NCBI GenBank assembly: GCA_963739745.1
Contig: CAVUCJ010000010.1
Coordinates: forward strand, 35,983-99,982
Origin: an uncultured beta proteobacterium
GTDB taxonomy: Bacteria; Pseudomonadota; Gammaproteobacteria; Burkholderiales; Casimicrobiaceae
Direction: 5' to 3'
DNA: 64,000 bases
The number at the start of each line of letters is the position of its first letter. Positions within the stretch are counted from its first letter, which is position 1. The notes beneath the pieces are model-generated. The model was not told the origin of the DNA. It was given only the letters and a program-made list of their open reading frames with translations, and did no database searches. This document shows, one piece after another, positions 1 to 64,000 of this stretch. The position numbers were made by a program, and so were the translations under genes.

Positions 1-201
1 GACGCTCGCGCCGTGCTGCGAGGCGCTGGGCATGCAACTTTCTCCGGGTTGCCGGGTCGTCGTCGAAGCCTGTTCGCTCCGGCCGGTGGGCGTGCTGGCG
101 TCGGATTGTCCGCCGGCGTCGATGCCGGCGGGCTACAACCCTTATTTTGATCTCCCCGCGGCCTGATCGGGGACAATACGATAAACCCTGGTGGCGCGCG
201 A

Positions 202-1095
202 ATGCGATTCAATCCTCAGGAAACGACCGGCAGCCGGTTCCGGCTTCGCTACTGCGTGGCGCTTCGTTACGAGCTTGGCGGACCCGCCGAGTTCCTTTTC
301 AACGTCCACGCCGCGAAAACCGCTCGGCAATCGGTGCAGGAAGAATCCTTTGTGGTCGATCCGCAGCACGAAGCCGTCGTCAGTACAGATCCGTTGACCG
401 GGACCCGGGTCGCCGCATTCCGCTCAGCCTCGCCGATCGTCGGCGTCCGTTACGAGGCCCTGGTCGACCTGCAACACCGCATCGTCGATCCTGCCGACAT
501 TGTCGCCGAAAGTCCGGCGTCGCTGCCGGTGTCCACGTTGTCCTTCCTCTATCCCAGCCGGTATTGCCAGGCCGATCTTGTTCAGAATCAGGCCTGGGCA
601 CGTTTCGGAACATTGCCGCGCGGATACGGACAAGTCGTCGCGGTGCGCGATTGGGTACGCGCGAACGTGGCATTTCGCGTCGGAACGTCACGCAGCACCA
701 CCACGGCGCTGGATACGCTGCGCGAAGGCGCGGGGGTCTGCCGCGACTTTGCGCACACGATGATCGCGTACTGCCGCGCACTCAACTATCCCGCGCGCAT
801 CGTCACCGGCGTCGACTACGGCGCAGATGCGGCGCTGGGGCCGCCCGACTTCCACGCCTATGTCGAAGTCTTCCTGGGCGGCGCTTGGTACGTCTTCGAT
901 CCGACCGGCATCTCGCCGGTCACCGGGCTGATCCGCATCGGCACTGGTCGAGACGCGGCCGACGTGTCGTTCGCGACGATCTTCGGGCCCGTGCGTACCA
1001 GCATGCCCACCGTTGCTTTCAGCGCCGTCGACGATCCTGCGTTCGGATTCGTGGCGCCCAGGGCGACCGAGCTTGCCGTCTCGACGGCGCATTGA
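202..1095 (+). CDS. Transglutaminase-like cysteine protease family protein
   Basis: GVCRDFAH (catalytic Cys), DFHAYVE and FDPT motifs; 297 aa. Confidence 0.85.
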   Translation: MRFNPQETTGSRFRLRYCVALRYELGGPAEFLFNVHAAKTARQSVQEESFVVDPQHEAVVSTDPLTGTRVAAFRSASPIVGVRYEALVDLQHRIVDPADIVAESPASLPVSTLSFLYPSRYCQADLVQNQAWARFGTLPRGYGQVVAVRDWVRANVAFRVGTSRSTTTALDTLREGAGVCRDFAHTMIAYCRALNYPARIVTGVDYGADAALGPPDFHAYVEVFLGGAWYVFDPTGISPVTGLIRIGTGRDAADVSFATIFGPVRTSMPTVAFSAVDDPAFGFVAPRATELAVSTAH

Positions 1096-1317
1096 GCGGA
1101 AAAGCGCGATATTGGAAGGACGGGACGGGTCGATTTTATCCCGCCCCAGTCGACAACTCGCCGACGGGACCCTTTCCATCGGATTCGCTGCTCTACGCCA
1201 GCAAACTCCCGCGGATATCGCGCTTCGCAACAGGTACCGAGTTCGCGGTTCGACCGGGATGGTGCCTACTGCTACGCAATGCGATCGGTATGAATCCTCC
1301 CATATTCCTACAGGCAT

Positions 1318-1333
1318 TTCGGACTTCGCCGAC
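1318..1333. promoter_or_regulatory. Palindromic operator copy TTCGGA-CTTC-GCCGAC
   Basis: 2 mismatches to GTMRGA-N4-TCYKAC; 105 bp upstream of the CHRD gene; extra half-site TTCCTACA at 1305-1312. Confidence 0.5.
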
Positions 1334-1437
1334 AGCCGCATAACTCGCCGTCCGCCATCCTTCCCATCATCTGGGCTACCCGAACGCAAAGCGTCGCGTA
1401 ATGGGAAGCGGCCTACTATCCTTTGAGGAGAGTCGAC

Positions 1438-1881
1438 ATGCAAGCGAGCTTCCGAAAGCCATCCTGGTCGCGGACTGCAGCGCGGACTGCGGTATGGGCC
1501 CTATTTCTGGGCATTCCGGCATTCGCCGCGTCCGGCGCCCTTGCGACCGAAGTCACGCTATCCGGTACCCAGGAAGTGCCGTCCGTCGACACGAAGGCCA
1601 CGGGTTCGGGACAGATCACGGTGGGCACTGACAAGAGCGTAAACGGCAACATCACCACGACGGGCATCGACGCGACGGCCGCACACATTCATGAAGCGCC
1701 GCCAGGCAAGAACGGCGGGGTCATCGTACCGCTGGTCAAGAGCGGGAGCGGGTGGGCCGTGCCTCCCGGGTCCAAGCTCACCGATGCGCAATACAAGGCG
1801 TACATGGATGGCAATCTCTATGTGAACGTGCATAGCGCCGCCCACAAGGGTGGCGAAATCCGGGGCCAACTCAAGCCCTGA
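1438..1881 (+). CDS. Secreted CHRD-domain protein
   Basis: Signal peptide; LSGTQEVP, AAHIH, LYVNVHS and GGEIRGQL motifs; GAGGAG RBS before ATG 1438. Confidence 0.9.
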   Translation: MQASFRKPSWSRTAARTAVWALFLGIPAFAASGALATEVTLSGTQEVPSVDTKATGSGQITVGTDKSVNGNITTTGIDATAAHIHEAPPGKNGGVIVPLVKSGSGWAVPPGSKLTDAQYKAYMDGNLYVNVHSAAHKGGEIRGQLKP

Positions 1882-1965
1882 CTCCGTCATGTTGGCAGGG
1901 GCCGCCGCGCGAAACGGGGGTGAATTCGTACGTCCCGCGTCCGCGAGCCCGAAAGGAGGATTCGC

Positions 1966-2574
1966 ATGGTGAAGACCGTCGTGGGTTCGTTCGACAGCGC
2001 GTTCGACGCCGTCCGCGCCTCGGAACTCCTGTTGGCCAATGGATTCCTTCGCAATGACATCAACGTCGTGGCCAGCAACGTGGTCCGACCGGTCGCCGGT
2101 TCGTCGGAGTCGACGGGCGCAACGGATGAGGCCAGCAGCGCGACCAGTGGAGCACTGGCCGGCGGCGCGCTCGGCGGTGCCGCCGGGCTGGCTGCCGGCC
2201 TCCTCGGACTGGCCATTCCCGGAATCGGCCCCATCCTGGCGGCGGGACCGATCGCCGCGGCGCTCGCCGGCGCCGGCGCCGGCGCAGTGGCCGGGGGACT
2301 GATCGGTGGACTCACCGAGCAGGGCGTCTCCGAAGTACACGCCGAGTACTACACGGAGGCGGTGCGGCGTGGCGGCGCGCTGGTCACAGTGAAGGTCGAC
2401 GAGTCCCGGACCGATGAAGCGCTTCGCATTCTTCGCAATGCCGGTGCGTTCGACATCGAGGATCGCGCGGTGCGATGGCGCAGCGAAGGGTGGACCGGAT
2501 ACAACCCCAATGCCGAGCCCTTCTCTTTCGAGGAGATTGACGAGAATCGCACGCGTTACCGGGCGGGTCCGTAG
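1966..2574 (+). CDS. YflT-like general stress protein with a Gly/Ala-rich membrane segment
   Basis: GIGPILAAGPIAAAL...GGLIGGL and AEYYTEAVRRGGALVTV pattern; AGGAGG RBS. Confidence 0.75.
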   Translation: MVKTVVGSFDSAFDAVRASELLLANGFLRNDINVVASNVVRPVAGSSESTGATDEASSATSGALAGGALGGAAGLAAGLLGLAIPGIGPILAAGPIAAALAGAGAGAVAGGLIGGLTEQGVSEVHAEYYTEAVRRGGALVTVKVDESRTDEALRILRNAGAFDIEDRAVRWRSEGWTGYNPNAEPFSFEEIDENRTRYRAGP

Positions 2575-2612
2575 TACGTGAGGCGCCGCATCAAGACTGC
2601 AAGGACGCTAGA

Positions 2613-3539
2613 ATGAAGCGAAGGCAAACCGGAAGACCGATCGATAGTCAGACCGAGACGGCCGTCGCCGACGTCGAGCCGCGGCCGCCATTTCCCAGGC
2701 AGCACCAGGACGGACCGGGCATCGAATCAAAGCTCCGGCCGCGCCCGCGTTTCGAGGCGGACCGCTATCGTCCTGCCGGCAAGTTGCACGGCAAAGTCGC
2801 GCTGGTGACCGGCGGAGACTCGGGAATCGGGCGGGCGGTGGCGATGATCTTCGCGCGCGAAGGTGCTGACGTCGCGATTTCGTTCCTTGCGAGCGAGCAA
2901 TCCGACGCCGAGGAAACTCGCTCGATCATAGAAGCGCAGGGACGTCGCTGCCTGCTGCTGGCAGGAGATCTCACCGACGCACACTACTGCCGCCACCTCG
3001 TCGAAGAAACCGTGTCCGAGCTGGGCAAGCTCGACATCCTGGTTTCCAATGCCGCGCATCAGAACCGCAAGGAATCGCTGGCGAACCTGACCGACGCCGA
3101 GCTTGTTCGCACGTTCGAGACGAACATCTACGCGTACGTTCGGCTCGCACGCGCCGCGCTTGACGTCATGGAAGCCGGCGGGGTAATCATCGCGACCAGC
3201 TCGGAAACCGGCATTCTCGGTTCGGCCAAGCTGCCTGACTACTCGGCGACCAAAGGGGCGGTCAACGCCTTCACCAAGGCTCTCGCGCAGAATGTCATCG
3301 AGCGGGGCATCCGCGTCAACGCGATCGCGCCCGGCCCGGTGTGGACGCCGCTCAATCCGTCCGACGCCGGACTGACGCCCGAGCGGGTCGCGCAATTCGG
3401 CGCCCACAGTCCGTTGGGCCGTCCCGCGCAGCCGGAGGAGCTCGCGCCCGCCTACGTATTTCTCGCATCCAACGCCGACTCATCATACATCACCGGTACG
3501 GTGCTGCAGGTGATGGGAGGTGAGACGAGCGGCGGGTGA
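2613..3539 (+). CDS. SDR family oxidoreductase (YdaD/YghA-like general stress dehydrogenase)
   Basis: TGGDSGIG, YSATK and IRVNAIAPGPVWTP motifs; N-terminal FPRQHQDGPG. Confidence 0.9.
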   Translation: MKRRQTGRPIDSQTETAVADVEPRPPFPRQHQDGPGIESKLRPRPRFEADRYRPAGKLHGKVALVTGGDSGIGRAVAMIFAREGADVAISFLASEQSDAEETRSIIEAQGRRCLLLAGDLTDAHYCRHLVEETVSELGKLDILVSNAAHQNRKESLANLTDAELVRTFETNIYAYVRLARAALDVMEAGGVIIATSSETGILGSAKLPDYSATKGAVNAFTKALAQNVIERGIRVNAIAPGPVWTPLNPSDAGLTPERVAQFGAHSPLGRPAQPEELAPAYVFLASNADSSYITGTVLQVMGGETSGG

Positions 3540-3543
3540 TCCC

Positions 3544-3738
3544 ATGCTCGTCTGTCCCGTCGACATGGAGTCTTGTGAACGATCCGTCTGTCGTGCCGGC
3601 CGGTGCCAAACGTCAGCGGCGCCGCCGCTTCTGATCTGCTGGGACTGCGGAACGCTCGAAACTGACGGCGTCGTGCATGGACTATGCGCTGGATGCCTGC
3701 GGGCGTACACGCCGCTCGCGATGGAACGTCCGAGCTGA
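3544..3738 (+). CDS. Small Cys-rich putative zinc-binding protein (64 aa)
   Basis: Fills the SDR-ku gap almost exactly (4 nt and 5 nt gaps); 8 Cys including CWDC and CAGC. Confidence 0.55.
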   Translation: MLVCPVDMESCERSVCRAGRCQTSAAPPLLICWDCGTLETDGVVHGLCAGCLRAYTPLAMERPS

Positions 3739-3743
3739 CAATC

Positions 3744-4685
3744 ATGGCGCGCTCGTTATGGAAAGGGGCGATCAGTTTCGGCCTGGTGAACATGCCGGTG
3801 GAACTCTATCCCGCCGAGAACCGCAAATCATTCCGGTTTTCGATGCTCGACAAGCGCGATTTCTCGCCGGTGGGATACAAACGCTATAGCAAGGTGTCGG
3901 GCAAGGAAGTCGATTGGTCGAACGTCGTCAAGGGCTATGAGTACGCGAAGGATCGGTACGTGGTGCTGTCCGACGAGGACTTTCGACGTGCCAACGCCAA
4001 GGCCACTCAGACGATCGAAATCCGTTCCTTCGTGGCCTGCGGCGAGATTCCCGTCCAGTACTTTGAAACACCGTACTACCTCGCACCTGCCATTCGCGGC
4101 GCGAAGGTCTATGCGTTGCTGAGGGAGACGCTCAGGAGCACCGGGCGTGCCGCGGTGGCCGAGGTAGTGATCCGCACCGTCCCGCATTTGGCTGCCGTGG
4201 TGGTCGAGGACCACGCGCTCATGCTGGTCACGCTGCGCTATCCGGATGAGCTCCGCGCCGCAAGCGGTCTCGAGCTGCCTCCGGCTGGCCTCAAGAAATC
4301 TGGCGTAAGCGCCAAGGAGGTCGCGCTCGCCAAACGTCTGGTGGAAGACATGACCGAGCCGTGGACCCCTTCCGAATACAGGGATACGTATCACGACGAC
4401 CTCATGGCGCGCATCAAGCAGAAGGTCAAGGGTGGCCAGACGCACGAAATCACCAAGCCGGGCGCGGAGGAGGAGGCGCCCAAGCGTTCCGCGAAAATCG
4501 TCGATCTCGCGGCGCTGTTGCGCCAGAGTCTCGGCGACGGTGGCGCCGCGCCGCGCAAAGGACGCAGGCGCGCGGCGGGCGCGACCCCGCGCGGCAAGCC
4601 CAACTTGCGGGTCGTGTCACGGACGCCGGCGGCACGACAGGAACACAAGACTGCGAAGGCTGCCGCGCATCGCAAGCGCGCGTAG
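3744..4685 (+). CDS. ku: NHEJ DNA end-binding protein Ku
   Basis: MARSLWKGAISFGLVNMPVELY and YFETPYYLAP motifs; basic C-terminal tail. Confidence 0.95.
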   Translation: MARSLWKGAISFGLVNMPVELYPAENRKSFRFSMLDKRDFSPVGYKRYSKVSGKEVDWSNVVKGYEYAKDRYVVLSDEDFRRANAKATQTIEIRSFVACGEIPVQYFETPYYLAPAIRGAKVYALLRETLRSTGRAAVAEVVIRTVPHLAAVVVEDHALMLVTLRYPDELRAASGLELPPAGLKKSGVSAKEVALAKRLVEDMTEPWTPSEYRDTYHDDLMARIKQKVKGGQTHEITKPGAEEEAPKRSAKIVDLAALLRQSLGDGGAAPRKGRRRAAGATPRGKPNLRVVSRTPAARQEHKTAKAAAHRKRA

Positions 4686-4703
4686 AGTGCCACCCGCCGG
4701 CTC

Positions 4704-7385
4704 GTGATGTCGCTCACCACCTACCGATCGAAGCGCGATTTTCACCGGACGCCGGAACCGCGGGGCATCGAGCGCGCCGGTCGCGCCACGCGCGGGTCGT
4801 TCGTCGTGCAAATGCATGCGGCGCGTCAACTCCACTACGACTTCCGGCTGGAGCATGACGGCGTGCTTTGGAGCTGGGCCATCCCGAAGGGGCCGAGCCT
4901 CGATCCGGCGGACAAGCGGCTGGCGATCCACGTCGAAGATCACCCGCTCGAGTACGGAGCCTTCGAAGGCATCATACCCAAGGGTGAGTACGGCGGTGGA
5001 GCGGTGCTCATCTGGGACCGCGGAACCTGGTCGCCGCGGGGTGATGCCGCCGAAGGTTACGCGAAGGGTCACCTCGCATTCACGCTCGACGGAGAAAAGC
5101 TCAAGGGAGGCTTCGCGCTGGTGCGCACACGCGGCAGTAGCTACGGGAGCAGGCCGGGTAAGGAGACCTGGCTGCTCATCAAGGAAAGTGACGCCGATGC
5201 GCGGCGCGGCGGCGGCGCGATTGTCGACGACGCTCCCGACAGCGTGGCGAGCGCCCGCAGCATCGACGAGATCTCACGCTCGCGCGGCCGGGCGCCGCGT
5301 ACGCCGTCCGCCACCAAGGCTGCGACGTCAGCGCCTGCCGCCAAGTCGGTGAAGGCCGCGAAGCCAACGAAGGAAGACGCTCGCGCTGTGCAGCGTCCAG
5401 CGACGCGTCGTGAGACCAGCGCCAGGGCGGCTGAAATAGCGGCCGGCGGTGTCAGGACGCCGATGCCGCGGGCATTGCAGCCAATGCTCGCCACGCTGGT
5501 CAAGGACGCGCCGGCCGGCGATGACTGGGTGCATGAAATCAAGTACGACGGCTACCGGATGTTGGCCCGCGTCGAGTTTGGCCGGGCGCGACTTTATTCA
5601 CGCAACGGCAAGGACTGGACGAAGGTATTGGCCGGCGTGGTGCACGACCTCGCGCATCTGCCAGTCCGCAACGCGTGGATCGACGGCGAGGTGGTCGTGC
5701 AGGATTCCGATGGCCGTACCCGCTTCCAGGCGCTGCAAAATGCGCTCGGCGGGGATTCCACGAAGGAAATCTCGTATCTCACGTTCGACCTTCCCTATTG
5801 CGACGATCACGATCTGCGCAGCGTGGCGTTGGTCGAACGAAGGCAACGGCTGCGCGAATTGGTGGGCTCCGGTGTCGGTCGAATACGCATCAGTCCGGAG
5901 GTGCAGGGCAGCGGCCGCGAATTCCTTCGGCAGGCCTGTGCGTTGCACCTGGAAGGGGCCATGGCAAAAAAAGCGTCGTCCCGGTACGCCTCGGGAAAGC
6001 GCTCGCGCGACTGGCTGAAGATCAAGTGCGTGCAGCGCCAGGAGATGGTCATCGGCGGGTACACCGACCCACAGGGTTCGCGTACCGGCTTCGGCGCGCT
6101 GCTGCTCGGCGTGTACGACAAGGGCACACTTCGATATTCGGGCAAGGTTGGCACGGGATTCAACGAAGCGACGCTCCGCGAGCTGGCGCCCGAGTTGGCC
6201 AGGCGCCGGCAGAAGACCACAGCTTTTGCGAACCCGCCGCGCGGCTACGAGGCAAAGGGCGCACACTGGATCACGCCCGAGCTCGTCGCGGAGGTAACGT
6301 TCACCGAATGGAGCGACGATGGTGCTTTGCGCCATCCTTCATTCCAGGGACTTCGTCCCGACAAGGATCCCAGGCAGGTCACGCGCGAGAGACCCATGCC
6401 GACAACTCCCAAGCGCAGACCCACCGTCGCCGCATCTCGCGCGCCCGGTGGATCGACGACCGTGAGCGGCCGCAGGACCGCTGGCGGTGCCGGAGTTGCC
6501 GACACCGTGGCAGGCGTTACGCTGTCGCATCCGGACAAGGTCTACTTTCCCGAAGCTGGCATTACCAAGCGCGAACTCGCTGCCTACTATGCCGCAGTGG
6601 CGCCCTTGCTCGTCCCGCATATCGAGCGACGACCGTTGAGCCTGGTACGTTGCCCGGACGGATGGCAGGGTCAATGCTTCTACCAGAAGCACAGCGATCG
6701 CAGCGTGCATGCGGCGGTGGCCCGAGTCGAGGTTCCGGTAGCGAGTCGCTCGGCAACGTACTTTGCCGCCAACTCCGCTGCTGCGATCGCGGGGCTCGTT
6801 CAGTGGGGTGTCATCGAACTGCATCCCTGGGCGTCGCGCGCGCCGCGCTTCGACCGGCCCGACCGGATCATCTTCGATTTCGATCCCGATCAGGATCTGC
6901 CGTGGCGCGACCTTGCCGTCGGCGTCGAGCTGCTCCACTCGCTGCTCGGCGAACTCGGATTGACCGGCTTCCTCAAGACTACTGGCGGCAAGGGTCTGCA
7001 CGTGGTGCTGCCAGTCCGGGCGACGATGTCGTGGGACGAGGCCAAGTCGTTTGCCCGGGGTGTAGCCGATTTCCTGGTACGTACGTTTCCAGAGCGCTTC
7101 ACGGCCAAGCTAACCAAGGACCGGCGCAAGGGGCGAATCTTCATAGACTACCTGCGCAATGCGCAGGGGGCCACGGCCGTTGCCCCGTACGTGGTACGCG
7201 CTCGGGCGAATGCGCCGGTGGCCACGCCGATCGCATGGAGCGAACTCGACCGGGACGTGCGCTTCGCATTTTTCAACCTGCGCAACGTACCCGCGCGCCT
7301 TGCCCGCCTTCGATCCGATCCCTGGGCGGAATTCTTTGCCACGCGACAGTCGGTTACTACGTCGATCCGCAAACGCTTCAACTGA
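4704..7385 (+). CDS. ligD: DNA ligase D (phosphoesterase-ligase-polymerase order)
   Basis: FVVQMHAARQLHYDFRLE (PE), EIKYDGYR (ligase KxDG), HPDKVYFP and DYLRNAQGAT (polymerase). Confidence 0.95.
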   Translation: MMSLTTYRSKRDFHRTPEPRGIERAGRATRGSFVVQMHAARQLHYDFRLEHDGVLWSWAIPKGPSLDPADKRLAIHVEDHPLEYGAFEGIIPKGEYGGGAVLIWDRGTWSPRGDAAEGYAKGHLAFTLDGEKLKGGFALVRTRGSSYGSRPGKETWLLIKESDADARRGGGAIVDDAPDSVASARSIDEISRSRGRAPRTPSATKAATSAPAAKSVKAAKPTKEDARAVQRPATRRETSARAAEIAAGGVRTPMPRALQPMLATLVKDAPAGDDWVHEIKYDGYRMLARVEFGRARLYSRNGKDWTKVLAGVVHDLAHLPVRNAWIDGEVVVQDSDGRTRFQALQNALGGDSTKEISYLTFDLPYCDDHDLRSVALVERRQRLRELVGSGVGRIRISPEVQGSGREFLRQACALHLEGAMAKKASSRYASGKRSRDWLKIKCVQRQEMVIGGYTDPQGSRTGFGALLLGVYDKGTLRYSGKVGTGFNEATLRELAPELARRRQKTTAFANPPRGYEAKGAHWITPELVAEVTFTEWSDDGALRHPSFQGLRPDKDPRQVTRERPMPTTPKRRPTVAASRAPGGSTTVSGRRTAGGAGVADTVAGVTLSHPDKVYFPEAGITKRELAAYYAAVAPLLVPHIERRPLSLVRCPDGWQGQCFYQKHSDRSVHAAVARVEVPVASRSATYFAANSAAAIAGLVQWGVIELHPWASRAPRFDRPDRIIFDFDPDQDLPWRDLAVGVELLHSLLGELGLTGFLKTTGGKGLHVVLPVRATMSWDEAKSFARGVADFLVRTFPERFTAKLTKDRRKGRIFIDYLRNAQGATAVAPYVVRARANAPVATPIAWSELDRDVRFAFFNLRNVPARLARLRSDPWAEFFATRQSVTTSIRKRFN

Positions 7386-7386
7386 T

Positions 7387-7548
7387 ATGCAGGACCTGAT
7401 CACCTGGGAGCCAGAACGTCACAAATGCGCTCCGTGCCGCCGTACAGTCGAGGTGGCACCGATTCGTATAGCGGCGCAACCTGCGCAATGCATAACGGCG
7501 GGTCCTGTCGAGTGTATCGCGTCTGTATGTCGAGCCCGAGTTCCATGA
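7387..7548 (+). CDS. Possible small Cys-containing protein (53 aa)
   Basis: ATG 1 nt after the ligD stop; HKCAPC plus three further Cys; no clear RBS. Confidence 0.25.
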   Translation: MQDLITWEPERHKCAPCRRTVEVAPIRIAAQPAQCITAGPVECIASVCRARVP

Positions 7549-7633
7549 TGATCTCCGTATTGCAGTTAAGCATCGACTGCAGTGGGCGCCAATCAGCCGC
7601 GCTCGCAATCTGACGTGCGGCGGCAGCCTACGG

Positions 7634-7649
7634 AGGCACGCTGTCTGCA
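7634..7649 (+). promoter_or_regulatory. Candidate sigma54 -24/-12 promoter AGGCACGCTGTCTGCA
   Basis: GG-N10-GC with GGCACG core, about 120 bp upstream of TopIB. Confidence 0.5.
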
Positions 7650-7769
7650 CATACCTGGATCTCCTCATGTTTGGGTGTTCGCCTACATGCAATTGCGCTC
7701 GTCGCCGACGGCCATGCGAGCTTGCAGCAGATAGAGTTTTCTGTGTCCACCGACCGTGTGCGCAGATAG

Positions 7770-9005
7770 ATGTCACTACAGCCATCCTCTTTCCCAGATG
7801 CGCCGCACCTGCCGTTGAGGACCCGCATGGATCGCGGCGAGACCGGCGTCGCGAAGGCGCGCTCCGCTGGAAGGCATCTGCGGCGGATGGGGCAGCGAGA
7901 CGAACGTCGGCGCACCGGGCGCAACGAGCCAAATTCGGGTCGGGCAGAGCTGAAGTATGTCTCGGGCGACGCGCCGGGCTTTCGCCGCCGGCGCCAGGGC
8001 AAGGATTTCGTCTACCTGACGGCCGCCGGTCGCCCGGTGACGGATGCAACAGTGCTTGATCGTATCCGTAGACTCGCCATTCCGCCTGCCTACGAAGACG
8101 TCTGGATCTGCAGCAGCCCTAATGGCCACCTGCAGGCGACGGGTCGCGACGCTCGCGGGCGGAAACAATACCGATACCACGCGCAATGGCGCCTGGCGCG
8201 TGATGGCGCGAAGTTCGAACGCATGGCTGCGTTTGGCGCGGCGCTGCCCCGCTTACGGCGCCGGATTCGCCGCGACCTCGCCGCTCCTGGCATGACTCGG
8301 GAGAAAATTATCGCCGCGGTGGTAAGCCTTCTGGACGCGACGCTGGTACGCGTCGGCAACGACGAGTACGCCCGAAGCAACGGCAGTTTCGGCCTAACGA
8401 CGCTGCGCAATCGGCATGTCCGGTTTGCGGCAGGGGGCGCGCTACGCCTCGCGTTTCGCGGCAAAAGGGGAGTCGCACACGAAATCGCCATCGGCAACCG
8501 CCGGCTCGCGGCGATCGTTCGCCATTGTCATCAGCTGCCCGGCCAACGCCTGTTCCAGTTCATTGACGGCTCGGGCTTGACGCGCCCGGTCAACTCGGAC
8601 CAGGTCAATGAGTACCTGCGCGAAGCCATGGGAGCTGATTTCACGGCGAAGGACTTCCGAACGTGGGGGGCGACGGCGCGCTGTGCCGAGTTGCTCGGAC
8701 GCACGCCACTTCCCGAGCGGCGCAGTGAGCGTGCCCTCAAAGCGTGCGAGACCGAGGTCGTGCGAAGGGTGGCCAGCGAATTGCGCAACACGCCTGCCGT
8801 TTGCCGTAAGTCGTACATCAACCCGGTTGCCTTTCACTGCTGGAGGTCCGGTCATTTGCACACAGTGGTGGCTGCCGTCGCGAGCGGCAACGGGCGCAGA
8901 AGCGAACGCATCACGCTGGCAATGTTGCGATCGGTCAGGTTGCGGCTGCAGGCCGGGAAACGCTCACCAGTCTGGGAGACGACGTCCGGGAGCAGCCGCG
9001 GCTGA
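7770..9005 (+). CDS. Bacterial (poxvirus-like) DNA topoisomerase IB
   Basis: GRKQYRYH, KDFRTWG and CRKSYINP (catalytic Tyr) motifs; start codon uncertain. Confidence 0.92.
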   Translation: MSLQPSSFPDAPHLPLRTRMDRGETGVAKARSAGRHLRRMGQRDERRRTGRNEPNSGRAELKYVSGDAPGFRRRRQGKDFVYLTAAGRPVTDATVLDRIRRLAIPPAYEDVWICSSPNGHLQATGRDARGRKQYRYHAQWRLARDGAKFERMAAFGAALPRLRRRIRRDLAAPGMTREKIIAAVVSLLDATLVRVGNDEYARSNGSFGLTTLRNRHVRFAAGGALRLAFRGKRGVAHEIAIGNRRLAAIVRHCHQLPGQRLFQFIDGSGLTRPVNSDQVNEYLREAMGADFTAKDFRTWGATARCAELLGRTPLPERRSERALKACETEVVRRVASELRNTPAVCRKSYINPVAFHCWRSGHLHTVVAAVASGNGRRSERITLAMLRSVRLRLQAGKRSPVWETTSGSSRG

Positions 9006-9021
9006 TCTCTTCGCTATTCGG

Positions 9022-9264
9022 ATGCCCATCTGGGAGATCGTGCTTCGGGGAAGCGTCATCTACCTCTTCCTCTTCGCTCTGTTTCGTTTTGTTGTACGGC
9101 GCGACGTCGGCAGGATTGGCATCGCGGATTTGCTGGCGTGGGTACTCGCTTCCAATGCCGCCCAGAATGCCATGGCCGGGGATTACCGCACGGTGCGGCG
9201 ACGTCGCGGCGAACGCCGGCGATTTTGCTCGATGCGTGTCGGAACTTGGCCGACGAGAAATTAG
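9022..9264 (+). pseudogene. 3'-truncated DUF421 (YetF-like) membrane protein fragment
   Basis: MPIWEIVLRGSVIYLFLFALFRFVVRRDVGRIGIADLL...SNAAQNAMAGDY, then homology is lost. Confidence 0.65.
9238..9254. promoter_or_regulatory. Palindromic operator variant with N5 spacer, GTCGGA-ACTTG-GCCGAC
   Basis: 111 bp upstream of DUF6496; TACATT hexamer starts 61 bp from the distal edge. Confidence 0.5.
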
Positions 9265-9364
9265 GATCCTCACCTCTGGAGCGCGGCGTATGGATCGTTA
9301 CATTCTCAAACTGGGTCGCCCATTTAGGTCGACACCCATCCAAGTCCATTTCTTCGGAGGCAAC

Positions 9365-9538
9365 ATGGCTGCATACGGAAAGGCTGCGCAATCCAAGGTC
9401 AAGAAGGTGATGGAGGAAAAGAAACGTGGAACGCTTCGCAGTGGAAGCGGCAAGAAGGTCACCAGCCGCAAGCAGGCAATTGCCATTGGTCTTTCGGAAG
9501 CGCGCAAGGCAGGTGCCAAGGTCCCCAATCAAAAGTGA
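9365..9538 (+). CDS. DUF6496-type small basic protein (57 aa)
   Basis: KVKKVMEEKKRGTLRSGSGKKVTSRKQAIAIGLSEAR; GGAGG RBS. Confidence 0.85.
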   Translation: MAAYGKAAQSKVKKVMEEKKRGTLRSGSGKKVTSRKQAIAIGLSEARKAGAKVPNQK

Positions 9539-9702
9539 CGACGAAAAGACCTGGCGCAAAGGTGCCATAACAGACGCCTTGCGCCACCGGCGAACGGGGG
9601 CGGCCGATTCAACCCCTCCCTGTGCTCGCAGGAGGTACAGCGGCCATCGAGCTTCTTGCGAGACAAGGAGGATGAGGTAGGAAATAATCAGGTTGCCGTG
9701 GC

Positions 9703-10100
9703 ATGCTTTATCTCGTTGATCACCCGGAATTGGCGGCCGATTTCCTTGAGGAACGGTTGGTCGGCAATGAAGGCGTATCGGGGATATCGTTGATCCTGGA
9801 CATCGAGGAGTCCCCATTGAAAGCGATCGTCCAGGGTGAAGGCGTCGCGCTGCGCATGGCAGCTCCAGAGTTTCTGCGGGCGATGCAAGCGAGCCGTAGC
9901 TTCGCGCGCATCCTGAATGCCTATCTCTATTTCCCCATGGGGCAGATTGCCCAGTCCGCGGCCTGCGCGTGATTAAGTGGAAGGCGCTCGAGATGGATCC
10001 TGATGACCCACGACGTGCAGGTACCCCTGCATTCCGATCACTCACCTGGTATATGTTGGAGACGAGCGCAGGCGTGACCGAAGCAGCGGGAAAAGCATCT
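9703..10100 (+). pseudogene. Degraded Crp/Fnr-family regulator
   Basis: LVGNEGVSGISLIL...IAQSAAC, then RWILMTHD and YML..AGVTEAAG in other frames; no N-terminus. Confidence 0.7.
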
Positions 10101-10203
10101 GCCGCGTACGCTGTGGCGGTTCGACTGAATACACTTCGGCGACCCACCGATATAAGGTCGAGGTCTTCCGGTACCGCGCGAACACGTCGTGTGCGGCGGA
10201 CCG

Positions 10204-10668
10204 TCAACGATGGGCGATGAGCGGCAACGGTTCGCGCCGGCTCAGCGCACCATAGGTGGCGCCCAGGACGATTCCATAAATCAGGTGCAGCATTAGCGTG
10301 GCAACGGGCGCCAATGCGCCGAGGTCCCACCCGAAGAAGCCGGCGCCGGCCATAGGCATCACCGCGATCATCATCACGAGCCAGGCGCCCACTGCGAACA
10401 CGATGCCGCGCCACCAGTGCCCGCGGTCGGCTGCGCCAAACATTGCGACATACAGCAGGCCCCAGGCCACGGTGCCGATCAGGAAGTGGGCGAGCCAGCC
10501 GACGGTACGTGAGCCGTTGCCCACCATCTCGCCGAGCATCCGAATGACGTCCAGCTGAGGCAGGACACCCATCCGCGCCTTCAGCATCATCAACGCGGAT
10601 AACGCGGCCGTGGCGATCAGCCCTGCCAGCAGCCCTTTCCAATAGTCGCTTCCACTTGCGGACGTCAT
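10204..10668 (-). CDS. Four-TM membrane protein (DUF6789-like)
   Basis: GWLAHFLIG, MPMAGAGFFG and LMLHLIYG motifs; RBS present. Confidence 0.7.
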   Translation of the reverse strand: MTSASGSDYWKGLLAGLIATAALSALMMLKARMGVLPQLDVIRMLGEMVGNGSRTVGWLAHFLIGTVAWGLLYVAMFGAADRGHWWRGIVFAVGAWLVMMIAVMPMAGAGFFGWDLGALAPVATLMLHLIYGIVLGATYGALSRREPLPLIAHR

Positions 10669-11194
10669 GATCGTCTCCCGGGAAAAAGGCGACTTTGCGC
10701 AGGCGAATCCTCCGTCGCTGCCATTGCGACCTCTGTCGGACGGAGCCTGATTTCACTGCCGGACGTGGCCGCACTGCGCGGCTCGCCGAGCAATCCGATA
10801 CCGGGCTCATCGCTCATCCGACCCTGAGTGAATTGGCAGGCGTCGCCAGGGTCGTGGTTGAATGTCTGAAAGAGGCAGCGGGACAGTGTCACCGGCGCTG
10901 CGCGACTCAAAATCAATGTGGCTGTCTCCGCGAGGCGCGCCGCGGTCGTGGATGGCATGTGCTTCGTGTTCCGCGCGCCCGCCAAGCTGCGATCGTGCGG
11001 ATTGCATCCTTCCACCGCGCCAAGCGCGACCACGCCTGGACCGTACTTCCGCCGAAGGCCGTGGGCGAGACGCATGGGCGCGACCGTTGGCTCGGCAGCG
11101 TTGCGCAGGGCAGCACCGACCATTTCTGCGCGCGGGGCCCATCGCCATGTCTTCCAATGGCTAATGGGCGGCCCGTGCGCATGCTGCCGTTCCT

Positions 11195-11788
11195 TCATCG
11201 ATTCCTGGCACTGGCCTGTTCCGCGCGCGCTGCACCGATGGCTGTGGTCACATGATGTCGCTCCTCCGGAGGTGGCAGCACCGCCTTCATGCCCAGCGAC
11301 GCCATCCACAATTCCCGGCACCAACCCTTGGTGTGGTATAGATGCTCGTCCTCCTCGTCCTCCACCCGCGCACAGGCGGCCTTAAGCACCTTCGCCCGGG
11401 TTCCCGTCAGCTTGGTAGCGCACTTGCCGAGCAATTCCCAGTTGAGATGGTCCTTCGTTTCAGCGGCGACCACCGCCTCGCACGCGACGAGTTCGGCCGC
11501 CTGTGGCTCTGCTGCTGATGCAGCCTCATTCATCGCCTCGACAAGAGCGGCGCCAATGCCCTTGACGATGTCACGACCGGAGGTGTTTTCCTCCGCATCG
11601 ATGCCGAAGGTATCGCACACTTCCTGCAACGCGGCGACGTGAGTTCGCGTTTCCTCCAGATACTTTGTCCATTCCTCCTGCAGGTCGCCATTGACTGCGC
11701 ATTGGATCGCGGTCTCGTAGACTAGAACACCCCCCATTTCGTGCTCCAGCGATTGCAGGATCAGTTCCTTCAGTTGCGTGTCGTTCAT
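11195..11788 (-). CDS. Ferritin-like di-iron protein (DUF892-like)
   Basis: E..E(HEMGG)VY, YLEETRTH, AETKDH and EDEEDEH carboxylate/His pattern; GGAGG RBS. Confidence 0.75.
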   Translation of the reverse strand: MNDTQLKELILQSLEHEMGGVLVYETAIQCAVNGDLQEEWTKYLEETRTHVAALQEVCDTFGIDAEENTSGRDIVKGIGAALVEAMNEAASAAEPQAAELVACEAVVAAETKDHLNWELLGKCATKLTGTRAKVLKAACARVEDEEDEHLYHTKGWCRELWMASLGMKAVLPPPEERHHVTTAIGAARAEQASARNR

Positions 11789-11959
11789 GAAGCCTCCGTT
11801 GAAAAATCGGCCGATCAACGCCCCCGCTTTTTGGCCAAATCTTCCCTTGGCTCGTGCGAAGAGACGACGGGGACGGATTTCCGCACGAGGGTGGTGCGGA
11901 TCGGATGCAATATGGCGGGACCGGACTCGCGCATCTGTCGGAATTTGTCAGGAACTCGA

Positions 11960-11975
11960 GTAGGCGGTTGCCTAC
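11960..11975. promoter_or_regulatory. Palindromic operator GTAGGC-GGTT-GCCTAC
   Basis: Perfect 6-4-6 inverted repeat; minus-strand CATATT starts 61 bp away (11914); gene start at 11788. Confidence 0.65.
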
Positions 11976-12057
11976 AACAGTGGCGGGCCGCATCGCCGCC
12001 CACCTGCGCGGGGCAGGTGCGGATCGAGTGAGCCGGGCCGTGGGCACGCCGCCGCTG

Positions 12058-13299
12058 TTACTGCCCGGTCAGTCTTGGCTTGCCTTCCCCGATTGCCACG
12101 TGTTCCTGCCGAACGCCATATCCGATCAGCCAGGCCGGGATGTTTCGAACTAACCTGTAACCAAGCAACCAGCGCAGCCAGGCCGGAACGCGCGGCGCGT
12201 GCGACCGGTCCAGGGTCTTCGATATCACGCGGTTTTGAGCCTGCACCTGAGCGAACTGGATCAGCCGGGTGGGCAGCATCCGTCGAACTTGCACCGCACG
12301 CAGCGTCGCGGTGTCGATTGAACGGTTGCTTCGGAGCGCCGGCGCCAGCGCATTGGCAGCGGCGACCGCGTCCTGGACCGCCAGGTTAATTCCCACCCCT
12401 CCTATCGGCGACATCGCGTGCGCCGCATCGCCGATAACCAGGAATCCGGGTCGATACCAGCGTTCGAGCCGGTCGACGCGCACTTCCAGCGTCTTGATCT
12501 CGTCCCAGTTCGAGAGGCCTTGTACGCGGTCGGCGAGGAAAGGAGCAAGTCTCGCGACCGAATGGCGAAACCCGTCGACGGGCTGCTCGCGGAGCCGCCG
12601 CGCGCTCCCCTTGGGAACGACATAGGCGATTTGCCAGTAGTCGGTCCGGTTGAGCATCACCATCAGGTGGTTGTTCCCGAGGATGCCGAAGGTGTCCTCG
12701 GAGTCCGCGTCCCGGCGCGGTAGCCGGAACCACAGCACATCCATCGGCGCGTCGAAGTCGATGGCTTTGAGGCCCGCCGATTGGCGCAACGTCGAATGGC
12801 GGCCATCGCAGGCCACCACGACATCCGCGTGCACGGCGTCGCATCCGCCGGGTGCACTGAACCTCACGCCAGTGACTCGCCCGGCGTCTTCAATCAACCC
12901 GATCGCCTCGTGGCGCATGCGCAGGTCGAAGTGCGGATAGCGCTTCCGACCCTCCTCCGCGAGGAGATTCAGGAAGTCCCATTGCGGCACCAGTGACAGG
13001 TACGGGAAGGGCCGCAGGCCGCGAAAATCCACGAGTTGTTGAAGCTGGCCGCCGATCCGCACGCCGAGGTGGTTGACCCTGCGCTGCGGGAGCTTTTCGA
13101 ACTGCGCGCCCAATCCCAGTTCGCCAAGTATGACCAGGGTCGAAGGGTGCACGGTGTCGCCGCGGAAATCGCGCAAAAAATCCTCGTGCTTCTCCAGCAC
13201 GGCGACCGGCACACCGGCGCGCGCGAGCATGTAGCCCAGCATCATTCCAGCGGGGCCGCCGCCGGCAATGCAACAGCGGGGGGGCGTCGTCGTGGCCAT
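12058..13299 (-). CDS. FAD-dependent monooxygenase/oxidoreductase
   Basis: IAGGGPAG, ACDGRHS and GDAAHAMSPIGGVGIN motifs. Confidence 0.9.
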   Translation of the reverse strand: MATTTPPRCCIAGGGPAGMMLGYMLARAGVPVAVLEKHEDFLRDFRGDTVHPSTLVILGELGLGAQFEKLPQRRVNHLGVRIGGQLQQLVDFRGLRPFPYLSLVPQWDFLNLLAEEGRKRYPHFDLRMRHEAIGLIEDAGRVTGVRFSAPGGCDAVHADVVVACDGRHSTLRQSAGLKAIDFDAPMDVLWFRLPRRDADSEDTFGILGNNHLMVMLNRTDYWQIAYVVPKGSARRLREQPVDGFRHSVARLAPFLADRVQGLSNWDEIKTLEVRVDRLERWYRPGFLVIGDAAHAMSPIGGVGINLAVQDAVAAANALAPALRSNRSIDTATLRAVQVRRMLPTRLIQFAQVQAQNRVISKTLDRSHAPRVPAWLRWLLGYRLVRNIPAWLIGYGVRQEHVAIGEGKPRLTGQ

Positions 13300-13416
13300 G
13301 GCGAGGGCAGCGTGTTGCCGTGACGGTGATCGTACAACCACCTGCGCGTGTTCGCCGCTTATGCGTGTCGTTACCTTCCACCAGCCTCGGCGGGCAAGAT
13401 CGGTTTCAGCACCGAT

Positions 13417-13432
13417 GTCCGAAAAATCCTAC
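13417..13432. promoter_or_regulatory. Palindromic operator GTCCGA-AAAA-TCCTAC
   Basis: 1 mismatch to consensus; CAGAAT at 13478 (61 bp); upstream of the tandem PRC gene. Confidence 0.65.
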
Positions 13433-13615
13433 GCCGATCTCGGTCGAAGGGCGACATCCATGGGCGGCCCGCATCGCCAGAATTTGCGTATCGCGGACGC
13501 CCACGGAGTACGGGACACATTCCCGCGGGAAGTTCGGCGGAAAGCTCTGTCGAGTGACCTGATGGCGCCTGAAAAGGGAAAGTCCGACGTCCGATGATCA
13601 ACATAGGAGAATGAA

Positions 13616-14494
13616 ATGAACCTGCTACGCAAACCGAGCTTCACGCTGCTGATGTCAGCAATGGGACTTTCCTTGTCGCTGTCGGCCCACGCGGCCAACA
13701 TGTCGACGGCCGGCAGCAGTATGAACAGGTCCACCGATGCGACGGTATCCAGGACTGCGTCTTCGACTCACGCCATTCGGGCAAGCAAGCTGATCGGAAA
13801 AGATGTGACCAATGCCCAGGGCCAGAACCTCGGCGAAATCGACGACCTGGTCATCGACACCGCAAACGGCAATGTCGACTATGCCGTCCTTTCGTTCGGC
13901 GGGTTGATGGGGCTGGGCGACAAGCTTTTCGCCTATCCGCTGGAACAGTTCAAGTCAGGCGTGGGCAAAGACGGGGACAAGCTGGTGCTGAACGTCGACA
14001 AGAAGATGCTGGAAGGCGCGCCGGGCTTTGAGAAGAAGAACTGGCCCGACTTCAACAAGGGCGACTATCGCACGCGCGTGGACGAGTACCATCACGCCCG
14101 GGCGCGCGCGGCGCACCCGCGCTATGTCCGCGCCAGCGAAATGCTCAATGGCGACGTCAAGGATTCCAAGCGGAAGGACATCGGCGACATCGATGATGTA
14201 GTGGTCGATCTTTCCAGCGGAAAGGTGGAATATGTCGTCGTGGAGTTCGATCGGGCTTGGAATCCGTTCGACAAGCTGGTCGCGATGCCCTTGCGCGTGT
14301 TGACTTCCGAAGACCGCGATGGCACCGACCTCGTCTATTCGGCCAGCCGCGACGAATTGAAGAGTGCGCCGGCCTTCAAGAAGAGCGACTGGCCCGACCT
14401 CGCGAACGACAGCCGGTTCCGCAATGATGTCAATCGTTGGGACAAGCGCTGGAAGGCGCCGCCGCAAAAGGTCAGCCAGACAGCGCCGCGCTGA
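13616..14494 (+). CDS. Secreted tandem PRC-barrel protein
   Basis: Signal peptide; two RASxLxG...(L/I)G(E/D)IDD(L/V)V(I/V)D repeats. Confidence 0.88.
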   Translation: MNLLRKPSFTLLMSAMGLSLSLSAHAANMSTAGSSMNRSTDATVSRTASSTHAIRASKLIGKDVTNAQGQNLGEIDDLVIDTANGNVDYAVLSFGGLMGLGDKLFAYPLEQFKSGVGKDGDKLVLNVDKKMLEGAPGFEKKNWPDFNKGDYRTRVDEYHHARARAAHPRYVRASEMLNGDVKDSKRKDIGDIDDVVVDLSSGKVEYVVVEFDRAWNPFDKLVAMPLRVLTSEDRDGTDLVYSASRDELKSAPAFKKSDWPDLANDSRFRNDVNRWDKRWKAPPQKVSQTAPR

Positions 14495-14827
14495 CAAATC
14501 ACACGGCTGGTGGCTGTGGTCATCCTGCCGCTGCCGGCTGACTTGCGATCGGTCCGGGGCGATTCTTCGATCGTCCCGGACGTTTGTCGATGGTTCGAGC
14601 CGCGCGACCGCGCTGCGTGCGCAGGGACAGGAAACGCAAGTCCGGCGTCAGCCGATGATCGCGCATTGCCGGGTACCGGCGTCGCTGCGGACAAGGGGGG
14701 AACCGTCGATTCTTCTCGCGCCCGGACATGCGCGATTGCGCGGCGGCTGCAAAAGACGCGCGAAATGTTGACGCGAAGACGAAGGCGCGGCCGGCACCCT
14801 GCTGCAGGCGGTCCGGCCGCGAGGTGC

Positions 14828-15334
14828 TCAGACTACGTTCGAATCGCCCTGCGGGCCCGGGCGGTTGCGCAGGTCGCCGGTGGCCCGGTAATCCTCTGTC
14901 CAGTAGGGACGGGTGTTGTAGTAGGAATGCACGCTGGTCGCCCACTCCGCATCCGCCATCGACGGCCAGTGGTCCTTGTCGAATCCGGGCGCGCTATCGA
15001 GCCGTTCCTTGGGGACATCGAGAATGAAGCATTCGTTGTCGGTATCCAGCGTGAGCGCCGACCACGGAACGGCGAACAGCTTGTCGCCCATTCCAAGAAA
15101 GCCGCCGAAGGACAAGACAGCGTACGCGATTCTTCCGCCCGTGACGTCGAGCATGATCGCCTCGATCTTGCCCAGATCTTCGCCGGTACTGTTGACGACG
15201 GAGTCTCCACTCAGCGTGGCGGCATCCATGACTTGCGGGCCGGGGCCGTCGCTGTTGCGCGCGCCGTCACCGACAATGGAAGCCCCGCCGGAAGGCCGCG
15301 TGCCGCCGTTCGGATAGTAAGTGCTTGTGCCCAT
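14828..15334 (-). CDS. PRC-barrel protein
   Basis: MDAATLSGDSVVNSTGEDLGKIEAIMLD...YAVLSFGGFLGMGDKLFAVPW. Confidence 0.9.
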   Translation of the reverse strand: MGTSTYYPNGGTRPSGGASIVGDGARNSDGPGPQVMDAATLSGDSVVNSTGEDLGKIEAIMLDVTGGRIAYAVLSFGGFLGMGDKLFAVPWSALTLDTDNECFILDVPKERLDSAPGFDKDHWPSMADAEWATSVHSYYNTRPYWTEDYRATGDLRNRPGPQGDSNVV

Positions 15335-15747
15335 GCAGTTCTCCTGAAGGTTGAGTCGTTGCGGGACGGGGCCCCGTCAGCCGTTGGTCGCATGTCTTCG
15401 CGCCTTCGTGCGCAATGCCATCGCCTCGCTGGCAGCCAGGAACCTCGTTCGTGGAATGGCGACGCGTTCGAAGGACGCGATGCGCAACCACCCGCGCATG
15501 ATCGCAAAGGTGCAAAGATCCGCATGTCGGATTTCACGGATTTCATCGTAGGACACCATCCACTATTCACCCCATCATCGCCGCGGACATCGGATCGACG
15601 TCTTACGTCGAAGTCGTTCGGACGGAGGCTGCGGGCATCGCGCGCCACCCGCGATCATGCGACCGGGCGGGAACAGTGGGCGAGGCCCGTGCAGTCGGCC
15701 CGACGCAAGCTGCGCGGAGCCGCCAACGTCGCGCAGGTAGGAACGTG

Positions 15748-16230
15748 ATGCCGCAATGGTGGTTGGAGATCGTGTCCACCGTCCGCGACGAATTGTCGGA
15801 CGTTGCCGACCTTTCGGAGTTCACCCGTATCGTCTTCCGGCTGACCGTTGCAGTCGTTCTTGGTGCGGCAATCGGATACGACCGCGAGCGTCATGAGCGC
15901 CCCGCGGGCCTGCGCACCCATATGCTCGTCGCTTTGGGCGCCGCGACGTTCGTCCTCGTTCCCGTTCTTTCCGGTCACTCGCCCGATCAGATGGGCCGAA
16001 TCATCCAAGGCATCATTGCTGGCATCGGCTTCCTGGGTGCGGGAACCATTCTCAAGCTCGATTCGCGGCAGAAGGTGCGCGGGCTGACGACCGCCGCCAG
16101 CATATGGGCGACCGCGTCGATCGCCGTAGCGGTGGGGCTGGGCCACCTGGTGATGGCGATGCTGGCGACGGCGCTTGCGCTGGTGGTCCTCGCGGTCCTG
16201 CCATATCTCGAGTCAAGGAAGTATCCATAG
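15748..16230 (+). CDS. MgtC/SapB family membrane protein
   Basis: IGYDRE...PAGLRTHMLV, GIGFLGAGTI and GLTTAASIW motifs. Confidence 0.9.
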   Translation: MPQWWLEIVSTVRDELSDVADLSEFTRIVFRLTVAVVLGAAIGYDRERHERPAGLRTHMLVALGAATFVLVPVLSGHSPDQMGRIIQGIIAGIGFLGAGTILKLDSRQKVRGLTTAASIWATASIAVAVGLGHLVMAMLATALALVVLAVLPYLESRKYP

Positions 16231-16286
16231 GCGCCGCCGATCGGGCGGATCGCCGCCACCTTGGAGGCGGATCGTCCATCGCCGTT

Positions 16287-16559
16287 TCAGGACATGCGCG
16301 TAACGAAATCCGCAAGACCGAGACCGACGAGCAGCGACAGCCACAGCAACCCGGCAACCGCGGCAATCCGGACGACTGTCGCACTTCGTCCGATGCGCAT
16401 AAACACGAGCAGGACGAGCGCCGCCTTGACGCCGGCGATGCCGAAATTGCTGACGGGATTCGCCAAGCCCATGTCGACCAGGGAGCTTGCCGCGGACAGC
16501 GCCAGCAGTGCCAGCAGCGCGAGCCACGTCAGCAGCAAGTTACGAAGTGCAGGTTTCAT
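16287..16559 (-). CDS. Cytochrome c oxidase subunit IV (caa3 type)
   Basis: Three TM helices, IAGVKAALVLLVFM; ATGA overlap with subunit III. Confidence 0.8.
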   Translation of the reverse strand: MKPALRNLLLTWLALLALLALSAASSLVDMGLANPVSNFGIAGVKAALVLLVFMRIGRSATVVRIAAVAGLLWLSLLVGLGLADFVTRMS

Positions 16560-17221
16560 GAGCGGGCGATGAGGTAGAGGCTGGGATAGAGAAAGATCCA
16601 CACGATATCCACGTAATGCCAGTAGAGTCCCGCCATCTCGATCGAGGTCGGCGTCTGCACAGCGAAGCCGCGGTGCGCTAGCCGTGCGCCGAAGAACCCG
16701 ATGAGCAGGATGCCGATCGACACATGCACGGCATGGAAGCCGGTCATGACGAAATACAGCCAGAAGAAGAGCTCCGCTCCCTGCCGGTACTGGGCGGGAG
16801 CAAACTGGAAATCGAGGGATGGCACGAGGTGGTCGACGTAATCGGCCCGATACTCGAAGCCCTTGATCGCCAGGAAGACCAGACCGAGCGACACGGTCGC
16901 GGCCATGTAGACTGCGGCGACGCGGCGCATCCGCAGGCCCGTTGCCCTGACGGAAAGCGCCATCATCAGGCTGCTGGTAAGCAGGACGGCGGTATTGGCC
17001 GTTCCTAAAACTAGGTCGGTGTGCCGGCCGGCGGCGGCAAAGGCGTCGGGAAAGCGCAGGCGGGCAACCAGATAGGCGAAGAAGAGCACTCCGAAGAACA
17101 ACGTTTCGCTCGTCAGGAATACCCACATGCCGAGGTCGGAGGCCGCGTGAGCCTGCCGCGGGTCCGAGAACGGTTCGGACGCAGGAACTTCCGGCGAGGT
17201 GGGTAGTGCCTGCGCCATCAT
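16556..17221 (-). CDS. ctaE: Cytochrome c oxidase subunit III
   Basis: GMWVFLTSETLFF, MTGFHAVHV and GLYWHYVD motifs. Confidence 0.92.
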   Translation of the reverse strand: MMAQALPTSPEVPASEPFSDPRQAHAASDLGMWVFLTSETLFFGVLFFAYLVARLRFPDAFAAAGRHTDLVLGTANTAVLLTSSLMMALSVRATGLRMRRVAAVYMAATVSLGLVFLAIKGFEYRADYVDHLVPSLDFQFAPAQYRQGAELFFWLYFVMTGFHAVHVSIGILLIGFFGARLAHRGFAVQTPTSIEMAGLYWHYVDIVWIFLYPSLYLIARS

Positions 17222-18852
17222 CAGGCCTTGGATTGGTGGCCTTCACTGCGCGGTGCCGGCAACGGGTAGGCATAGGGTTCTTCCGTCACCTGCGGCGCGC
17301 GCTCGAAATTTTCCACCGGCGGCGGCGAGGCTGTCGTCCATTCGAGACCCGTCGCCCGCCAAGGGTTGGCCGGCGCGCGCAGTCCCCAGCGCAGCGACCA
17401 GCCGAGGTAGCAAAGCGGTAGTAAGTAGCCTATCGCCAGGATCACTGCGCCGGCAGACGAGAAGTCATGCAGCATCTGGAATTCGGGAGCGTACTCGTAA
17501 TAGCGCCGAGGCATGCCGGCCATGCCAAGCAGGTACTGCGGGAAGAAGGTGAAATTGAAGCCGAGGAACAGGAGCACCGCGGCGAACTGCGCCCACTTCT
17601 CCGGATACAGGCGCCCGGTGATTTTCGGCCACCAGAAGTGAATGCCGCCGATATAGGCCGATACCGAGCCGCCGACCATGATGTAATGGAAATGGGCGAC
17701 GACGAAGTAGGTGTCGGTGAGTTGCACGTCCAGCGCAAGCGCCGCCAGAAATAGCCCGCTCATGCCGCCGAACATGAACAGTCCGATGAATCCCAACGCG
17801 TAGAGCATAGGTGCCTCGAACGAAATCGTTCCCTTGTACAACGTCGCGGTCCAGTTGAACACCTTGATCGCCGAAGGAATCGCTACGATGAAGCTCAGCA
17901 GTGAGAAGATCATGCCCGAATAGAGCGACTGCCCCGATACGAACATGTGATGCCCCCACACCAGGAAGCCGATCACGGCGATCGCGATAATCGCGTAGGC
18001 CATCGAGCGATAGCCGAACACCGTGTTGCGCGTGAAGCACGCGAGAATCTCGCTGACGATGCCCATCGCCGGGAGGATCATGATGTAGACGGCGGGGTGC
18101 GAGTAGAACCAGAAGAGATGCTGGAAGAGCAACGGGTCGCCACCGAGCGCCGGGTCGAAGATCCCGACGTGAAGAAGGCGTTCGATCGCGAGTAGCGTCA
18201 GCGTCATCGCCAGCACCGGCGTGGCCAGCACCAGGATGATGCTCGTCGCGTAGTGCGCCCAGACGAAGAGCGGCAAACGGAACCAGGTCATGCCCGGCGC
18301 GCGCAGCTTGTGAACGGTGACTATGAAGTTAAGTCCGGTGAGTATCGACGAGAAGCCGGCGATGAAGACGCCGGTGATCACCGCGATCACATGTGTGTTC
18401 GAGAACATCGTCGAGAACGGCGTGTAGAAGGTCCAGCCGGTATCGACCCCGCCGAGAAAGAGCGCGCCGAGTGTGAAGGTGCCTCCCGCGACATAGAGGT
18501 ACCAGCTCGCCAGGTTCAGGCGCGGGAACGCGAGATCGCGCGCACCGATCATCAGCGGAATGAGGAAATTGCCCAGCGTCGCCGGAATCGACGGAATGAG
18601 GAAGAACCAGACCATGATCACGCCGTGCATGGTGAAAAGCTTGTTGTAGGTCTCGGCCGAGACCAGGTCCCCGGCGGGCGTGGCGAGCTCGATGCGGATC
18701 AGCGCGGCCGCTACGCCTCCGACGAAGAAGAAGGCGGTAATCGAAATTGCATACAGAATCGCGATGCGCTTGTGGTCGTGGGTCGAAAGCCACGACCACA
18801 GCGTTGTCCCGGCGGCAAGGTAGTTGGTGCGCTCGCGTGCGGCGTTTATCAT
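17221..18852 (-). CDS. ctaD: Cytochrome c oxidase subunit I, type A2
   Basis: [10 protein letters not shown] (YS motif of A2 enzymes), WGHHM and AHFHY heme/CuB ligands. Confidence 0.95.
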
Positions 18853-19805
18853 CGTGACCCCGGCTTCTGCGCGCTGAGGTTGCGGATATAGGCGAGGAGA
18901 TCGAGTAGATCGTCCTCGGAAATCTGCCCGGCGAACGACGGCATGATTGGCGCGTATCCGGCCGCCACTTCGCGGGCGGGCAGCAGGATCGAATCGCGGA
19001 TGTAACGGTCGTCCGCGACCACCATTTGTCCGTTGCTCAGCGGCACCGGCCGCCCGTAGAGGCCTTCGAGCGAGGGCGCATGGACCGCGGCGTTGCGCCC
19101 GTGGCAGCCGCTGCATCCGAACTGGCGGAACAGCGCCTCGCCGCGCGCGGCCATCGTCGAGCCTGAATCGTTCCGGTCGAGCCAGCGCTGGAACTCGACC
19201 GGACTCTGGACGACGATCCGGCCGGACATGCGCGAATGGTCGGTTCCGCAGTACTCGGCGCAGAACAAGTGAAAGACGCCGGTGCGCGTGGCGGTGAACC
19301 ACAGCACCGTGTAGCGACCGGGAAGGACGTCCTGCTTCAGACGAAACGCCGGGACGAAGAAGCTGTGGATGACGTCCTGCGAAGTCATTACCAGCTTGAC
19401 TGGCACGTCCACCGGGACATGCAGTTCGTTGATCTCGCGCTGGCCGCCCGCATGCTGCAGCTTCCACATCCACTGCTTGGCCACCACCGAGATCTCGAGC
19501 GCGTTGTCCGGCGGCAGCGCCTGGTCGAAATACAGCGCGGCGGCCCAAACGAACACGACGATGAACAGCACCATCGGAACCGCGATCCACGTCAGTTCGA
19601 TCCGACGGCGCCGCCGCAACCGCACCCGCTCCGGCGCGCGCTCGCGGTTGACGTCGGCGTTTTTTCGGTAGCGCAGCGAGAACACGATCAGCAGGACGAT
19701 GATCACCAGCGCGACCGTTCCGGTCAGCAGCGTCATCGCCGCGAACAGCAGGTCGACGCGCCCCGCGAGCGCGGATGCCGGTTCGGGAACGAAGGGCAGC
19801 TTCAT
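18849..19805 (-). CDS. ctaC: Cytochrome c oxidase subunit II with fused cytochrome c (caa3)
   Basis: DVIHSF and [12 protein letters not shown] (CuA), plus C-terminal CSGCH heme site. Confidence 0.93.
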
Positions 19806-20611
19806 GGCCGGGATCGCGGCGATCGCCGCCGGCGCTGCACGATGACGACGAGGCCCAGGAGCGCCACGGCCGTGCAGAGGCCCACGGCCCGCGCGGCGGT
19901 TTCGACGGTCGCCGAAAACCGGCCGGTCGCGGGATCGTAGTGCAGGCAGAGCAGCAGCAGCGATCGAATCGGCGCGGCAATGCGGCCGGCGCCGGCGTCG
20001 ACGATGCCTTGGCGCAGCGCGTCGGGAGGGAAATCGACGCCGAAGAAATAGCGGGCGACGCTGCCCTCGGGCGTCACGATGACTATCCCGGCCGGATGGG
20101 CGAATTGACGTTGCACGGGGTCGAACGCGTAGCGGAATCCGACCGTGTCCGTGAGGCGGGCGATGGCGCCTTCGCCGCCCGACAGGAAATGCCAACCGCG
20201 GACCGGCGCCGGCCGAGGAGGCGTGTCCGGCGGCGCGCGCTGCGCTTGGCGCGCCATTATGGCTTCGCGGTCGCGGGGATCGATGCTGACGGCGAGAACA
20301 TCGTAATCCTCGCCCGCTGTCAGGTCGATCGCGCGCAGGCTGGCGGTCAGCGACTCGCGGACGGCGCTGCACAGATTCGGGCACTGGTTGTACCCCAACA
20401 GCAGCACGACCGGCCGGAGCCCGAAGTACGACGACAGCGGCGCGCTCGCTCCACCCTCGTCGATGAAGCGCGTGGCAAGTGGCAGCTTGGCGTCGAGGTG
20501 CTGGTCGAAGCCTACCCGCGTGAGTTCCGTTGGCGCCTGTCCAACGGCGAGCGCCAGCAGCGGGATGAACGCGAGCGCACCGGCGCCAAGATGCATGCGG
20601 TGCGCGTTCAT
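19802..20611 (-). CDS. SCO family copper chaperone
   Basis: YNQCPNLC motif, FAHPAG and C-terminal LCLHYDP..G; 4-nt overlaps on both sides. Confidence 0.85.
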
Positions 20612-20994
20612 TGGCCGCCCGCTCGGTTTTCGACCTCGACCAGGCGCCGCATCGCCCGGTCGATCGGGATGCGGATCACGCCCGCCGTCCGGTCGAGCCA
20701 ACGGTACTCGTCCAGCAGGCGGCGCTTCTCGGTCCGAAGCGCTTGCAGGTTCTCGGCGGGCCGCGGTTCGAGCGCCGGGCCTGTGACCGCCGGAGGGCGC
20801 TGCGCCTGCGGTCGCGCCGGACCGCGGTCGAGCCAGTCGACCAGCCCGCGACCCAGCCACGCCGACGCGAGGCCGACCAGGATCAGCGCCGCCACGAGAC
20901 CCAGCGCCGCGATCGTCAGGCGCGTCGCGTCGACGGCGTCGGCCTGGTAGCCGCGCGCGCCGCGCGCCGTCGGGGTCGGATCGGGGTCAGCCAT
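20608..20994 (-). CDS. ActG-like small single-TM subunit of the ACIII cluster
   Basis: One TM helix plus YRWLDRTAGVIRIPIDRAM; lies between actF and SCO. Confidence 0.6.
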   Translation of the reverse strand: MADPDPTPTARGARGYQADAVDATRLTIAALGLVAALILVGLASAWLGRGLVDWLDRGPARPQAQRPPAVTGPALEPRPAENLQALRTEKRRLLDEYRWLDRTAGVIRIPIDRAMRRLVEVENRAGGQ

Positions 20995-22138
20995 GATTGA
21001 CGGTCTCGGCCAGGCCCACGCGTGCGGCGCTCGGGGATTCGTCCAGTCGATACAGCAGCGCGCAGCTCCACAATCCTCCGATGGCGAGGAACGCGGCGGC
21101 ATCCGTCCACTGCAGCCAGAATAGGTCGACGCGCAACGCAGGGACGACCAGCCACAGCAACTCCCCCCCGTGCGCGACGAGCACGACCACGCACAGCCAC
21201 GCCAACCGCCGCGGATCGCGCTTGAACGAGCGAAGCAGCATCGCGCCGAAGGGCAGCACGAATTGCAGCGCGAACACGCCGACGGCCAGCCAGCGCCAAG
21301 GCGGCGCTGCGCGCACGACGTACCAGCCGATTTCCGACGGCAGGTCTTCCGCCCAGATGATCAGGAACTGGGTGAACGCCAGGTAGGCCCAGGTCATCAC
21401 GAACATCAGCAGCAGGTTGCCCAGGTCCTGCGCGTTGCGAGCCTCGTTCGCGCCGCGACCGGGCAGGCCGCCTCCGAACACGGTCGCCGCGACCGCGAAC
21501 GCGAATGCCGACAATGCCTGCAGCACCATGAACAGCAGGCCGAACACGCTCGAGTACCAGTGCGCGGAAAGCGACATGATCCAATCGACCGCCGCGAGGG
21601 TTGCGGTCACCGCATAGACTAGAAGGCCGAGTGCCGACAGGACACGCAGCGCCGGTACGGGCGGCGACGCGGCGTTGGTGCTGCGGTTGCGCCAATGGCG
21701 GCGCAGCGCGTAACCGATCGCGATCCATGCCGCAAAATAGACCAGCGCACGCAGCGTGAAGCCCGGGATGTTCAGGTACCAGAGCCTGCCCGCGAGGATG
21801 GGGTCGCCGGTGGCACCGGCGGTTGCCCATGGATACAGATGTGAGAGGCCGAACACGACGGGGATGCCCAGCACGGCGAGCGCCGGCAACGTGCCGATCG
21901 CAGCTTCGAGCGGCGGGCGGATCGCAAAGCCCCAGGTTCCGCCGGTCAATTCGTGGATCATGACGTTGACCATCGCGCCCAGCGCGATGCCGAGAAAGAA
22001 AAGCCAGGCCACCAGCCACGAGGCAAGCAATCGCGGCGCGTCGAACCACCAGGCCAGCGCGCAGGCGACGACTCCGGCGACGCCCGCGAAAAGCGCGCGC
22101 TTTCGCAGCCGAGCAGCGGTTGCGGCGAGCGCGGTCAT
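20987..22138 (-). CDS. actF: Alternative complex III subunit ActF
   Basis: Multi-TM; TLAAVDWIMSL..HWYSSVFG and GNLLLMFVMTWAYLAFTQFLIIW motifs. Confidence 0.85.
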   Translation of the reverse strand: MTALAATAARLRKRALFAGVAGVVACALAWWFDAPRLLASWLVAWLFFLGIALGAMVNVMIHELTGGTWGFAIRPPLEAAIGTLPALAVLGIPVVFGLSHLYPWATAGATGDPILAGRLWYLNIPGFTLRALVYFAAWIAIGYALRRHWRNRSTNAASPPVPALRVLSALGLLVYAVTATLAAVDWIMSLSAHWYSSVFGLLFMVLQALSAFAFAVAATVFGGGLPGRGANEARNAQDLGNLLLMFVMTWAYLAFTQFLIIWAEDLPSEIGWYVVRAAPPWRWLAVGVFALQFVLPFGAMLLRSFKRDPRRLAWLCVVVLVAHGGELLWLVVPALRVDLFWLQWTDAAAFLAIGGLWSCALLYRLDESPSAARVGLAETVNHG

Positions 22139-22842
22139 CGCTGCGCCTGCAGCGTGCGCCGGACTTCGGGCGGCGCGTCGGACAGGCTCGCATGCTGGCT
22201 CAACTGCAACGCGCGGATATACGCGACGATGGCACGCCGGTCGCCGGGTGGCACGCGATCGGCATACGGGTACATCGCGCCGTAGCCGTGCGTGATGACC
22301 GCATGGTAATGCGCGTCGGGTGCGTCGCGAAGCCGGTCGACGTGAAAGGACGGCGGATGCGGAAACCCGCGGCGCGCGACCATGCCGTCTCCGTCGCCGG
22401 CTTCGCTGTGGCAGGGCGCGCAGAAGATGTCGTAACGTTCGCGTCCACGCTCGAGCAACGCCAGCGTCCAGGTGCGGCGCTCCAGGGGGTCCGGGCCGGG
22501 GCGCGAAGCAGCGCCGTCGCGGGCGACCGCCGGGACCGGCCAGGGTGTTTCCGGCGCGACGGCCACCCGCCCGAGGCGCCCGCTCGAAGTCCCGGCAAGC
22601 GTTCCCTCGCCGTGCGGAACGGTGCCGGCCACCGGCGGCCGCGACGCGCGACCGTCGGCCCACAGTGCGCTCCTGGCAAGCGGCTTGTACTTCGGCTGGT
22701 CGTACATGTTCTCGAATGTCTTCTCGCAGCCGGCCAGCAATACCGTTGCCACGAGGCATGCCGCAGCCCAGAGCCACGGACGCGCTGGGACATGGGCGCC
22801 GCGGCGCGGCCGCGGGTCCGATCGGGCGCGCGATCGCGACAT
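22135..22842 (-). CDS. actE: ACIII monoheme lipoprotein ActE
   Basis: LAGC lipobox, MYDQPK, CAPCH and GYGAMYPY motifs. Confidence 0.85.
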   Translation of the reverse strand: MSRSRARSDPRPRRGAHVPARPWLWAAACLVATVLLAGCEKTFENMYDQPKYKPLARSALWADGRASRPPVAGTVPHGEGTLAGTSSGRLGRVAVAPETPWPVPAVARDGAASRPGPDPLERRTWTLALLERGRERYDIFCAPCHSEAGDGDGMVARRGFPHPPSFHVDRLRDAPDAHYHAVITHGYGAMYPYADRVPPGDRRAIVAYIRALQLSQHASLSDAPPEVRRTLQAQR

Positions 22843-22846
22843 GGGC

Positions 22847-23386
22847 TTACCCGCCGACCCGCGACACGCGGACGGGGCCCAGCGCCCGCAGGAAGTCCTC
22901 GACGCGCTCCGGCGCAAAGGCGGATCCGGTGGCGCGTACGCACAGGAAAAAGCGGCTGCGCGACGCAAGGTCGAAGTCGGGAGCATCGAACAGCGGATGA
23001 TTCAGGCGCGGCAAGCCCGACAGAACAAGGAAGCCGACGAACGCTGCGAGCGCCGCGCCGAGCACCGTGAGCTCGAAGGTGCCGGGAATGAATGAAGGCC
23101 AGCTGTGCAGCGGCCTGCCGCCCGAATTGATCGGGTAGTCGACGACCGCGCTGTACCATTGCATGAAATACGCGCCGACGCCTCCGCCAATTCCCCCCAG
23201 GAGCGTGAGCAGCGGCACGCGGTTGGCGGTGAACCCGATGGCTTCCGGCAGCCCTTCGATCGAGAACGGGGCATACGCTTCGAGGTCGCGATACGACACC
23301 TCGCGGCAGCGGGCGATGGCGTCGAGCAGCGCGGCGGGCGAAGCAAACTCCGCCAGGATCCCGTAGAGTTTGGTCGCCTCAGGCAT
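22847..23386 (-). CDS. actD: ACIII subunit ActD (DUF3341)
   Basis: YGILAEF, YPINSGGRP..SWPSFIP.TFELTVL motifs. Confidence 0.88.
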   Translation of the reverse strand: MPEATKLYGILAEFASPAALLDAIARCREVSYRDLEAYAPFSIEGLPEAIGFTANRVPLLTLLGGIGGGVGAYFMQWYSAVVDYPINSGGRPLHSWPSFIPGTFELTVLGAALAAFVGFLVLSGLPRLNHPLFDAPDFDLASRSRFFLCVRATGSAFAPERVEDFLRALGPVRVSRVGG

Positions 23387-24743
23387 GCGCGGGCGTCCTT
23401 TCTCGCGCGAGCTTGCGCATCTCCGCGATGGAGATCGCTGGCAACACGCGCAGGAACACCAGGAACAGCAGCGCAAAAAAGCCGATCGAACCCGCGAGGA
23501 TGGCGAAGTCCCAGAAGGTCGGGTAGTACATGTGCCAGGACGACGGCAGGAAATCGCGGTTTAAGCTCGACACGATGATCATGAAGCGTTCGAGCCACAT
23601 ACCGATGTTGACCACGATCGAGATGGCGAACAGCGAGGGCGCGCTGGCGCGCACACGTGCCGACCACAGTGCCTGCGGCACGATCACGTTGCACAGCACG
23701 ACCGACCAGTAGATCGGCGCGTAGGGCCCGCGCATCCGGTTCAGCGCGTTCGCGATCTCGAACTGGTCGGCGCTGTAGAACGCCATGAAGATCTCGGTCG
23801 CGTAGCTGTAGGCGACGATCAGGCCGCAGACGAGCATCAGTTTCCCGATGTTGTCCAGATGGCGGGCGGTGATGAAGCTCTTCAGGCCGAACACGGCGCG
23901 CAGCGGTACCGCGATCGTGAGCGCCATCGCGAACCCGGAGAAGAGCGCACCGGCCACGAAGTACGGGGGGAAGATGGTCGAGTGCCAGCCGGGCGTGTTG
24001 CCGATCGAGAAATCCAATGACACGACGCTGTGCACCGAGATCACCAGCGGTGTGGCGAGGCCTGCCATCAGCAGGTAGGCCGTGTCGAAGCGATGCCATT
24101 GCCGCGCCTCGCCTCGCCAGCCGAGCGCGAGCAGTCCGTAGGCGACTTGCTTCCATCGCTTGTGCGCCGAGTCGCGCAGCGTGGCGAGGTCGGGGATCAG
24201 GCCCATGTACCAGAACAGGATCGAGACGATGATGTAGGTGCCGATGGCGAAGATGTCCCACACCAGCGGGCTTCGCCACTGAGGCCACAGATTCATGATG
24301 TTCGGATACGGGATCAGCCAGTAGAAGAACCACGGCCGCCCGAGGTGCAGGATCGGCATGAGCCCGGCCATTGCGACGGCGAAGATCGTCATTGCTTCGG
24401 CGAAACGGTTGATCGACGTGCGCCATCGTTGCCGCAGCAGCAGCAGAAATGCGGAGATGAAGGTGCCGGCATGGCCGATGCCCACCCACCACACGAAGTT
24501 GGTGAGCGCGAAAGCCCAGGCCACCGGCTGGTTGACGCCCCAGATCCCCACGCCCATGACGAAGAGGTAGCTGGTCGCGACCACGAACAGCAGCGTGAGC
24601 GCCCCGGCAACGGCCATGCCGATGAACCATCCCCAATGTGCCGGTCGGGTGAGGACGATATCCGCGATCTTGTCGGTGATCGCAGCATCGCTGTACTGCC
24701 CGACGAGTACCGGGGTGGCGGCGAGCGAGGCTTCAGTGGTCAC
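23379..24743 (-). CDS. actC: ACIII quinol-binding subunit ActC (NrfD family)
   Basis: NFVWWVGIGHAGTFISA, SINRFAEAMT and HSVVSLDF motifs. Confidence 0.93.
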   Translation of the reverse strand: MTTEASLAATPVLVGQYSDAAITDKIADIVLTRPAHWGWFIGMAVAGALTLLFVVATSYLFVMGVGIWGVNQPVAWAFALTNFVWWVGIGHAGTFISAFLLLLRQRWRTSINRFAEAMTIFAVAMAGLMPILHLGRPWFFYWLIPYPNIMNLWPQWRSPLVWDIFAIGTYIIVSILFWYMGLIPDLATLRDSAHKRWKQVAYGLLALGWRGEARQWHRFDTAYLLMAGLATPLVISVHSVVSLDFSIGNTPGWHSTIFPPYFVAGALFSGFAMALTIAVPLRAVFGLKSFITARHLDNIGKLMLVCGLIVAYSYATEIFMAFYSADQFEIANALNRMRGPYAPIYWSVVLCNVIVPQALWSARVRASAPSLFAISIVVNIGMWLERFMIIVSSLNRDFLPSSWHMYYPTFWDFAILAGSIGFFALLFLVFLRVLPAISIAEMRKLARERTPAHA

Positions 24744-24797
24744 CGGCGTCTCCGCGTGCGCGCGGCAGGCACTTCGTCGTGCATCGTCCGGTGCGCA

Positions 24798-27740
24798 TCA
24801 TGTCGGATCGACGCTGGACGCCGGGTTGCTGATCTTCGGCAGATACGTGGTGCGCGGCCGGGTGTTGAGTTCGGCCAGCAGCGTGTAGTCAAGGGGTGAT
24901 GACTTGCGCGCGTTGACCTCGCTGGCGGGATCGTTGAGGTCGCCGAACACGATCGCCCGGGTCGGACATGCGGCCTGGCACGCGGTGACGACCTCGCCGT
25001 CGGCGATGCGCCGGTCTTCCCGGTCGGCATTCACCCGCGCATTGGCAATTCGCTGGATGCAATACGAGCACTTCTCCATGACGCCGCGCATGCGCACCGT
25101 TACTTCCGGATTGCGCTGTGCGGCGAGGATCGGCAAATCCCGCGTGTAGCTCAGGAAATTGAAGCGGCGCACCTTGTACGGGCAGTTGTTCGAGCAGAAC
25201 CGCGTACCCACGCAACGGTTGTAGACCTGGACGTTCAGGCCTTCGGCGTCGTGGATCGACGCCTCGACCGGGCACACTTCCTCGCACGGCGCGTGCTCGC
25301 ACTGCATGCAGGGTACGGGCTGGAAGAACGTGCGCGGCCGCTCGCGGCTGCCGGCGAAGTAGCGATCGACACGGATCCAGTGCATCTCGCGCCCGCGCCG
25401 CACCTCGTCCTTGCCGACCACCGGTATGTTGTTCTCCGCCTGACAGGCGATCGTGCAGACGCCGCAGCCAATGCAGCTCGACAGGTCGATGCTCATTCCC
25501 CACCGGTAGCCGTCGTAGGCGAACCCCGGGTAGAGACTATCCTTGGGGTCTTCGCCATGCGCGGGTCGGCAGGCCGAAGCGAGACAACGCGCCGCATCGT
25601 CGCGCGTGAGCGTGCGCACCAGGTCGCGGCCCTCCATGCGGTGGTGCGTCTGGGCCGCGGCGAGCGGATGACGCGCGCCGGTCCTCTCGACCGTCACGCC
25701 AGCGATCCACGGTTGCGCGGAATCCCGCAGCGAATAGGCGTCGACGCCCACACCGTTGCCCACGCCGCCGGCGCGCGTGCGGCCGTGGCCCAGGTGGAGC
25801 GTGACCGAGTCGTCCGCATGTCCCGGCATGATCCACGCCGGCGCGTCGAGTTGGCGGCTCCCGCAGGTCAATCTGACGACGTCTTCACTTTCGATCGACA
25901 GGCGCGCTGCGAATGCAGGAGACACCAGCGCCACATTGTCCCAGGTCAGCGTCGTGAGCGGTTTCGGCAGTTCCTGCAGCCAAGCGTTGTTCGCGTATCG
26001 GCCGTCCCCCAGCGTCGGGTCGGCCGCAAAGACCAACTCGGTGCGGGGTGGCACGAGCGGCGCGACTTGGGCTGCGCTATCCGCGGATTCGCGCGCGCGC
26101 AGGTTCTGCGGTCTCGACGCCGCGGGCGATGCTTCGATGCGGCCACGCGACAGCGCCTCGCGCCAGAACGCTTCGAAGTCCAGCCCTCGTTGCCCTCGCC
26201 AGTGGTCGCGGACGACGTCGTATGCCGCTCGCGGCGTACCTTCCAGGATCGCCGAAAGGATCTCGCTGGCCGACTTTCCGTCGTACAACGGCGCAATGCA
26301 CGGTTGTTGAATGGAGATCGTGCCATCGTAGGCGCTGACGTCGCCCCACGCTTCGAGCGCATGCGCCGCCGGAAGCTGCCAGTCGCAGCGAAATGACGTT
26401 TCGTCGTCGTACAGACTGACGTGCGCCTTCCAGGGCACCCGCAGGAGCGCGGCGCCGAAATCGAAGTCGGCGGGTGCGTCGTAGACCGGGTTGCCTCCGA
26501 GGATCAGCAGCGTGCTCGCCTCGTCGGCGTTCATGGCGTCGACCAGTGCGCGCAACGACCCGAGCTGGCTCGACGGGTCGAAGGCGACCGGCGCACGCAG
26601 CTCGAAGGTCGCACCGACGTTGCCCAGCGCGGCGTTGATCCGGTGGACGAGCGCGTGCACTCGTGCCGGCTGGCGATCACCGGCGATCACCAACGAAGCG
26701 CCCGGCCTGCTTGCCAGATCGGAGACCGCTGCGTCGAGCCAGGCGTCGGATTCCGGTGCGGCGACGCCCGGCTGCGGTCCGAGAATGCGCCGCGCGAGCC
26801 GCTCGGTCAGCACCCCGATGTCGGACGATCGTACGACGCGCTTATGGTCTGCGAGCGCGCCGGCAAGGCTCGGTGTGCCCTCGGCGACGTAGAGCCGGTT
26901 CATGCGGGCCGGGTTGCCGGCGCGGCGTGTGTCCGCAAAATCGTGCGCATAGCGCACGCATCCGGGCAGCGTACCGACAAAGTCCGCGTCGAGCGCGACG
27001 ACGACACTGGCGGCGCCGAAATCGTAGACCGGCTCCAGCGCTTCGCCATACGCAACGCGGCTTCCGGCGTACACGTGGTCGCGGTTGAGCGGCTGGTACT
27101 GGTGCCATCGCGCACCCGGATAACGGGCGAGGATGGCGCGCAGCTGTCGATGCAGCGTCGGCGAGGTGATCGTTTCCGTCAAGATGAAGAGTCCGCGGCC
27201 ATCCGGCGCGGCGCGCAGCCTCTTCTGCAGCTCTGCCGTGAATCGATCCCATGAGGCGATCGACCGGTGGCGAAGGACGTGGCGCGAGCGGTCGGGGTCC
27301 CACAGATCGAGGACGGCGGCCTGCGCGAAGATGTCAGTCGCGCCGAGGCTCGCCGGATGTAGCGGGTTGCCCTCGATCTTGGTCGGCCGCCCCATGTTGG
27401 TTTCCACCAGCACGCCGACGCCGTATCCGTCGCGGCTCACCGTCGTCGCGAAGTACACGGGCGTACCGTAAGTCGATTCCGCGGGGCCCGACCGGTAGGG
27501 CACGATCTGCTCGAGCGGCGCGCGCGTGCATCCGCCGCTTCCCGCCAGCGCCAGTGATGCGCCCATGCACTTCAGGAAATCGCGCCGCTGCCACGACACA
27601 TCGGCGGTGGCTTGGGACGCCGATCGACCGGCCGCCCCCGGGTCGAATTCGTCCAGCCCGCGCCAGAAGTGCGCGTACGCGGCTTCGCGGTCGCCGACGC
27701 GGATGGACGAAAGATCGTTGGATGGAGGTTTCTGGCTCAT
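24798..27740 (-). CDS. actB: ACIII subunit ActB (molybdopterin-oxidoreductase-like domain plus Fe-S domain)
   Basis: Tat signal QRRDFLK; CIGCGVCTIAC, CMQC...CEEVCP, CVGTRFCSNNCP and CSYC...CQAACP motifs. Confidence 0.93.
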   Translation of the reverse strand: MSQKPPSNDLSSIRVGDREAAYAHFWRGLDEFDPGAAGRSASQATADVSWQRRDFLKCMGASLALAGSGGCTRAPLEQIVPYRSGPAESTYGTPVYFATTVSRDGYGVGVLVETNMGRPTKIEGNPLHPASLGATDIFAQAAVLDLWDPDRSRHVLRHRSIASWDRFTAELQKRLRAAPDGRGLFILTETITSPTLHRQLRAILARYPGARWHQYQPLNRDHVYAGSRVAYGEALEPVYDFGAASVVVALDADFVGTLPGCVRYAHDFADTRRAGNPARMNRLYVAEGTPSLAGALADHKRVVRSSDIGVLTERLARRILGPQPGVAAPESDAWLDAAVSDLASRPGASLVIAGDRQPARVHALVHRINAALGNVGATFELRAPVAFDPSSQLGSLRALVDAMNADEASTLLILGGNPVYDAPADFDFGAALLRVPWKAHVSLYDDETSFRCDWQLPAAHALEAWGDVSAYDGTISIQQPCIAPLYDGKSASEILSAILEGTPRAAYDVVRDHWRGQRGLDFEAFWREALSRGRIEASPAASRPQNLRARESADSAAQVAPLVPPRTELVFAADPTLGDGRYANNAWLQELPKPLTTLTWDNVALVSPAFAARLSIESEDVVRLTCGSRQLDAPAWIMPGHADDSVTLHLGHGRTRAGGVGNGVGVDAYSLRDSAQPWIAGVTVERTGARHPLAAAQTHHRMEGRDLVRTLTRDDAARCLASACRPAHGEDPKDSLYPGFAYDGYRWGMSIDLSSCIGCGVCTIACQAENNIPVVGKDEVRRGREMHWIRVDRYFAGSRERPRTFFQPVPCMQCEHAPCEEVCPVEASIHDAEGLNVQVYNRCVGTRFCSNNCPYKVRRFNFLSYTRDLPILAAQRNPEVTVRMRGVMEKCSYCIQRIANARVNADREDRRIADGEVVTACQAACPTRAIVFGDLNDPASEVNARKSSPLDYTLLAELNTRPRTTYLPKISNPASSVDPT

Positions 27741-27743
27741 GGC

Positions 27744-28397
27744 TTATCGATGGCACGTCGAGCACATCGTGAGGTGCCAACGCGAACGAATCCGGTAGCT
27801 GCGCTTGAGCGCGAGGCCGGCAGCTGCCTGGTCAACCGGCGGCCGCCAATCCATGTCGAAGACGCGGTCGACCGGGCGCAGGTACTTTTCCGGTTCGCGG
27901 TGGCACTCGAGGCACCACTGCATGTCGAGCGATTCCACCCGCCAGGTCAACGGCATCGTATCGACTCGGCCGTGGCAGGTCGAGCAGCCCACTCCCTTGC
28001 GGACATGAATGCTGTGATCGAAGTAGACGAAATCCGGAAGGTCGTGCACGCGTTGCCAGGCCAGTGCTTCGCCACCGTCGTAGGCCACGATCAATGGGCG
28101 CAGCGGCGGCGCGTCGGTGAAGAGCTGCGAATGACAGGTCATGCAGGTGGACAACGGCGGGATGCCGGCGAAGCGCGAGGTCTCGACCGAAACATGGCAA
28201 TAGCGGCAGTCGATGCCGTCATCGCCAACGTGATGCTTGTGGCTGAACGGCACGGCCTGTCCGACCGGGGAGCCGATCGCTGCATCCGAACGGGCGTTCA
28301 CGCGATAGGTGACGATGCCCATGGCGAACAGCGCAATCGCGCTGATCGCTACGAGCCGCAGTACCAGCGTGAATCGTTGCGAGAACACCTGTGCCAC
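27744..28397 (-). CDS. actA: ACIII pentaheme cytochrome ActA
   Basis: Five CxxCH motifs (CRYCH, CMTCH, CSTCH, CLECH, CSTCH); GTG start assumed. Confidence 0.9.
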   Translation of the reverse strand: MAQVFSQRFTLVLRLVAISAIALFAMGIVTYRVNARSDAAIGSPVGQAVPFSHKHHVGDDGIDCRYCHVSVETSRFAGIPPLSTCMTCHSQLFTDAPPLRPLIVAYDGGEALAWQRVHDLPDFVYFDHSIHVRKGVGCSTCHGRVDTMPLTWRVESLDMQWCLECHREPEKYLRPVDRVFDMDWRPPVDQAAAGLALKRSYRIRSRWHLTMCSTCHR

Positions 28398-28481
28398 GAT
28401 GTTGGTCTCCGCCGTCGGCGCCGAGCAAACCGGTGCGCCCGGCCTTCGCGCGAGTCTGCCGCGGGGCACGGCCCGCGGCGC

Positions 28482-29738
28482 TCATTGCAGTTTTGCGTAT
28501 TCGATCGCGCGCCGGACTTTTTCGACGTCGCCTGCGGCGACGGGCGGTGCGACGTTTCCCCAGGCGTTGCGAATGTAGGTGGCGACTTCGGCGATCTCCG
28601 TGTCGGTGAGCTTCCAGGCGAAGGCGGGCATCCCGAGCGCGGCGACTTTGGCCTGCGTCGAGGGCATGCGCGCGCCATCGAGAAGCACCTGCAGGACCGA
28701 CGTGGCGTCGTCCGCCTGAACGGGCTGACTCCCGCGCAGCCGCGGAAACACGCCCGGGATGCCGGCGCCGTCCTTGCGATGACATCCCGCGCAGTCATCG
28801 ACGTAGATGGCCTCGCCGTGCGTCATGGCCGAGGACATAGGCGGCGCAGGCGAGCCGCCCGCCGCTGCTTTTGCGCCCGGGAGCGCTTTCAGATAGACGG
28901 CGATGGCCTGCAAGTCGGTGTCGGTCAGGTAATGCGTTGATTGGGCGACGACCTCGGCCATCGGTCCCCCCGCGGCGGCGTGGGTGTTCGACCCGGTCTT
29001 CAGGTATTCGACGATGTCGGCGTTCGACCACGTGCCCAGTCCCGCCCGCTGATCGGGACCCAGGTCCGACGCAAACCATCCTTCCGCGTGGCCGCCGTCG
29101 AATGCCTCGTCGCGTTCGGGCGCGCCGGCCAGGTTGTGCGGCGTGTGACAGGCGGCGCAGTGCCCGGCGCCTTCGACCAGGTAGGCGCCGCGGTTCCAGA
29201 GGTCGCCCTTGGCCGGATCGCCGGCCAAGCTTCCGCGACGAAAGAACATGGCGTTCCACAATCCCATCACCGGACGCCAGCTGAGCGGCCAGGGAAGGCG
29301 CGGCTCCCGGTTCGGGCGGTACACGGGGTCGAGCGTTTGCAGGTAAGCGTGAATGGAGTCGACGTCCTCATGCGAAAGGTGCGTGAACCACAGATAGGGA
29401 AATGCCGGATACAGCCAGCGACCGCCCGGTGCTACGCCCTCGTGCATCGCGCGATAGAAATCCGCATCGCTCCATTGGCCGATGCCGGTGGTTGGATCGG
29501 TCGTGATGTTGGTCGAATAGAGGGTTCCGAACGGCGTGGGTATCGGCCTGCCGCCGGCGAACGGCGTGTCGCCCTCCGCGGTGTGACACGACTCGCAATC
29601 CCCGGCGCGCACCAGGTATTGGCCGCGCGCGACCTGCGCGTGCGAGTACGGCTGGGGCACCGGTCCGGCCGCGCTCGCGCTGGCGAGCATCATCGCGATG
29701 GCGGCGACGAACGCATGGCGATGGGCGGGCAGGTGCAT
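28482..29738 (-). CDS. Triheme cytochrome c subunit of a gluconate-2-dehydrogenase-like enzyme
   Basis: Signal peptide, RGQYLVRAGDCESCH, CAACH and CAGCH. Confidence 0.88.
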   Translation of the reverse strand: MHLPAHRHAFVAAIAMMLASASAAGPVPQPYSHAQVARGQYLVRAGDCESCHTAEGDTPFAGGRPIPTPFGTLYSTNITTDPTTGIGQWSDADFYRAMHEGVAPGGRWLYPAFPYLWFTHLSHEDVDSIHAYLQTLDPVYRPNREPRLPWPLSWRPVMGLWNAMFFRRGSLAGDPAKGDLWNRGAYLVEGAGHCAACHTPHNLAGAPERDEAFDGGHAEGWFASDLGPDQRAGLGTWSNADIVEYLKTGSNTHAAAGGPMAEVVAQSTHYLTDTDLQAIAVYLKALPGAKAAAGGSPAPPMSSAMTHGEAIYVDDCAGCHRKDGAGIPGVFPRLRGSQPVQADDATSVLQVLLDGARMPSTQAKVAALGMPAFAWKLTDTEIAEVATYIRNAWGNVAPPVAAGDVEKVRRAIEYAKLQ

Positions 29739-29743
29739 CCTGG

Positions 29744-31507
29744 CTACACCGTCACCAGCGGGCCTGGCTGCTTGAAATACCGGTCCCGGATCGCTTCGGC
29801 GGCCCAGAACGCCAGCGCCCCCACGGTGCCCGTGGGGTTGTACCCAGGGTTCTGCGGAAACACGCTGGCGCCCATCACGAACAGGTTTGGAACGTCCCAG
29901 CTCTGCAGGTACCGGTTCACGGCGCTGGTTCGCGGATCGGCTCCCATCACCGAGCCGCCGGTGTTGTGCGTGGTCTGGTAGGGCTCGATCGAATAGTGGC
30001 CGGTGCGCTGATTGACCTTCAGCGAGCGGGGCTTCATCGCGCGCGCGATCGCTTCTGCCTTCTGCGTGAGAAAACGCGACATCGCGTGCTCGTTTTCCTG
30101 GAAGTCGAACGTCATTCGCAGCAGCGGATTGCCGTAAACGTCGCGATAAGTGGGATCGAGGTCGAGGTAATTCTGGCGGAAGCTCATCACGCTGCCGTGG
30201 GTAGCGATGCTCGCGCTGCGCAGGTAATTTTCGGCCATCGCCTTCTTCCAGCCGGAACCCCACTTCGGTGTGCCTTCCGGCACATGGTGCTGGAGGATCG
30301 GGCGTCCGCCGGTTGTCCACAGCGCCAGATATCCGCCGCCGATGAACCCGTGCGGACCATGGTCGAAATTGTCACCGTTGAAATCGTCGACCCCTTGGCC
30401 CAGCGCGCCGGCACCCATGAACGGATTCAGGATGTCGTTGACGAAAACCTCGACCGACGAAGTGATCTGGTACGCGTAATTGCGGCCGATCACGCCGTTG
30501 CCCGAGGCCGGATCGTAGGGCCTGCCGATTCCCGACACGAGCAGCAGGTGGACGTTGTGCTGCGAATACGCGCAACTGACAACCAGCTCGGCCGGTTGGA
30601 AGAACTCGCGGCCCTGCGCGTCGACGTAGGTGACCCCCGTGGCCCGCTTGCCGGTGCTGTCGAGGTTGATCCGCGTGACGTCGCAATTCGAGCGGTACGA
30701 AAAATTGGGACTGCGCAGCAGCACCGGAAAGATCGTGGTTTGCGGGCTGGCCTTCGAATAGTTGCCGCAGCCGAACCACTCGCAGTACCCGCAATACGTG
30801 CATTGACCCATTTGCACGCCGAGCGGGTTCTTGTACGGCTGCGACGTGTTGGCGGCCGGGCAGGGGAACGGATGCATGCCGGCGTCGCGTGCGGCGCGGT
30901 CGAAGAGATTCGTGGCATGGCTGCGCTTGAGCGGAGGCAACGGATAGTCGCGGCTGCGATCGCCTTCGAACGGATTGCCTCCCTCCTGCGGCTTGCCCGC
31001 AAGCTTGCCCGCCTTGCCCGAGACGCCGCACAGATACTCGAACCGGTCGTAATGCCGTTCGAGCTCCTCGTAGCTGACGCCCCAGTCCTGGATGGTCATG
31101 TCCGAAGGGATGAAGCGCTTCCCGTAGCGTTCCTCGATATGGCTTCGCAGGCGCAAGTCCGACGGAAGAAAACGCCAGCACTGACCGTTCCAGTGCACCC
31201 CGGCACCCCCCGCGCCGGAAGCGGGGCGGAACGATCCCAGCTTGCGCATTGGCAGCGCCTTCTGGTTGCTCGTATTGCGAAACGTCAGCGTCTCGCGCTC
31301 CGGCTCCTCGAACAGTCCGTTGCGCACGGCGTAACGAAGCTCGTCCTGGATGTGCGTCGTCGCGAAGTCAGGGTTGGTGTCGCGGAATCCGCCGCGTTCG
31401 AGGGCGAGCACCTGGTGGCCCGATTGGGCAAGTTCGTGACCGACGATCGCCGCGGTCCAGCCGAATCCGATCAGCACGACCTCGACCTCGGGCAGTACGG
31501 TGGCCAT
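29744..31507 (-). CDS. GMC flavoprotein subunit (gluconate 2-dehydrogenase-like)
   Basis: IGFGWTA FAD-binding loop, CTYCGYCEWFGC and YQTTHNTGG motifs. Confidence 0.9.
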   Translation of the reverse strand: MATVLPEVEVVLIGFGWTAAIVGHELAQSGHQVLALERGGFRDTNPDFATTHIQDELRYAVRNGLFEEPERETLTFRNTSNQKALPMRKLGSFRPASGAGGAGVHWNGQCWRFLPSDLRLRSHIEERYGKRFIPSDMTIQDWGVSYEELERHYDRFEYLCGVSGKAGKLAGKPQEGGNPFEGDRSRDYPLPPLKRSHATNLFDRAARDAGMHPFPCPAANTSQPYKNPLGVQMGQCTYCGYCEWFGCGNYSKASPQTTIFPVLLRSPNFSYRSNCDVTRINLDSTGKRATGVTYVDAQGREFFQPAELVVSCAYSQHNVHLLLVSGIGRPYDPASGNGVIGRNYAYQITSSVEVFVNDILNPFMGAGALGQGVDDFNGDNFDHGPHGFIGGGYLALWTTGGRPILQHHVPEGTPKWGSGWKKAMAENYLRSASIATHGSVMSFRQNYLDLDPTYRDVYGNPLLRMTFDFQENEHAMSRFLTQKAEAIARAMKPRSLKVNQRTGHYSIEPYQTTHNTGGSVMGADPRTSAVNRYLQSWDVPNLFVMGASVFPQNPGYNPTGTVGALAFWAAEAIRDRYFKQPGPLVTV

Positions 31508-32226
31508 CAGCTTTCCGCCGCGAGCTTACGGCCGTCGCGGCCGAGGATTCCGACGGGCGGGAGCGCATAGCGCCTGTTGTATTGCTCGATCTCCGCCACA
31601 TAGTCGTAGCGCGGACCGGGAAAGCCGATCATGTTCCAGCCGATGAAATCGCGGTTGCCGCCGTACATCGGATCCGCAAGAAAGCCTTCGACCGTGTTCT
31701 GCAATAGCATCTCGAACCACGTCTTCGCCGGTGCGCTCGCCAGCTCGACTTCGCCGCTCTCGAGACCGGCAAGCACCTTGTCCTGCGCGCCGGCGGCGAG
31801 ATCGGAAAAGCGCTTGCTCTGTTGCGTCGATGCGCAATAGGCGTCGAGCTCCCGAATGGCCGTGCGATAGAGCTGTGCCGGCGTGAGCTTCAGCTGATAG
31901 CCCTGCTCGTCGGTACCCTCGGGCCATGGCCCCTGCAAGTACCAGGTCTCGGCGCGTCCGTAGGGGCCAGCAAGTTGGTGGTCGATGAACACGGTTACCG
32001 CGGCTTCCCTGGCGCCGGGGCCGAGATCGTCGGCAGGAATCAGCCGGGAGACCGCGGCGTCGATGCAACGCCACTCCGACTCAGTGAAAAACAGGCGGGC
32101 GGGAGTGGCGTCGGCGGCAGAGCCAGCGACGTCGGCGGAGTCACGTACCTTGGCGCAACCGGCGACCCACTGAACCGGGACAGCAGAAGCGGCAATGGTC
32201 AACAGTCGCCGGCGACGGGAATCCAT
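31507..32226 (-). CDS. Gluconate 2-dehydrogenase subunit 3 (gamma)-like protein
   Basis: Twin-Arg signal SRRRRLL; SRLIP.DDLGPGA and EGFLADPMYGGNRD motifs. Confidence 0.88.
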   Translation of the reverse strand: MDSRRRRLLTIAASAVPVQWVAGCAKVRDSADVAGSAADATPARLFFTESEWRCIDAAVSRLIPADDLGPGAREAAVTVFIDHQLAGPYGRAETWYLQGPWPEGTDEQGYQLKLTPAQLYRTAIRELDAYCASTQQSKRFSDLAAGAQDKVLAGLESGEVELASAPAKTWFEMLLQNTVEGFLADPMYGGNRDFIGWNMIGFPGPRYDYVAEIEQYNRRYALPPVGILGRDGRKLAAES

Positions 32227-32238
32227 GGATGCGATTGA

Positions 32239-32254
32239 GCATCTGTCGTGCCAG
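32239..32254 (-). promoter_or_regulatory. sigma54 promoter CTGGCACGACAGATGC
   Basis: Near-consensus TGGCACG-N4-(A)TGC; predicted +1 near 32227, beside the ATG at 32226. Confidence 0.7.
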
Positions 32255-32371
32255 CCGAAATCCCGCGACGGCAAATCCGGTGGCTGCCGCTCTTGCCACG
32301 GCGTCGACGCTCGATTGCCGCGGTGCCTGCATAAGCTTTCTCGAACTGAATGACAGCGCTCGCGAGACACC

Positions 32372-32446
32372 CGCCGCCCCAGCGAAAGCGGGGACCCAGC
32401 GTTGTTCGTGCAAAGCCTTCGGCCTCCCACTCTCGCGGGGATGACG
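32372..32446. repeat. Degenerate REP/dRS3-like palindromic element
   Basis: GCGAAAGCGGGGACCCAG ... CCCACTCTCGCGGGGATGACG, two imperfect nested palindromes. Confidence 0.5.
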
Positions 32447-32669
32447 CAGTCAACGCATGCCCTTCGGCCATGATGATTTGCCCGTGACATTGTCGCTGGC
32501 GGCGCATTGCGTATGCGCGAATTCGGGCGGGTTTTTCCCGAATCGTTGCATTTCATGCCATCGTCGTAGGACGACGGCCGACACGCCCTTGCAACGATGG
32601 CCTACAGCGAACGTGCCGTGCGGGCACGCCACTGCCGCTGCCGCGAAGTTCAACAATGGTGCGGCGAGG

Positions 32670-33356
32670 CTACATCGCTTCCTTGATCCCGGACCGCAGC
32701 AGCCACCAGTTGACCGGATAGGACGTGGCGAACCCGAACAGCATCGCGATTTGCATCATGAACCAGAACATCGCCGAATCGCGCGGCAATTCCATGTCCA
32801 GCCAGACGAACGTCACGAATCCCATCCACCCATACATGCCCACCTGCCAGGCGGTCAGCGACGCGGCATCGGCCTTGAGCGCTGCCTTGAGTCCCTCGCC
32901 CGGTGACAGATCGCGCATCGGCTTGATCGTGAAGTATTGAAAGGCAATTCCCAGTATGAATGCGAGCAGGAATGCCAGCGCCCAGCTCGCGAAGATGGCC
33001 TTGCCGAAGAGCGTCATCGGCACGGCGACGGCGAACGATTCGGCGGCGATGTCTCCGAGCGTGCAGCCGGCACCGCAATGCAATGTCCCGACCACGACCT
33101 TCTGCCAGAACGGCCGGTCGCTACCGGTGTGGCTGCTGGCTGGCGAGGTCCTCGCACCGGCACGCCCCAGGCGGAAATACACCCAAAGTCCCAGGGGGCC
33201 GGCGTAGAGCGCAGTCACCGGCCACACTACATTCATGATCCACATCCGCTGGCGGCGTCCCTGCGCGATGTCGAACGCTATGAACAGCGCGCACACGACC
33301 GCCAGCGTGACAAAAGCCCACGCGAGCACGGTGATCATCCTGCTTGTCTCGTCCAA
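32670..33356 (-). CDS. DUF4396 membrane protein
   Basis: MNVVWPVTALY, LHCGAGCTLGDI, AWQVGMYGWM and SYPVNWWL motifs. Confidence 0.88.
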   Translation of the reverse strand: MDETSRMITVLAWAFVTLAVVCALFIAFDIAQGRRQRMWIMNVVWPVTALYAGPLGLWVYFRLGRAGARTSPASSHTGSDRPFWQKVVVGTLHCGAGCTLGDIAAESFAVAVPMTLFGKAIFASWALAFLLAFILGIAFQYFTIKPMRDLSPGEGLKAALKADAASLTAWQVGMYGWMGFVTFVWLDMELPRDSAMFWFMMQIAMLFGFATSYPVNWWLLRSGIKEAM

Positions 33357-33417
33357 GGCTTGAGGCCGCGCGCCGTGGCCACCAACACGACGCCGGAGCG
33401 CACGGGCGCTGGTACCT

Positions 33418-33591
33418 TCAGATTACAAGCACACCAAGGAAGACGCCAAAGATCAGGACGATCAGGAAGACAACGATCGCGATGAAGAACAGGACCTTGG
33501 CGATGGTTCGCGTGCCCGACGCGACACCGGTGAAGCCGAACAGGCCGGCCACCACGGAGATGATGAAAAATATGATTGCCCACTTGATCAT
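33418..33591 (-). CDS. DUF1328 small membrane protein (57 aa)
   Basis: [37 protein letters not shown]; too short for the ORF track. Confidence 0.85.
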
Positions 33592-33641
33592 ATCGAACTC
33601 CCTGACGGTTTTGGCTCGGTCAGCGTAGCACCTTTGTGCGT

Positions 33642-33670
33642 ACGCCGGCGCTTAGCGGAGGCGCCGGCGT
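33642..33670. terminator. 10-bp GC hairpin after the CDF gene
   Basis: ACGCCGGCGC-N9-GCGCCGGCGT; no U-tract. Confidence 0.3.
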
Positions 33671-33698
33671 CGATCGCGGTGCCGCTGGATGATGCAGG

Positions 33699-34628
33699 TC
33701 AGGCGGCGGGTCGCACGTCCGCTGCGGCCCCGTCCGATGATGCCTCGATATAAATGCGACGGATTTTCGGGAAGCGCTCGCGGATCTGCCGCTCGATGCT
33801 GCGCACCGCCTGAACCACGTCGTCGGCGTCCTGATCATCACGAAAGGCGACGTCCAGCGTAAGCAGTACCTCGTCCGCTCCGATGTACATCGATAGCGGC
33901 CAACCGGCAGCCTGCACGCGGGAATCGTCGAGTGCAATGCGACGGACCGCGCGCGCGGTTTCCGGGCGGATGCCCTCGCCGACGAGGAGCCCGCGCGATT
34001 CGCGGATCAGCAGCACCGCCACGCCGGCAAGGAGCACTCCGATCAGCACCGAGGCGGCGCCGTCGAGGATTGGCAGTGCGAACCAATGGCTCGCCCAGAC
34101 GCCGGCCGCGGCCAGCGCGAGCCCGATGAGCGCGGCCGAATCCTCGGCAATCACCGTGTACGTCGCGGGATCCTTGCTCGCATGCAATGCCCTCCAGAAC
34201 GGGGCTTCGCCCTTGTCGCGCAGGAACGCGCGCAGCGCGACCGCGAGGCTCGCCCCCTCGAACACGGCGGCCGCCGCCAGCACGACGTAGTTCCAGAAGG
34301 GATCGCGCAGCGGCTCGGGATCGAGCATGTGCAGCACGCCCTCGTAGGCGGATATCCCGCCCCCGATGCCGAAGATCAGGACGGCGACGATCAGACTCCA
34401 GAAATACAGTTCCTTTCCGAAGCCGAACGGATGCTCGTTGTTAGGGGGCCGCTTGCTTCGGTGCAGGCCCACCAGCAGCAATCCGCCGTTGCCGGCGTCG
34501 ACGGTCGAGTGGATGCCTTCGGAGAGCATCGCCGCGCTTCCCGAGATTCCCGCGACGATGAATTTCACGACCGCGATCGCGAGGTTGGCCGCGATCGCGC
34601 CATATACCGCAGTCCTGGATTCGGCCAT
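33699..34628 (-). CDS. Cation diffusion facilitator family transporter
   Basis: SAAMLSEGIHSTVD, HPFGFGKELYFW and IAEDSAAL motifs; GGAGG RBS. Confidence 0.9.
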   Translation of the reverse strand: MAESRTAVYGAIAANLAIAVVKFIVAGISGSAAMLSEGIHSTVDAGNGGLLLVGLHRSKRPPNNEHPFGFGKELYFWSLIVAVLIFGIGGGISAYEGVLHMLDPEPLRDPFWNYVVLAAAAVFEGASLAVALRAFLRDKGEAPFWRALHASKDPATYTVIAEDSAALIGLALAAAGVWASHWFALPILDGAASVLIGVLLAGVAVLLIRESRGLLVGEGIRPETARAVRRIALDDSRVQAAGWPLSMYIGADEVLLTLDVAFRDDQDADDVVQAVRSIERQIRERFPKIRRIYIEASSDGAAADVRPAA

Positions 34629-34842
34629 CAGATTCCTCCTGCGTGGAACGGTACGACGCACGTGCCATCGGCACGTTGCGTGACCATAGCACTCGGATCG
34701 CCGATCGGTGTCTTAGCGGCGCTCGCCCCCGGCCGGCGCAGCATCGGTGGACGGCGACCGCGCAACCGGTCCGGTTCGCTGAAGCGCGTTAGACTTGTCC
34801 GCGATGACGAATTCCCGGTTCGGTCTGCTTACGCTCAAACCC

Positions 34843-37078
34843 ATGTCGATCTTCGACGTCCTCCCTCTCTCGACTTCCCCAGCCGTGAATCCACCAGGCG
34901 AATCGTCCCTTCGACTGCTGCGGCCGGGCCACAACTGCTGGCGGATCGAGCGGGCGACGCGGCTCGCGTTCCTGGTCGACGGTGCCGACTATTTCAGCGC
35001 GGTGCGCGCCGCGTTGACGCGTGCCCGTCACTTCTTCTGCATTCTGGGCTGGGATGTCGACAGCAGGATGCGGCTGGTTCCGCAAGGTGCGGACGACGGC
35101 TTCGCGCAGCCGCTGGGTGCGTTCCTGAACGAGCTCGTGGCGCAGCGCCCGTCGCTGCACGGATACGTCCTGGCCTGGGACTACGCGATGCTCTTTGCGC
35201 TGGAGCGCGAATGGCTGCCGCTGTTAACGTGGGACACGCGCACCCACCGTCGTTTGTCGTTCCGGCTCGACGACCGCCATCCGGTGGGCGCGTCGCATCA
35301 CCAGAAGATCGTGGTAGTCGACGACGAGATTGCCCTTCTCGGCGGCTTCGACCTTGCCGGAAGCCGGTGGGACACCAGCGAACATGCGTGCGACAATCCG
35401 CTGCGCCGGAATGCGCTGGGAACAGCCTACGAGCCGTTTCACGACGTCGGCGCCATCGTCTCGGGGCCATGCGCCCGGGCGCTGGGGGAACTGTGCCGCG
35501 AACGCTGGTCCCGGGCGACCGGGCACGACCTGCCCGCGCCCGCGAGCGGCGAATCCGACGCTGCCGATGCGTGGCCCGCCGGGGTGGCGCCCCAGCTGAC
35601 GGACGTCGACGTGGCGATCTCGCGCACCGAGCCCGCTTATGCGGGACGCGACGCAGTGAACGAACTGCAGCGCCTGCACCTGGATGCCATCGCCGCCGCA
35701 CGCCGATCGATCGTCGCGGAGAACCAGTACTTCACCTCTCCCGAGATCGCGGACGCCTTCGCCCGCCGGCTGGCCGAGGACGAAGGTCCGGAGATCGCGC
35801 TGGTGATGCCCGCCGAGCAGAGCGGATGGCTCGAAGCATCGACGATGGGTGTGCTGCGCGCGCGCTTGCACCGCCGAGTTGCGCGACGCGGACGTTGCGG
35901 ATCGCTATCGCTTCTATTGTCCGACACGGTCGTGCGATGGAGCCGACGCGGCATGCATCAACGTCCACAGCAAGGTGCTCATCGTCGACGACGAGTTCCT
36001 GACGCTGGGCTCTGCGAACCTCTCCAACCGCTCGATGTGCCTCGACACCGAATGCAACATCGCGCTCGAGGCCGCCGGAAACGACGAGGTCAGGCGCGCC
36101 ATCGCGGGGCTGCGCGACCGCCTGCTGGGCGAACACCTGGACGCCGGGCAGGATGCCGTGGCGCAAGCCATTCGCACGCATCGTTCGCTGCACGCCGCGA
36201 TAGACTCGCTGCAGCGCCCGGACCAGCGCTGGCTCGACCGTCGCGAGCCCGAACTCGATCCCGCGATCGACGCGATCACGCCGGCGCACGACGTCCTCGA
36301 CCCCGAGTGTCCGCTCGACCCCGACCTCTTGATCTCGGACCTGCTGCCGGAGCGCGACAGGCGCGAGGCGGTCAGGCTGCGCGTGGTCGTCATCGGCCTG
36401 GTCGTCGTGGCGCTCGCCGGACTGGCGATCGCGTGGCGGTACACGGCGCTCGCCAGCTACCTCAACATGGAGTTCTCTCGCCGGGAGGCGGCGCGCCTGC
36501 GCGACGCCGGCTGGGCGCCGTTGGCGCTTCCCGTCGTGTTCGTGGTCGCCGGCCTGTTCATGATCCCGGTCACGCTGCTGATCGCGGTGACCGTGGCGGT
36601 GTTCGGTCCTTTCGTCGGCATCGTCCATGCCTTCGTCGGTGCCATGGCGAGCGCGCTGGCGACCTATGCGTTGGGGCGCTCGCTCGGGCGCAATACGGTT
36701 CGGCGCATCGCCGGCAAACGGCTGAACGAGCTCTCGCGGCGCCTCGGGCGGCGCGGCCTGCTGGCCATGCTGCTGGTGCGCGTCATTCCGGTCGCGCCGT
36801 ACGCCGTGGTCAATCTGGTGGCCGGCGCCTCGCACATCGGATGGCGCGACTACCTGCTGGGTACCGCGCTTGGCCTCTTTCCGGGCCTGGTGATGACCAC
36901 GGCATTCGTGGACCGCGCGATCGCCGCGCTTCGCTCGCCCGGCGTGGGCACGTTCGCGACGCTGGCACTGGTGCTGGCCGGCATCGTGGTCGCCGGCTGG
37001 TTCATCCAGCGCCAGTTCCGGCGGGTCGGGCAGGACCGTGGCCACGGGTCCGCGACAGCGACTCCCGATGCCGGCTAG
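34843..37078 (+). pseudogene. Phospholipase D (cardiolipin synthase-like)-VTT fusion with one frameshift
   Basis: HQKIVVVDD and HSKVLIVDD HKD motifs lie in different frames; apparent +1 base near 35878 (cgc cga g ttg cgc); C-terminal VTT/SNARE-associated domain. Confidence 0.85.
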
Positions 37079-37803
37079 CGGCGCCGGCGGCACCTTGGTG
37101 CGCCTGGCGACCTGGAACATCCACGGTGGCGTTGGCGTCGACGGCCAATACAACGCGCGCACGCGTCATCGCCGTGCTGCGCGAACTACATGCCGACGTC
37201 GTCGCGCTTCAAGAAGTCGCGTCGCTCTCGCTTCATGCCGGCTTTCTCATGCAGGTGAGCGAAGCCCTCGGTGTCCGGATCGTAGTCGGTCGCACGCTCT
37301 CCCGTCGCGGCGCCGACTATGGCAACGTGCTGCTTTCGCGCTATCCGGTGAGCTCCAGCGCGAGTATCGAGCTGTCGCTCGCGCGGCGCGAACCGCGCAA
37401 TGCAATCGACGCGCGACTCGACGTTCATGGTGGCGATCTGCGGGTGGTCGCAACTCACCTCGGCTTGCGCCCCGCCGAGCGCCGGGAACAGGTGCAGCGC
37501 ATCCTCCGGGCCGTCGACACTATGCCCCAGCAACCGACCGTGTTGATGGGGGATCTCAATGAATGGTATCTATGGGGCCGCCCGCTGCGCTGGCTCCACG
37601 CGCGGTTTCGTGCGACACCCGCGCCGGCGACGTTTCCGGCGCGGCGGCCCGTACTGGCGCTGGATCGCATCTGGGCCCATCCGGCGGCATCCTTGAGCGG
37701 CGTGCGGGCTCATCGGAGCATGCTGACCCGGGTCGCATCCGATCATCTTCCCGTCGTCGGTCTGATGGCGTTTGCGCGCACTCGCGCTCCTGACAACCGC
37801 TGA
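37068..37803 (+). pseudogene. Endonuclease/exonuclease/phosphatase (YbhP-like) with one frameshift
   Basis: LATWNIH in one frame; ALQEV, GDLNEW, LDRIW and SDHLP in the next; shift near 37161. Confidence 0.85.
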
Positions 37804-37834
37804 CCTTCGCGACCCTCGTGGTAGCGCGAAGGTC
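37802..37834. terminator. 10-bp hairpin after the EEP gene
   Basis: GACCTTCGCG-N13-CGCGAAGGTC; no U-tract. Confidence 0.35.
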
Positions 37835-37872
37835 GACGATCGCGGCGCGCGCAACGTGTTTGCCCGGGGCAT

Positions 37873-37888
37873 GTAGGTGGGCGCCTAC
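37873..37888. promoter_or_regulatory. Palindromic operator GTAGGT-GGGC-GCCTAC
   Basis: 92 bp upstream of DUF3309; GATAGT at 37934 (61 bp). Confidence 0.6.
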
Positions 37889-37979
37889 GCGCGATGCAGC
37901 GCATCACCGATGGAGCCCGATCTCGGTCCGGCCGATAGTGGCGGCGAAATCCGGCGACCACGGATAGGAAGGAGCCACT

Positions 37980-38135
37980 ATGCTCGGCACAATTCTTCTA
38001 ATTGTCCTGATTCTCGCATTGATCGGCGCCCTGCCGGCGTGGCCCTACAGCCGCGGTTGGGGCTATTATCCCAGCGGCTTGGCCGGCGTGATCGTCCTGA
38101 TCCTGGTGGTCCTCCTGCTGATGGGAAGAATCTGA
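37980..38135 (+). CDS. DUF3309 small membrane protein (51 aa)
   Basis: MLGTILLIVLILALIGALPAWPYSRGWGYYPSG; AAGGAG RBS. Confidence 0.9.
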   Translation: MLGTILLIVLILALIGALPAWPYSRGWGYYPSGLAGVIVLILVVLLLMGRI

Positions 38136-38138
38136 CGG

Positions 38139-38675
38139 ATGCCATCGGGTGAAGCCCCGCAGCGGACGCCGATGAGGTTTCTGTTGCGCGCGTTCTCAAC
38201 CGTCCATGCGGTGATGGCGCTGCTGTTCGCCTGTGCCGCGCTGCTGCTCATCGGTTTGGCATCGGTCATGGGTTGGCAAGCGCTTTCCGGTGGGTGGGAT
38301 CGTGCTGCGGCGCAGGAGATCGTGGAGGCGATGGGCCTGTTGGCGGCGGCCGTCGTCGCGCTGCAAATCGCGCAGACGATCGCCGAAGAGGAGATCATTC
38401 GGGATGCGCACATCAGCGCGCCTACGCGGGTCCGACGCTTCCTCTCGCGATTCATGGTCGTGGTGGTGGTCGCGTTGGCGATCGAAGGCTTGGTGGCGAC
38501 TTTCAAGTCGATGCATGGCGATTCGGTCGCGCTTCATGCTGCGGCAGGACTCATTGCTTCGGTGGCCCTGCTGCTTGTCGGCTGGGGGGTTTTCATTCGA
38601 ATGAACCGTTCGGCGGAAGAGCTCGAGCCCGAAGCGATGAACGAGGCCAAGCGCGAGGACCGCAAGCTCAAGTAG
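38139..38675 (+). CDS. Conserved multi-TM hypothetical protein
   Basis: 178 aa, four TM helices; coupled to DUF3309; start may be 38172. Confidence 0.7.
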   Translation: MPSGEAPQRTPMRFLLRAFSTVHAVMALLFACAALLLIGLASVMGWQALSGGWDRAAAQEIVEAMGLLAAAVVALQIAQTIAEEEIIRDAHISAPTRVRRFLSRFMVVVVVALAIEGLVATFKSMHGDSVALHAAAGLIASVALLLVGWGVFIRMNRSAEELEPEAMNEAKREDRKLK

Positions 38676-38729
38676 ACGCTGCGTTGCAATGAACGATTGG
38701 CATGTCCTGTGGACGGAAACGGAGGCACC

Positions 38730-39174
38730 CGCAAACAAGTACGCCAAGTTCGTAGCGATGATCGGAGTGTCGACCGTAGCGATGCTGGGCCTCATATACC
38801 TCAACACTTACGGTCTGAATCATGTGTTCTTCAGCAAGACGCGGGCGTACTGGCTCTCGTGATGGGAGCGGCGATGTCCGTAATCGTGCTGGGGTTCAAG
38901 CTCAACAATGTTCGACGACGCTGCGGTTAATTTCGCGGTCCTGGATGTCAGCGCCGTGGTATTTGCGCTGGCGCTCTCGCTCGTCCGCAGCCAGGAGACC
39001 GTCGAGGACGTTTCCTGAATGAAGCCATGATCCGCACCGAAGCGAACAGACCAGCGAACGCGACACATCACCGATCCGCGCGTCCGCAAGCTCGCCGACG
39101 GTATCATCGAGACGCAACGCCGGGAGATCGCGGAGATGAAATCGTTGATTTCGGATCTGGAAGCCAGGCGCTAG
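38730..39174 (+). pseudogene. Degraded DUF305-family gene, copy 1
   Basis: KYAKFVAMIGVST..YLNTY.L.HVFFS.TRAY and ITDPRVRKLADGIIETQRREIAEMK; frameshifts and an internal TGA. Confidence 0.75.
38758..39024 (+). repeat. 267-bp direct repeat, copy 1
   Basis: Identical to 40600-40866 except one C/T. Confidence 0.9.
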
Positions 39175-40262
39175 TGTCCTGAGTCTGAAATGCGATTACA
39201 GAATCTGGCAACGCTGGCGAGGATCTCGTCCGCGGTCTTGGTCCAAACGAACGGTTTCGGATCTTCGTTGTAGATGTTCAAATACGAGCGGATGGCCTGT
39301 TCGAGTTCTCGGGTGCTGCGATGAGCGCCGCGCTTGATCTGGCGTGTGGTCAGCAGCGCGAAGAAGCGCTCGACCAGATTGAGCCAGGATGCTGAGGTTG
39401 GTGTGAAGTGCACGCGAAAGCGCGGGTGGCGCGCAAACCAAGCCTTGACCGAGGGCGTCTTGTGGGTGCCGTAGTTATCGAGAATCAGATGGATATCCAG
39501 CGTGGCCGGAACGTTAGCCTCGATGGTCCGCAGAAACGTCAGGAACTCTTTGCTGCGATGGCGCCGATGCAATTCGCCGATGACTTTGCCGGAAGCCAAA
39601 TCCAAGGCCGCAAACAGGCTCGTCGTGCCATGACGCTTGTAATCATGAGTGCGTCGCTCCGCCATGCCCGGTGCCAACGGCAACAGCGGCTGGGTCCGAT
39701 CCAAGGCTTGAATCTGGCTCTTCTCGTCCACGCACAGCACCATCGCCTTGGTCGGGGGATTCAGGTACAGCCCCACGATGTCGCGCACCTTGTCGATGAA
39801 CAGCGGGTCGGTCGACAGCTTGAAGGTCTCGACCCGATGCGGCTGCAGCCCGAAGGCGCGCCAGGCGCGGCTCACCGTGCTCTGCGACACCCCGAGCTTG
39901 GTGGCCAACAGCCGCGTACTCCAATGGCTCGCTTGGCGCGGCCGCTCATTGAGGGTAGTCGCGATCAGCTGCTCAATTCTCGCGTCATCAAGCTTGCGCG
40001 GCGCGCCAGGCCGCGGCTCATCGAGCAGCCCATCGAGCCGCTGCTCCAAGAACCGGCGGCGCCATTTGCCAACCGTCTGGCGCGTGACGCGGCAACGCTG
40101 TGCCACCTCGCTGTTGTTCGCCCCTTGCGCGCAGGCCAGCACGATGCGCGAACGCAACGCCAGCGCTTGCGAGGTCTTATGTCGCCGCGTCCACTCGACC
40201 AGCTGGTTGTTCTCTTGCATGGTCAATTTCAACTCAACAAGCTGGGGTCCGCTGCGCATCAT
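39171..40262 (-). CDS. IS630 transposase
   Basis: HTH; [22 protein letters not shown] and [12 protein letters not shown] motifs; ends in SDSGH*. Confidence 0.93.
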
Positions 40263-40337
40263 TCCTCTCCCGCCGGTCAACACTACCGTAAGACAGGAGA
40301 GAGAATAATTTGTTCACTTATTTACGACTCAGGACAC
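39174..40337 (-). mobile_element. IS630-family insertion sequence (1164 bp)
   Basis: Terminal IR GTGTCCTGAGTC (16/18 when extended); TA duplicated at 39172-39173 and 40338-40339; CTAG target. Confidence 0.92.
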
Positions 40338-40599
40338 TAGCGCAGCTCGATAAACCCTGCGTCGGGAGCACGCTGCACATGGCGACGTAGCGAAAGCAAT
40401 CCGCGCTTTCGACGATAGGGGTCTGTCACTGGGACCCAATGGGAGTCCCGGAGCGAGGCGCGCCCGAACCAATGTCGGTCACAAGGCCGACCCGCATCGG
40501 CCCGGGCCGCGACTCGGCGGACGTTTTGCGACGATGTTCTGGCCGGCGAGCGCCGGCACGCCCATCGTGGCCTTCAATATCGTCGACGTTCCTTTAGCC

Positions 40600-40866
40600 A
40601 TGATCGGAGTGTCGACCGTAGCGATGCTGGGCCTCATATACCTCAACACTTACGGTCTGAATCATGTGTTCTTCAGCAAGACGCGGGCGTACTGGCTCTC
40701 GTGATGGGAGCGGCGATGTCCGTAATCGTGCTGGGGTTCAAGCTCAACAATGTTCGACGACGCTGCGGTTAATTTCGCGGTCCTGGATGTCAGCGCTGTG
40801 GTATTTGCGCTGGCGCTCTCGCTCGTCCGCAGCCAGGAGACCGTCGAGGACGTTTCCTGAATGAAG
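40600..40866 (+). repeat. 267-bp direct repeat, copy 2 (internal DUF305 fragment that continues as MKAMIPHHSIAILTSE)
   Basis: 266/267 identical to 38758-39024. Confidence 0.9.
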
Positions 40867-40984
40867 GCGATGATCCCGCACCATTCGATTGCCATTCTGA
40901 CCAGCGAAGGATCCGTCGAACCGATCGAACTGGCGGTCGCGCCCGGTTGGGTCGACGCCTGCGGGCGTCGTCGACCGGCGCCTC

Positions 40985-41000
40985 GAAGGCCAAGACCTAC
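40985..41000. promoter_or_regulatory. Weak operator copy GAAGGC-CAAG-ACCTAC (adjacent N5 variant at 41007-41023)
   Basis: AGG-N6-CCTAC core; 131 bp upstream of 41131. Confidence 0.4.
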
Positions 41001-41130
41001 GCATTCGTCGGAGATCTTCCCACACGAAATTCAACCGACTTCGGATGCCGGAGGCGGCTCGTGCCGGCGAGACTTGCACCAGGCGATCGGATTTGCGATT
41101 CGCCACCCACAACCTGACATGGAGATTCAA

Positions 41131-41634
41131 ATGGACAAGAACAGAGCAATACATTGTGCGACTGCCATTTCACTTGCGCTGGCGCTTTCGACTGCTTACG
41201 CAACGGGTGACTCCAAGACCTCGCCTAACGCGACTAATTCGAACGGCACCGAGGCGTCCAAACCGATGACAGGCAAGGAGAAGGCCACGGCGATTGGCGC
41301 TACGACTGGTGGCGTTGCGGGAGCAGTGGTCGGTGGACCTGTAGGCGCGGTTGTCGGCGCAGGCATCGGCGCTTACGTGGGCCACGAGGGCACGGATGCG
41401 TCGGGCAAGGTCACCAGCACTGATTCGCCGGACAAGGTGGCCAGCAACAGTGATTCGACGGTGCGCAGTGCGCAGGCCGCGCTGAACGACCGTGGCTATG
41501 ATGCGGGCCCGGTCGACGGAGTGTGGGGTCCCAACACGCAAGGCGCCGTTCGTCGCTTCCAGGCGGACCGCGGCCTTACTCAGAGTGGGATGCTCGACGG
41601 CGAAACCATCGCAGCGCTAGACATCAACCGCTGA
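41131..41634 (+). CDS. Secreted glycine-zipper plus peptidoglycan-binding-domain protein
   Basis: Signal peptide; GGVAGAVVGGPVGA; AQAALNDRGYDAGPVDGVWGPNT..AVRRFQ; GGAGA RBS. Confidence 0.85.
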   Translation: MDKNRAIHCATAISLALALSTAYATGDSKTSPNATNSNGTEASKPMTGKEKATAIGATTGGVAGAVVGGPVGAVVGAGIGAYVGHEGTDASGKVTSTDSPDKVASNSDSTVRSAQAALNDRGYDAGPVDGVWGPNTQGAVRRFQADRGLTQSGMLDGETIAALDINR

Positions 41635-42609
41635 TCGTTCGTCCAGCGACGGGGGCGTGACGGGTGCACCCTCCGTCGCGGGCGACGCACGCGCATTCGT
41701 CCGGCCACCGGCGCGCCGTTTAGAATCCGATACGCGTGCGCGACCGTAGCTAAGTGGGCCACATTGACCACTTCGCAGCAGAAGTCTTCCCATGAGGGCG
41801 ATCGCGAACAATCGAATCTTGGATTGTCCCAACCGATTCTTGTAGCGCCCAGGACGTTGGCAGATGCACTCAAATGGCCCAAGTATCAACTGCCCCTCAC
41901 CGAGGAGACTGCGCATTTACCCTAAGTCGACGGCGCCGCATCGGGATCGTCGACAGACGGCAAAACGTCAACGGCGCACCGACATCGCGATCGATGGCTC
42001 CATAGCGACACCTGAACGGGTTCCGGCCGTAGGACAGGGCGCAAATCTATCGCTCGGTCGCGCCGCACAGATTATGTTCTACATAGCTGATCATCGTAGT
42101 TCTTCAGCGATTTTAGCAGTTGCCACTACCCTGCGAAGCCGCGACTCGTGTACGAAAAGTTCGTGGTGTGCAAATGCCTGGGCTCGGAGTACAGGGTTTT
42201 GACCAGGCGCTGCGCGCGGCATTCGACCCTCGTTCGAACAGCGTTTCTTTTCTGCCGAAGTGGCAATTGACGAACACATGACTGTTCGCACCGCCCGCGA
42301 TCCTCCGGTGCGAAGGCGTGGGCAATCCGAAAACGGCGATCCCGCGGCATCGCGCCCCAGATCCTGCGCGACAGCTCCTTAGACGGGTCCGGATCCCGAT
42401 GCGGTGATAGCCCTGAGCGCACTCGCTGGATCAAGCCGAATGCTGCCATGATTGCGCGTCAGTCGGGGCGAACCTGCAGTTGGCGATCGCCGCTATTCGC
42501 GCGGGAGTCACCTACCTGTGCCGGCAGGTGTGGCACCTGCAAGGCGAGAGGCTCTGATTACGATTCTGAACATTGTAGGACCAGGCTATGATGTGCGCAG
42601 TGAGCGTAC

Positions 42610-42625
42610 GTAGGACAAGTCCGAC
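42610..42625. promoter_or_regulatory. Perfect-consensus operator GTAGGA-CAAG-TCCGAC
   Basis: 88 bp upstream of the sigma54 activator; TACGAT at 42671 (61 bp); extra half-site at 42575. Confidence 0.7.
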
Positions 42626-42712
42626 AGCCGTTTCCACAATGCGCCGATGCGGGTTTCGTATTGTCCCCACTACGATGGGCGCCATACGAAGAATCGTTTC
42701 GAGGGTGAGGCC

Positions 42713-43738
42713 ATGAACAACGAATCGACCGGGAACATCGTATCCCTGCCTTTCCTGGCCACGATACGAGCGGCATCCGCACCGGCGCGGGGGCACTTCG
42801 GACTATTATTCGGGGGCTCTGCCGTCATGCAGGAGGTCTACCGGAAGATCGAGAAGGTCGCGCCGACATTGGCAACCGTGCTCGTGACCGGCGAATCCGG
42901 CAGCGGAAAGGAAGTCGTGGCGCGCTCGATTCATGAACTGAGCGACCGCGCCCGGATGCCTTTCGTGCCCGTCAATTGTGGCGCAATTCCCGGCACGCTG
43001 ATCGAGGCGGAGCTGTTCGGCTACGAAAAGGGCGCATTCACAGGAGCGGCAAAGATGCATCGCGGATGCTTCGAGCGCGCTTGCGGTGGCACGCTCTTCC
43101 TCGACGAAATCACCGAAATGGCGCCGGAGATGCAGGTGCGCCTGCTCCGGATTCTCGAAAGCGGGCGCTTCGCGCGCGTTGGTGGGGAGGAGGAAATAAC
43201 CACGCGGGTCCGGGTGATCGCTGCAACCAACCGTGATCCGAGGCAGGCGGTACAGGACGGGCAGCTGCGAGAGGACCTCATGTATCGCCTTGCCGTATTC
43301 CCGATCGCCCTGCCGTCGTTGCGCGAGCGCGATGGCGACGTCGAACTGCTGGCCGAATACTTTCTCCGGCAACACAACGAAAGCGAAGGTACGGCGCTTG
43401 CATTTTCGCGGCAGGCCATCGCGACCCTGCGCACGTATCACTGGCCGGGAAACGTGAGGGAACTAAAGAATGCGGTACAGCGCGCGTTCATCCTGGCGGA
43501 CAGTGAAGTCGAGATGAACTTCGCCATCGTCGACTCCACGGTGCCGACCGGCGATTGCCTGCGCGTACCGGTAGGCACGCCGCTCGCCGACATCGAGCGG
43601 CAGGCAATCCATGCGACGCTCGACCTGTGCGAGGGAAACAAGCGACGCTGCGCGGAGATGCTCGGCGTCAGCCTCAAGACGCTCTATAACCGCCTCGCTG
43701 AATACCAATCCGTCGCTGCAAGGATCGCCACGATCTAG
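42713..43738 (+). CDS. sigma54-dependent enhancer-binding protein with no N-terminal sensory domain
   Basis: GESGSGKE Walker A, GAFTGA, LFLDEI, WPGNVREL and Fis-type HTH. Confidence 0.93.
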   Translation: MNNESTGNIVSLPFLATIRAASAPARGHFGLLFGGSAVMQEVYRKIEKVAPTLATVLVTGESGSGKEVVARSIHELSDRARMPFVPVNCGAIPGTLIEAELFGYEKGAFTGAAKMHRGCFERACGGTLFLDEITEMAPEMQVRLLRILESGRFARVGGEEEITTRVRVIAATNRDPRQAVQDGQLREDLMYRLAVFPIALPSLRERDGDVELLAEYFLRQHNESEGTALAFSRQAIATLRTYHWPGNVRELKNAVQRAFILADSEVEMNFAIVDSTVPTGDCLRVPVGTPLADIERQAIHATLDLCEGNKRRCAEMLGVSLKTLYNRLAEYQSVAARIATI

Positions 43739-43776
43739 TCCCCGCCAGTCCCCCATGACCCTAGGACCCCACGACC

Positions 43777-44409
43777 ATGATCCGCATCCTGATTGCCGAC
43801 GATCACGCTATCGTGCGCGCAGGTCTCACGCAATTCATCTCGGACCAACCGGACATGCAGATTGCCGGTGAAGCCGCGACCGGCAGCGAAGCGATCGCGT
43901 TGATCCGGGCCCACGAATTCGACGTCGTCCTGCTCGATATCTCGATGCCGGACAAGAACGGCATCGATACGCTCAAGACGGTAAAGCAGGTTCGGCCGGA
44001 ATTGCCGGTCCTGATGCTATCTGGGTACGCCGAGGATCAATATGCGGTAAACCTTCTGCGCGCCGGCGCCGCAGGCTACCTCAACAAGGAGGCCGCTTCC
44101 ACGCAACTGGTCGCAGCGATTCGCACGGTGGTGCGCGGCCGCAAGTTCGTGAGCCCGGCGCTGGCGCAGATCCTGGCCGACGGCGTTACCGGCGACGCCG
44201 GTTGCCCGCTGCATGGTGAGTTATCGCAGCGTGAATTCCAGATCTTCTGCAAGATCGCCGCCGGGTCTGCGGTGTCCAAAATCGCCGATGAATTGCACCT
44301 TTCGGTCAAGACGGTCAGCACGTACCGGACGCGGGTGCTCGAAAAAATGGGAATGAAGTCGAACGCGGATCTCACATACTACGCCATTAAGAATGGGCTG
44401 ATCGATTGA
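43777..44409 (+). CDS. NarL/GacA(UvrY)-type response regulator (REC plus LuxR HTH)
   Basis: IADDH, LLDISMP and LSVKTVSTYRTR motifs. Confidence 0.93.
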   Translation: MIRILIADDHAIVRAGLTQFISDQPDMQIAGEAATGSEAIALIRAHEFDVVLLDISMPDKNGIDTLKTVKQVRPELPVLMLSGYAEDQYAVNLLRAGAAGYLNKEAASTQLVAAIRTVVRGRKFVSPALAQILADGVTGDAGCPLHGELSQREFQIFCKIAAGSAVSKIADELHLSVKTVSTYRTRVLEKMGMKSNADLTYYAIKNGLID

Positions 44410-44580
44410 TCGCCCGGCAGACGGTTGGCCGGCAACCGCCTTCATAGACGCATGCACAGCAAGAAATCGGACAAACGCTGACATCCAAGCGGAGGCGCCG
44501 GTGCTACCGTGGGTCACGTATCGACGCGTTTCGCATCGTGGTCGCAAAGACATTCCATTCCGACGCCAATGCGCATTCAA

Positions 44581-45033
44581 ATGACCAACTCTCAATCCGG
44601 CAGCGACGCTCCCCAGGCTTTCGGGCAGCTGGGAAGCTCCACCAAGCTGCGTGTGGTGATCGTCGAGGATTCGCCGATCATTCGCGCGCGCCTGGCCGAA
44701 TCGTTGGCCGAGATTCCGAACGTCGAGATCGTCGGCGAGGCGACGACAGAAGCGGACGCACTCGCGCTCATGCGTCACTCGAGGTGGGATGCCGCGGTGC
44801 TCGATCTGCAGCTCAAGCAAGGGACCGGGCTGGGTGTGCTGAAGGCGCTGTCCGAGAATGCGCGGCCGGCGAGCACCAAGATCATCGTCTTCACCAACTA
44901 TTCCTTTCCCCAGTACCGCGATCGAAGCCTCCTGCTGGGCGCCGACTATTTCTTCGACAAGGCGCGCGAATTAAACCGTGTTCGCGAGGTGCTGCAGAAA
45001 CTCGCCGCCGGCGGCGCGGCGGCTTCGCATTGA
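44581..45033 (+). CDS. Stand-alone receiver-domain protein
   Basis: VEDS, VLDLQL (phospho-Asp), FTN and FFDK; start could be 44569. Confidence 0.88.
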   Translation: MTNSQSGSDAPQAFGQLGSSTKLRVVIVEDSPIIRARLAESLAEIPNVEIVGEATTEADALALMRHSRWDAAVLDLQLKQGTGLGVLKALSENARPASTKIIVFTNYSFPQYRDRSLLLGADYFFDKARELNRVREVLQKLAAGGAAASH

Positions 45034-45145
45034 CCTTGGTGGTCGTGCGAGGGGTGCTGCTGCTGCGATGTACGTCCCATCGGTGCCTGGCGGCGGAATG
45101 CGTTATCGTCGACAGGGGCCGACTTCGCCGAGCCCTGATCGCGGG

Positions 45146-45161
45146 GTTGGACAAACCCTAC
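45146..45161. promoter_or_regulatory. Operator copy GTTGGA-CAAA-CCCTAC
   Basis: 2 mismatches; upstream of the entericidin gene. Confidence 0.5.
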
Positions 45162-45252
45162 GTTAGGCGCAGGACCGGGGGTGCGGCGCGTGGAAGCTGA
45201 CGGATCCGGCCGGATGGCGGCTGCAACCATTTGAATCGCACGGAATATTGGC

Positions 45253-45268
45253 AGGCATGCTCCGTGCA
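45253..45268 (+). promoter_or_regulatory. Candidate sigma54 promoter AGGCATGCTCCGTGCA
   Basis: GG-N10-GC, about 60 bp upstream of ATG 45327. Confidence 0.4.
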
Positions 45269-45326
45269 GAATGAAGCGCGCGGTTGTCTATCCCATTTGA
45301 ACCTCGAACGACCGGAAGTAACGCAG

Positions 45327-45469
45327 ATGAAAACTGTGCTCGTTGCGCTGTTGGGCCTGTCGATAATTTCGTCATCCGCATATGTAACACCGTCGAAGGG
45401 ATGGGCCAGGATGTGAAAGCCACTGACAGCGCCGTCGAAAGGGCGGCCGACAAGACGAAGCCCAACTAG
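45327..45469 (+). pseudogene. Entericidin A/B-type lipoprotein, frameshifted
   Basis: Signal MKTVLVALLGLSIISSSA and mature CNTVEGMGQDVK are in different frames (gca ta tgt aac). Confidence 0.75.
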
Positions 45470-45595
45470 ATCTGCCGCGCGGAATGAATGCTCCGGGGAA
45501 GCGTTTCAGCGTTCCTGGGCCCCCGTGACCGTTCGACCACGTCTCGCGTGACGGCGGGACCCGTTGTGCGTTTCAATTGATAGCACAGGTGAAAA

Positions 45596-46114
45596 ATGAC
45601 ATTGACCGATGAAGTCAGACTGCTCCTGGAGGCCCCGACGATGAATGCAAGGGATGTGCGAACACTGCTGCGGCAGGATCATGAGGAGGCGCTGCAGCTC
45701 GCACGCGACATGTACGAATCGGAGAGCGGCGAAGAACGGCGTGCGCTGCTGCGTCAATTGCGGCCGGCGCTAATCGCGCATTCACGGGCGGAAGAGAAGG
45801 AAGTTTACGACGCGCTGATACGCGGCAAGGTCTCCGTTGAAGCGCAGGAAATCGTCTATGAAGGGTACGTGGAGCATGGCGTGCTCGACGACCTGCTCGA
45901 GAAGCTGGCGCGCAGTCGGAAGTCTGAGTCGGAAGAGTGGAAGGCGCATGCCCGGGTGTTGCTCAGATTCCTGGAGCGCCACATCGAGGAAGAGCAGGTA
46001 CGGATGTTCGACGCGCTGGTCGAATTCTTCGACGACGAACAGCGCGAAACTCTGGGACGCCGGTTCGGCGCGGTCAAGGCACGCTGGGCTGCGATGCGGG
46101 CCAAGGCGGCCTGA
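45596..46114 (+). CDS. Hemerythrin/HHE cation-binding domain protein
   Basis: LRQDHEE, AHSRAEEKEVY, EHGVLD and RHIEEEQ motifs. Confidence 0.85.
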   Translation: MTLTDEVRLLLEAPTMNARDVRTLLRQDHEEALQLARDMYESESGEERRALLRQLRPALIAHSRAEEKEVYDALIRGKVSVEAQEIVYEGYVEHGVLDDLLEKLARSRKSESEEWKAHARVLLRFLERHIEEEQVRMFDALVEFFDDEQRETLGRRFGAVKARWAAMRAKAA

Positions 46115-46194
46115 TCAGCAAGTCGCTTGCAGCATGTCGCCCAAGTGAATACGGGCCGGGTGCGTCCCGGCCCGAATCATGTCCGGGGCGCGGG

Positions 46195-46557
46195 CTAGCG
46201 CAGCAGACGCCCGGCGAAATAGCCAAGCACCATCGCTCCCGCTACCGAAGCAAGCGGGCGGGCGCGAACAAATCCGGCGCATGACTCCTTCACTTCGGTC
46301 GATCGGGCCGCAACCTGGCGGGAATTTTGGGTCGCCCAATCGACGGCCGGTGCTGCGCTGTCGGCCACCTTGTCGATCGTGCGATGTGCGGTTGACGACG
46401 CGTGTTCGATCGCCGGCGTCGCCTTGGTGGCGAGCCGATCGACGACCTGGTGCGCGCGGTCGGCAATGCCTGACAACGGGTTGCGATTGCCGGAGGATGA
46501 CGGCAAGGCCGGTGCCGGTGGATTGACGCTGGAGGTGCTGGTCGCGGATGTATTCAT
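46195..46557 (-). CDS. ElaB/YqjD(DUF883)-like tail-anchored protein
   Basis: Helical repeats ending in FVRARPLASVAGAMVLGYFAGRLLR; GGAGA RBS. Confidence 0.7.
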   Translation of the reverse strand: MNTSATSTSSVNPPAPALPSSSGNRNPLSGIADRAHQVVDRLATKATPAIEHASSTAHRTIDKVADSAAPAVDWATQNSRQVAARSTEVKESCAGFVRARPLASVAGAMVLGYFAGRLLR

Positions 46558-46690
46558 GGCGGAGTCTCCTGGAGTCGGATTCGCTTGCTCGTGCCGAATT
46601 GCCGAGCGCAATTGCATTGTCCTGCGTTTCGCCGGGTACAGAGAAGCCGCGACTCGCCCATTCGGCGCGTCGGTGCGGCGGCAATACTGT

Positions 46691-46706
46691 GTCGGAATCG
46701 GCTGAC
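46691..46706. promoter_or_regulatory. Operator copy (T)GTCGGA-ATCG-GCTGAC(A)
   Basis: 1 mismatch; 134 bp upstream of 46557 (minus strand). Confidence 0.55.
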
Positions 46707-46749
46707 AACACGCCGCGACTTCCCTGAACGCAGGCATTCCGCACGCTCG

Positions 46750-47739
46750 CTACTGGTGTCTGCCCTCGTCGTTCAGCCTGGCGATCAACTTTGCGCTGCG
46801 AAGGAAGTCCGCCTCGACGTAGTCCTTGGCAGCGGAGCCCGACAGACCGAGAAAATTGAGCCCGGCGCCACGCAAGCCTTGAGCGTAACGGGCTTCGGTG
46901 AGCAGCACCGCCACTGCGGACGCGAACCGCGAATACGTCGTTGGAGAGCCCCTGGGCAACACGAGTCCGAGCCAGCCGTCGAAGGACTGATGCCACAACT
47001 CGCCAAAGGACGGCACCTCGGGCAGTGAGTCCACCCTCATGGCCGAAGTGACCGCGATGATGCGCTGACCGGTGCGCGGCAACTTGACTAGGGCGCTGGG
47101 GAGCCCGTCGAAGAGCATGTCCAGATCGCCCTGGGCCAGCATCTCATAACCGACATCCGGGGTGTCGAGCGTCACGTGCGAGATGTGCGCGTTCTGCTCG
47201 AGGCGCAGATAGGCACCTGCCAGGTGGCCCGCGGTCCCGGTACCGTAGGTCCCGTATTTGCTCGGGGGATCGGCGGTGCGTGCGGCCGCCAGCCATTCCT
47301 CGACGGTCGTGTGGTTGGACCGGGTCGAAAGCACCATCGCATTGGGGTAGGAGCCTAGGATGGCGAGCCAGTCGAAGTCCTCGATCGGGTTAAATTGTGC
47401 ATTGCGCGAGAGCAACTTGCCTGCGACGAGCGAAGAACTGTCAGTTAGCCCGAGGACGGAACCGTCGCGGGGAGCCGCGGCCATTGCATTGATGGCGTTG
47501 ACGCCGCCATTGCCCTCGACATTGCGGACCCGGACCGGCACCGCCAGGATTCCGGAAAGCGCGTCGGCGACCAGCCGCCCGATCGCGTCGCTTGTGTCGC
47601 CAGGAGGCGCGGGTACGATCAGTGTGAGGGCCACCTGCGACGCGGGCTGCGCATCCGCAAGACGTCCGGCGGCAAGGGCTGCTATCGCGGCCAGCAACCG
47701 CCGGCGGCGTAGCGAAAACGAGGACGCAATGGGGGACAC
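46750..47739 (-). CDS. Bug/TctC tripartite tricarboxylate transporter substrate-binding protein
   Basis: RRRRLL Tat-like signal; IVPAPPG.TSD.IGR, V.NVEGNGG and GTAGHL motifs; GTG start assumed. Confidence 0.85.
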   Translation of the reverse strand: MSPIASSFSLRRRRLLAAIAALAAGRLADAQPASQVALTLIVPAPPGDTSDAIGRLVADALSGILAVPVRVRNVEGNGGVNAINAMAAAPRDGSVLGLTDSSSLVAGKLLSRNAQFNPIEDFDWLAILGSYPNAMVLSTRSNHTTVEEWLAAARTADPPSKYGTYGTGTAGHLAGAYLRLEQNAHISHVTLDTPDVGYEMLAQGDLDMLFDGLPSALVKLPRTGQRIIAVTSAMRVDSLPEVPSFGELWHQSFDGWLGLVLPRGSPTTYSRFASAVAVLLTEARYAQGLRGAGLNFLGLSGSAAKDYVEADFLRSAKLIARLNDEGRHQ

Positions 47740-48036
47740 GACGATATCCTGCCTGCGGCTCGCGTGGGGGGTGGAGGGATTGTACGTTGGTGAACTGGTT
47801 CCAACAACTCGCGCGCGGCGAACGCGGCTTACGCCGCCTGCCGCGGCCGGTGATCGCCGATCCCACCCCCGACCACAGCGGATGGCGTTCCTACATCGCA
47901 GCATGAAGTAGGACGAACATCGACAAGCGTATTGTCAATGCGCTGATTGGACGGGGGCGACGATTGGGGCAAGGTCGTGTGCGTGTGATCCCTGAGGCGT
48001 TGTGGTCACGGCGGCCCCCAAAAAGAGGTAGCACCG

Positions 48037-48204
48037 ATGCTTCGATTCGCGGTTATATTCTTCATCATTGCCATCGTCGCGGCGCTGTTCGGATTCGGAG
48101 GCGTTGCGGCGGGCGCCACCGAGATTGCGAAGATACTGTTCTTCGTGTTCCTGGTCCTGTTCATCGTTTCGCTCGTTGCCGGCCTGCTGAAGCGCGGGCC
48201 CTGA
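48037..48204 (+). CDS. DUF1328 small membrane protein (55 aa)
   Basis: [36 protein letters not shown]; not in the ORF track. Confidence 0.9.
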
Positions 48205-48254
48205 CGCTGCGAGGGACGTATCCCCTCATGCTGCGAGGGTCGTCTCGTCCGAGA

Positions 48255-49658
48255 CTAGGACGTGACCGGTGGAGTCGTGGGTGATGTCGCCGTCGTCGGC
48301 CGCGCGCGGATGGGAACGTTGACCTCGATGATGGTGCCACGCTCGACGCCCCGGGAGATAGCGAACTCGCCCTCCAACGCACGCACGCGCTGGCGCATTC
48401 CGGCGATGCCGTGTGAAAGTTTGTTGTCCTGCGCAACATCCGGAATCCCGATGCCGTCGTCCTCGATAAGCAGCGTCACCGTGTCCGCGGTCAGGCCGAG
48501 ATCGACGCTGACGTGACTGGCGCGCGCGTACTTGACGATGTTGGTCAGCGCCTCCTGCAAGATCCGATAGAGGGCAATCGACACCTGCGGCGCGATCACG
48601 CTGTCGTCCTTCGGTGTCGCGATCACGCAATCAAGCCCGGCGCGGTCGCAGATTTCGTGAACCTGCCAGTCGAGCGCCGCGGACAGTCCCAGGTTGTCGA
48701 GGAGCGTGGGGCGTAGCTCCTCGATGATGCGGCGCTTGATCTGGACTCCGTCATCCAGCGCCTTGACCGCCCGTTCGAGCTTGGCGGAGAACTCAGGATC
48801 GCGCTTGCGCATGCGCTCCTCGACCCATGCAACGTCCATCTTGGCGCTGACCAGGATGCCGCCCAGCTCGTCGTGAAGGTCCCGGGCGAGCTTCGACTTC
48901 TCGTCCTCGCGCACGACCTGCAGATGATTAGACAGCTCGGTCAATGCCGCAGTGCGCTCCTCGACGACCACTTCGAGCCGTCGCTTGTCCTCCGCTATGC
49001 TGCGCCGGCGCGCCTCGCGCTCTCGCGCGTCGTGCCGCGCGAGCAGCCACACGATGAGCAGCAATGCCACGGTGAACGACGTCATGATCTGCATGCTGAG
49101 GCGTGCGAATGCGATATCCGCCGCCCACTGGTTGGCCGCCGTCTCCAGCCGCCGTTGACTCGTCATGACCATGTCTGCGACCTGCGTGCGGATGTCATCC
49201 ATTGCCCGCTGGCCGATGCCGGTGTCAACCAGCGCCTGTGCGGCCTGCATGCCGTCGCGCTTGAACAGCGCGATCGCTGCCTCGAGCTCGGAGAGCTTCT
49301 TGCCGACGAGCTGACTGACACGCGCAAATCCGGTGCGCTGAGTGGGTGTTCCGCTGGCGACGAGCAATTCGCGCAACCGGCCCAGCGATTCGTCGACCTT
49401 GGGCAGCGCGCTCAGGTATGGTGCCAGGTACTCAGACTTACCCGTAAGTAGGTAGCCCCGCTCGCCGGTTTCGGCATCGACGATCAGTGCGAGCACTTCA
49501 CGCAGCGTCGCCTGCAGGTTCAACGTCACCGCCATCTGCCGATTGGCAAGCTCGAGGCGGCGGTAGCCGAGTTCGGCGTAAACAGCGATCGCGATTGACG
49601 CGATGATCCCCAGGAGCAGCGGGGCGACCACCTTCAACGGGAGTGGCGATTTCTTCAC
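48255..49658 (-). CDS. CHASE3-domain sensor histidine kinase (HisKA_3)
   Basis: TM-CHASE3 (DAETGERGYLLTG)-TM, LARDLHDELG, QEALTNIVKY and DDGIG motifs. Confidence 0.92.
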   Translation of the reverse strand: MKKSPLPLKVVAPLLLGIIASIAIAVYAELGYRRLELANRQMAVTLNLQATLREVLALIVDAETGERGYLLTGKSEYLAPYLSALPKVDESLGRLRELLVASGTPTQRTGFARVSQLVGKKLSELEAAIALFKRDGMQAAQALVDTGIGQRAMDDIRTQVADMVMTSQRRLETAANQWAADIAFARLSMQIMTSFTVALLLIVWLLARHDAREREARRRSIAEDKRRLEVVVEERTAALTELSNHLQVVREDEKSKLARDLHDELGGILVSAKMDVAWVEERMRKRDPEFSAKLERAVKALDDGVQIKRRIIEELRPTLLDNLGLSAALDWQVHEICDRAGLDCVIATPKDDSVIAPQVSIALYRILQEALTNIVKYARASHVSVDLGLTADTVTLLIEDDGIGIPDVAQDNKLSHGIAGMRQRVRALEGEFAISRGVERGTIIEVNVPIRARPTTATSPTTPPVTS

Positions 49659-49817
49659 CGGCGATGCCTGATCCGCAAGGCTGTGATGTCCGGACTATAC
49701 GCAACAGGAGGCGACCGCTCAATGACACGGCAGTCGCGAGTGCTGGAAGGCAGGGCGCTAGGCGCGCAGGCGGGCTCGGCGCCCGGAGCGCGTGCAATGT
49801 CCTTCGAAATTTCTCCG

Positions 49818-50030
49818 CTACCGGCCCCGCGCGGAACGGCGCGGTACCTGCGACGAGGCGATGCTCGCAAGTTGCGGCTCGATTGCGCCGCCTTCGTTTT
49901 CCCAGGTCTCGACCTGTCTGCGCGGTCCGCGCGTCCTCCATGCGGCGCGTCGCTCCAGCCATTGCTTGACGCCCCAGGAAACAGCCGTCGTGACGGCTGC
50001 GACCAGCGTGGCGGTGACGATGCGATTCAT
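49818..50030 (-). CDS. Small hypothetical protein with a WENEGG motif
   Basis: N-terminal hydrophobic helix; GGAGGG RBS. Confidence 0.6.
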   Translation of the reverse strand: MNRIVTATLVAAVTTAVSWGVKQWLERRAAWRTRGPRRQVETWENEGGAIEPQLASIASSQVPRRSARGR

Positions 50031-50051
50031 GGCGCCCTCCAGTGTAACGCG

Positions 50052-50390
50052 CTAACGCCTGGCTGGTGCGTCGAGCGAAGTCGACGAGTGGTTGTTGGCC
50101 TGCCCGGGCTTGGGCATCGACTTGGACTCCTCGCTCGGTGTCATGGCCTCATGGGGCTGGGTCGCGGGGCTGTCTTTGGCGGTTTCGGCGGCAGTGCTGT
50201 CCTTGGGAGACTCGGCGGCGCCGCTTCCCGCCGTCGAGGGCATCTGCGACGGTGTGCTCGGTGCGGCGACCACCGGTGGTGTGGCGGGAGGAGACGTCAC
50301 CTGGGCCGCTTGCCTTGACTTGTCTTCGCCGCAGGCGCCGAGCATGAGGCAGGTGGTGAGGGATGCAGCGATCATTAGAATGTACTTCAT
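50052..50390 (-). CDS. Small low-complexity lipoprotein
   Basis: MKYILMIAASLTTCLMLGAC lipobox; CAGGAG RBS. Confidence 0.7.
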   Translation of the reverse strand: MKYILMIAASLTTCLMLGACGEDKSRQAAQVTSPPATPPVVAAPSTPSQMPSTAGSGAAESPKDSTAAETAKDSPATQPHEAMTPSEESKSMPKPGQANNHSSTSLDAPARR

Positions 50391-50506
50391 CGGGTTCTCC
50401 TGGTTGTCGTCGCCGCCGACAGCCCGCCTGGAGCTATCGCGAACGGTTGGCTGCAATCCTGGAATTTCTGGGCAGCCGAGCCCATCCGTGCGTGTCGGAA
50501 GCGGCT

Positions 50507-50522
50507 GTAGGACCATTCCGAC
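50507..50522. promoter_or_regulatory. Perfect-consensus operator GTAGGA-CCAT-TCCGAC
   Basis: Divergent intergenic region; minus-strand CAGGAT at 50461 (61 bp); extra half-site GTCGGA at 50494. Confidence 0.7.
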
Positions 50523-50638
50523 CACCGTGCGCGAAACTGCAAGTGGAAGGTTGCACAATTGCGACCCAGGTTTCGGCACCGATACCGATGTCGGGGCCAA
50601 GACGCTGAATCCGAAGCAAATTCACATCCGTTTCGCGA

Positions 50639-50654
50639 TGGCATGGCGCGTGCA
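50639..50654 (+). promoter_or_regulatory. Candidate sigma54 promoter TGGCATGGCGCGTGCA
   Basis: GG-N10-GC, about 60 bp upstream of DUF1328 and the bacterioferritin-like gene. Confidence 0.55.
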
Positions 50655-50711
50655 AGGTTGGGGATAGCCCGGTAAGCACGGGCAACCGATCCACTCATCA
50701 GGAGTCAAGCC

Positions 50712-50873
50712 ATGCTTTATTACGCCGCGCTCTTTCTCGTCATCGCGCTCGTCGCTGCGCTGTTCGGATTCGGCGGTATCGCCGCGGGCGCCGCCGGCAT
50801 CGCGAAGATCCTGTTTTTCATATTCCTCGCCGTCGCCGTGGTCACATTCCTGGTGTCATTGGCGCGAAGATAG
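50712..50873 (+). CDS. DUF1328 small membrane protein (53 aa)
   Basis: [36 protein letters not shown]; CAGGAG RBS. Confidence 0.9.
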
Positions 50874-50932
50874 CGCGCCGAGCGCCGGCCGCGCATGTTC
50901 GCCGATATTCCAGGTCAGCGAGGAAAGTATTC

Positions 50933-51508
50933 ATGATTACTACGAAATTGGTCCGCGAGGATGAGTCGCCCGCGTCGACGCCAATTCTGTCTGACGTCCA
51001 GACCCTGCGAAAACGCGCCCGCCAGCATATCGAGGCGGGCGCCGTGACTCCGGGATATGGCGCGAACGCAAGGCAAGTCTGCCAAGTATTGAACGATGCG
51101 CTCGCAACCGAAATAGTTTGTGTGCTGCGGTACAAGCGCCATTACTTCATGGCGCAGGGAATCACCTCCGAATCAGTGAAGGCAGAATTCCTGGCCCATG
51201 CTGGTGAGGAGCAGGCGCACGCAGATGAGATCGCCGGACGGATCGTCCAGCTGGGCGGCGAGCCCGATTTCGACCCGAGCAGTCTCGCCGCCCGCAGCCA
51301 CGCCGAGTACGTGACGGGTTCGACGCTGCGCGACATGATCCGCGAAGACCTGATCGCCGAACGTATCGCGATCGAGAGCTATCGCGAAATCATCGCCTGG
51401 CTCGCCGGCAGGGATTCGACCACGCGCAAGATGATGGAGGGCATCCTCGCAGTCGAGGAGGAGCACGCCGAGGAGATGGCGTCGTTGCTGGCGCGATTGA
51501 AGGAATAG
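50933..51508 (+). CDS. Bacterioferritin/ferritin-like protein
   Basis: LATEIVCVLRY, EEQAHAD..AGRIVQLGG, EDLIAER and EEEHA motifs. Confidence 0.88.
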   Translation: MITTKLVREDESPASTPILSDVQTLRKRARQHIEAGAVTPGYGANARQVCQVLNDALATEIVCVLRYKRHYFMAQGITSESVKAEFLAHAGEEQAHADEIAGRIVQLGGEPDFDPSSLAARSHAEYVTGSTLRDMIREDLIAERIAIESYREIIAWLAGRDSTTRKMMEGILAVEEEHAEEMASLLARLKE

Positions 51509-51652
51509 GGAATAGCGGTCTGCAGCGCTGCGGCCACCGATATCGTGACGGTCGGGGTCGCCGAGACCGGCATGCTCAAACTCCGGTATGCTTAGGCCCG
51601 CACGTACCGGTGCGAGCCGAAAACCAACTCGCCGAAACCAACGCCAATGGCG

Positions 51653-52951
51653 TCACGAACGCCGCCAGAACAGGCTCATCAGCGGCTTGACGCTGATCCC
51701 ATGCAGCACGATGGACAGCGTTACGACGATCAGCGTCGATTGAATCAGGTTGAGGGCCAGCGGTTCGGGCACATGGTGTTGAATGGCATACATCAGGTAG
51801 TAGAGCGAGCCAATGCCTCGCACGCCAAACCACCCGATGAGGCCTCGTATTCGCAGCCGGGTGCGCGTGCCCAGTAACGCGATGAGTACGCTGACCGGGC
51901 GGGCGACAACGAACAGGAACAGTGCCAGCGCCACTGCCTCCCAGCTCCACGAATCGAGAAACAGCGAGCCGCCGACCAGCAGAACCAGGACTACTTCGGA
52001 AAGTCTTTCGAGGTGTTCCTTGAAAACCAGCGAGCCCAGGCTCACCATGGGCGGCGGTCGGCCGGTGTCCGGGAGCCCGCCGGCCGCCGCCGCGGCCGGG
52101 AGTGCCGTATCGGCCGCCGGTGGCGCACTGGTCCGGGTGGCGAGTTTCAACTCGGTATGACGCAGCGCCACGCCGGAGAAAAAGACCGCGAGAAATCCCC
52201 AGGCATCCACCATCACCGACGCACCGTATACCACCCCGATCAATCCCAGGCCCAGGAAGTCGTCCATCAGCTCGTGGTGGTGCGGTGGCTGCCGGAGCGC
52301 GGCACTGCAGTGCGCCAGCGTCGCGCCGCCGAGAACTCCGATGGCGATGGCGGCCAGCGTTGCCCAGAACACGTCCATTAGAAGCCAGTGCATTGCGAAC
52401 TCGCCCAGGTCATGCAGGCCCAGCAGCCCCAGTCCCAGAACAACCAGCGGGAAGGCGCTCCCGTCGTTGATGCCAGCCTCGGCGGTCAGGTAGAAGCGCA
52501 ACTGGTCACGATCGCCTGGGTGGCGGATCTGCACATCGGTGGCAAGCACCGGGTCGGTGGGCGCGAGGATCGCTCCGAGAAGCACGCACGCTCCCAGTGG
52601 TAAGTCGAGGACGTAGAGAGCGAATGCCGCGACCAATCCGACCGTGATTGCCAGCGTCACCGTTGCGAGCATGATCGGCGCGCGCCAGCGGGGGAGGGAA
52701 AACGGTAGCGGCATTTTGACGCCCGCGGAAAAGAGCGAGATCAGGACCGCCACTTCGGCCAGCACCCGGAGCAACTCCGCCTGCTTGAGCGGATTGAAAT
52801 GAAACAGGTTGATTGCGGTCGGGCCCATCAACATCCCGGCCGCCAGATAGATGATGGCCGAAGTGGCGATGGATCGTTTGATCTTTGAAGAGGCCAGGCC
52901 CATCGCGAGCAACAGCCCTCCGACGAGCAAGAACCAGAGCGCGTTTGTCAT
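51653..52951 (-). CDS. CPA1 (NhaP-like) cation:proton antiporter
   Basis: LAPTDPVLA, LTAEAGINDG.AFP and GWFGVRGIGS motifs. Confidence 0.9.
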   Translation of the reverse strand: MTNALWFLLVGGLLLAMGLASSKIKRSIATSAIIYLAAGMLMGPTAINLFHFNPLKQAELLRVLAEVAVLISLFSAGVKMPLPFSLPRWRAPIMLATVTLAITVGLVAAFALYVLDLPLGACVLLGAILAPTDPVLATDVQIRHPGDRDQLRFYLTAEAGINDGSAFPLVVLGLGLLGLHDLGEFAMHWLLMDVFWATLAAIAIGVLGGATLAHCSAALRQPPHHHELMDDFLGLGLIGVVYGASVMVDAWGFLAVFFSGVALRHTELKLATRTSAPPAADTALPAAAAAGGLPDTGRPPPMVSLGSLVFKEHLERLSEVVLVLLVGGSLFLDSWSWEAVALALFLFVVARPVSVLIALLGTRTRLRIRGLIGWFGVRGIGSLYYLMYAIQHHVPEPLALNLIQSTLIVVTLSIVLHGISVKPLMSLFWRRS

Positions 52952-53282
52952 CGGTGGCGTTTCCGGAGCGTGTCGTTGGCAACGAATCGCGTTGATTTCC
53001 AGCTCGGAGCGATCGCTTTCCTGCGATGGTCGTTGCCACCTCTCGGCGCGGCGCTACACGAATCCAGATTGTCGTGTGGCAGCGGCCCTTCGGTGCAGAA
53101 CCCGAGGCGCCGCGCGGCTTGTGACAGGTGCGCGAGTTCCTGCCGCCAGATGGGGCAGGGGAGATCCCGATTGCGAGCTACGACTGCTCCCCGCAACGGG
53201 TATCGGAAGCAAATGCTCGTTCCCAGCGCCGCGCGCGCGTCGCGATGAACCAGCGTCACACCGCCGCAAGCCAATGAAAGAA

Positions 53283-53816
53283 CTACCAGGTTGTCACCAC
53301 GGTCGCGCCGGTTTGGCGCAATTGCCGAACCGCCAAATCGAACTGCTGGCTCGTTTCAGGGTGGACTACCACCGTCCAGCGACCAGCATCTGCCGCCTCG
53401 CGCACGGGACGAATGACAGCCTCGTGATCCGGACGCATGGTGACCAGTCCTCCCACCATCAGGCCCAGCATCGCACCGATCATCATCATGGCAACCAGCG
53501 CCACGGCAGGCGCGTCCACGACCGGCGCGACTCCCGACACATACAGCACTGCAAACAGCATCGATCCGGCGACCACGCCGACCACGCCGCAGGTCGCGTG
53601 CGCGCGCAATACCGTACGCCAGATGCCCGTGGTTTCGGGCTCGACCTTGCGGCCCCACGCGCTGTCGTACGGTTCCACGAGCTGCACCTGGCGTCGTTGG
53701 ATGTCCGGGAGCCGAACAACCTGTTGCGCCGCCGCGCTGGCTGTCGCGAAGTCGTCATAGGCGGCAGCCACCTTGCTCAATGAATGTTCGCCGAACAGGA
53801 GGCTCGTGGCGTTCAT
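53283..53816 (-). CDS. Hypothetical two-TM protein with a general-stress-like fold
   Basis: MNATSLLFGEHSLSKVAAAY..., two TM helices, GRWTVVVHP; GGGAGA RBS. Confidence 0.65.
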   Translation of the reverse strand: MNATSLLFGEHSLSKVAAAYDDFATASAAAQQVVRLPDIQRRQVQLVEPYDSAWGRKVEPETTGIWRTVLRAHATCGVVGVVAGSMLFAVLYVSGVAPVVDAPAVALVAMMMIGAMLGLMVGGLVTMRPDHEAVIRPVREAADAGRWTVVVHPETSQQFDLAVRQLRQTGATVVTTW

Positions 53817-53901
53817 CGAATTCTCCCAAGACTCTCCAAGGCCGCCGGGACGGCGGTCCGGAACTCCAGGACGGCATCGCACGGGAGGCGGCATTCGTGG
53901 A

Positions 53902-54159
53902 TCACGCGGTCTTCCACCAACGCAGGTCCGGCCCGGAGGGCTCGGGCACTCGCGTCCGAAAACCCTGCGCGAAGCGGATTGCCACCGCGACCACCAACAG
54001 CGTCAACGAGCCATACAGCAACAAGTCGTGGGCAGGAACCGGACTGTCAAATCCCGCGAACGTGACCGCCTTGACCGGAGTGGCGGCGGTCGACAGCGCG
54101 CCCAACAGCGTGCATGCGAGGCTGGTCCGTAGGGCATCGAGTTTGCGTGGGGCGTTCAT
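53902..54159 (-). CDS. Small hypothetical membrane protein
   Basis: Signal-like N-terminus plus one TM helix; GGAGGG RBS. Confidence 0.55.
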   Translation of the reverse strand: MNAPRKLDALRTSLACTLLGALSTAATPVKAVTFAGFDSPVPAHDLLLYGSLTLLVVAVAIRFAQGFRTRVPEPSGPDLRWWKTA

Positions 54160-54243
54160 CGCTTGTCCCTCCGTGGGGTTGATGATGAGTGCACTCTAGA
54201 CGGTGAGCGGAGATTGCCCGATCGGCGTCCTTTCGATTCTGGT

Positions 54244-54259
54244 GTCGGACGACTCCGAC
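54244..54259. promoter_or_regulatory. Perfect palindromic operator (T)GTCGGA-CGAC-TCCGAC(A)
   Basis: 7-4-7 inverted repeat; minus-strand TAGAGT at 54198 (61 bp). Confidence 0.72.
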
Positions 54260-54514
54260 AAGCCACCCGCGGCGCGGCCAGGCCGTCCGCGTTGCGCAAT
54301 GCGGCGCGATGTTGGAATTGCATCACGGAATTCGCGTGGCGCCGCGCCGGAGAGCCAACGACGTCAGCGCCCGCCGACAGGAGCTTCGGACTGCAACCGA
54401 TGGCGGTGATTTCCGAATTGACCGATCCTGCAATTGCAAGTCACGCATGCTGCGTCGCGCGTGGAAAGCGCGGGCGTTCGTGCAACCGTGAAATCGGACA
54501 TTTTGGAGAATTCG

Positions 54515-54715
54515 ATGCAAACCGAACCCATGCAGACCGATGGCAAAACGATGATGACCGGCAAGTGTGCGCACGCCGGATGTGCATGCATCGTCGATTC
54601 AGACGAGCGCTATTGCAGCGAATCGTGTCGTGCGCAGGATGCGGGCACCGACGCTACCCACGGCCGATCCTGTGGATGTGGGCACGACGCGTGCACGTCG
54701 GGCCGCGGATCATAG
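54515..54715 (+). CDS. Metallothionein-like Cys/His-rich protein
   Basis: KCAHAGCAC...YCSESC...SCGCGHDAC (8 Cys, 3 His); GGAG RBS; start could be 54530 or 54551. Confidence 0.7.
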   Translation: MQTEPMQTDGKTMMTGKCAHAGCACIVDSDERYCSESCRAQDAGTDATHGRSCGCGHDACTSGRGS

Positions 54716-55422
54716 TCGGGCCTGGCAGGGGGCCGTAGGAATACGGCATTCTCCATCCGAGCGAGTCCAGTGCCCGAAGCCCTCGTGGAAGCATAATATG
54801 CGAGGGACTCGACGAGGCAAGAGACTCGACGTATTGGGCCAACTAGTGGGCATTGTTTTCGTTTTTGCCGGCGATCGTCGCGATGACCGATGCTCGAGAA
54901 GGATGGCAGATGTATTCAACAACCGGAAGTACGAGCCAGGAAATGTCTTCGAATTCGCCGGACATCTACCATCGTTGCGAGCGGCGATCACCAGAACCCT
55001 GGCGGACTTGAACGTCGTTGGCCGGCTGCCGAATTAGCCATCACTCGACCGACAATGTGGCATCCGAGGCATTGCCCGGGCGGTCCGCTCGCTGCCCTTG
55101 GTGGCAGTTGCAGCCAACGCGCGGGGTCCGGCCCAAAGCTCGTGCCATCTGCAACATTTACGATCACGATAGCCGCGCATGGGCGCATCGTAGACTTCGC
55201 GAGATGGCGAATTCCAGGAAGAATCCTGTGGAGCGGTTGAAGCTTTCTACCGGGAGGCGTGCCCGAAGAGTTCGCCGGTAATTCTGCTGCTTCACGGCAT
55301 CCCTTTCGCTTCGCGGACTTTCTCCAACTTGATTCCGCTGTCGGCCGACAGGTACCCAATTGGCCTGCGTTAGGAAAGGGGTGTGGGGCACCCGTACCTC
55401 AAGGAGTCTCCTCCAATGCAAC

Positions 55423-55438
55423 GTCAGACTCGTCTGAC
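55423..55438. promoter_or_regulatory. Perfect palindromic operator (C)GTCAGA-CTCG-TCTGAC(G)
   Basis: 7-4-7 inverted repeat 160 bp upstream of the BON gene; second weaker copy at 55504-55519 with CATTTT 61 bp away. Confidence 0.65.
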
Positions 55439-55597
55439 GATAGCGGATGGTGCGCCCCTACGAAAAGTGGCGCTCTGCGCCGACTGTCCCGAAGGATCCA
55501 TTTCTAGCAGGATACCTACACGCTAGGCAGGAAGTTTAGCGAGGTCCATGCGTAAACGATTGGGCATTTTATCCACAGATTCGAAAAGGAGATCGAC

Positions 55598-55987
55598 ATG
55601 GATAGCCTCTCACGCAAGACATTGCTCGCAGCAGCATTGGTAGGCATTGCCTTAGGAACTGTTGGTTGTGATCAACGCAATTCAGGCGAGACGGTGGGGC
55701 AGAAGTTGGATCGCGCCAGCGACAAGGTTGCGGCCAAGACCGACGAAGCTGCCACCAAGACGGCCGAAGTGCTTGATGACACCGCGTTGACCGCCAAGGT
55801 CAAGGCGGCGATTTTGGAGGAACCCGGCCTTCATTCGCTGCAGATCGGCGTGGAAACGCGTGACGCGGTGGTGACCTTGAGCGGAACGGTCGATACGCCC
55901 AGTTTGAAAGAACGCGCAAAGCAGATAGCAGGCAGTGTTTCCGGCGTACGCGGCGTCGTTGACAACATCGTCACCAAAATGGGATGA
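55598..55987 (+). CDS. BON-domain (OsmY-like) lipoprotein
   Basis: LGTVGC lipobox; DDTALTAKVKAAI and VTLSGTV...GVRGVVDNI motifs. Confidence 0.9.
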   Translation: MDSLSRKTLLAAALVGIALGTVGCDQRNSGETVGQKLDRASDKVAAKTDEAATKTAEVLDDTALTAKVKAAILEEPGLHSLQIGVETRDAVVTLSGTVDTPSLKERAKQIAGSVSGVRGVVDNIVTKMG

Positions 55988-55993
55988 GCCATC

Positions 55994-56224
55994 ATGAACA
56001 CGAGCACTATTCGACGTTGCGCGATTGTGGCCGCCATGGGGGCTTGGGGAATTGGGCTCGCCGGCTGCAGCGGAATGACCACGCGTGATCGCGATACTGT
56101 CATTGGCGCGGGTGTGGGAGCTGTGGGGGGCGCGGCACTCACCAACGGCAATCCGGTTGGGACCGTGGGAGGCGCCGTAGTTGGTGGCGTCATCGGCAAT
56201 CAGGTAGGCAAGGACAAGCATTGA
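55994..56224 (+). CDS. OsmB-like glycine-zipper 2TM lipoprotein
   Basis: LAGC lipobox; DTVIGAGVGAVGGA...GGAVVGGVIGNQV. Confidence 0.88.
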   Translation: MNTSTIRRCAIVAAMGAWGIGLAGCSGMTTRDRDTVIGAGVGAVGGAALTNGNPVGTVGGAVVGGVIGNQVGKDKH

Positions 56225-56749
56225 GCTGCAATCCGCGGGGAATTCCAATCGACGGCCATCGACGGATTGTCGCTGGTCTGAAGTCGTGTAAGGGGTTCCC
56301 CAGCGGAGTTTGCTCGACCGGTCCGCCAATACTCAACCGGGCTACCGAAGCAACGGGACGTGAGCGCATCTAGGCCGCGTCCAACAGAGAATTGAAGTCG
56401 TCCAGGAAGTGGGCGCGTTTCGACGCGCCAGCGATTCGTCCTGCGCGGCCCGACACAGGGTTAGGCGGGCGCGGTTGCGCCCAGTTTTGTTCCAGTGTCC
56501 TGCACGTTGATCCTACCGGCACAATCACCTGGCTACTCGAGCCTCTCCACCCTCGCCAGCATTTGCGGCGATTCCGAGGCGCTCGAGAAACTCGACGACC
56601 TGCTGTTCGCCGGCGGGGGGCAGCGGGGAGGAGCAGCGCGTACCCCGTCCGCGTTGGTCCGACACGCGAATCGTCCTGCGTCCGATCGTCCCGGCGATCA
56701 CGTTCGGGCGTAATGATCTTCATCGAAACACACATCAAGGAGCGGGAAA

Positions 56750-56995
56750 ATGCCCGCAACTGAAACGAAATTACCGGGTTTACGTATGCGGAAATGCTGC
56801 CCGCGTCCGGGTAAGTCCGCGGCGTCGCCGGCATTCGGGGCGCCGCTGCGTTCGTCGCTGCCCACCCTCGAGTGGTTGCCGCTGGCATCGGCCCCGTTCG
56901 CGGTGGCGCGTGGCGTGCTGCAATCGGCGGCGCGATGCGTCCGATCTGGCCTCGGACGACTCCGGCCCGCGCTGGTGGAAGTACCTTACGCCTGA
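56750..56995 (+). CDS. Orphan small ORF (81 aa)
   Basis: AAGGAG RBS; stop abuts the RBS of the next ORF. Confidence 0.4.
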   Translation: MPATETKLPGLRMRKCCPRPGKSAASPAFGAPLRSSLPTLEWLPLASAPFAVARGVLQSAARCVRSGLGRLRPALVEVPYA

Positions 56996-57007
56996 AGGAG
57001 CCTGATC

Positions 57008-57301
57008 ATGTCCACCCGCAACATCGTGCTGTTCCTTCGGTTCTTCGCGGCTTCGTTCGTGACAGCGCTCCTGGTCGTGGCACTCGCCCAGGTTAATGGC
57101 ATCCGGGTGCTCGGGCTGGCGGCGATGGTTTTCGCGGTCTGCGGCTTCGCGTTGCAGTTCGACGAGCTTCGCAGGGAAGACCCGCACGCCTTGGCCGTGC
57201 TCCGTTACCGGGTGCTGCAGCCGCTCCGCCGGACACGCGATGCGCTCGTCCGACTCGCCGCACGGCTGGCGGCCCGACTGCACATCCACGCAGCGCCGTG
57301 A
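57008..57301 (+). CDS. Orphan two-TM small protein (97 aa)
   Basis: AAGGAG RBS; two hydrophobic helices. Confidence 0.6.
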   Translation: MSTRNIVLFLRFFAASFVTALLVVALAQVNGIRVLGLAAMVFAVCGFALQFDELRREDPHALAVLRYRVLQPLRRTRDALVRLAARLAARLHIHAAP

Positions 57302-57487
57302 CCGGGGCCACCGGCGATCTGCTCGAGCTGCGCGGCGAGCGCGACCATGCGGCGATTCCGAAGCCGATGGAAACCGGGAGGCGGCCGTCAATGTCAATGG
57401 CTGTTTCGACTTCCGCAATCAGGCGACGGAATCCTTGCGATCCAAGATCCGCAAAATGGTATGAGTTCGCCCCAAACATGGTTGGGC

Positions 57488-57503
57488 GTAGGCTGAGTCC
57501 CAC
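57488..57503. promoter_or_regulatory. Operator copy GTAGGC-TGAG-TCCCAC
   Basis: 2 mismatches; TAACGT at 57550 (62 bp); 90 bp upstream of the crystallin gene. Confidence 0.6.
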
Positions 57504-57592
57504 GGGAACTTGCGCAGACCGCCGATGGTGACGTGAACGCGCGATGCGCTAACGTGATGCCCATCCGTTACACACGGCAGAATGGAGGCGAT

Positions 57593-58390
57593 ATGAAGCA
57601 GCACGTATTGAAGTTGGCACTGGGCGGCGCTGTTCTCGCCGTCGCGATGCAGGCATCAGCCCAGGTGACACTTTACGAGCGCGGCAATTTGCGTGGGCAG
57701 GTATTCACTGCCAACTGGAACGTGAATGACTTGACCCGATATGGTTTCAACGATCGCGCGTCCTCGCTCGTTGTTCAGAGTGGACAGTGGGAGGTATGCG
57801 AGCACGACAATTTTCAGGGTCAATGCGCGATTCTGCGGCCAGGACAGTATGCAACGCTGAAGGCAATGGGTCTGAACAACAGCATTTCATCGCTCCGCAG
57901 GGTCCAGGGTCCGCCCGCGTATGCCTACGCGCCTCCGCCCGCCGGCCCGCATTATCAATACTACCCGCACCACGGCGAAAAGCTGTACCAGGCGGACGTG
58001 ATCGCCGTTCGGGCAGTGGTCGGCCCGCCTGAGCAGCGGTGCTGGGTGGAACAGCAGCAGGTCCAAGGTCGTAACGATCCCAATGTCGCGGGTGCCATCA
58101 TCGGGGGCGTTCTGGGCGGTGTGTTGGGTCACCAGATTGGCAGTGGGCGAGGCAATGACGTGGCCACGGCCGTGGGTGCCGTCGGAGGCGCGGCCGTAGG
58201 CGCGAACGTCGATCGTGGCGGCCAAACGTACACTCAGAATGTGCAGCGCTGTGCAGCAGTGCCGGGATCGGCGCAGCCTTCGTACTGGGACGTTACCTAC
58301 GTGTTCCGCGGGGCGACGCATCGGGCGCAGCTGAGCTTCGCACCCGGATCCACCATCACCGTGAATCGGCGTGGAGAGCCCCGCGCATAG
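57593..58390 (+). CDS. Secreted beta/gamma-crystallin plus glycine-zipper 2TM protein
   Basis: Signal peptide; FNDRASS and WEVCEHDNFQGQC (crystallin); GAIIGGVLGGVLGHQIGSGRG; GGAGG RBS. Confidence 0.88.
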   Translation: MKQHVLKLALGGAVLAVAMQASAQVTLYERGNLRGQVFTANWNVNDLTRYGFNDRASSLVVQSGQWEVCEHDNFQGQCAILRPGQYATLKAMGLNNSISSLRRVQGPPAYAYAPPPAGPHYQYYPHHGEKLYQADVIAVRAVVGPPEQRCWVEQQQVQGRNDPNVAGAIIGGVLGGVLGHQIGSGRGNDVATAVGAVGGAAVGANVDRGGQTYTQNVQRCAAVPGSAQPSYWDVTYVFRGATHRAQLSFAPGSTITVNRRGEPRA

Positions 58391-58405
58391 TTGTGTATTG
58401 TGTAC
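58163..58405 (+). repeat. About 243-bp direct repeat, copy A (3' end of the crystallin gene)
   Basis: About 95% identical to 62069-62313 (I counted 12 substitutions and one 2-bp indel). Confidence 0.88.
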
Positions 58406-58492
58406 GGGCGGAGTAGTGAAGCGAGGCACCATTGCCACCGTGCGCCGAACGTTTTCGGCAGGTGAGTGATTTGCATTGGGATCGGAGTTGAG

Positions 58493-60247
58493 ATGGCTCG
58501 ATTGGCTGGAACATTGGGCGGTAACCCATTCCCCGCGCATTTCCACAGCAGTCGAGCATTGCGCTGTCTGCTGGTCGTGGGCGGCTTGTTGCTTGCGCTC
58601 ACCGCAACGGCACAGCCGGTTCACGACATTGCGCCGATATCCCCCGGTCAATACGCAGTCGCGTGCAGTAACGTCGAGCAGGACTTCACGCGGATCGCAG
58701 CAGGAGCATCGGCCGAGGACTATTGGGAGGGCAACACGGGACGATACGTGACCGATCTGCTCATCGATCCCGCCCACTCGTTCGTGGTTCAGGTGCCGAT
58801 CCCTGACGACTCGAATCTCTTCAGCAAATATGCCGGGGCCACGTTCCCGTACGCAAACCTGATTTGCTATCCCACCGATCCGGCCAATCCGCGCCCCGGA
58901 TATATGTTGCCCACCGGCAACGTGGTGCCGCACATGCAGCGCGGCGCGGAGCCACCGATCTTTCCGACCGGGAGCGACCGGTTTCCGATCCTGCTGTTCT
59001 CGAGCGGTCTCTCGGGCAGCCCGCTTTCCGGGGACTATCTCGAATCCCTGAAATTTCTGGCGAGTTTCGGCTACGTCGTCGTTGCTCCGTTTCACGGCGA
59101 TTCGCGCTTTGCCGACGTCAAACTCGAAGGTTTCGAGGATACCGTCTACGCGCTGCTTCACTACAAGGACTTTGTCGCCCTCCAGGCAGTGCGGCCGCTC
59201 TCGCTGTCGGTGGCCCTCGATGCCGTGCTCAACCATCCGGACTTTCGCGACCACGTCGATGCTGCCAGCGTCGGCGCATTCGGAGCGAGCATGGGCGGTG
59301 AATCCGTTCTTCTGATGGGCGGTGCTGCGCTGACCACCTCGGTAGGACAGTCGTCAAGCCGCGTACTGCTCGACTCCCGGCTCAAGGCGGCCGTCGGCTA
59401 CGTCCCCTATTTCGGCATCGATGTCTATCCTGCCTTCGGGCGCGACCTGAAAGGTCTGGATGGAGTGACGCTGCCATATCTTGCGATCAGCGGCACTGCG
59501 GACACCACGGCACCAATCAGCGTGACCGAACGCGGCATTCGCCGGCTCACCAATACGCGCCAGTTAGTAGCGTTGACTGGTCTGGAACACGGCTTCGATA
59601 GCCGGTATTCCGGGGAGATATTCACGTGGACGATCAAGTTTCTCGAAGGACAACTGTCGGGCGCACCCATTCCGCGGGCGGAGAGTGCGCGCATGACGTC
59701 CGTCATCGGAGGCATGGAGGACATCGAGCGGATCGACTACATGGCACCTACGCCGGTCCGCGTTATCGACGGTGCGCCCGTTGAGGCCGTCGTCGTCGAG
59801 TATTACAACGACGCCCTCGACCATTTTTTCATCACGGCCGAGCCCGCGGAGGCGGCGATGCTCGATGCCGGGATCATCGTGCCGGGCTGGATGCGCACCC
59901 ACTACGAGTTCAAGCTTCGCCCGCCGGGCGCCGAGGTGGGTCGGTCGGCCTGCCGGTTCTACGGAACTCCGCCGCTCGGCCCGAACTCGCATTTCTTCAC
60001 GATCGACTCCGCGGAATGCGCGCAGGTGAAAGCGAATCCGCTCTGGACGTACGAGGGGCTGGCGTTTACGGCCGATGCGCCTATTGAAGGCGACTGCGCA
60101 CCGGACCGGATCCCGGTGGTTCGCCTGTACAACAACGGGATTGGCGGGCAGGCCAGCCACCGCTACACCACCAGCCGCTACGAAATGCGCGCCTGGCAGG
60201 ACAGGGGATGGATCATTGAAGGCGCCGTCTTTTGCGCCATCCCTTGA
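58493..60247 (+). CDS. Exported alpha/beta hydrolase with a C-terminal triple-repeat module (DUF5648-like)
   Basis: FSSGLSG, FGASMGG nucleophile elbow, SGTAD and LEHGF; C-terminal VVEYYN..DHFFIT module. Confidence 0.8.
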   Translation: MARLAGTLGGNPFPAHFHSSRALRCLLVVGGLLLALTATAQPVHDIAPISPGQYAVACSNVEQDFTRIAAGASAEDYWEGNTGRYVTDLLIDPAHSFVVQVPIPDDSNLFSKYAGATFPYANLICYPTDPANPRPGYMLPTGNVVPHMQRGAEPPIFPTGSDRFPILLFSSGLSGSPLSGDYLESLKFLASFGYVVVAPFHGDSRFADVKLEGFEDTVYALLHYKDFVALQAVRPLSLSVALDAVLNHPDFRDHVDAASVGAFGASMGGESVLLMGGAALTTSVGQSSSRVLLDSRLKAAVGYVPYFGIDVYPAFGRDLKGLDGVTLPYLAISGTADTTAPISVTERGIRRLTNTRQLVALTGLEHGFDSRYSGEIFTWTIKFLEGQLSGAPIPRAESARMTSVIGGMEDIERIDYMAPTPVRVIDGAPVEAVVVEYYNDALDHFFITAEPAEAAMLDAGIIVPGWMRTHYEFKLRPPGAEVGRSACRFYGTPPLGPNSHFFTIDSAECAQVKANPLWTYEGLAFTADAPIEGDCAPDRIPVVRLYNNGIGGQASHRYTTSRYEMRAWQDRGWIIEGAVFCAIP

Positions 60248-60431
60248 TGCCGTTCGCCCATCTGCTCCTGGGAACTCCACTCAGTCGACAGACAACCTCG
60301 TCAACCCGACGGCAGGATTTGCGGAGCGCAGGGTGCCGTAACGCAGACGCGGGAGCGCGCCCGTCGCGGCGCTGCGCGACGGCGCGTGGGTGCAACGCAG
60401 CGCAGCGGCGATTGCAGCGGGTGTGTCGCGC

Positions 60432-61067
60432 CTAGCGCGCGCTCGCGGCCGGCAGTGCTGCGCCGGACTCCGCCTCGCGCAGCCTGGCGGCAACGCTCTC
60501 CCAGTCGACGAGGTGATCGAGAAAGGTCTCGACGAACGCCTTGCGCCGGTTCTGGTAATCCAGATAGTAGGCGTGCTCCCAGACGTCGCAGGTCAGCAGC
60601 GGCACGCGCTTGGAGGTCAGCGGATTGCCGGCGTCGGGGGTGCTGGTGACGGCCAGCTTGCCCTCGTCGAGCACCAGCCAGGCCCAGCCGCTGCCGAACT
60701 GGCCGACCGCGGTGTCGATGAACGTCTGCCGGAAATTGTCGTATCCGCCGAACGCGTCGCGCAGCCGCTTGTCGACGTCGCCGCCGGGACCCCCGCCACC
60801 GCCCGGCTGCATGCTGTGCCAGAAGAACGTGTGGTTCCAGACCTGCGCCGCATTGTTGAAGATCGTCCGCTCCTGCGGCTTGGCCTCCGAACTGCGCATG
60901 ATCTCTTCGAGCTGCAGGCGGGCGTATTGCTTGCCTTCGATGAGGTCGTTCAGTTTCTTGACGTAGGCGTCGTGATGCTTGCCGTAGTGGAATTCCATGG
61001 TCCGCTGCGAGATATGTGGCTCCAGCGCATTCATCGCGTAGGGAAGTTTCGGAAGTTGAAAACTCAT
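60432..61067 (-). CDS. sodB: Fe superoxide dismutase
   Basis: HYGKHH, NNAAQVWNHTFFW (Fe-type AQ signature) and DVWEHAYY motifs. Confidence 0.9.
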   Translation of the reverse strand: MSFQLPKLPYAMNALEPHISQRTMEFHYGKHHDAYVKKLNDLIEGKQYARLQLEEIMRSSEAKPQERTIFNNAAQVWNHTFFWHSMQPGGGGGPGGDVDKRLRDAFGGYDNFRQTFIDTAVGQFGSGWAWLVLDEGKLAVTSTPDAGNPLTSKRVPLLTCDVWEHAYYLDYQNRRKAFVETFLDHLVDWESVAARLREAESGAALPAASAR

Positions 61068-61500
61068 CGTCGTCTCCTCTGTCGATGCGGTTGAACATCC
61101 CGGCCGGTACGGCCGGCGGGCACTGCCGGGTTTGGCCCCGGGGGCGCGGCGCCGCCGCTCACCGCGTCTCCCATATTCGAGCTCCCGGCGGTGCTGCGGA
61201 TTGCGCAGGGCGTCGTTGCAGGCATGATCAATTGGCGTGCCCGTCCTGAAATGACTGCGCCGGATCGGTCGAGTTCAACCATCCTCAGAAGCGAATGCCC
61301 GATTGTCCGGCGCCCCCAAGGGCGGCCACGAAGACATTGCGCTCCGCGATCGGCCGGCAGGCGCCGCGCCCGGGCACGCGGCGTGCTCAACGCACAATGG
61401 CCGCGGCGAACGCCGCAGCGCGGCCGCCGATCCCGGCACCATCAGGTTCCGGTACGCGAGTCGCGCGGTCGCCATTTGGGCGTACGGTTCCGTTCGTTGA

Positions 61501-61953
61501 CAGTGGACGAAGGTCGAGAAAGCCACGACCCCGCTGCGACGCTGGGAGCGCAATCTGGACCGACCCGTTTCCTTGGTGGTGATGCCGGTTTTCGCCCTGG
61601 CCAATGCCGGCATCCCGATCGATCTGCAGGCGCTGTCCGGGCTGTGGTCTGACCATCTGACGCTGGGAATCGTCATCGGACTGCTGCTCGGCAAGGTGTC
61701 CGGGATCACGCTGATGGCTTGGCTCAGCCTGCGATTCGGAATCGGACGGTTGTCGACGGGTGTTCATTTGCGCCATATCGCGGGTATCGGACTGCTTGGG
61801 GGCATGGGCTTCACGATGTCGATATTCATCGCCAACCTGGGCTTTTCGACCGTGCCCGAAACACTCGTCGCGGCAAAGACAGCAGTCTTGCTCGCTTCTG
61901 TGCTTGCCGGGTTCTCAGGCTATCTATGGCTGCGCTATCAGGAGCATTTCTGA
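61501..61953 (+). pseudogene. nhaA: 5'-truncated NhaA Na+/H+ antiporter fragment
   Basis: TPLRRWE..., VMPVFALANAGI, GLLLGK..GI and GGMGFTMSIFIA.L.F; in-frame TGA directly upstream, no N-terminal part. Confidence 0.8.
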
Positions 61954-62068
61954 GACGCGGGGCAGCGTTCTGGAACCTCGTTGGACCCAATCCCGTTGCG
62001 CACCTCCTGGCCCCTGCTTTCGGCCGATTCCGGCAACGCCCTGCAGGCATCCTGTCATAAAAACCCGA

Positions 62069-62313
62069 GCCACGGCGGTGGGTGCCGTCGGAGGCGCGGC
62101 CGTTGGCGCGAACATCGATCGCGGCGGCCAAACGTACATTCAGAATGCCCAGCGCTGCGCAGCGGTGCCGGGATCGGCGCAGCCTTCGTACTGGGACGTT
62201 ACCTACGTGTTCCGCGGGGCGACGCATCGAGCGCAGCTGAGCTTCGCACCCGGACCCACCATCACCGTGAATCGGCGTGGCGAGCCCCGCGCATAGTTGT
62301 GTATTGTGTGTAC
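62069..62313 (+). repeat. About 243-bp direct repeat, copy B (orphan 3' end of the crystallin gene)
   Basis: Encodes ATAVGAVGGAAVGANIDR...RGEPRA*, with no start of its own. Confidence 0.88.
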
Positions 62314-62447
62314 TGTTTTTGATCAGAAAGCGCCGTCATCCAACACTTCGCGCCGGACTGTGCGTTTGCTTTGGTGAAGCCCAAACAGGCTAGGGCCCGG
62401 AGGGGCGCCGAGTTGCCGCCGCGCTTGGGCATTCGGTGGAGCGTCCG

Positions 62448-62475
62448 TTGACGCCTCTGCCCCCCGGGGTACAAT
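62448..62475 (+). promoter_or_regulatory. sigma70-type promoter TTGACG-N16-TACAAT
   Basis: Near-consensus -35/-10, 40 bp upstream of ATG 62515. Confidence 0.6.
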
Positions 62476-62514
62476 CATTTGCCCTCGCGGCCGCGGGCTC
62501 CAGAGGAGACACAA

Positions 62515-63351
62515 ATGCGTTCTTCGGCAATTTTCTGTGCTGCAGGCTTCGTTGGGCTTTTCGTTGCCGGTTGGCCCGGATTCGGTTTGGCCGCGGATCC
62601 TGTCCGCGGTTTCGAGCTCTTTCAGTCTGCGGAACATGGTCCGTGCAGCCTTTGCCACGGCAATCCGAAGGACAACAAGCTAAAGATACTGAATGGCGCG
62701 AACAATCCGGCCGCGATCCTCGCTGCTAACAAGAAAATCGGCGCGCCACCAACGACTCCAGATGTACTCGAAGATTTGGCGGCCTATCTGGGAACCTACG
62801 TTGCCGGCGCCGTCATCGTGCCACCGGCCGACCCTGTGCTGGCAGTCGAATATTTCCACTCGGTCTTCAACCATTACTTCGTCACAATCCTCCCGGCGGA
62901 GTTGGCTGCACTGGACAGCGGCCAGCAGACAGGCTGGAAACGCACCGGCAGGGTTTTTTACGCCTGGAAGTCGGCCGCCGATGCACCTCCCAGCGCGACG
63001 CCGGTCTGCCGTTTCTACATTCCGCCTGCAAATGGCGACTCACATTTCTATTCGGCGTCGCCTGCAGAATGCGCGATCGTAGACGCCCAGTTTCCGGCAT
63101 TCGACTACGAATCACCCGAAGTCATGTACGTGCTGTTGCCGGATCCTGTGACCGGTGCCTGCCCCGGCCTGAGTGCACCTGTATTCCGCCTGTGGAACGA
63201 CCCGGCGAGCCACGGACGCTCGGACAACAACCATCGGTTCACCACCGATACGACCACGCGTGCGCAGATGGTCGCGGCGGGATCGGTGCCCGAAGGCTAT
63301 GGTCCGAACGGAGTGAGCATGTGTGCGCCAATTCCTCTGCTGAAATTCTGA
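62515..63351 (+). CDS. Exported monoheme cytochrome c fused to the DUF5648-like C-terminal module
   Basis: Signal peptide, CSLCH, then LAVEYFH...HYFVT/CRFY..SHFY/RLWN..NHRFTT; GAGGAG RBS. Confidence 0.78.
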   Translation: MRSSAIFCAAGFVGLFVAGWPGFGLAADPVRGFELFQSAEHGPCSLCHGNPKDNKLKILNGANNPAAILAANKKIGAPPTTPDVLEDLAAYLGTYVAGAVIVPPADPVLAVEYFHSVFNHYFVTILPAELAALDSGQQTGWKRTGRVFYAWKSAADAPPSATPVCRFYIPPANGDSHFYSASPAECAIVDAQFPAFDYESPEVMYVLLPDPVTGACPGLSAPVFRLWNDPASHGRSDNNHRFTTDTTTRAQMVAAGSVPEGYGPNGVSMCAPIPLLKF

Positions 63352-63699
63352 TCGACCGCCCACCCCACTCGTGCCAGATACGCAGCAACGGGCGGAATGC
63401 AGTCGCGTTGCTTCCATTCCACCAGCGATTCCATTGCCCTGCCACCCATGTAATTTCCCTTTCGAAATTATGAATTGAGCAGGAAATCAGTGGGTCATTA
63501 CACCGAAGACGGTGGCGATTGATCCGCCGCGGCGGCAATGAGGGAATTTGATGTTGCCACCGGGTCAATCTGTCCGGCGCCAAGTCGTGGGAGTTTCGGC
63601 ATAAGGCGACCGGCAACTTGCTGGCCCTGGTGCTCGGCGTCACGGGCGTCAATGTCTCAGGTGCAAGGTGACTAGACTCGCCGCTGCAAATGAAGAATT

Positions 63700-64000
63700 G
63701 TATCAACGTTATCTAAAGTATAACGAGATAGTAAATGTACAATAAAAAACCCAAATTTCTTATTTTGATAAAATAGTTCAATGACTTGATCGCGATGAAT
63801 ACTACAGATTTCACTCTCCTCGCTGCAAATCGCGCTAGCCGATCGTCTTGTGTAAGCAGTAAATACACCGACCTCTCCAAAAATTGTGCCTTTGTCTAGA
63901 TGCTTATTTATTTCTGGAATCGTGACAACTCCGTTCTGAATGTAATAGAGTTTTTCTGCAAATTCGCCCTTTTGAAACAGGACCTCTCCTTTTGCATGCT
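63700..64000. other. AT-rich non-coding tract
   Basis: Runs such as aataaaaaacccaaatttcttattttgataaaatag; abrupt drop from the GC content of the rest of the window. Confidence 0.6.

Follow-up and report, generated by a model that had tools for sequence, protein, structure and literature searches.

A conserved activator-regulator-receiver gene set with a shared operator, and the self-amplifying stress circuit it may encode, in an uncultured soil bacterium

The window, i.e. the whole 64,000-nt stretch of DNA that was analysed, was matched solely in soil DNA runs and stems from an uncultured soil bacterium. It is a mosaic containing an IS630 transposase (39171-40283), one frameshifted gene and one gene fragment. 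Four signalling genes are encoded in it: a sensor histidine kinase, a response regulator, a stand-alone receiver protein (REC) and a sensor-less enhancer-binding protein (EBP). In agreement with the original prediction, all four are intact at the coordinates given below, and Pfam domains confirm each of them.

The EBP (42713..43738, plus strand, 341 aa) consists of the domains Sigma54_activat, AAA_lid_14 and HTH_8 (Pfam), with only about 32 residues ahead of the AAA+ core. Its gene start agrees with that of 341-aa homologues; homologues are 341-345 aa long and share 70-94% identity. As had been claimed, the GAFTGA motif and the highly conserved HTH_8 are intact and a sensor domain is absent, here and in every relative. 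No NCBIfam equivalog was reached at its cutoff. Before the AAA+ core, a stretch of about 25 residues (NIVSLPF..AASAPA.GRFG) is kept, with several positions at least 90% conserved; this N-terminal peptide differs between the beta and gamma clades. The regulator (43777..44409, plus strand) starts 38 nt after the EBP stop codon, exactly the predicted spacing, and carries Response_reg and GerE domains (Pfam). It affiliates with the NarL/FixJ class and is GacA/UvrY-like, again as predicted; its best NCBIfam match, UvrY/SirA/GacA, reached 178 bits and thus stays under the cutoff of 280. Its helix LSVKTVSTYRTR belongs to a recognition helix, LSVKT(V/I)STYR(T/S)R, that is invariant across 30 loci. REC (44581..45033, plus strand; Pfam) is a receiver of the NarL/DesR/DevR type (PDB phmmer) with intact acceptor residues, and its gene start fits the 150-aa REC of the related locus L081. 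The kinase (48255..49658, minus strand) has the architecture TM-CHASE3-TM-HisKA_3-HATPase_c (Pfam) and its nearest NCBIfam relatives are MctS/UhpB/NarX. Upstream of it, two small genes on the same strand (49818..50390, minus), a 70-aa ORF and the gene of a 112-aa lipoprotein, neither with a Pfam match, probably form one operon with the kinase gene. The same small-protein/kinase arrangement occurs in L081 and L002.

Conservation was assessed in 30 orthologous loci with enough flank (labelled L001, L002, L081 etc.), which derive from Casimicrobiaceae-like Betaproteobacteria and from Steroidobacteraceae, i.e. from two orders. The triad EBP-regulator-REC is syntenic in all 30, the REC gene always following the regulator gene, and L081 shows the same order with Pfam-called genes. 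The expected co-occurrence of all four genes and the motif was found for the triad and the operator described below (30/30 loci), but a CHASE3 kinase lies near the triad in only 18/30. These data support the view that the four genes form one evolutionary unit.

An 18-bp dyad with 6-6-6 layout, Box 1 (CGTAGGACAAGTCCGACA, 42609..42626), lies 87 nt ahead of the EBP ATG. The "perfect operator" of the original prediction is real and conserved, but it is not perfect: 11/12 positions fit the family consensus TGTMGG-N6/7-CCKACA, and one position departs from a strict palindrome. At a threshold of 11/12 or better, the consensus occurs 61 times in the 622 kb of the window plus the 30 related loci versus 1-10 times in Markov shuffles, and a looser pattern gave 7 matches in the window versus 1.3 expected. 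In 30/30 related loci, the 400 bp ahead of the EBP gene contain a Box 1 of at least 10/12. Box density amounts to 8.8 per 100 kb in triad loci versus 1.5-2.2 in non-triad loci. Since the operator before the EBP-regulator operon is kept across two proteobacterial orders, the proposed autoregulation of the locus is well supported; because both genes are co-transcribed, induction of the EBP by the regulator is inseparable from simple operon autoregulation. Six other beta loci have a strict sigma-54 promoter ahead of Box 1 that is oriented towards the EBP gene. In the window, a perfect 7-3-7 palindrome GCAGGTGtggCACCTGC (42524-42540) overlaps a weak sigma-54-like match TGGCACCTGCAAGGCG of uncertain status (together 42524..42546, plus strand); the palindrome occurs once within the window, is absent from the closest relatives and is probably not an operator.

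Box 1 appears in two settings, at direct non-sigma-54 promoters and upstream of sigma-54 promoters. The first is exemplified by the EBP operon, where the -10-like element GATGCG (42646..42651, plus strand) follows exactly 19 nt past Box 1, resembling the class II geometry. GAT or TAT occupies this offset in 28/235 box orientations of the beta loci and in 17/198 of the gamma loci, versus about 4 at other offsets. Eleven of the 13 Box 1-N19-GAT modules in the window are intergenic, and all but one of these lie 84-138 nt before a gene start. Modules without a sigma-54 motif precede the EBP operon, REC, the DUF1328 copy a, DUF3309 and the small-protein/kinase operon; L081 has the same modules before EBP, DUF1328 and small-protein/kinase operon. 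For REC, a degenerate box (AATCGGACAAACGCTGACA) followed by N19-GCTACC (44465..44508, plus strand) is a probable separate promoter, the layout of which is repeated in L001; boxes between the regulator and REC genes are present in L001, L002, L007 and L016. The small membrane protein DUF1328a (48037..48204, plus strand; Pfam) is preceded by the module AGTAGGACGAACATCGACA-N19-GAT (47907..47947, plus strand), also found before DUF1328 in L081 and L001. Outlying candidate regulon members behind such modules are a small DUF3309 protein (37980-38135; with its module 37872..38135, plus strand) and a glycine-zipper/peptidoglycan-binding protein (with its module 41006..41634, plus strand). The best box of the window (12/12; TGTCGGACGACTCCGACA, 54243..54260, minus strand) continues on this strand with N19 and GAT and lies 84 nt ahead of an 85-aa ORF at 53902-54159. 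Judged from these layouts, DUF1328a, DUF3309, the glycine-zipper gene, REC and the small-protein/kinase operon are predicted to be under direct Box 1 control with no sigma-54 promoter, which departs from the cascade as originally predicted.

The second setting was recognized from strict sigma-54 promoters, of which 64 were found in 558 kb of triad loci versus 3-5 in shuffles. They concentrate directly behind REC and directly ahead of the EBP, and in 13 related loci one is located 38-256 bp past REC. Just downstream of REC in the window lies the candidate sigma-54-type promoter AGGCATGCTCCGTGCA (45253..45268, plus strand), with a Box 1-like dyad GGTTGGACAAACCCTACG (45145..45162) ending 91 bp before it; the dyad has an equivalent in L081. 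An entericidin-like small lipoprotein gene follows (45327..45469, plus strand), frameshifted in this assembly; in L081 the promoter stands before an intact 70-aa entericidin gene at the equivalent position. A further candidate promoter, TGGCATGGCGCGTGCA (50639..50654, plus strand), is placed 58 nt before DUF1328 copy b (50712-50873) and a ferritin-like/Dps-like protein (50933-51508; both 50712..51508, plus strand; Pfam, NCBIfam). This type of promoter is kept before DUF1328/ferritin genes in L002, L004, L011, L013, L020, L027, L030, L036 and L081, and a ferritin gene is near the triad in 11 loci. Between the lipoprotein-kinase genes and DUF1328b, one Box 1 (50506..50523) has two apparent uses: on the minus strand, N19 and GAT point towards the lipoprotein-kinase genes, and on the plus strand the box is 124 bp ahead of the sigma-54 promoter, a spacing kept in L081, L002, L004 and L005 (123.5-125 bp) and 111.5 bp in L036. 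Between box and promoter, TGCAA-N8-TTGCA plus CAATTG (50538..50561) may represent a second enhancer site; 5 orthologous promoters carry TTGCA between -100 and -102. In relatives, sigma-54 promoters preceded by Box 1 also occur before CsbD and BON genes. The predicted EBP targets fared unequally: the DUF1328b-ferritin promoter is kept in relatives, but the sites of the respiratory operon, where 11 nt separate the end of the match from the real start codon, and of TopIB, for which comparative support is absent, are weak. The predicted sigma-54 stress regulon around the triad is well supported.

Triad loci contain about 11 sigma-54 promoters per 100 kb, versus about 1.7 around other EBPs. The mosaic nature of the window and the frequency of EBP and NarL-type genes in Proteobacteria could suggest that EBP and two-component genes are merely adjacent in a stress-gene island and uncoupled, but the synteny in 30/30 loci of two orders, the shared cis-element and this roughly 6-fold enrichment make such a coincidence very improbable.

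The distance from Box 1 to the sigma-54 promoter is 84-125 bp and falls on a lattice of about 10.5 bp, i.e. in helical register. The Box 1 half-site GTAGGA/TCCTAC is the top enriched 6-mer upstream of sigma-54 promoters (10/15, p ~1e-10), and in each of the three clades no word is more enriched there than Box 1 half-sites. In a second beta subgroup, direct words of the ATTcTTAC type replace the Box 1 dyad at most sigma-54 promoters, and a perfect Box 1 stands only before the EBP. The cascade is therefore not cleanly two-tier: autoregulation and a sigma-54 regulon agree with the original prediction, but a strict separation of the tiers is not supported. Either the regulator could be active at the enhancers as well, or Box 1 could itself be the binding site of the EBP.

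From gene content, synteny and the positions of the cis-elements we infer that a two-component circuit amplifies itself and controls a local stress regulon via two promoter classes, a reading to which we assign a probability of roughly 0.5. The CHASE3/HisKA_3 membrane kinase would sense an extracytoplasmic or envelope cue and, following the pairing rule of the families, phosphorylate the GacA-like regulator; the stand-alone receiver of the NarL type is a probable second substrate. The phosphorylated regulator would then bind Box 1, as box similarity and promoter geometry suggest; it is the most likely binder because its best match is UvrY/GacA, the box has GacA-box geometry and a -10-like element follows at 19 nt. 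With this element the regulator would act as a class II activator of the LuxR type, whose promoters have a comparable geometry of activator box and -10. Direct targets would be the EBP-regulator operon, REC and the small-protein/kinase operon, the latter closing a positive feedback, and envelope stress genes such as DUF1328a, DUF3309 with an MscS-like protein, the glycine-zipper/peptidoglycan-binding protein and others. The sensor-less EBP would thereby become more abundant and remodel the sigma-54 holoenzyme at nearby promoters, those of the entericidin-like gene and DUF1328b-ferritin in the window and those of CsbD and lipoprotein-BON/OsmY-AI-2E genes in relatives. As enhancers, Box 1 or its half-site 84-125 bp upstream, often beside TTGCA, would probably hold the regulator next to the EBP; instead of a plain relay, the circuit would then be a coherent feed-forward loop of the AND-like kind. 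The lone REC is most likely a phosphate sink or modulator. The neighbours are typical stress proteins (DUF1328, DUF3309, entericidin, CsbD, BON, ferritin/Dps-like, SOD).

Alternatively, Box 1 may be the UAS of the sensor-less EBP, read through HTH_8, and not the operator of the regulator. The EBP would activate sigma-54 promoters from 84-125 bp upstream and repress where the box overlaps non-sigma-54 promoters, its own included; the regulator would then have a different binding site or affect the EBP at a post-transcriptional level. NtrC and PspF act as repressors in this way, and TyrR-type boxes (TGTAAA-N6-TTTACA) show that HTH domains of the EBP family are able to read such sites. Enhancer distance and helical phase of Box 1 are as expected of an EBP site and count against the proposed circuit, as does a paralogous EBP locus that lacks a neighbouring regulator gene and still has TTCTTACAA at the UAS position, about 125 bp before the sigma-54 promoter. 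The dominance of half-sites before sigma-54 promoters in all three clades fits an EBP site equally, and the gamma loci place the box in the interval that separates the EBP operon from a divergently oriented sigma-54 promoter, as at pspF-pspA. Moreover, HTH_8 is intact, yet no separate EBP site with consistent spacing could be defined. GATGCG and GATTGG are poor sigma-70 -10 elements and a -35 is not evident in this lineage, a further point against the circuit; the EBP promoter of gamma loci has a different appearance. However, the fixed -10-like element at 19 nt without a recognisable -35 suggests an activator-dependent rather than a repressed promoter. Box 1 agrees with the GacA box in its 6-6-6 layout and half-site, the regulator being GacA-like as well; the EBP would need to repress DUF1328a but activate DUF1328b, and the second beta subgroup mostly uses other words at its sigma-54 promoters. 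We therefore regard the EBP as the reader of Box 1 as rather unlikely.

In another alternative, the activity of the EBP and not just its amount might be switched by a receiver in trans, as in a split NtrC: phosphorylated REC or the Box 1-bound regulator would dock on the AAA+ ring or the N-terminal peptide and nucleate or release the EBP hexamer at the enhancer. The invariant order of EBP, regulator and REC in 30/30 loci, the co-transcription of EBP and regulator, the roughly 25 conserved residues that precede the AAA+ core and the phasing of Box 1 with sigma-54 promoters beside a second conserved element would fit, and sensor-less EBPs under partner control are known (PspF by PspA, HrpS by HrpV). 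But an EBP contact with REC or the regulator is hypothetical, the peptide is not conserved between beta and gamma clades, both receivers are NarL-type and not NtrC-type, and a phosphate sink accounts more simply for REC, all of which makes this variant improbable.

Comparison of the self-amplifying circuit with known systems starts with GacS/GacA (BarA/UvrY), the best family match of the regulator. The GacA box TGTAAGCATTCTCTTACA, TGTAAG-N6-CTTACA, shares with Box 1 the 18-bp 6-6-6 dyad layout (PMC4353343). In contrast, the half-site here is TGT(A/C)GG and not TGTAAG, the regulator scores 178 against the equivalog cutoff of 280, the kinase is not a GacS-type hybrid, and the predicted targets are protein-coding stress genes plus the EBP, not Rsm small RNAs; Rfam gave no matches. 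With PspF/PspA the locus shares an EBP made of AAA+ and HTH only, its gene beside its own enhancer, and an envelope-stress output. It differs in the score of the EBP (277.8 bits versus a cutoff of 443.55 in PspF models), in having no pspA-like genes near the locus and in its control, apparently via a two-component system. Rrp2 of Borrelia carries its own receiver domain. As named in PMC2940757, the Rrp2-RpoN-RpoS pathway runs through RpoS; it similarly places an EBP and sigma-54 atop a global adaptive/stress programme, but has no NarL-type tier in the form named there (PMC2940757). PhyR-NepR-sigmaEcfG of Alphaproteobacteria, sigmaB and RpoS control similar regulons (DUF1328, CsbD, entericidin, BON/OsmY, Dps/ferritin-like, DUF3309, glycine-zipper and PRC-barrel proteins, SOD). 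The suggested analogy with sigmaB and PhyR-sigmaEcfG thus holds for gene content and remains functional only, since the parts differ: the locus lacks a module of alternative sigma, anti-sigma or anti-anti-sigma factors, and its predicted output relies on sigma-54 together with a class of activator-dependent promoters. Among the Hrp proteins, HrpX is a cytoplasmic PAS kinase, HrpY belongs to the FixJ/NarL class and HrpS has no receiver domain. The original prediction saw no described system in the locus, but a precedent exists: in Erwinia, Pantoea and Dickeya, HrpX/HrpY activates hrpS, a sigma-54 EBP gene (PMC2494611). Two-component and EBP genes adjoin in HrpX/HrpY-HrpS-HrpL as well. Whereas the Hrp cascade has one sigma-54 promoter as its output, that of hrpL, leading to an ECF sigma factor and type III secretion genes, here hrpL and T3SS genes are lacking and many sigma-54 promoters would directly drive small stress proteins. 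Furthermore, the kinase is of the periplasmic CHASE3 type, EBP and regulator form one operon, every triad locus has an additional lone receiver, and the predicted box of the regulator also lies within sigma-54 enhancers. The parts of this circuit are ordinary; the wiring proposed for them is previously undescribed.

The G+C content of the window is about 63%, and the nearest relatives of its proteins occur in uncultured Burkholderiales, chiefly Casimicrobiaceae, from soil metagenomes. All four regulatory genes named in the original prediction were confirmed by Pfam; none of them is named as an equivalog by NCBIfam. The sigma-54 enhancer-binding protein (EBP; 42713-43738, plus strand) comprises Sigma54_activat (PF00158, 1.3e-67), AAA_lid_14 and a C-terminal Fis-type helix-turn-helix (HTH_8, PF02954, 1.8e-12, residues 313-353). 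With Walker A and B motifs, GAFTGA and this C-terminal HTH it has the AAA+ sigma-54 interaction domain and DNA-binding domain of the NtrC family, and its closest PDB matches are the cores of NtrC1, ZraR and NifA. GESGSGKE, LFLDE, GAFTGA and the HTH are invariant among 23 homologues (334-362 aa, 70-82% identity). An N-terminal regulatory domain (REC, GAF, PAS, V4R etc.) is typical, but not obligatory, in NtrC-family EBPs. As predicted, a sensory domain is absent here and in all homologues: Pfam detected no N-terminal regulatory domain, and the approximately 32 residues before the AAA+ core match no Pfam domain. The architecture is hence of the PspF/HrpS type.

The regulator gene (43777-44409, plus strand) starts 38 nt after the EBP stop codon and encodes a receiver (PF00072, 1e-29) followed by a GerE/LuxR-type HTH (PF00196, 5e-16). 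The translation shows the DD, the acceptor D54, S/T and K expected of the NarL/FixJ class, and the closest structures are VraR, DevR and NarL. Its best NCBIfam match is the UvrY/SirA/GacA model (NF007018), with 178.4 bits against a cutoff of 280, and it is thus GacA-like without qualifying as an ortholog of GacA, UvrY or SirA. The start of the third gene (44581-45033), a stand-alone receiver (REC), is backed by a 150-aa orthologue in L081, a related locus on a MAG contig of 2.26 Mb for which Pfam calls had been precomputed. This REC is most similar to the receivers of NarL, DesR and DevR, which makes it a plausible second substrate of the HisKA_3 kinase. The kinase itself (48255-49658, minus strand) has the order TM-CHASE3-TM-HisKA_3-HATPase_c (PF05227, 1.7e-33; PF07730, 6.1e-10; PF02518, 2.4e-12) and the H-box DLHDELGG, characteristic of a HisKA_3 kinase of the NarX/UhpB/DesK type with a CHASE3 sensor; its nearest NCBIfam models are MctS, UhpB and NarX. 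Its predicted cognate pairing with the regulator follows from the pairing rule for these families and from conserved adjacency (18/30 loci).

For a survey of the locus, one genome per GTDB species was searched with an alignment of EBPs, and the window proteins were mapped onto the 80 loci returned. The order EBP-regulator-REC (the triad) recurs in 30 loci from Casimicrobiaceae and other Betaproteobacteria and from Steroidobacteraceae and other Gammaproteobacteria. In 18 of the 30, a CHASE3 kinase is encoded no more than a few kb from the triad, mostly convergent with REC; several of the kinase-less loci end at contig ends. The neighbourhood repeatedly contains ferritin-like (11 loci), BON (8 loci) and DUF1328 genes (at least 8 loci) and, more rarely, PRC-barrel, PLD/VTT and SOD genes. 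In L081 the island reads EBP, regulator, REC, entericidin, AI-2E, CsbD, DUF1328, the minus-strand kinase with two small genes, a DUF1328-like gene and ferritin. Homologues of the EBP with 56-58% identity in loci L008, L009 and L018 (Steroidobacter gossypii) were set aside as paralogues, being devoid of triad and Box 1 (see below) and placed in an exopolysaccharide/ECF-sigma context. The regulator is far better conserved than the EBP encoded upstream of it (93% vs 78% identity to the related locus L001). When regulator homologues without an EBP neighbour were sought, no distant regulators appeared among the best 120 database matches, all of which were at least 84% identical. Public sequencing runs containing this sequence derive from soil DNA only, with no RNA among them, and the plasmid database gave no match.

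The original prediction starts at 42610, where GTAGGACAAGTCCGAC, the dyad ahead of the EBP gene (42609-42626), begins. The same dyad, TGT(A/C)GG-N6 or N7-CC(T/G)ACA, is present in all upstream regions of related EBP genes and is here termed Box 1. All 30 of the 30 loci have a match of at least 10/12 no further than 400 bp from the EBP gene. At 11/12 or better, 61 sites were counted in 622 kb as opposed to 1-10 in ten Markov shuffles, and Box 1 density reaches 8.8 per 100 kb in triad loci vs 1.5-2.2 in loci centred on other EBPs. A perfect palindrome at 42524-42540 was not regarded as the operator because it is unique in the window and missing from the closest relatives. This perfect 7-3-7 palindrome, GCAGGTGtggCACCTGC, overlaps a weak sigma-54-like match reading towards the EBP gene (together 42524-42546), and its half-sites recur in inverted order at 12001-12019. 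In six other beta loci, a strict sigma-54 promoter situated ahead of Box 1 points into the EBP gene. In Steroidobacteraceae, a second and usually perfect palindrome, GTGTAACGATTACAC, is found right before the EBP ribosome-binding site, approximately 25 nt before the EBP start (L012, L015, L017, L019, L021-L023, L025, L029, L032, L038 and L039; L014, L024 and L075 are further loci listed with this observation), and one subclade carries ATGCAGAAATTGCAT in its place. This palindrome may be a second operator; no counterpart was found in the window. Another candidate, the dyad TGTAA-N3-TTACA ('Box 2'), is not enriched in the window (4 matches vs 3.6 expected); in other beta loci it was seen upstream of sigma-54 promoters, and in gamma loci upstream of the EBP start.

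Two classes of promoter are associated with Box 1. In the first, the box is followed in beta loci after exactly 19 nt by (G/T)AT(A/G)C. Counting GAT/TAT at each offset of 8-30 nt after all box-like sites gave a sharp peak at offset 19 (28/235 orientations in beta and 17/198 in gamma loci), compared with approximately 4 at other offsets. The modules of the window are intergenic in 11 of 13 cases, and 10 of these 11 sit 84-138 nt before a start codon; the module at 56646 is 344 nt away from the nearest called gene. Behind them lie the EBP operon, a DUF1328 gene (48037-48204), a minus-strand set of lipoprotein, 70-aa ORF and kinase, an 85-aa ORF, a Cys-rich ORF, a glycine-zipper/peptidoglycan-binding protein and a DUF3309 protein (Pfam). 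A 66-aa Cys/His-rich, metallothionein-like ORF (54517-54714, plus strand), for which no family match was obtained, has a Box 1-like module at 54362-54379 upstream. A degenerate copy of the module precedes REC (44465-44508), likewise in L001, and in L081 the modules precede the EBP, DUF1328 and the operon of small proteins and kinase. No sigma-54 motif was detected between these boxes and their genes. Since the stretch from Box 1 to the EBP start codon showed none either, in the window or in relatives, the box-proximal promoter is not a sigma-54 promoter. Its geometry comprises a box centre near -41, a weak -10 and no -35, the arrangement known from class II activators of the LuxR type. Scans for generic sigma-70 promoters and terminators yielded matches at chance level only.

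The second class is formed by predicted sigma-54 promoters. One of these, TGGCATGGCGCGTGCA (50639-50654), lies 58 nt before the ATG of a second DUF1328 gene (50712-50873), which is paired with a ferritin-like gene. It fits the GG-N10-GC and TGGCAY-N5-yTGC patterns and is conserved upstream of the gene in at least nine relatives, with equivalents before DUF1328 or ferritin genes in L002, L004, L011, L013, L020, L027, L030, L036 and L081. The two DUF1328 paralogues of the window (75% identical over 116 nt), one preceded by a Box 1-N19-GAT module and the second by a sigma-54 promoter, offer a natural pair for comparing both classes. The 558 kb of triad loci contain 64 matches to a strict pattern, TGGCAY(G/A)-N4-(C/T/G)TGC(A/T/G), vs 3-5 in shuffles, and around other EBPs the density of this pattern is 1.7 per 100 kb. 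Its matches concentrate in two places, 38-256 bp downstream of REC (13 loci) and 250-620 bp ahead of the EBP. In the window, the site after REC, AGGCATGCTCCGTGCA (45253-45268), stands ahead of an entericidin-like gene that is frameshifted; in L081, an intact 70-aa entericidin gene occupies the orthologous position behind TGGCATGCGCCATGCA. The window copy (45327-45469) encodes the signal peptide MKTVLVALLGLSIISSSA and the mature part CNTVEGMGQDVKATDSAVERAADKTKPN in different frames, so that it represents a pseudogene or else an error of the assembly. L081 has another sigma-54 promoter ahead of CsbD, and in gamma loci a divergent one precedes lipoprotein, double-BON (OsmY-like) and AI-2E family genes. 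As the sigma-54 promoters around the EBP precede classic stress genes, this protein is surrounded by its likely targets. A hemerythrin-domain protein (45596-46114, plus strand) bears a weak likeness to the PA2171 ribosome-binding persister family (54.6 bits, cutoff 190), and no clear Box 1 or sigma-54 promoter was found directly before its gene.

Further sigma-54 sites had been proposed for a respiratory operon and for TopIB. The former (16556-32226, minus strand, approximately 16 kb) encodes a GMC/gluconate-2-dehydrogenase-like enzyme of three subunits, alternative complex III with cytochrome c7, Fe-S and NrfD subunits, and a caa3-type oxidase. Its first gene truly starts at the ATG at 32226, which opens the twin-arginine signal MDSRRRRLL, and not at the long-ORF start at 32556. 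The sigma-54 match TGGCACGACAGATGCT (32253-32238) is good but ends 11 nt before this ATG, so that a leaderless mRNA would be needed, which renders the predicted site doubtful. A Box 1 at 32565-32583 near the operon lacks the N19-GAT spacing. For TopIB, the match AGGCACGCTGTCTGCA (7634-7649) is moderate and counts as a candidate site. An IS630-family transposase ORF of 370 aa (39171-40283, minus strand) separates the respiratory/metal-efflux part of the island from the regulatory genes. At 61573-61953 (plus strand), a gene fragment covers just the final third of the model for the NhaA Na+/H+ antiporter (258-374 of 374).

Box 1 belongs to the predicted sigma-54 enhancers as well. It is present within 400 bp upstream of 22 of the 67 strict sigma-54 promoters, and in 16 of these 22 its centre lies 84-125 bp from the promoter 5' end. 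The 16 distances (84, 95, 95, 95, 104, 106, 108, 111.5, 114.5, 120.5, 123.5, 123.5, 124.5, 124.5, 125 and 125) fit a lattice of approximately 10.5 bp, although they are not all independent, since some of the promoters are orthologous. An unbiased 6-mer count between -30 and -200 ranked GTAGGA/TCCTAC first in the subgroup of the window (10/15 promoters vs 0.7 expected); in the other two groups, related TGTA(A/G)N words ranked first. TTGCA-type words followed. In orthologous promoters of the type before the ferritin-paired DUF1328 gene (n=6), the box starts at -131 to -133, in L036 at -119, and TTGCA is located at -100 to -102 in 5/6, in L036 at -90. The box at 50506-50523 serves a minus-strand N19-GAT module and at the same time lies 124 bp before a plus-strand sigma-54 promoter, an arrangement repeated in L081 and L002. 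This placement of Box 1 before sigma-54 promoters is the one expected of an EBP enhancer.

Box 1 shares an identical 6-6-6 layout and a nearly identical half-site with the GacA box, TGTAAGCATTCTCTTACA (PMC4353343). Owing to this likeness, to the GacA-like nature of the regulator, to its very high conservation and to a recognition helix invariant in all 30 loci, the regulator is assigned with moderate confidence as the predicted binder of Box 1. Either this holds or the box is bound by the EBP itself, a reading favoured by TTCTTACAA at about -125 in a paralogous EBP locus that has no regulator, and by the fact that no separate EBP site of fixed spacing could be defined. The recognition helices do not discriminate between the two binders because both are invariant across clades. 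TGCAA/TTGCA-type words are enriched, but their dyad spacing varies (0, 2, 6 and 8 nt), and they were thus kept only as a candidate EBP site. If the regulator is the binder, it would occupy enhancers beside the EBP in a feed-forward or AND-like circuit.

The original prediction proposed a two-tier cascade in which the kinase activates the regulator, the regulator induces the EBP and the EBP switches on sigma-54 promoters. This prediction is supported in part. The conserved gene unit, its autoregulation and the sigma-54 stress regulon are well founded; the strict two-tier order sits less easily with Box 1 lying in enhancers as well, and both this order and the assignment of the binder are inferences. 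With a probability of roughly 15%, the GacA-like regulator on Box 1, or the lone REC, is the trans receiver of a split enhancer-binding machine, in which one phosphorylated protein licenses activator-dependent and sigma-54 promoters that together constitute the sigma-54-built general stress response of many uncultured soil Beta- and Gammaproteobacteria. The Box 1-bound regulator would then be the DNA-targeting, phospho-switchable subunit and would supply in trans the receiver function missing from the AAA+ activator, and the stress response would run on sigma-54 in place of a dedicated stress sigma factor.

The elements described here, i.e. a sensor, two receivers, an AAA+ activator, one 18/19-bp box and two promoter classes, provide a testable regulatory map for abundant uncultured soil lineages, namely Casimicrobiaceae-like Burkholderiales and Steroidobacteraceae. 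Its cis-elements are distinct enough to allow regulon prediction in whole MAGs and could also be rebuilt in a model host. The targets of the circuit are small membrane or periplasmic proteins of mostly unknown function (DUF1328, DUF3309, CsbD, entericidin, BON and Dps-like proteins), which to our knowledge recur in every bacterial general stress regulon.

The circuit is neither a Gac nor a Psp system, nor a general stress response of the partner-switch type. The neighbouring CHASE3-HisKA_3 kinase has no receiver or Hpt domain, unlike the hybrid kinase GacS/BarA, and no Rfam families, among which Rsm/Csr small RNAs were sought, were detected in the 40-58 kb region. The EBP scored below every named NCBIfam EBP model, including those for PspF (TIGR02974, 277.8 vs a cutoff of 443.55; NF008622, 224 vs 529), and no PspA-like gene is present in the window neighbourhood or in L081. 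The proposed analogy to sigmaB and PhyR-EcfG applies to the content of the regulon but not to the machinery, as no alternative sigma, anti-sigma or anti-anti-sigma domains (sigmaB; PhyR-NepR-EcfG) were found among the approximately 50 window proteins scanned. Full-text literature searches returned no description of this system. Its nearest known counterpart in design is HrpX/HrpY-HrpS, in which HrpX/HrpY activates hrpS, encoding a sigma-54 EBP that in turn activates hrpL (PMC2494611). Neither ECF sigma nor T3SS genes, as would accompany HrpS/HrpR, are among the neighbours in the window and in L081. Compared with HrpXY-HrpS, the present circuit has another type of sensor, an EBP co-transcribed with the regulator, an obligatory extra receiver, many direct sigma-54 targets and Box 1 within the enhancers. 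The combination of NarL-class regulation with sigma-54 has so far been described only as the simple relay from HrpXY to HrpS, and the circuit gains in interest if regulator and EBP prove to act jointly: should they truly share enhancers, it would be a natural case of a NarL-class regulator gating sigma-54 transcription.
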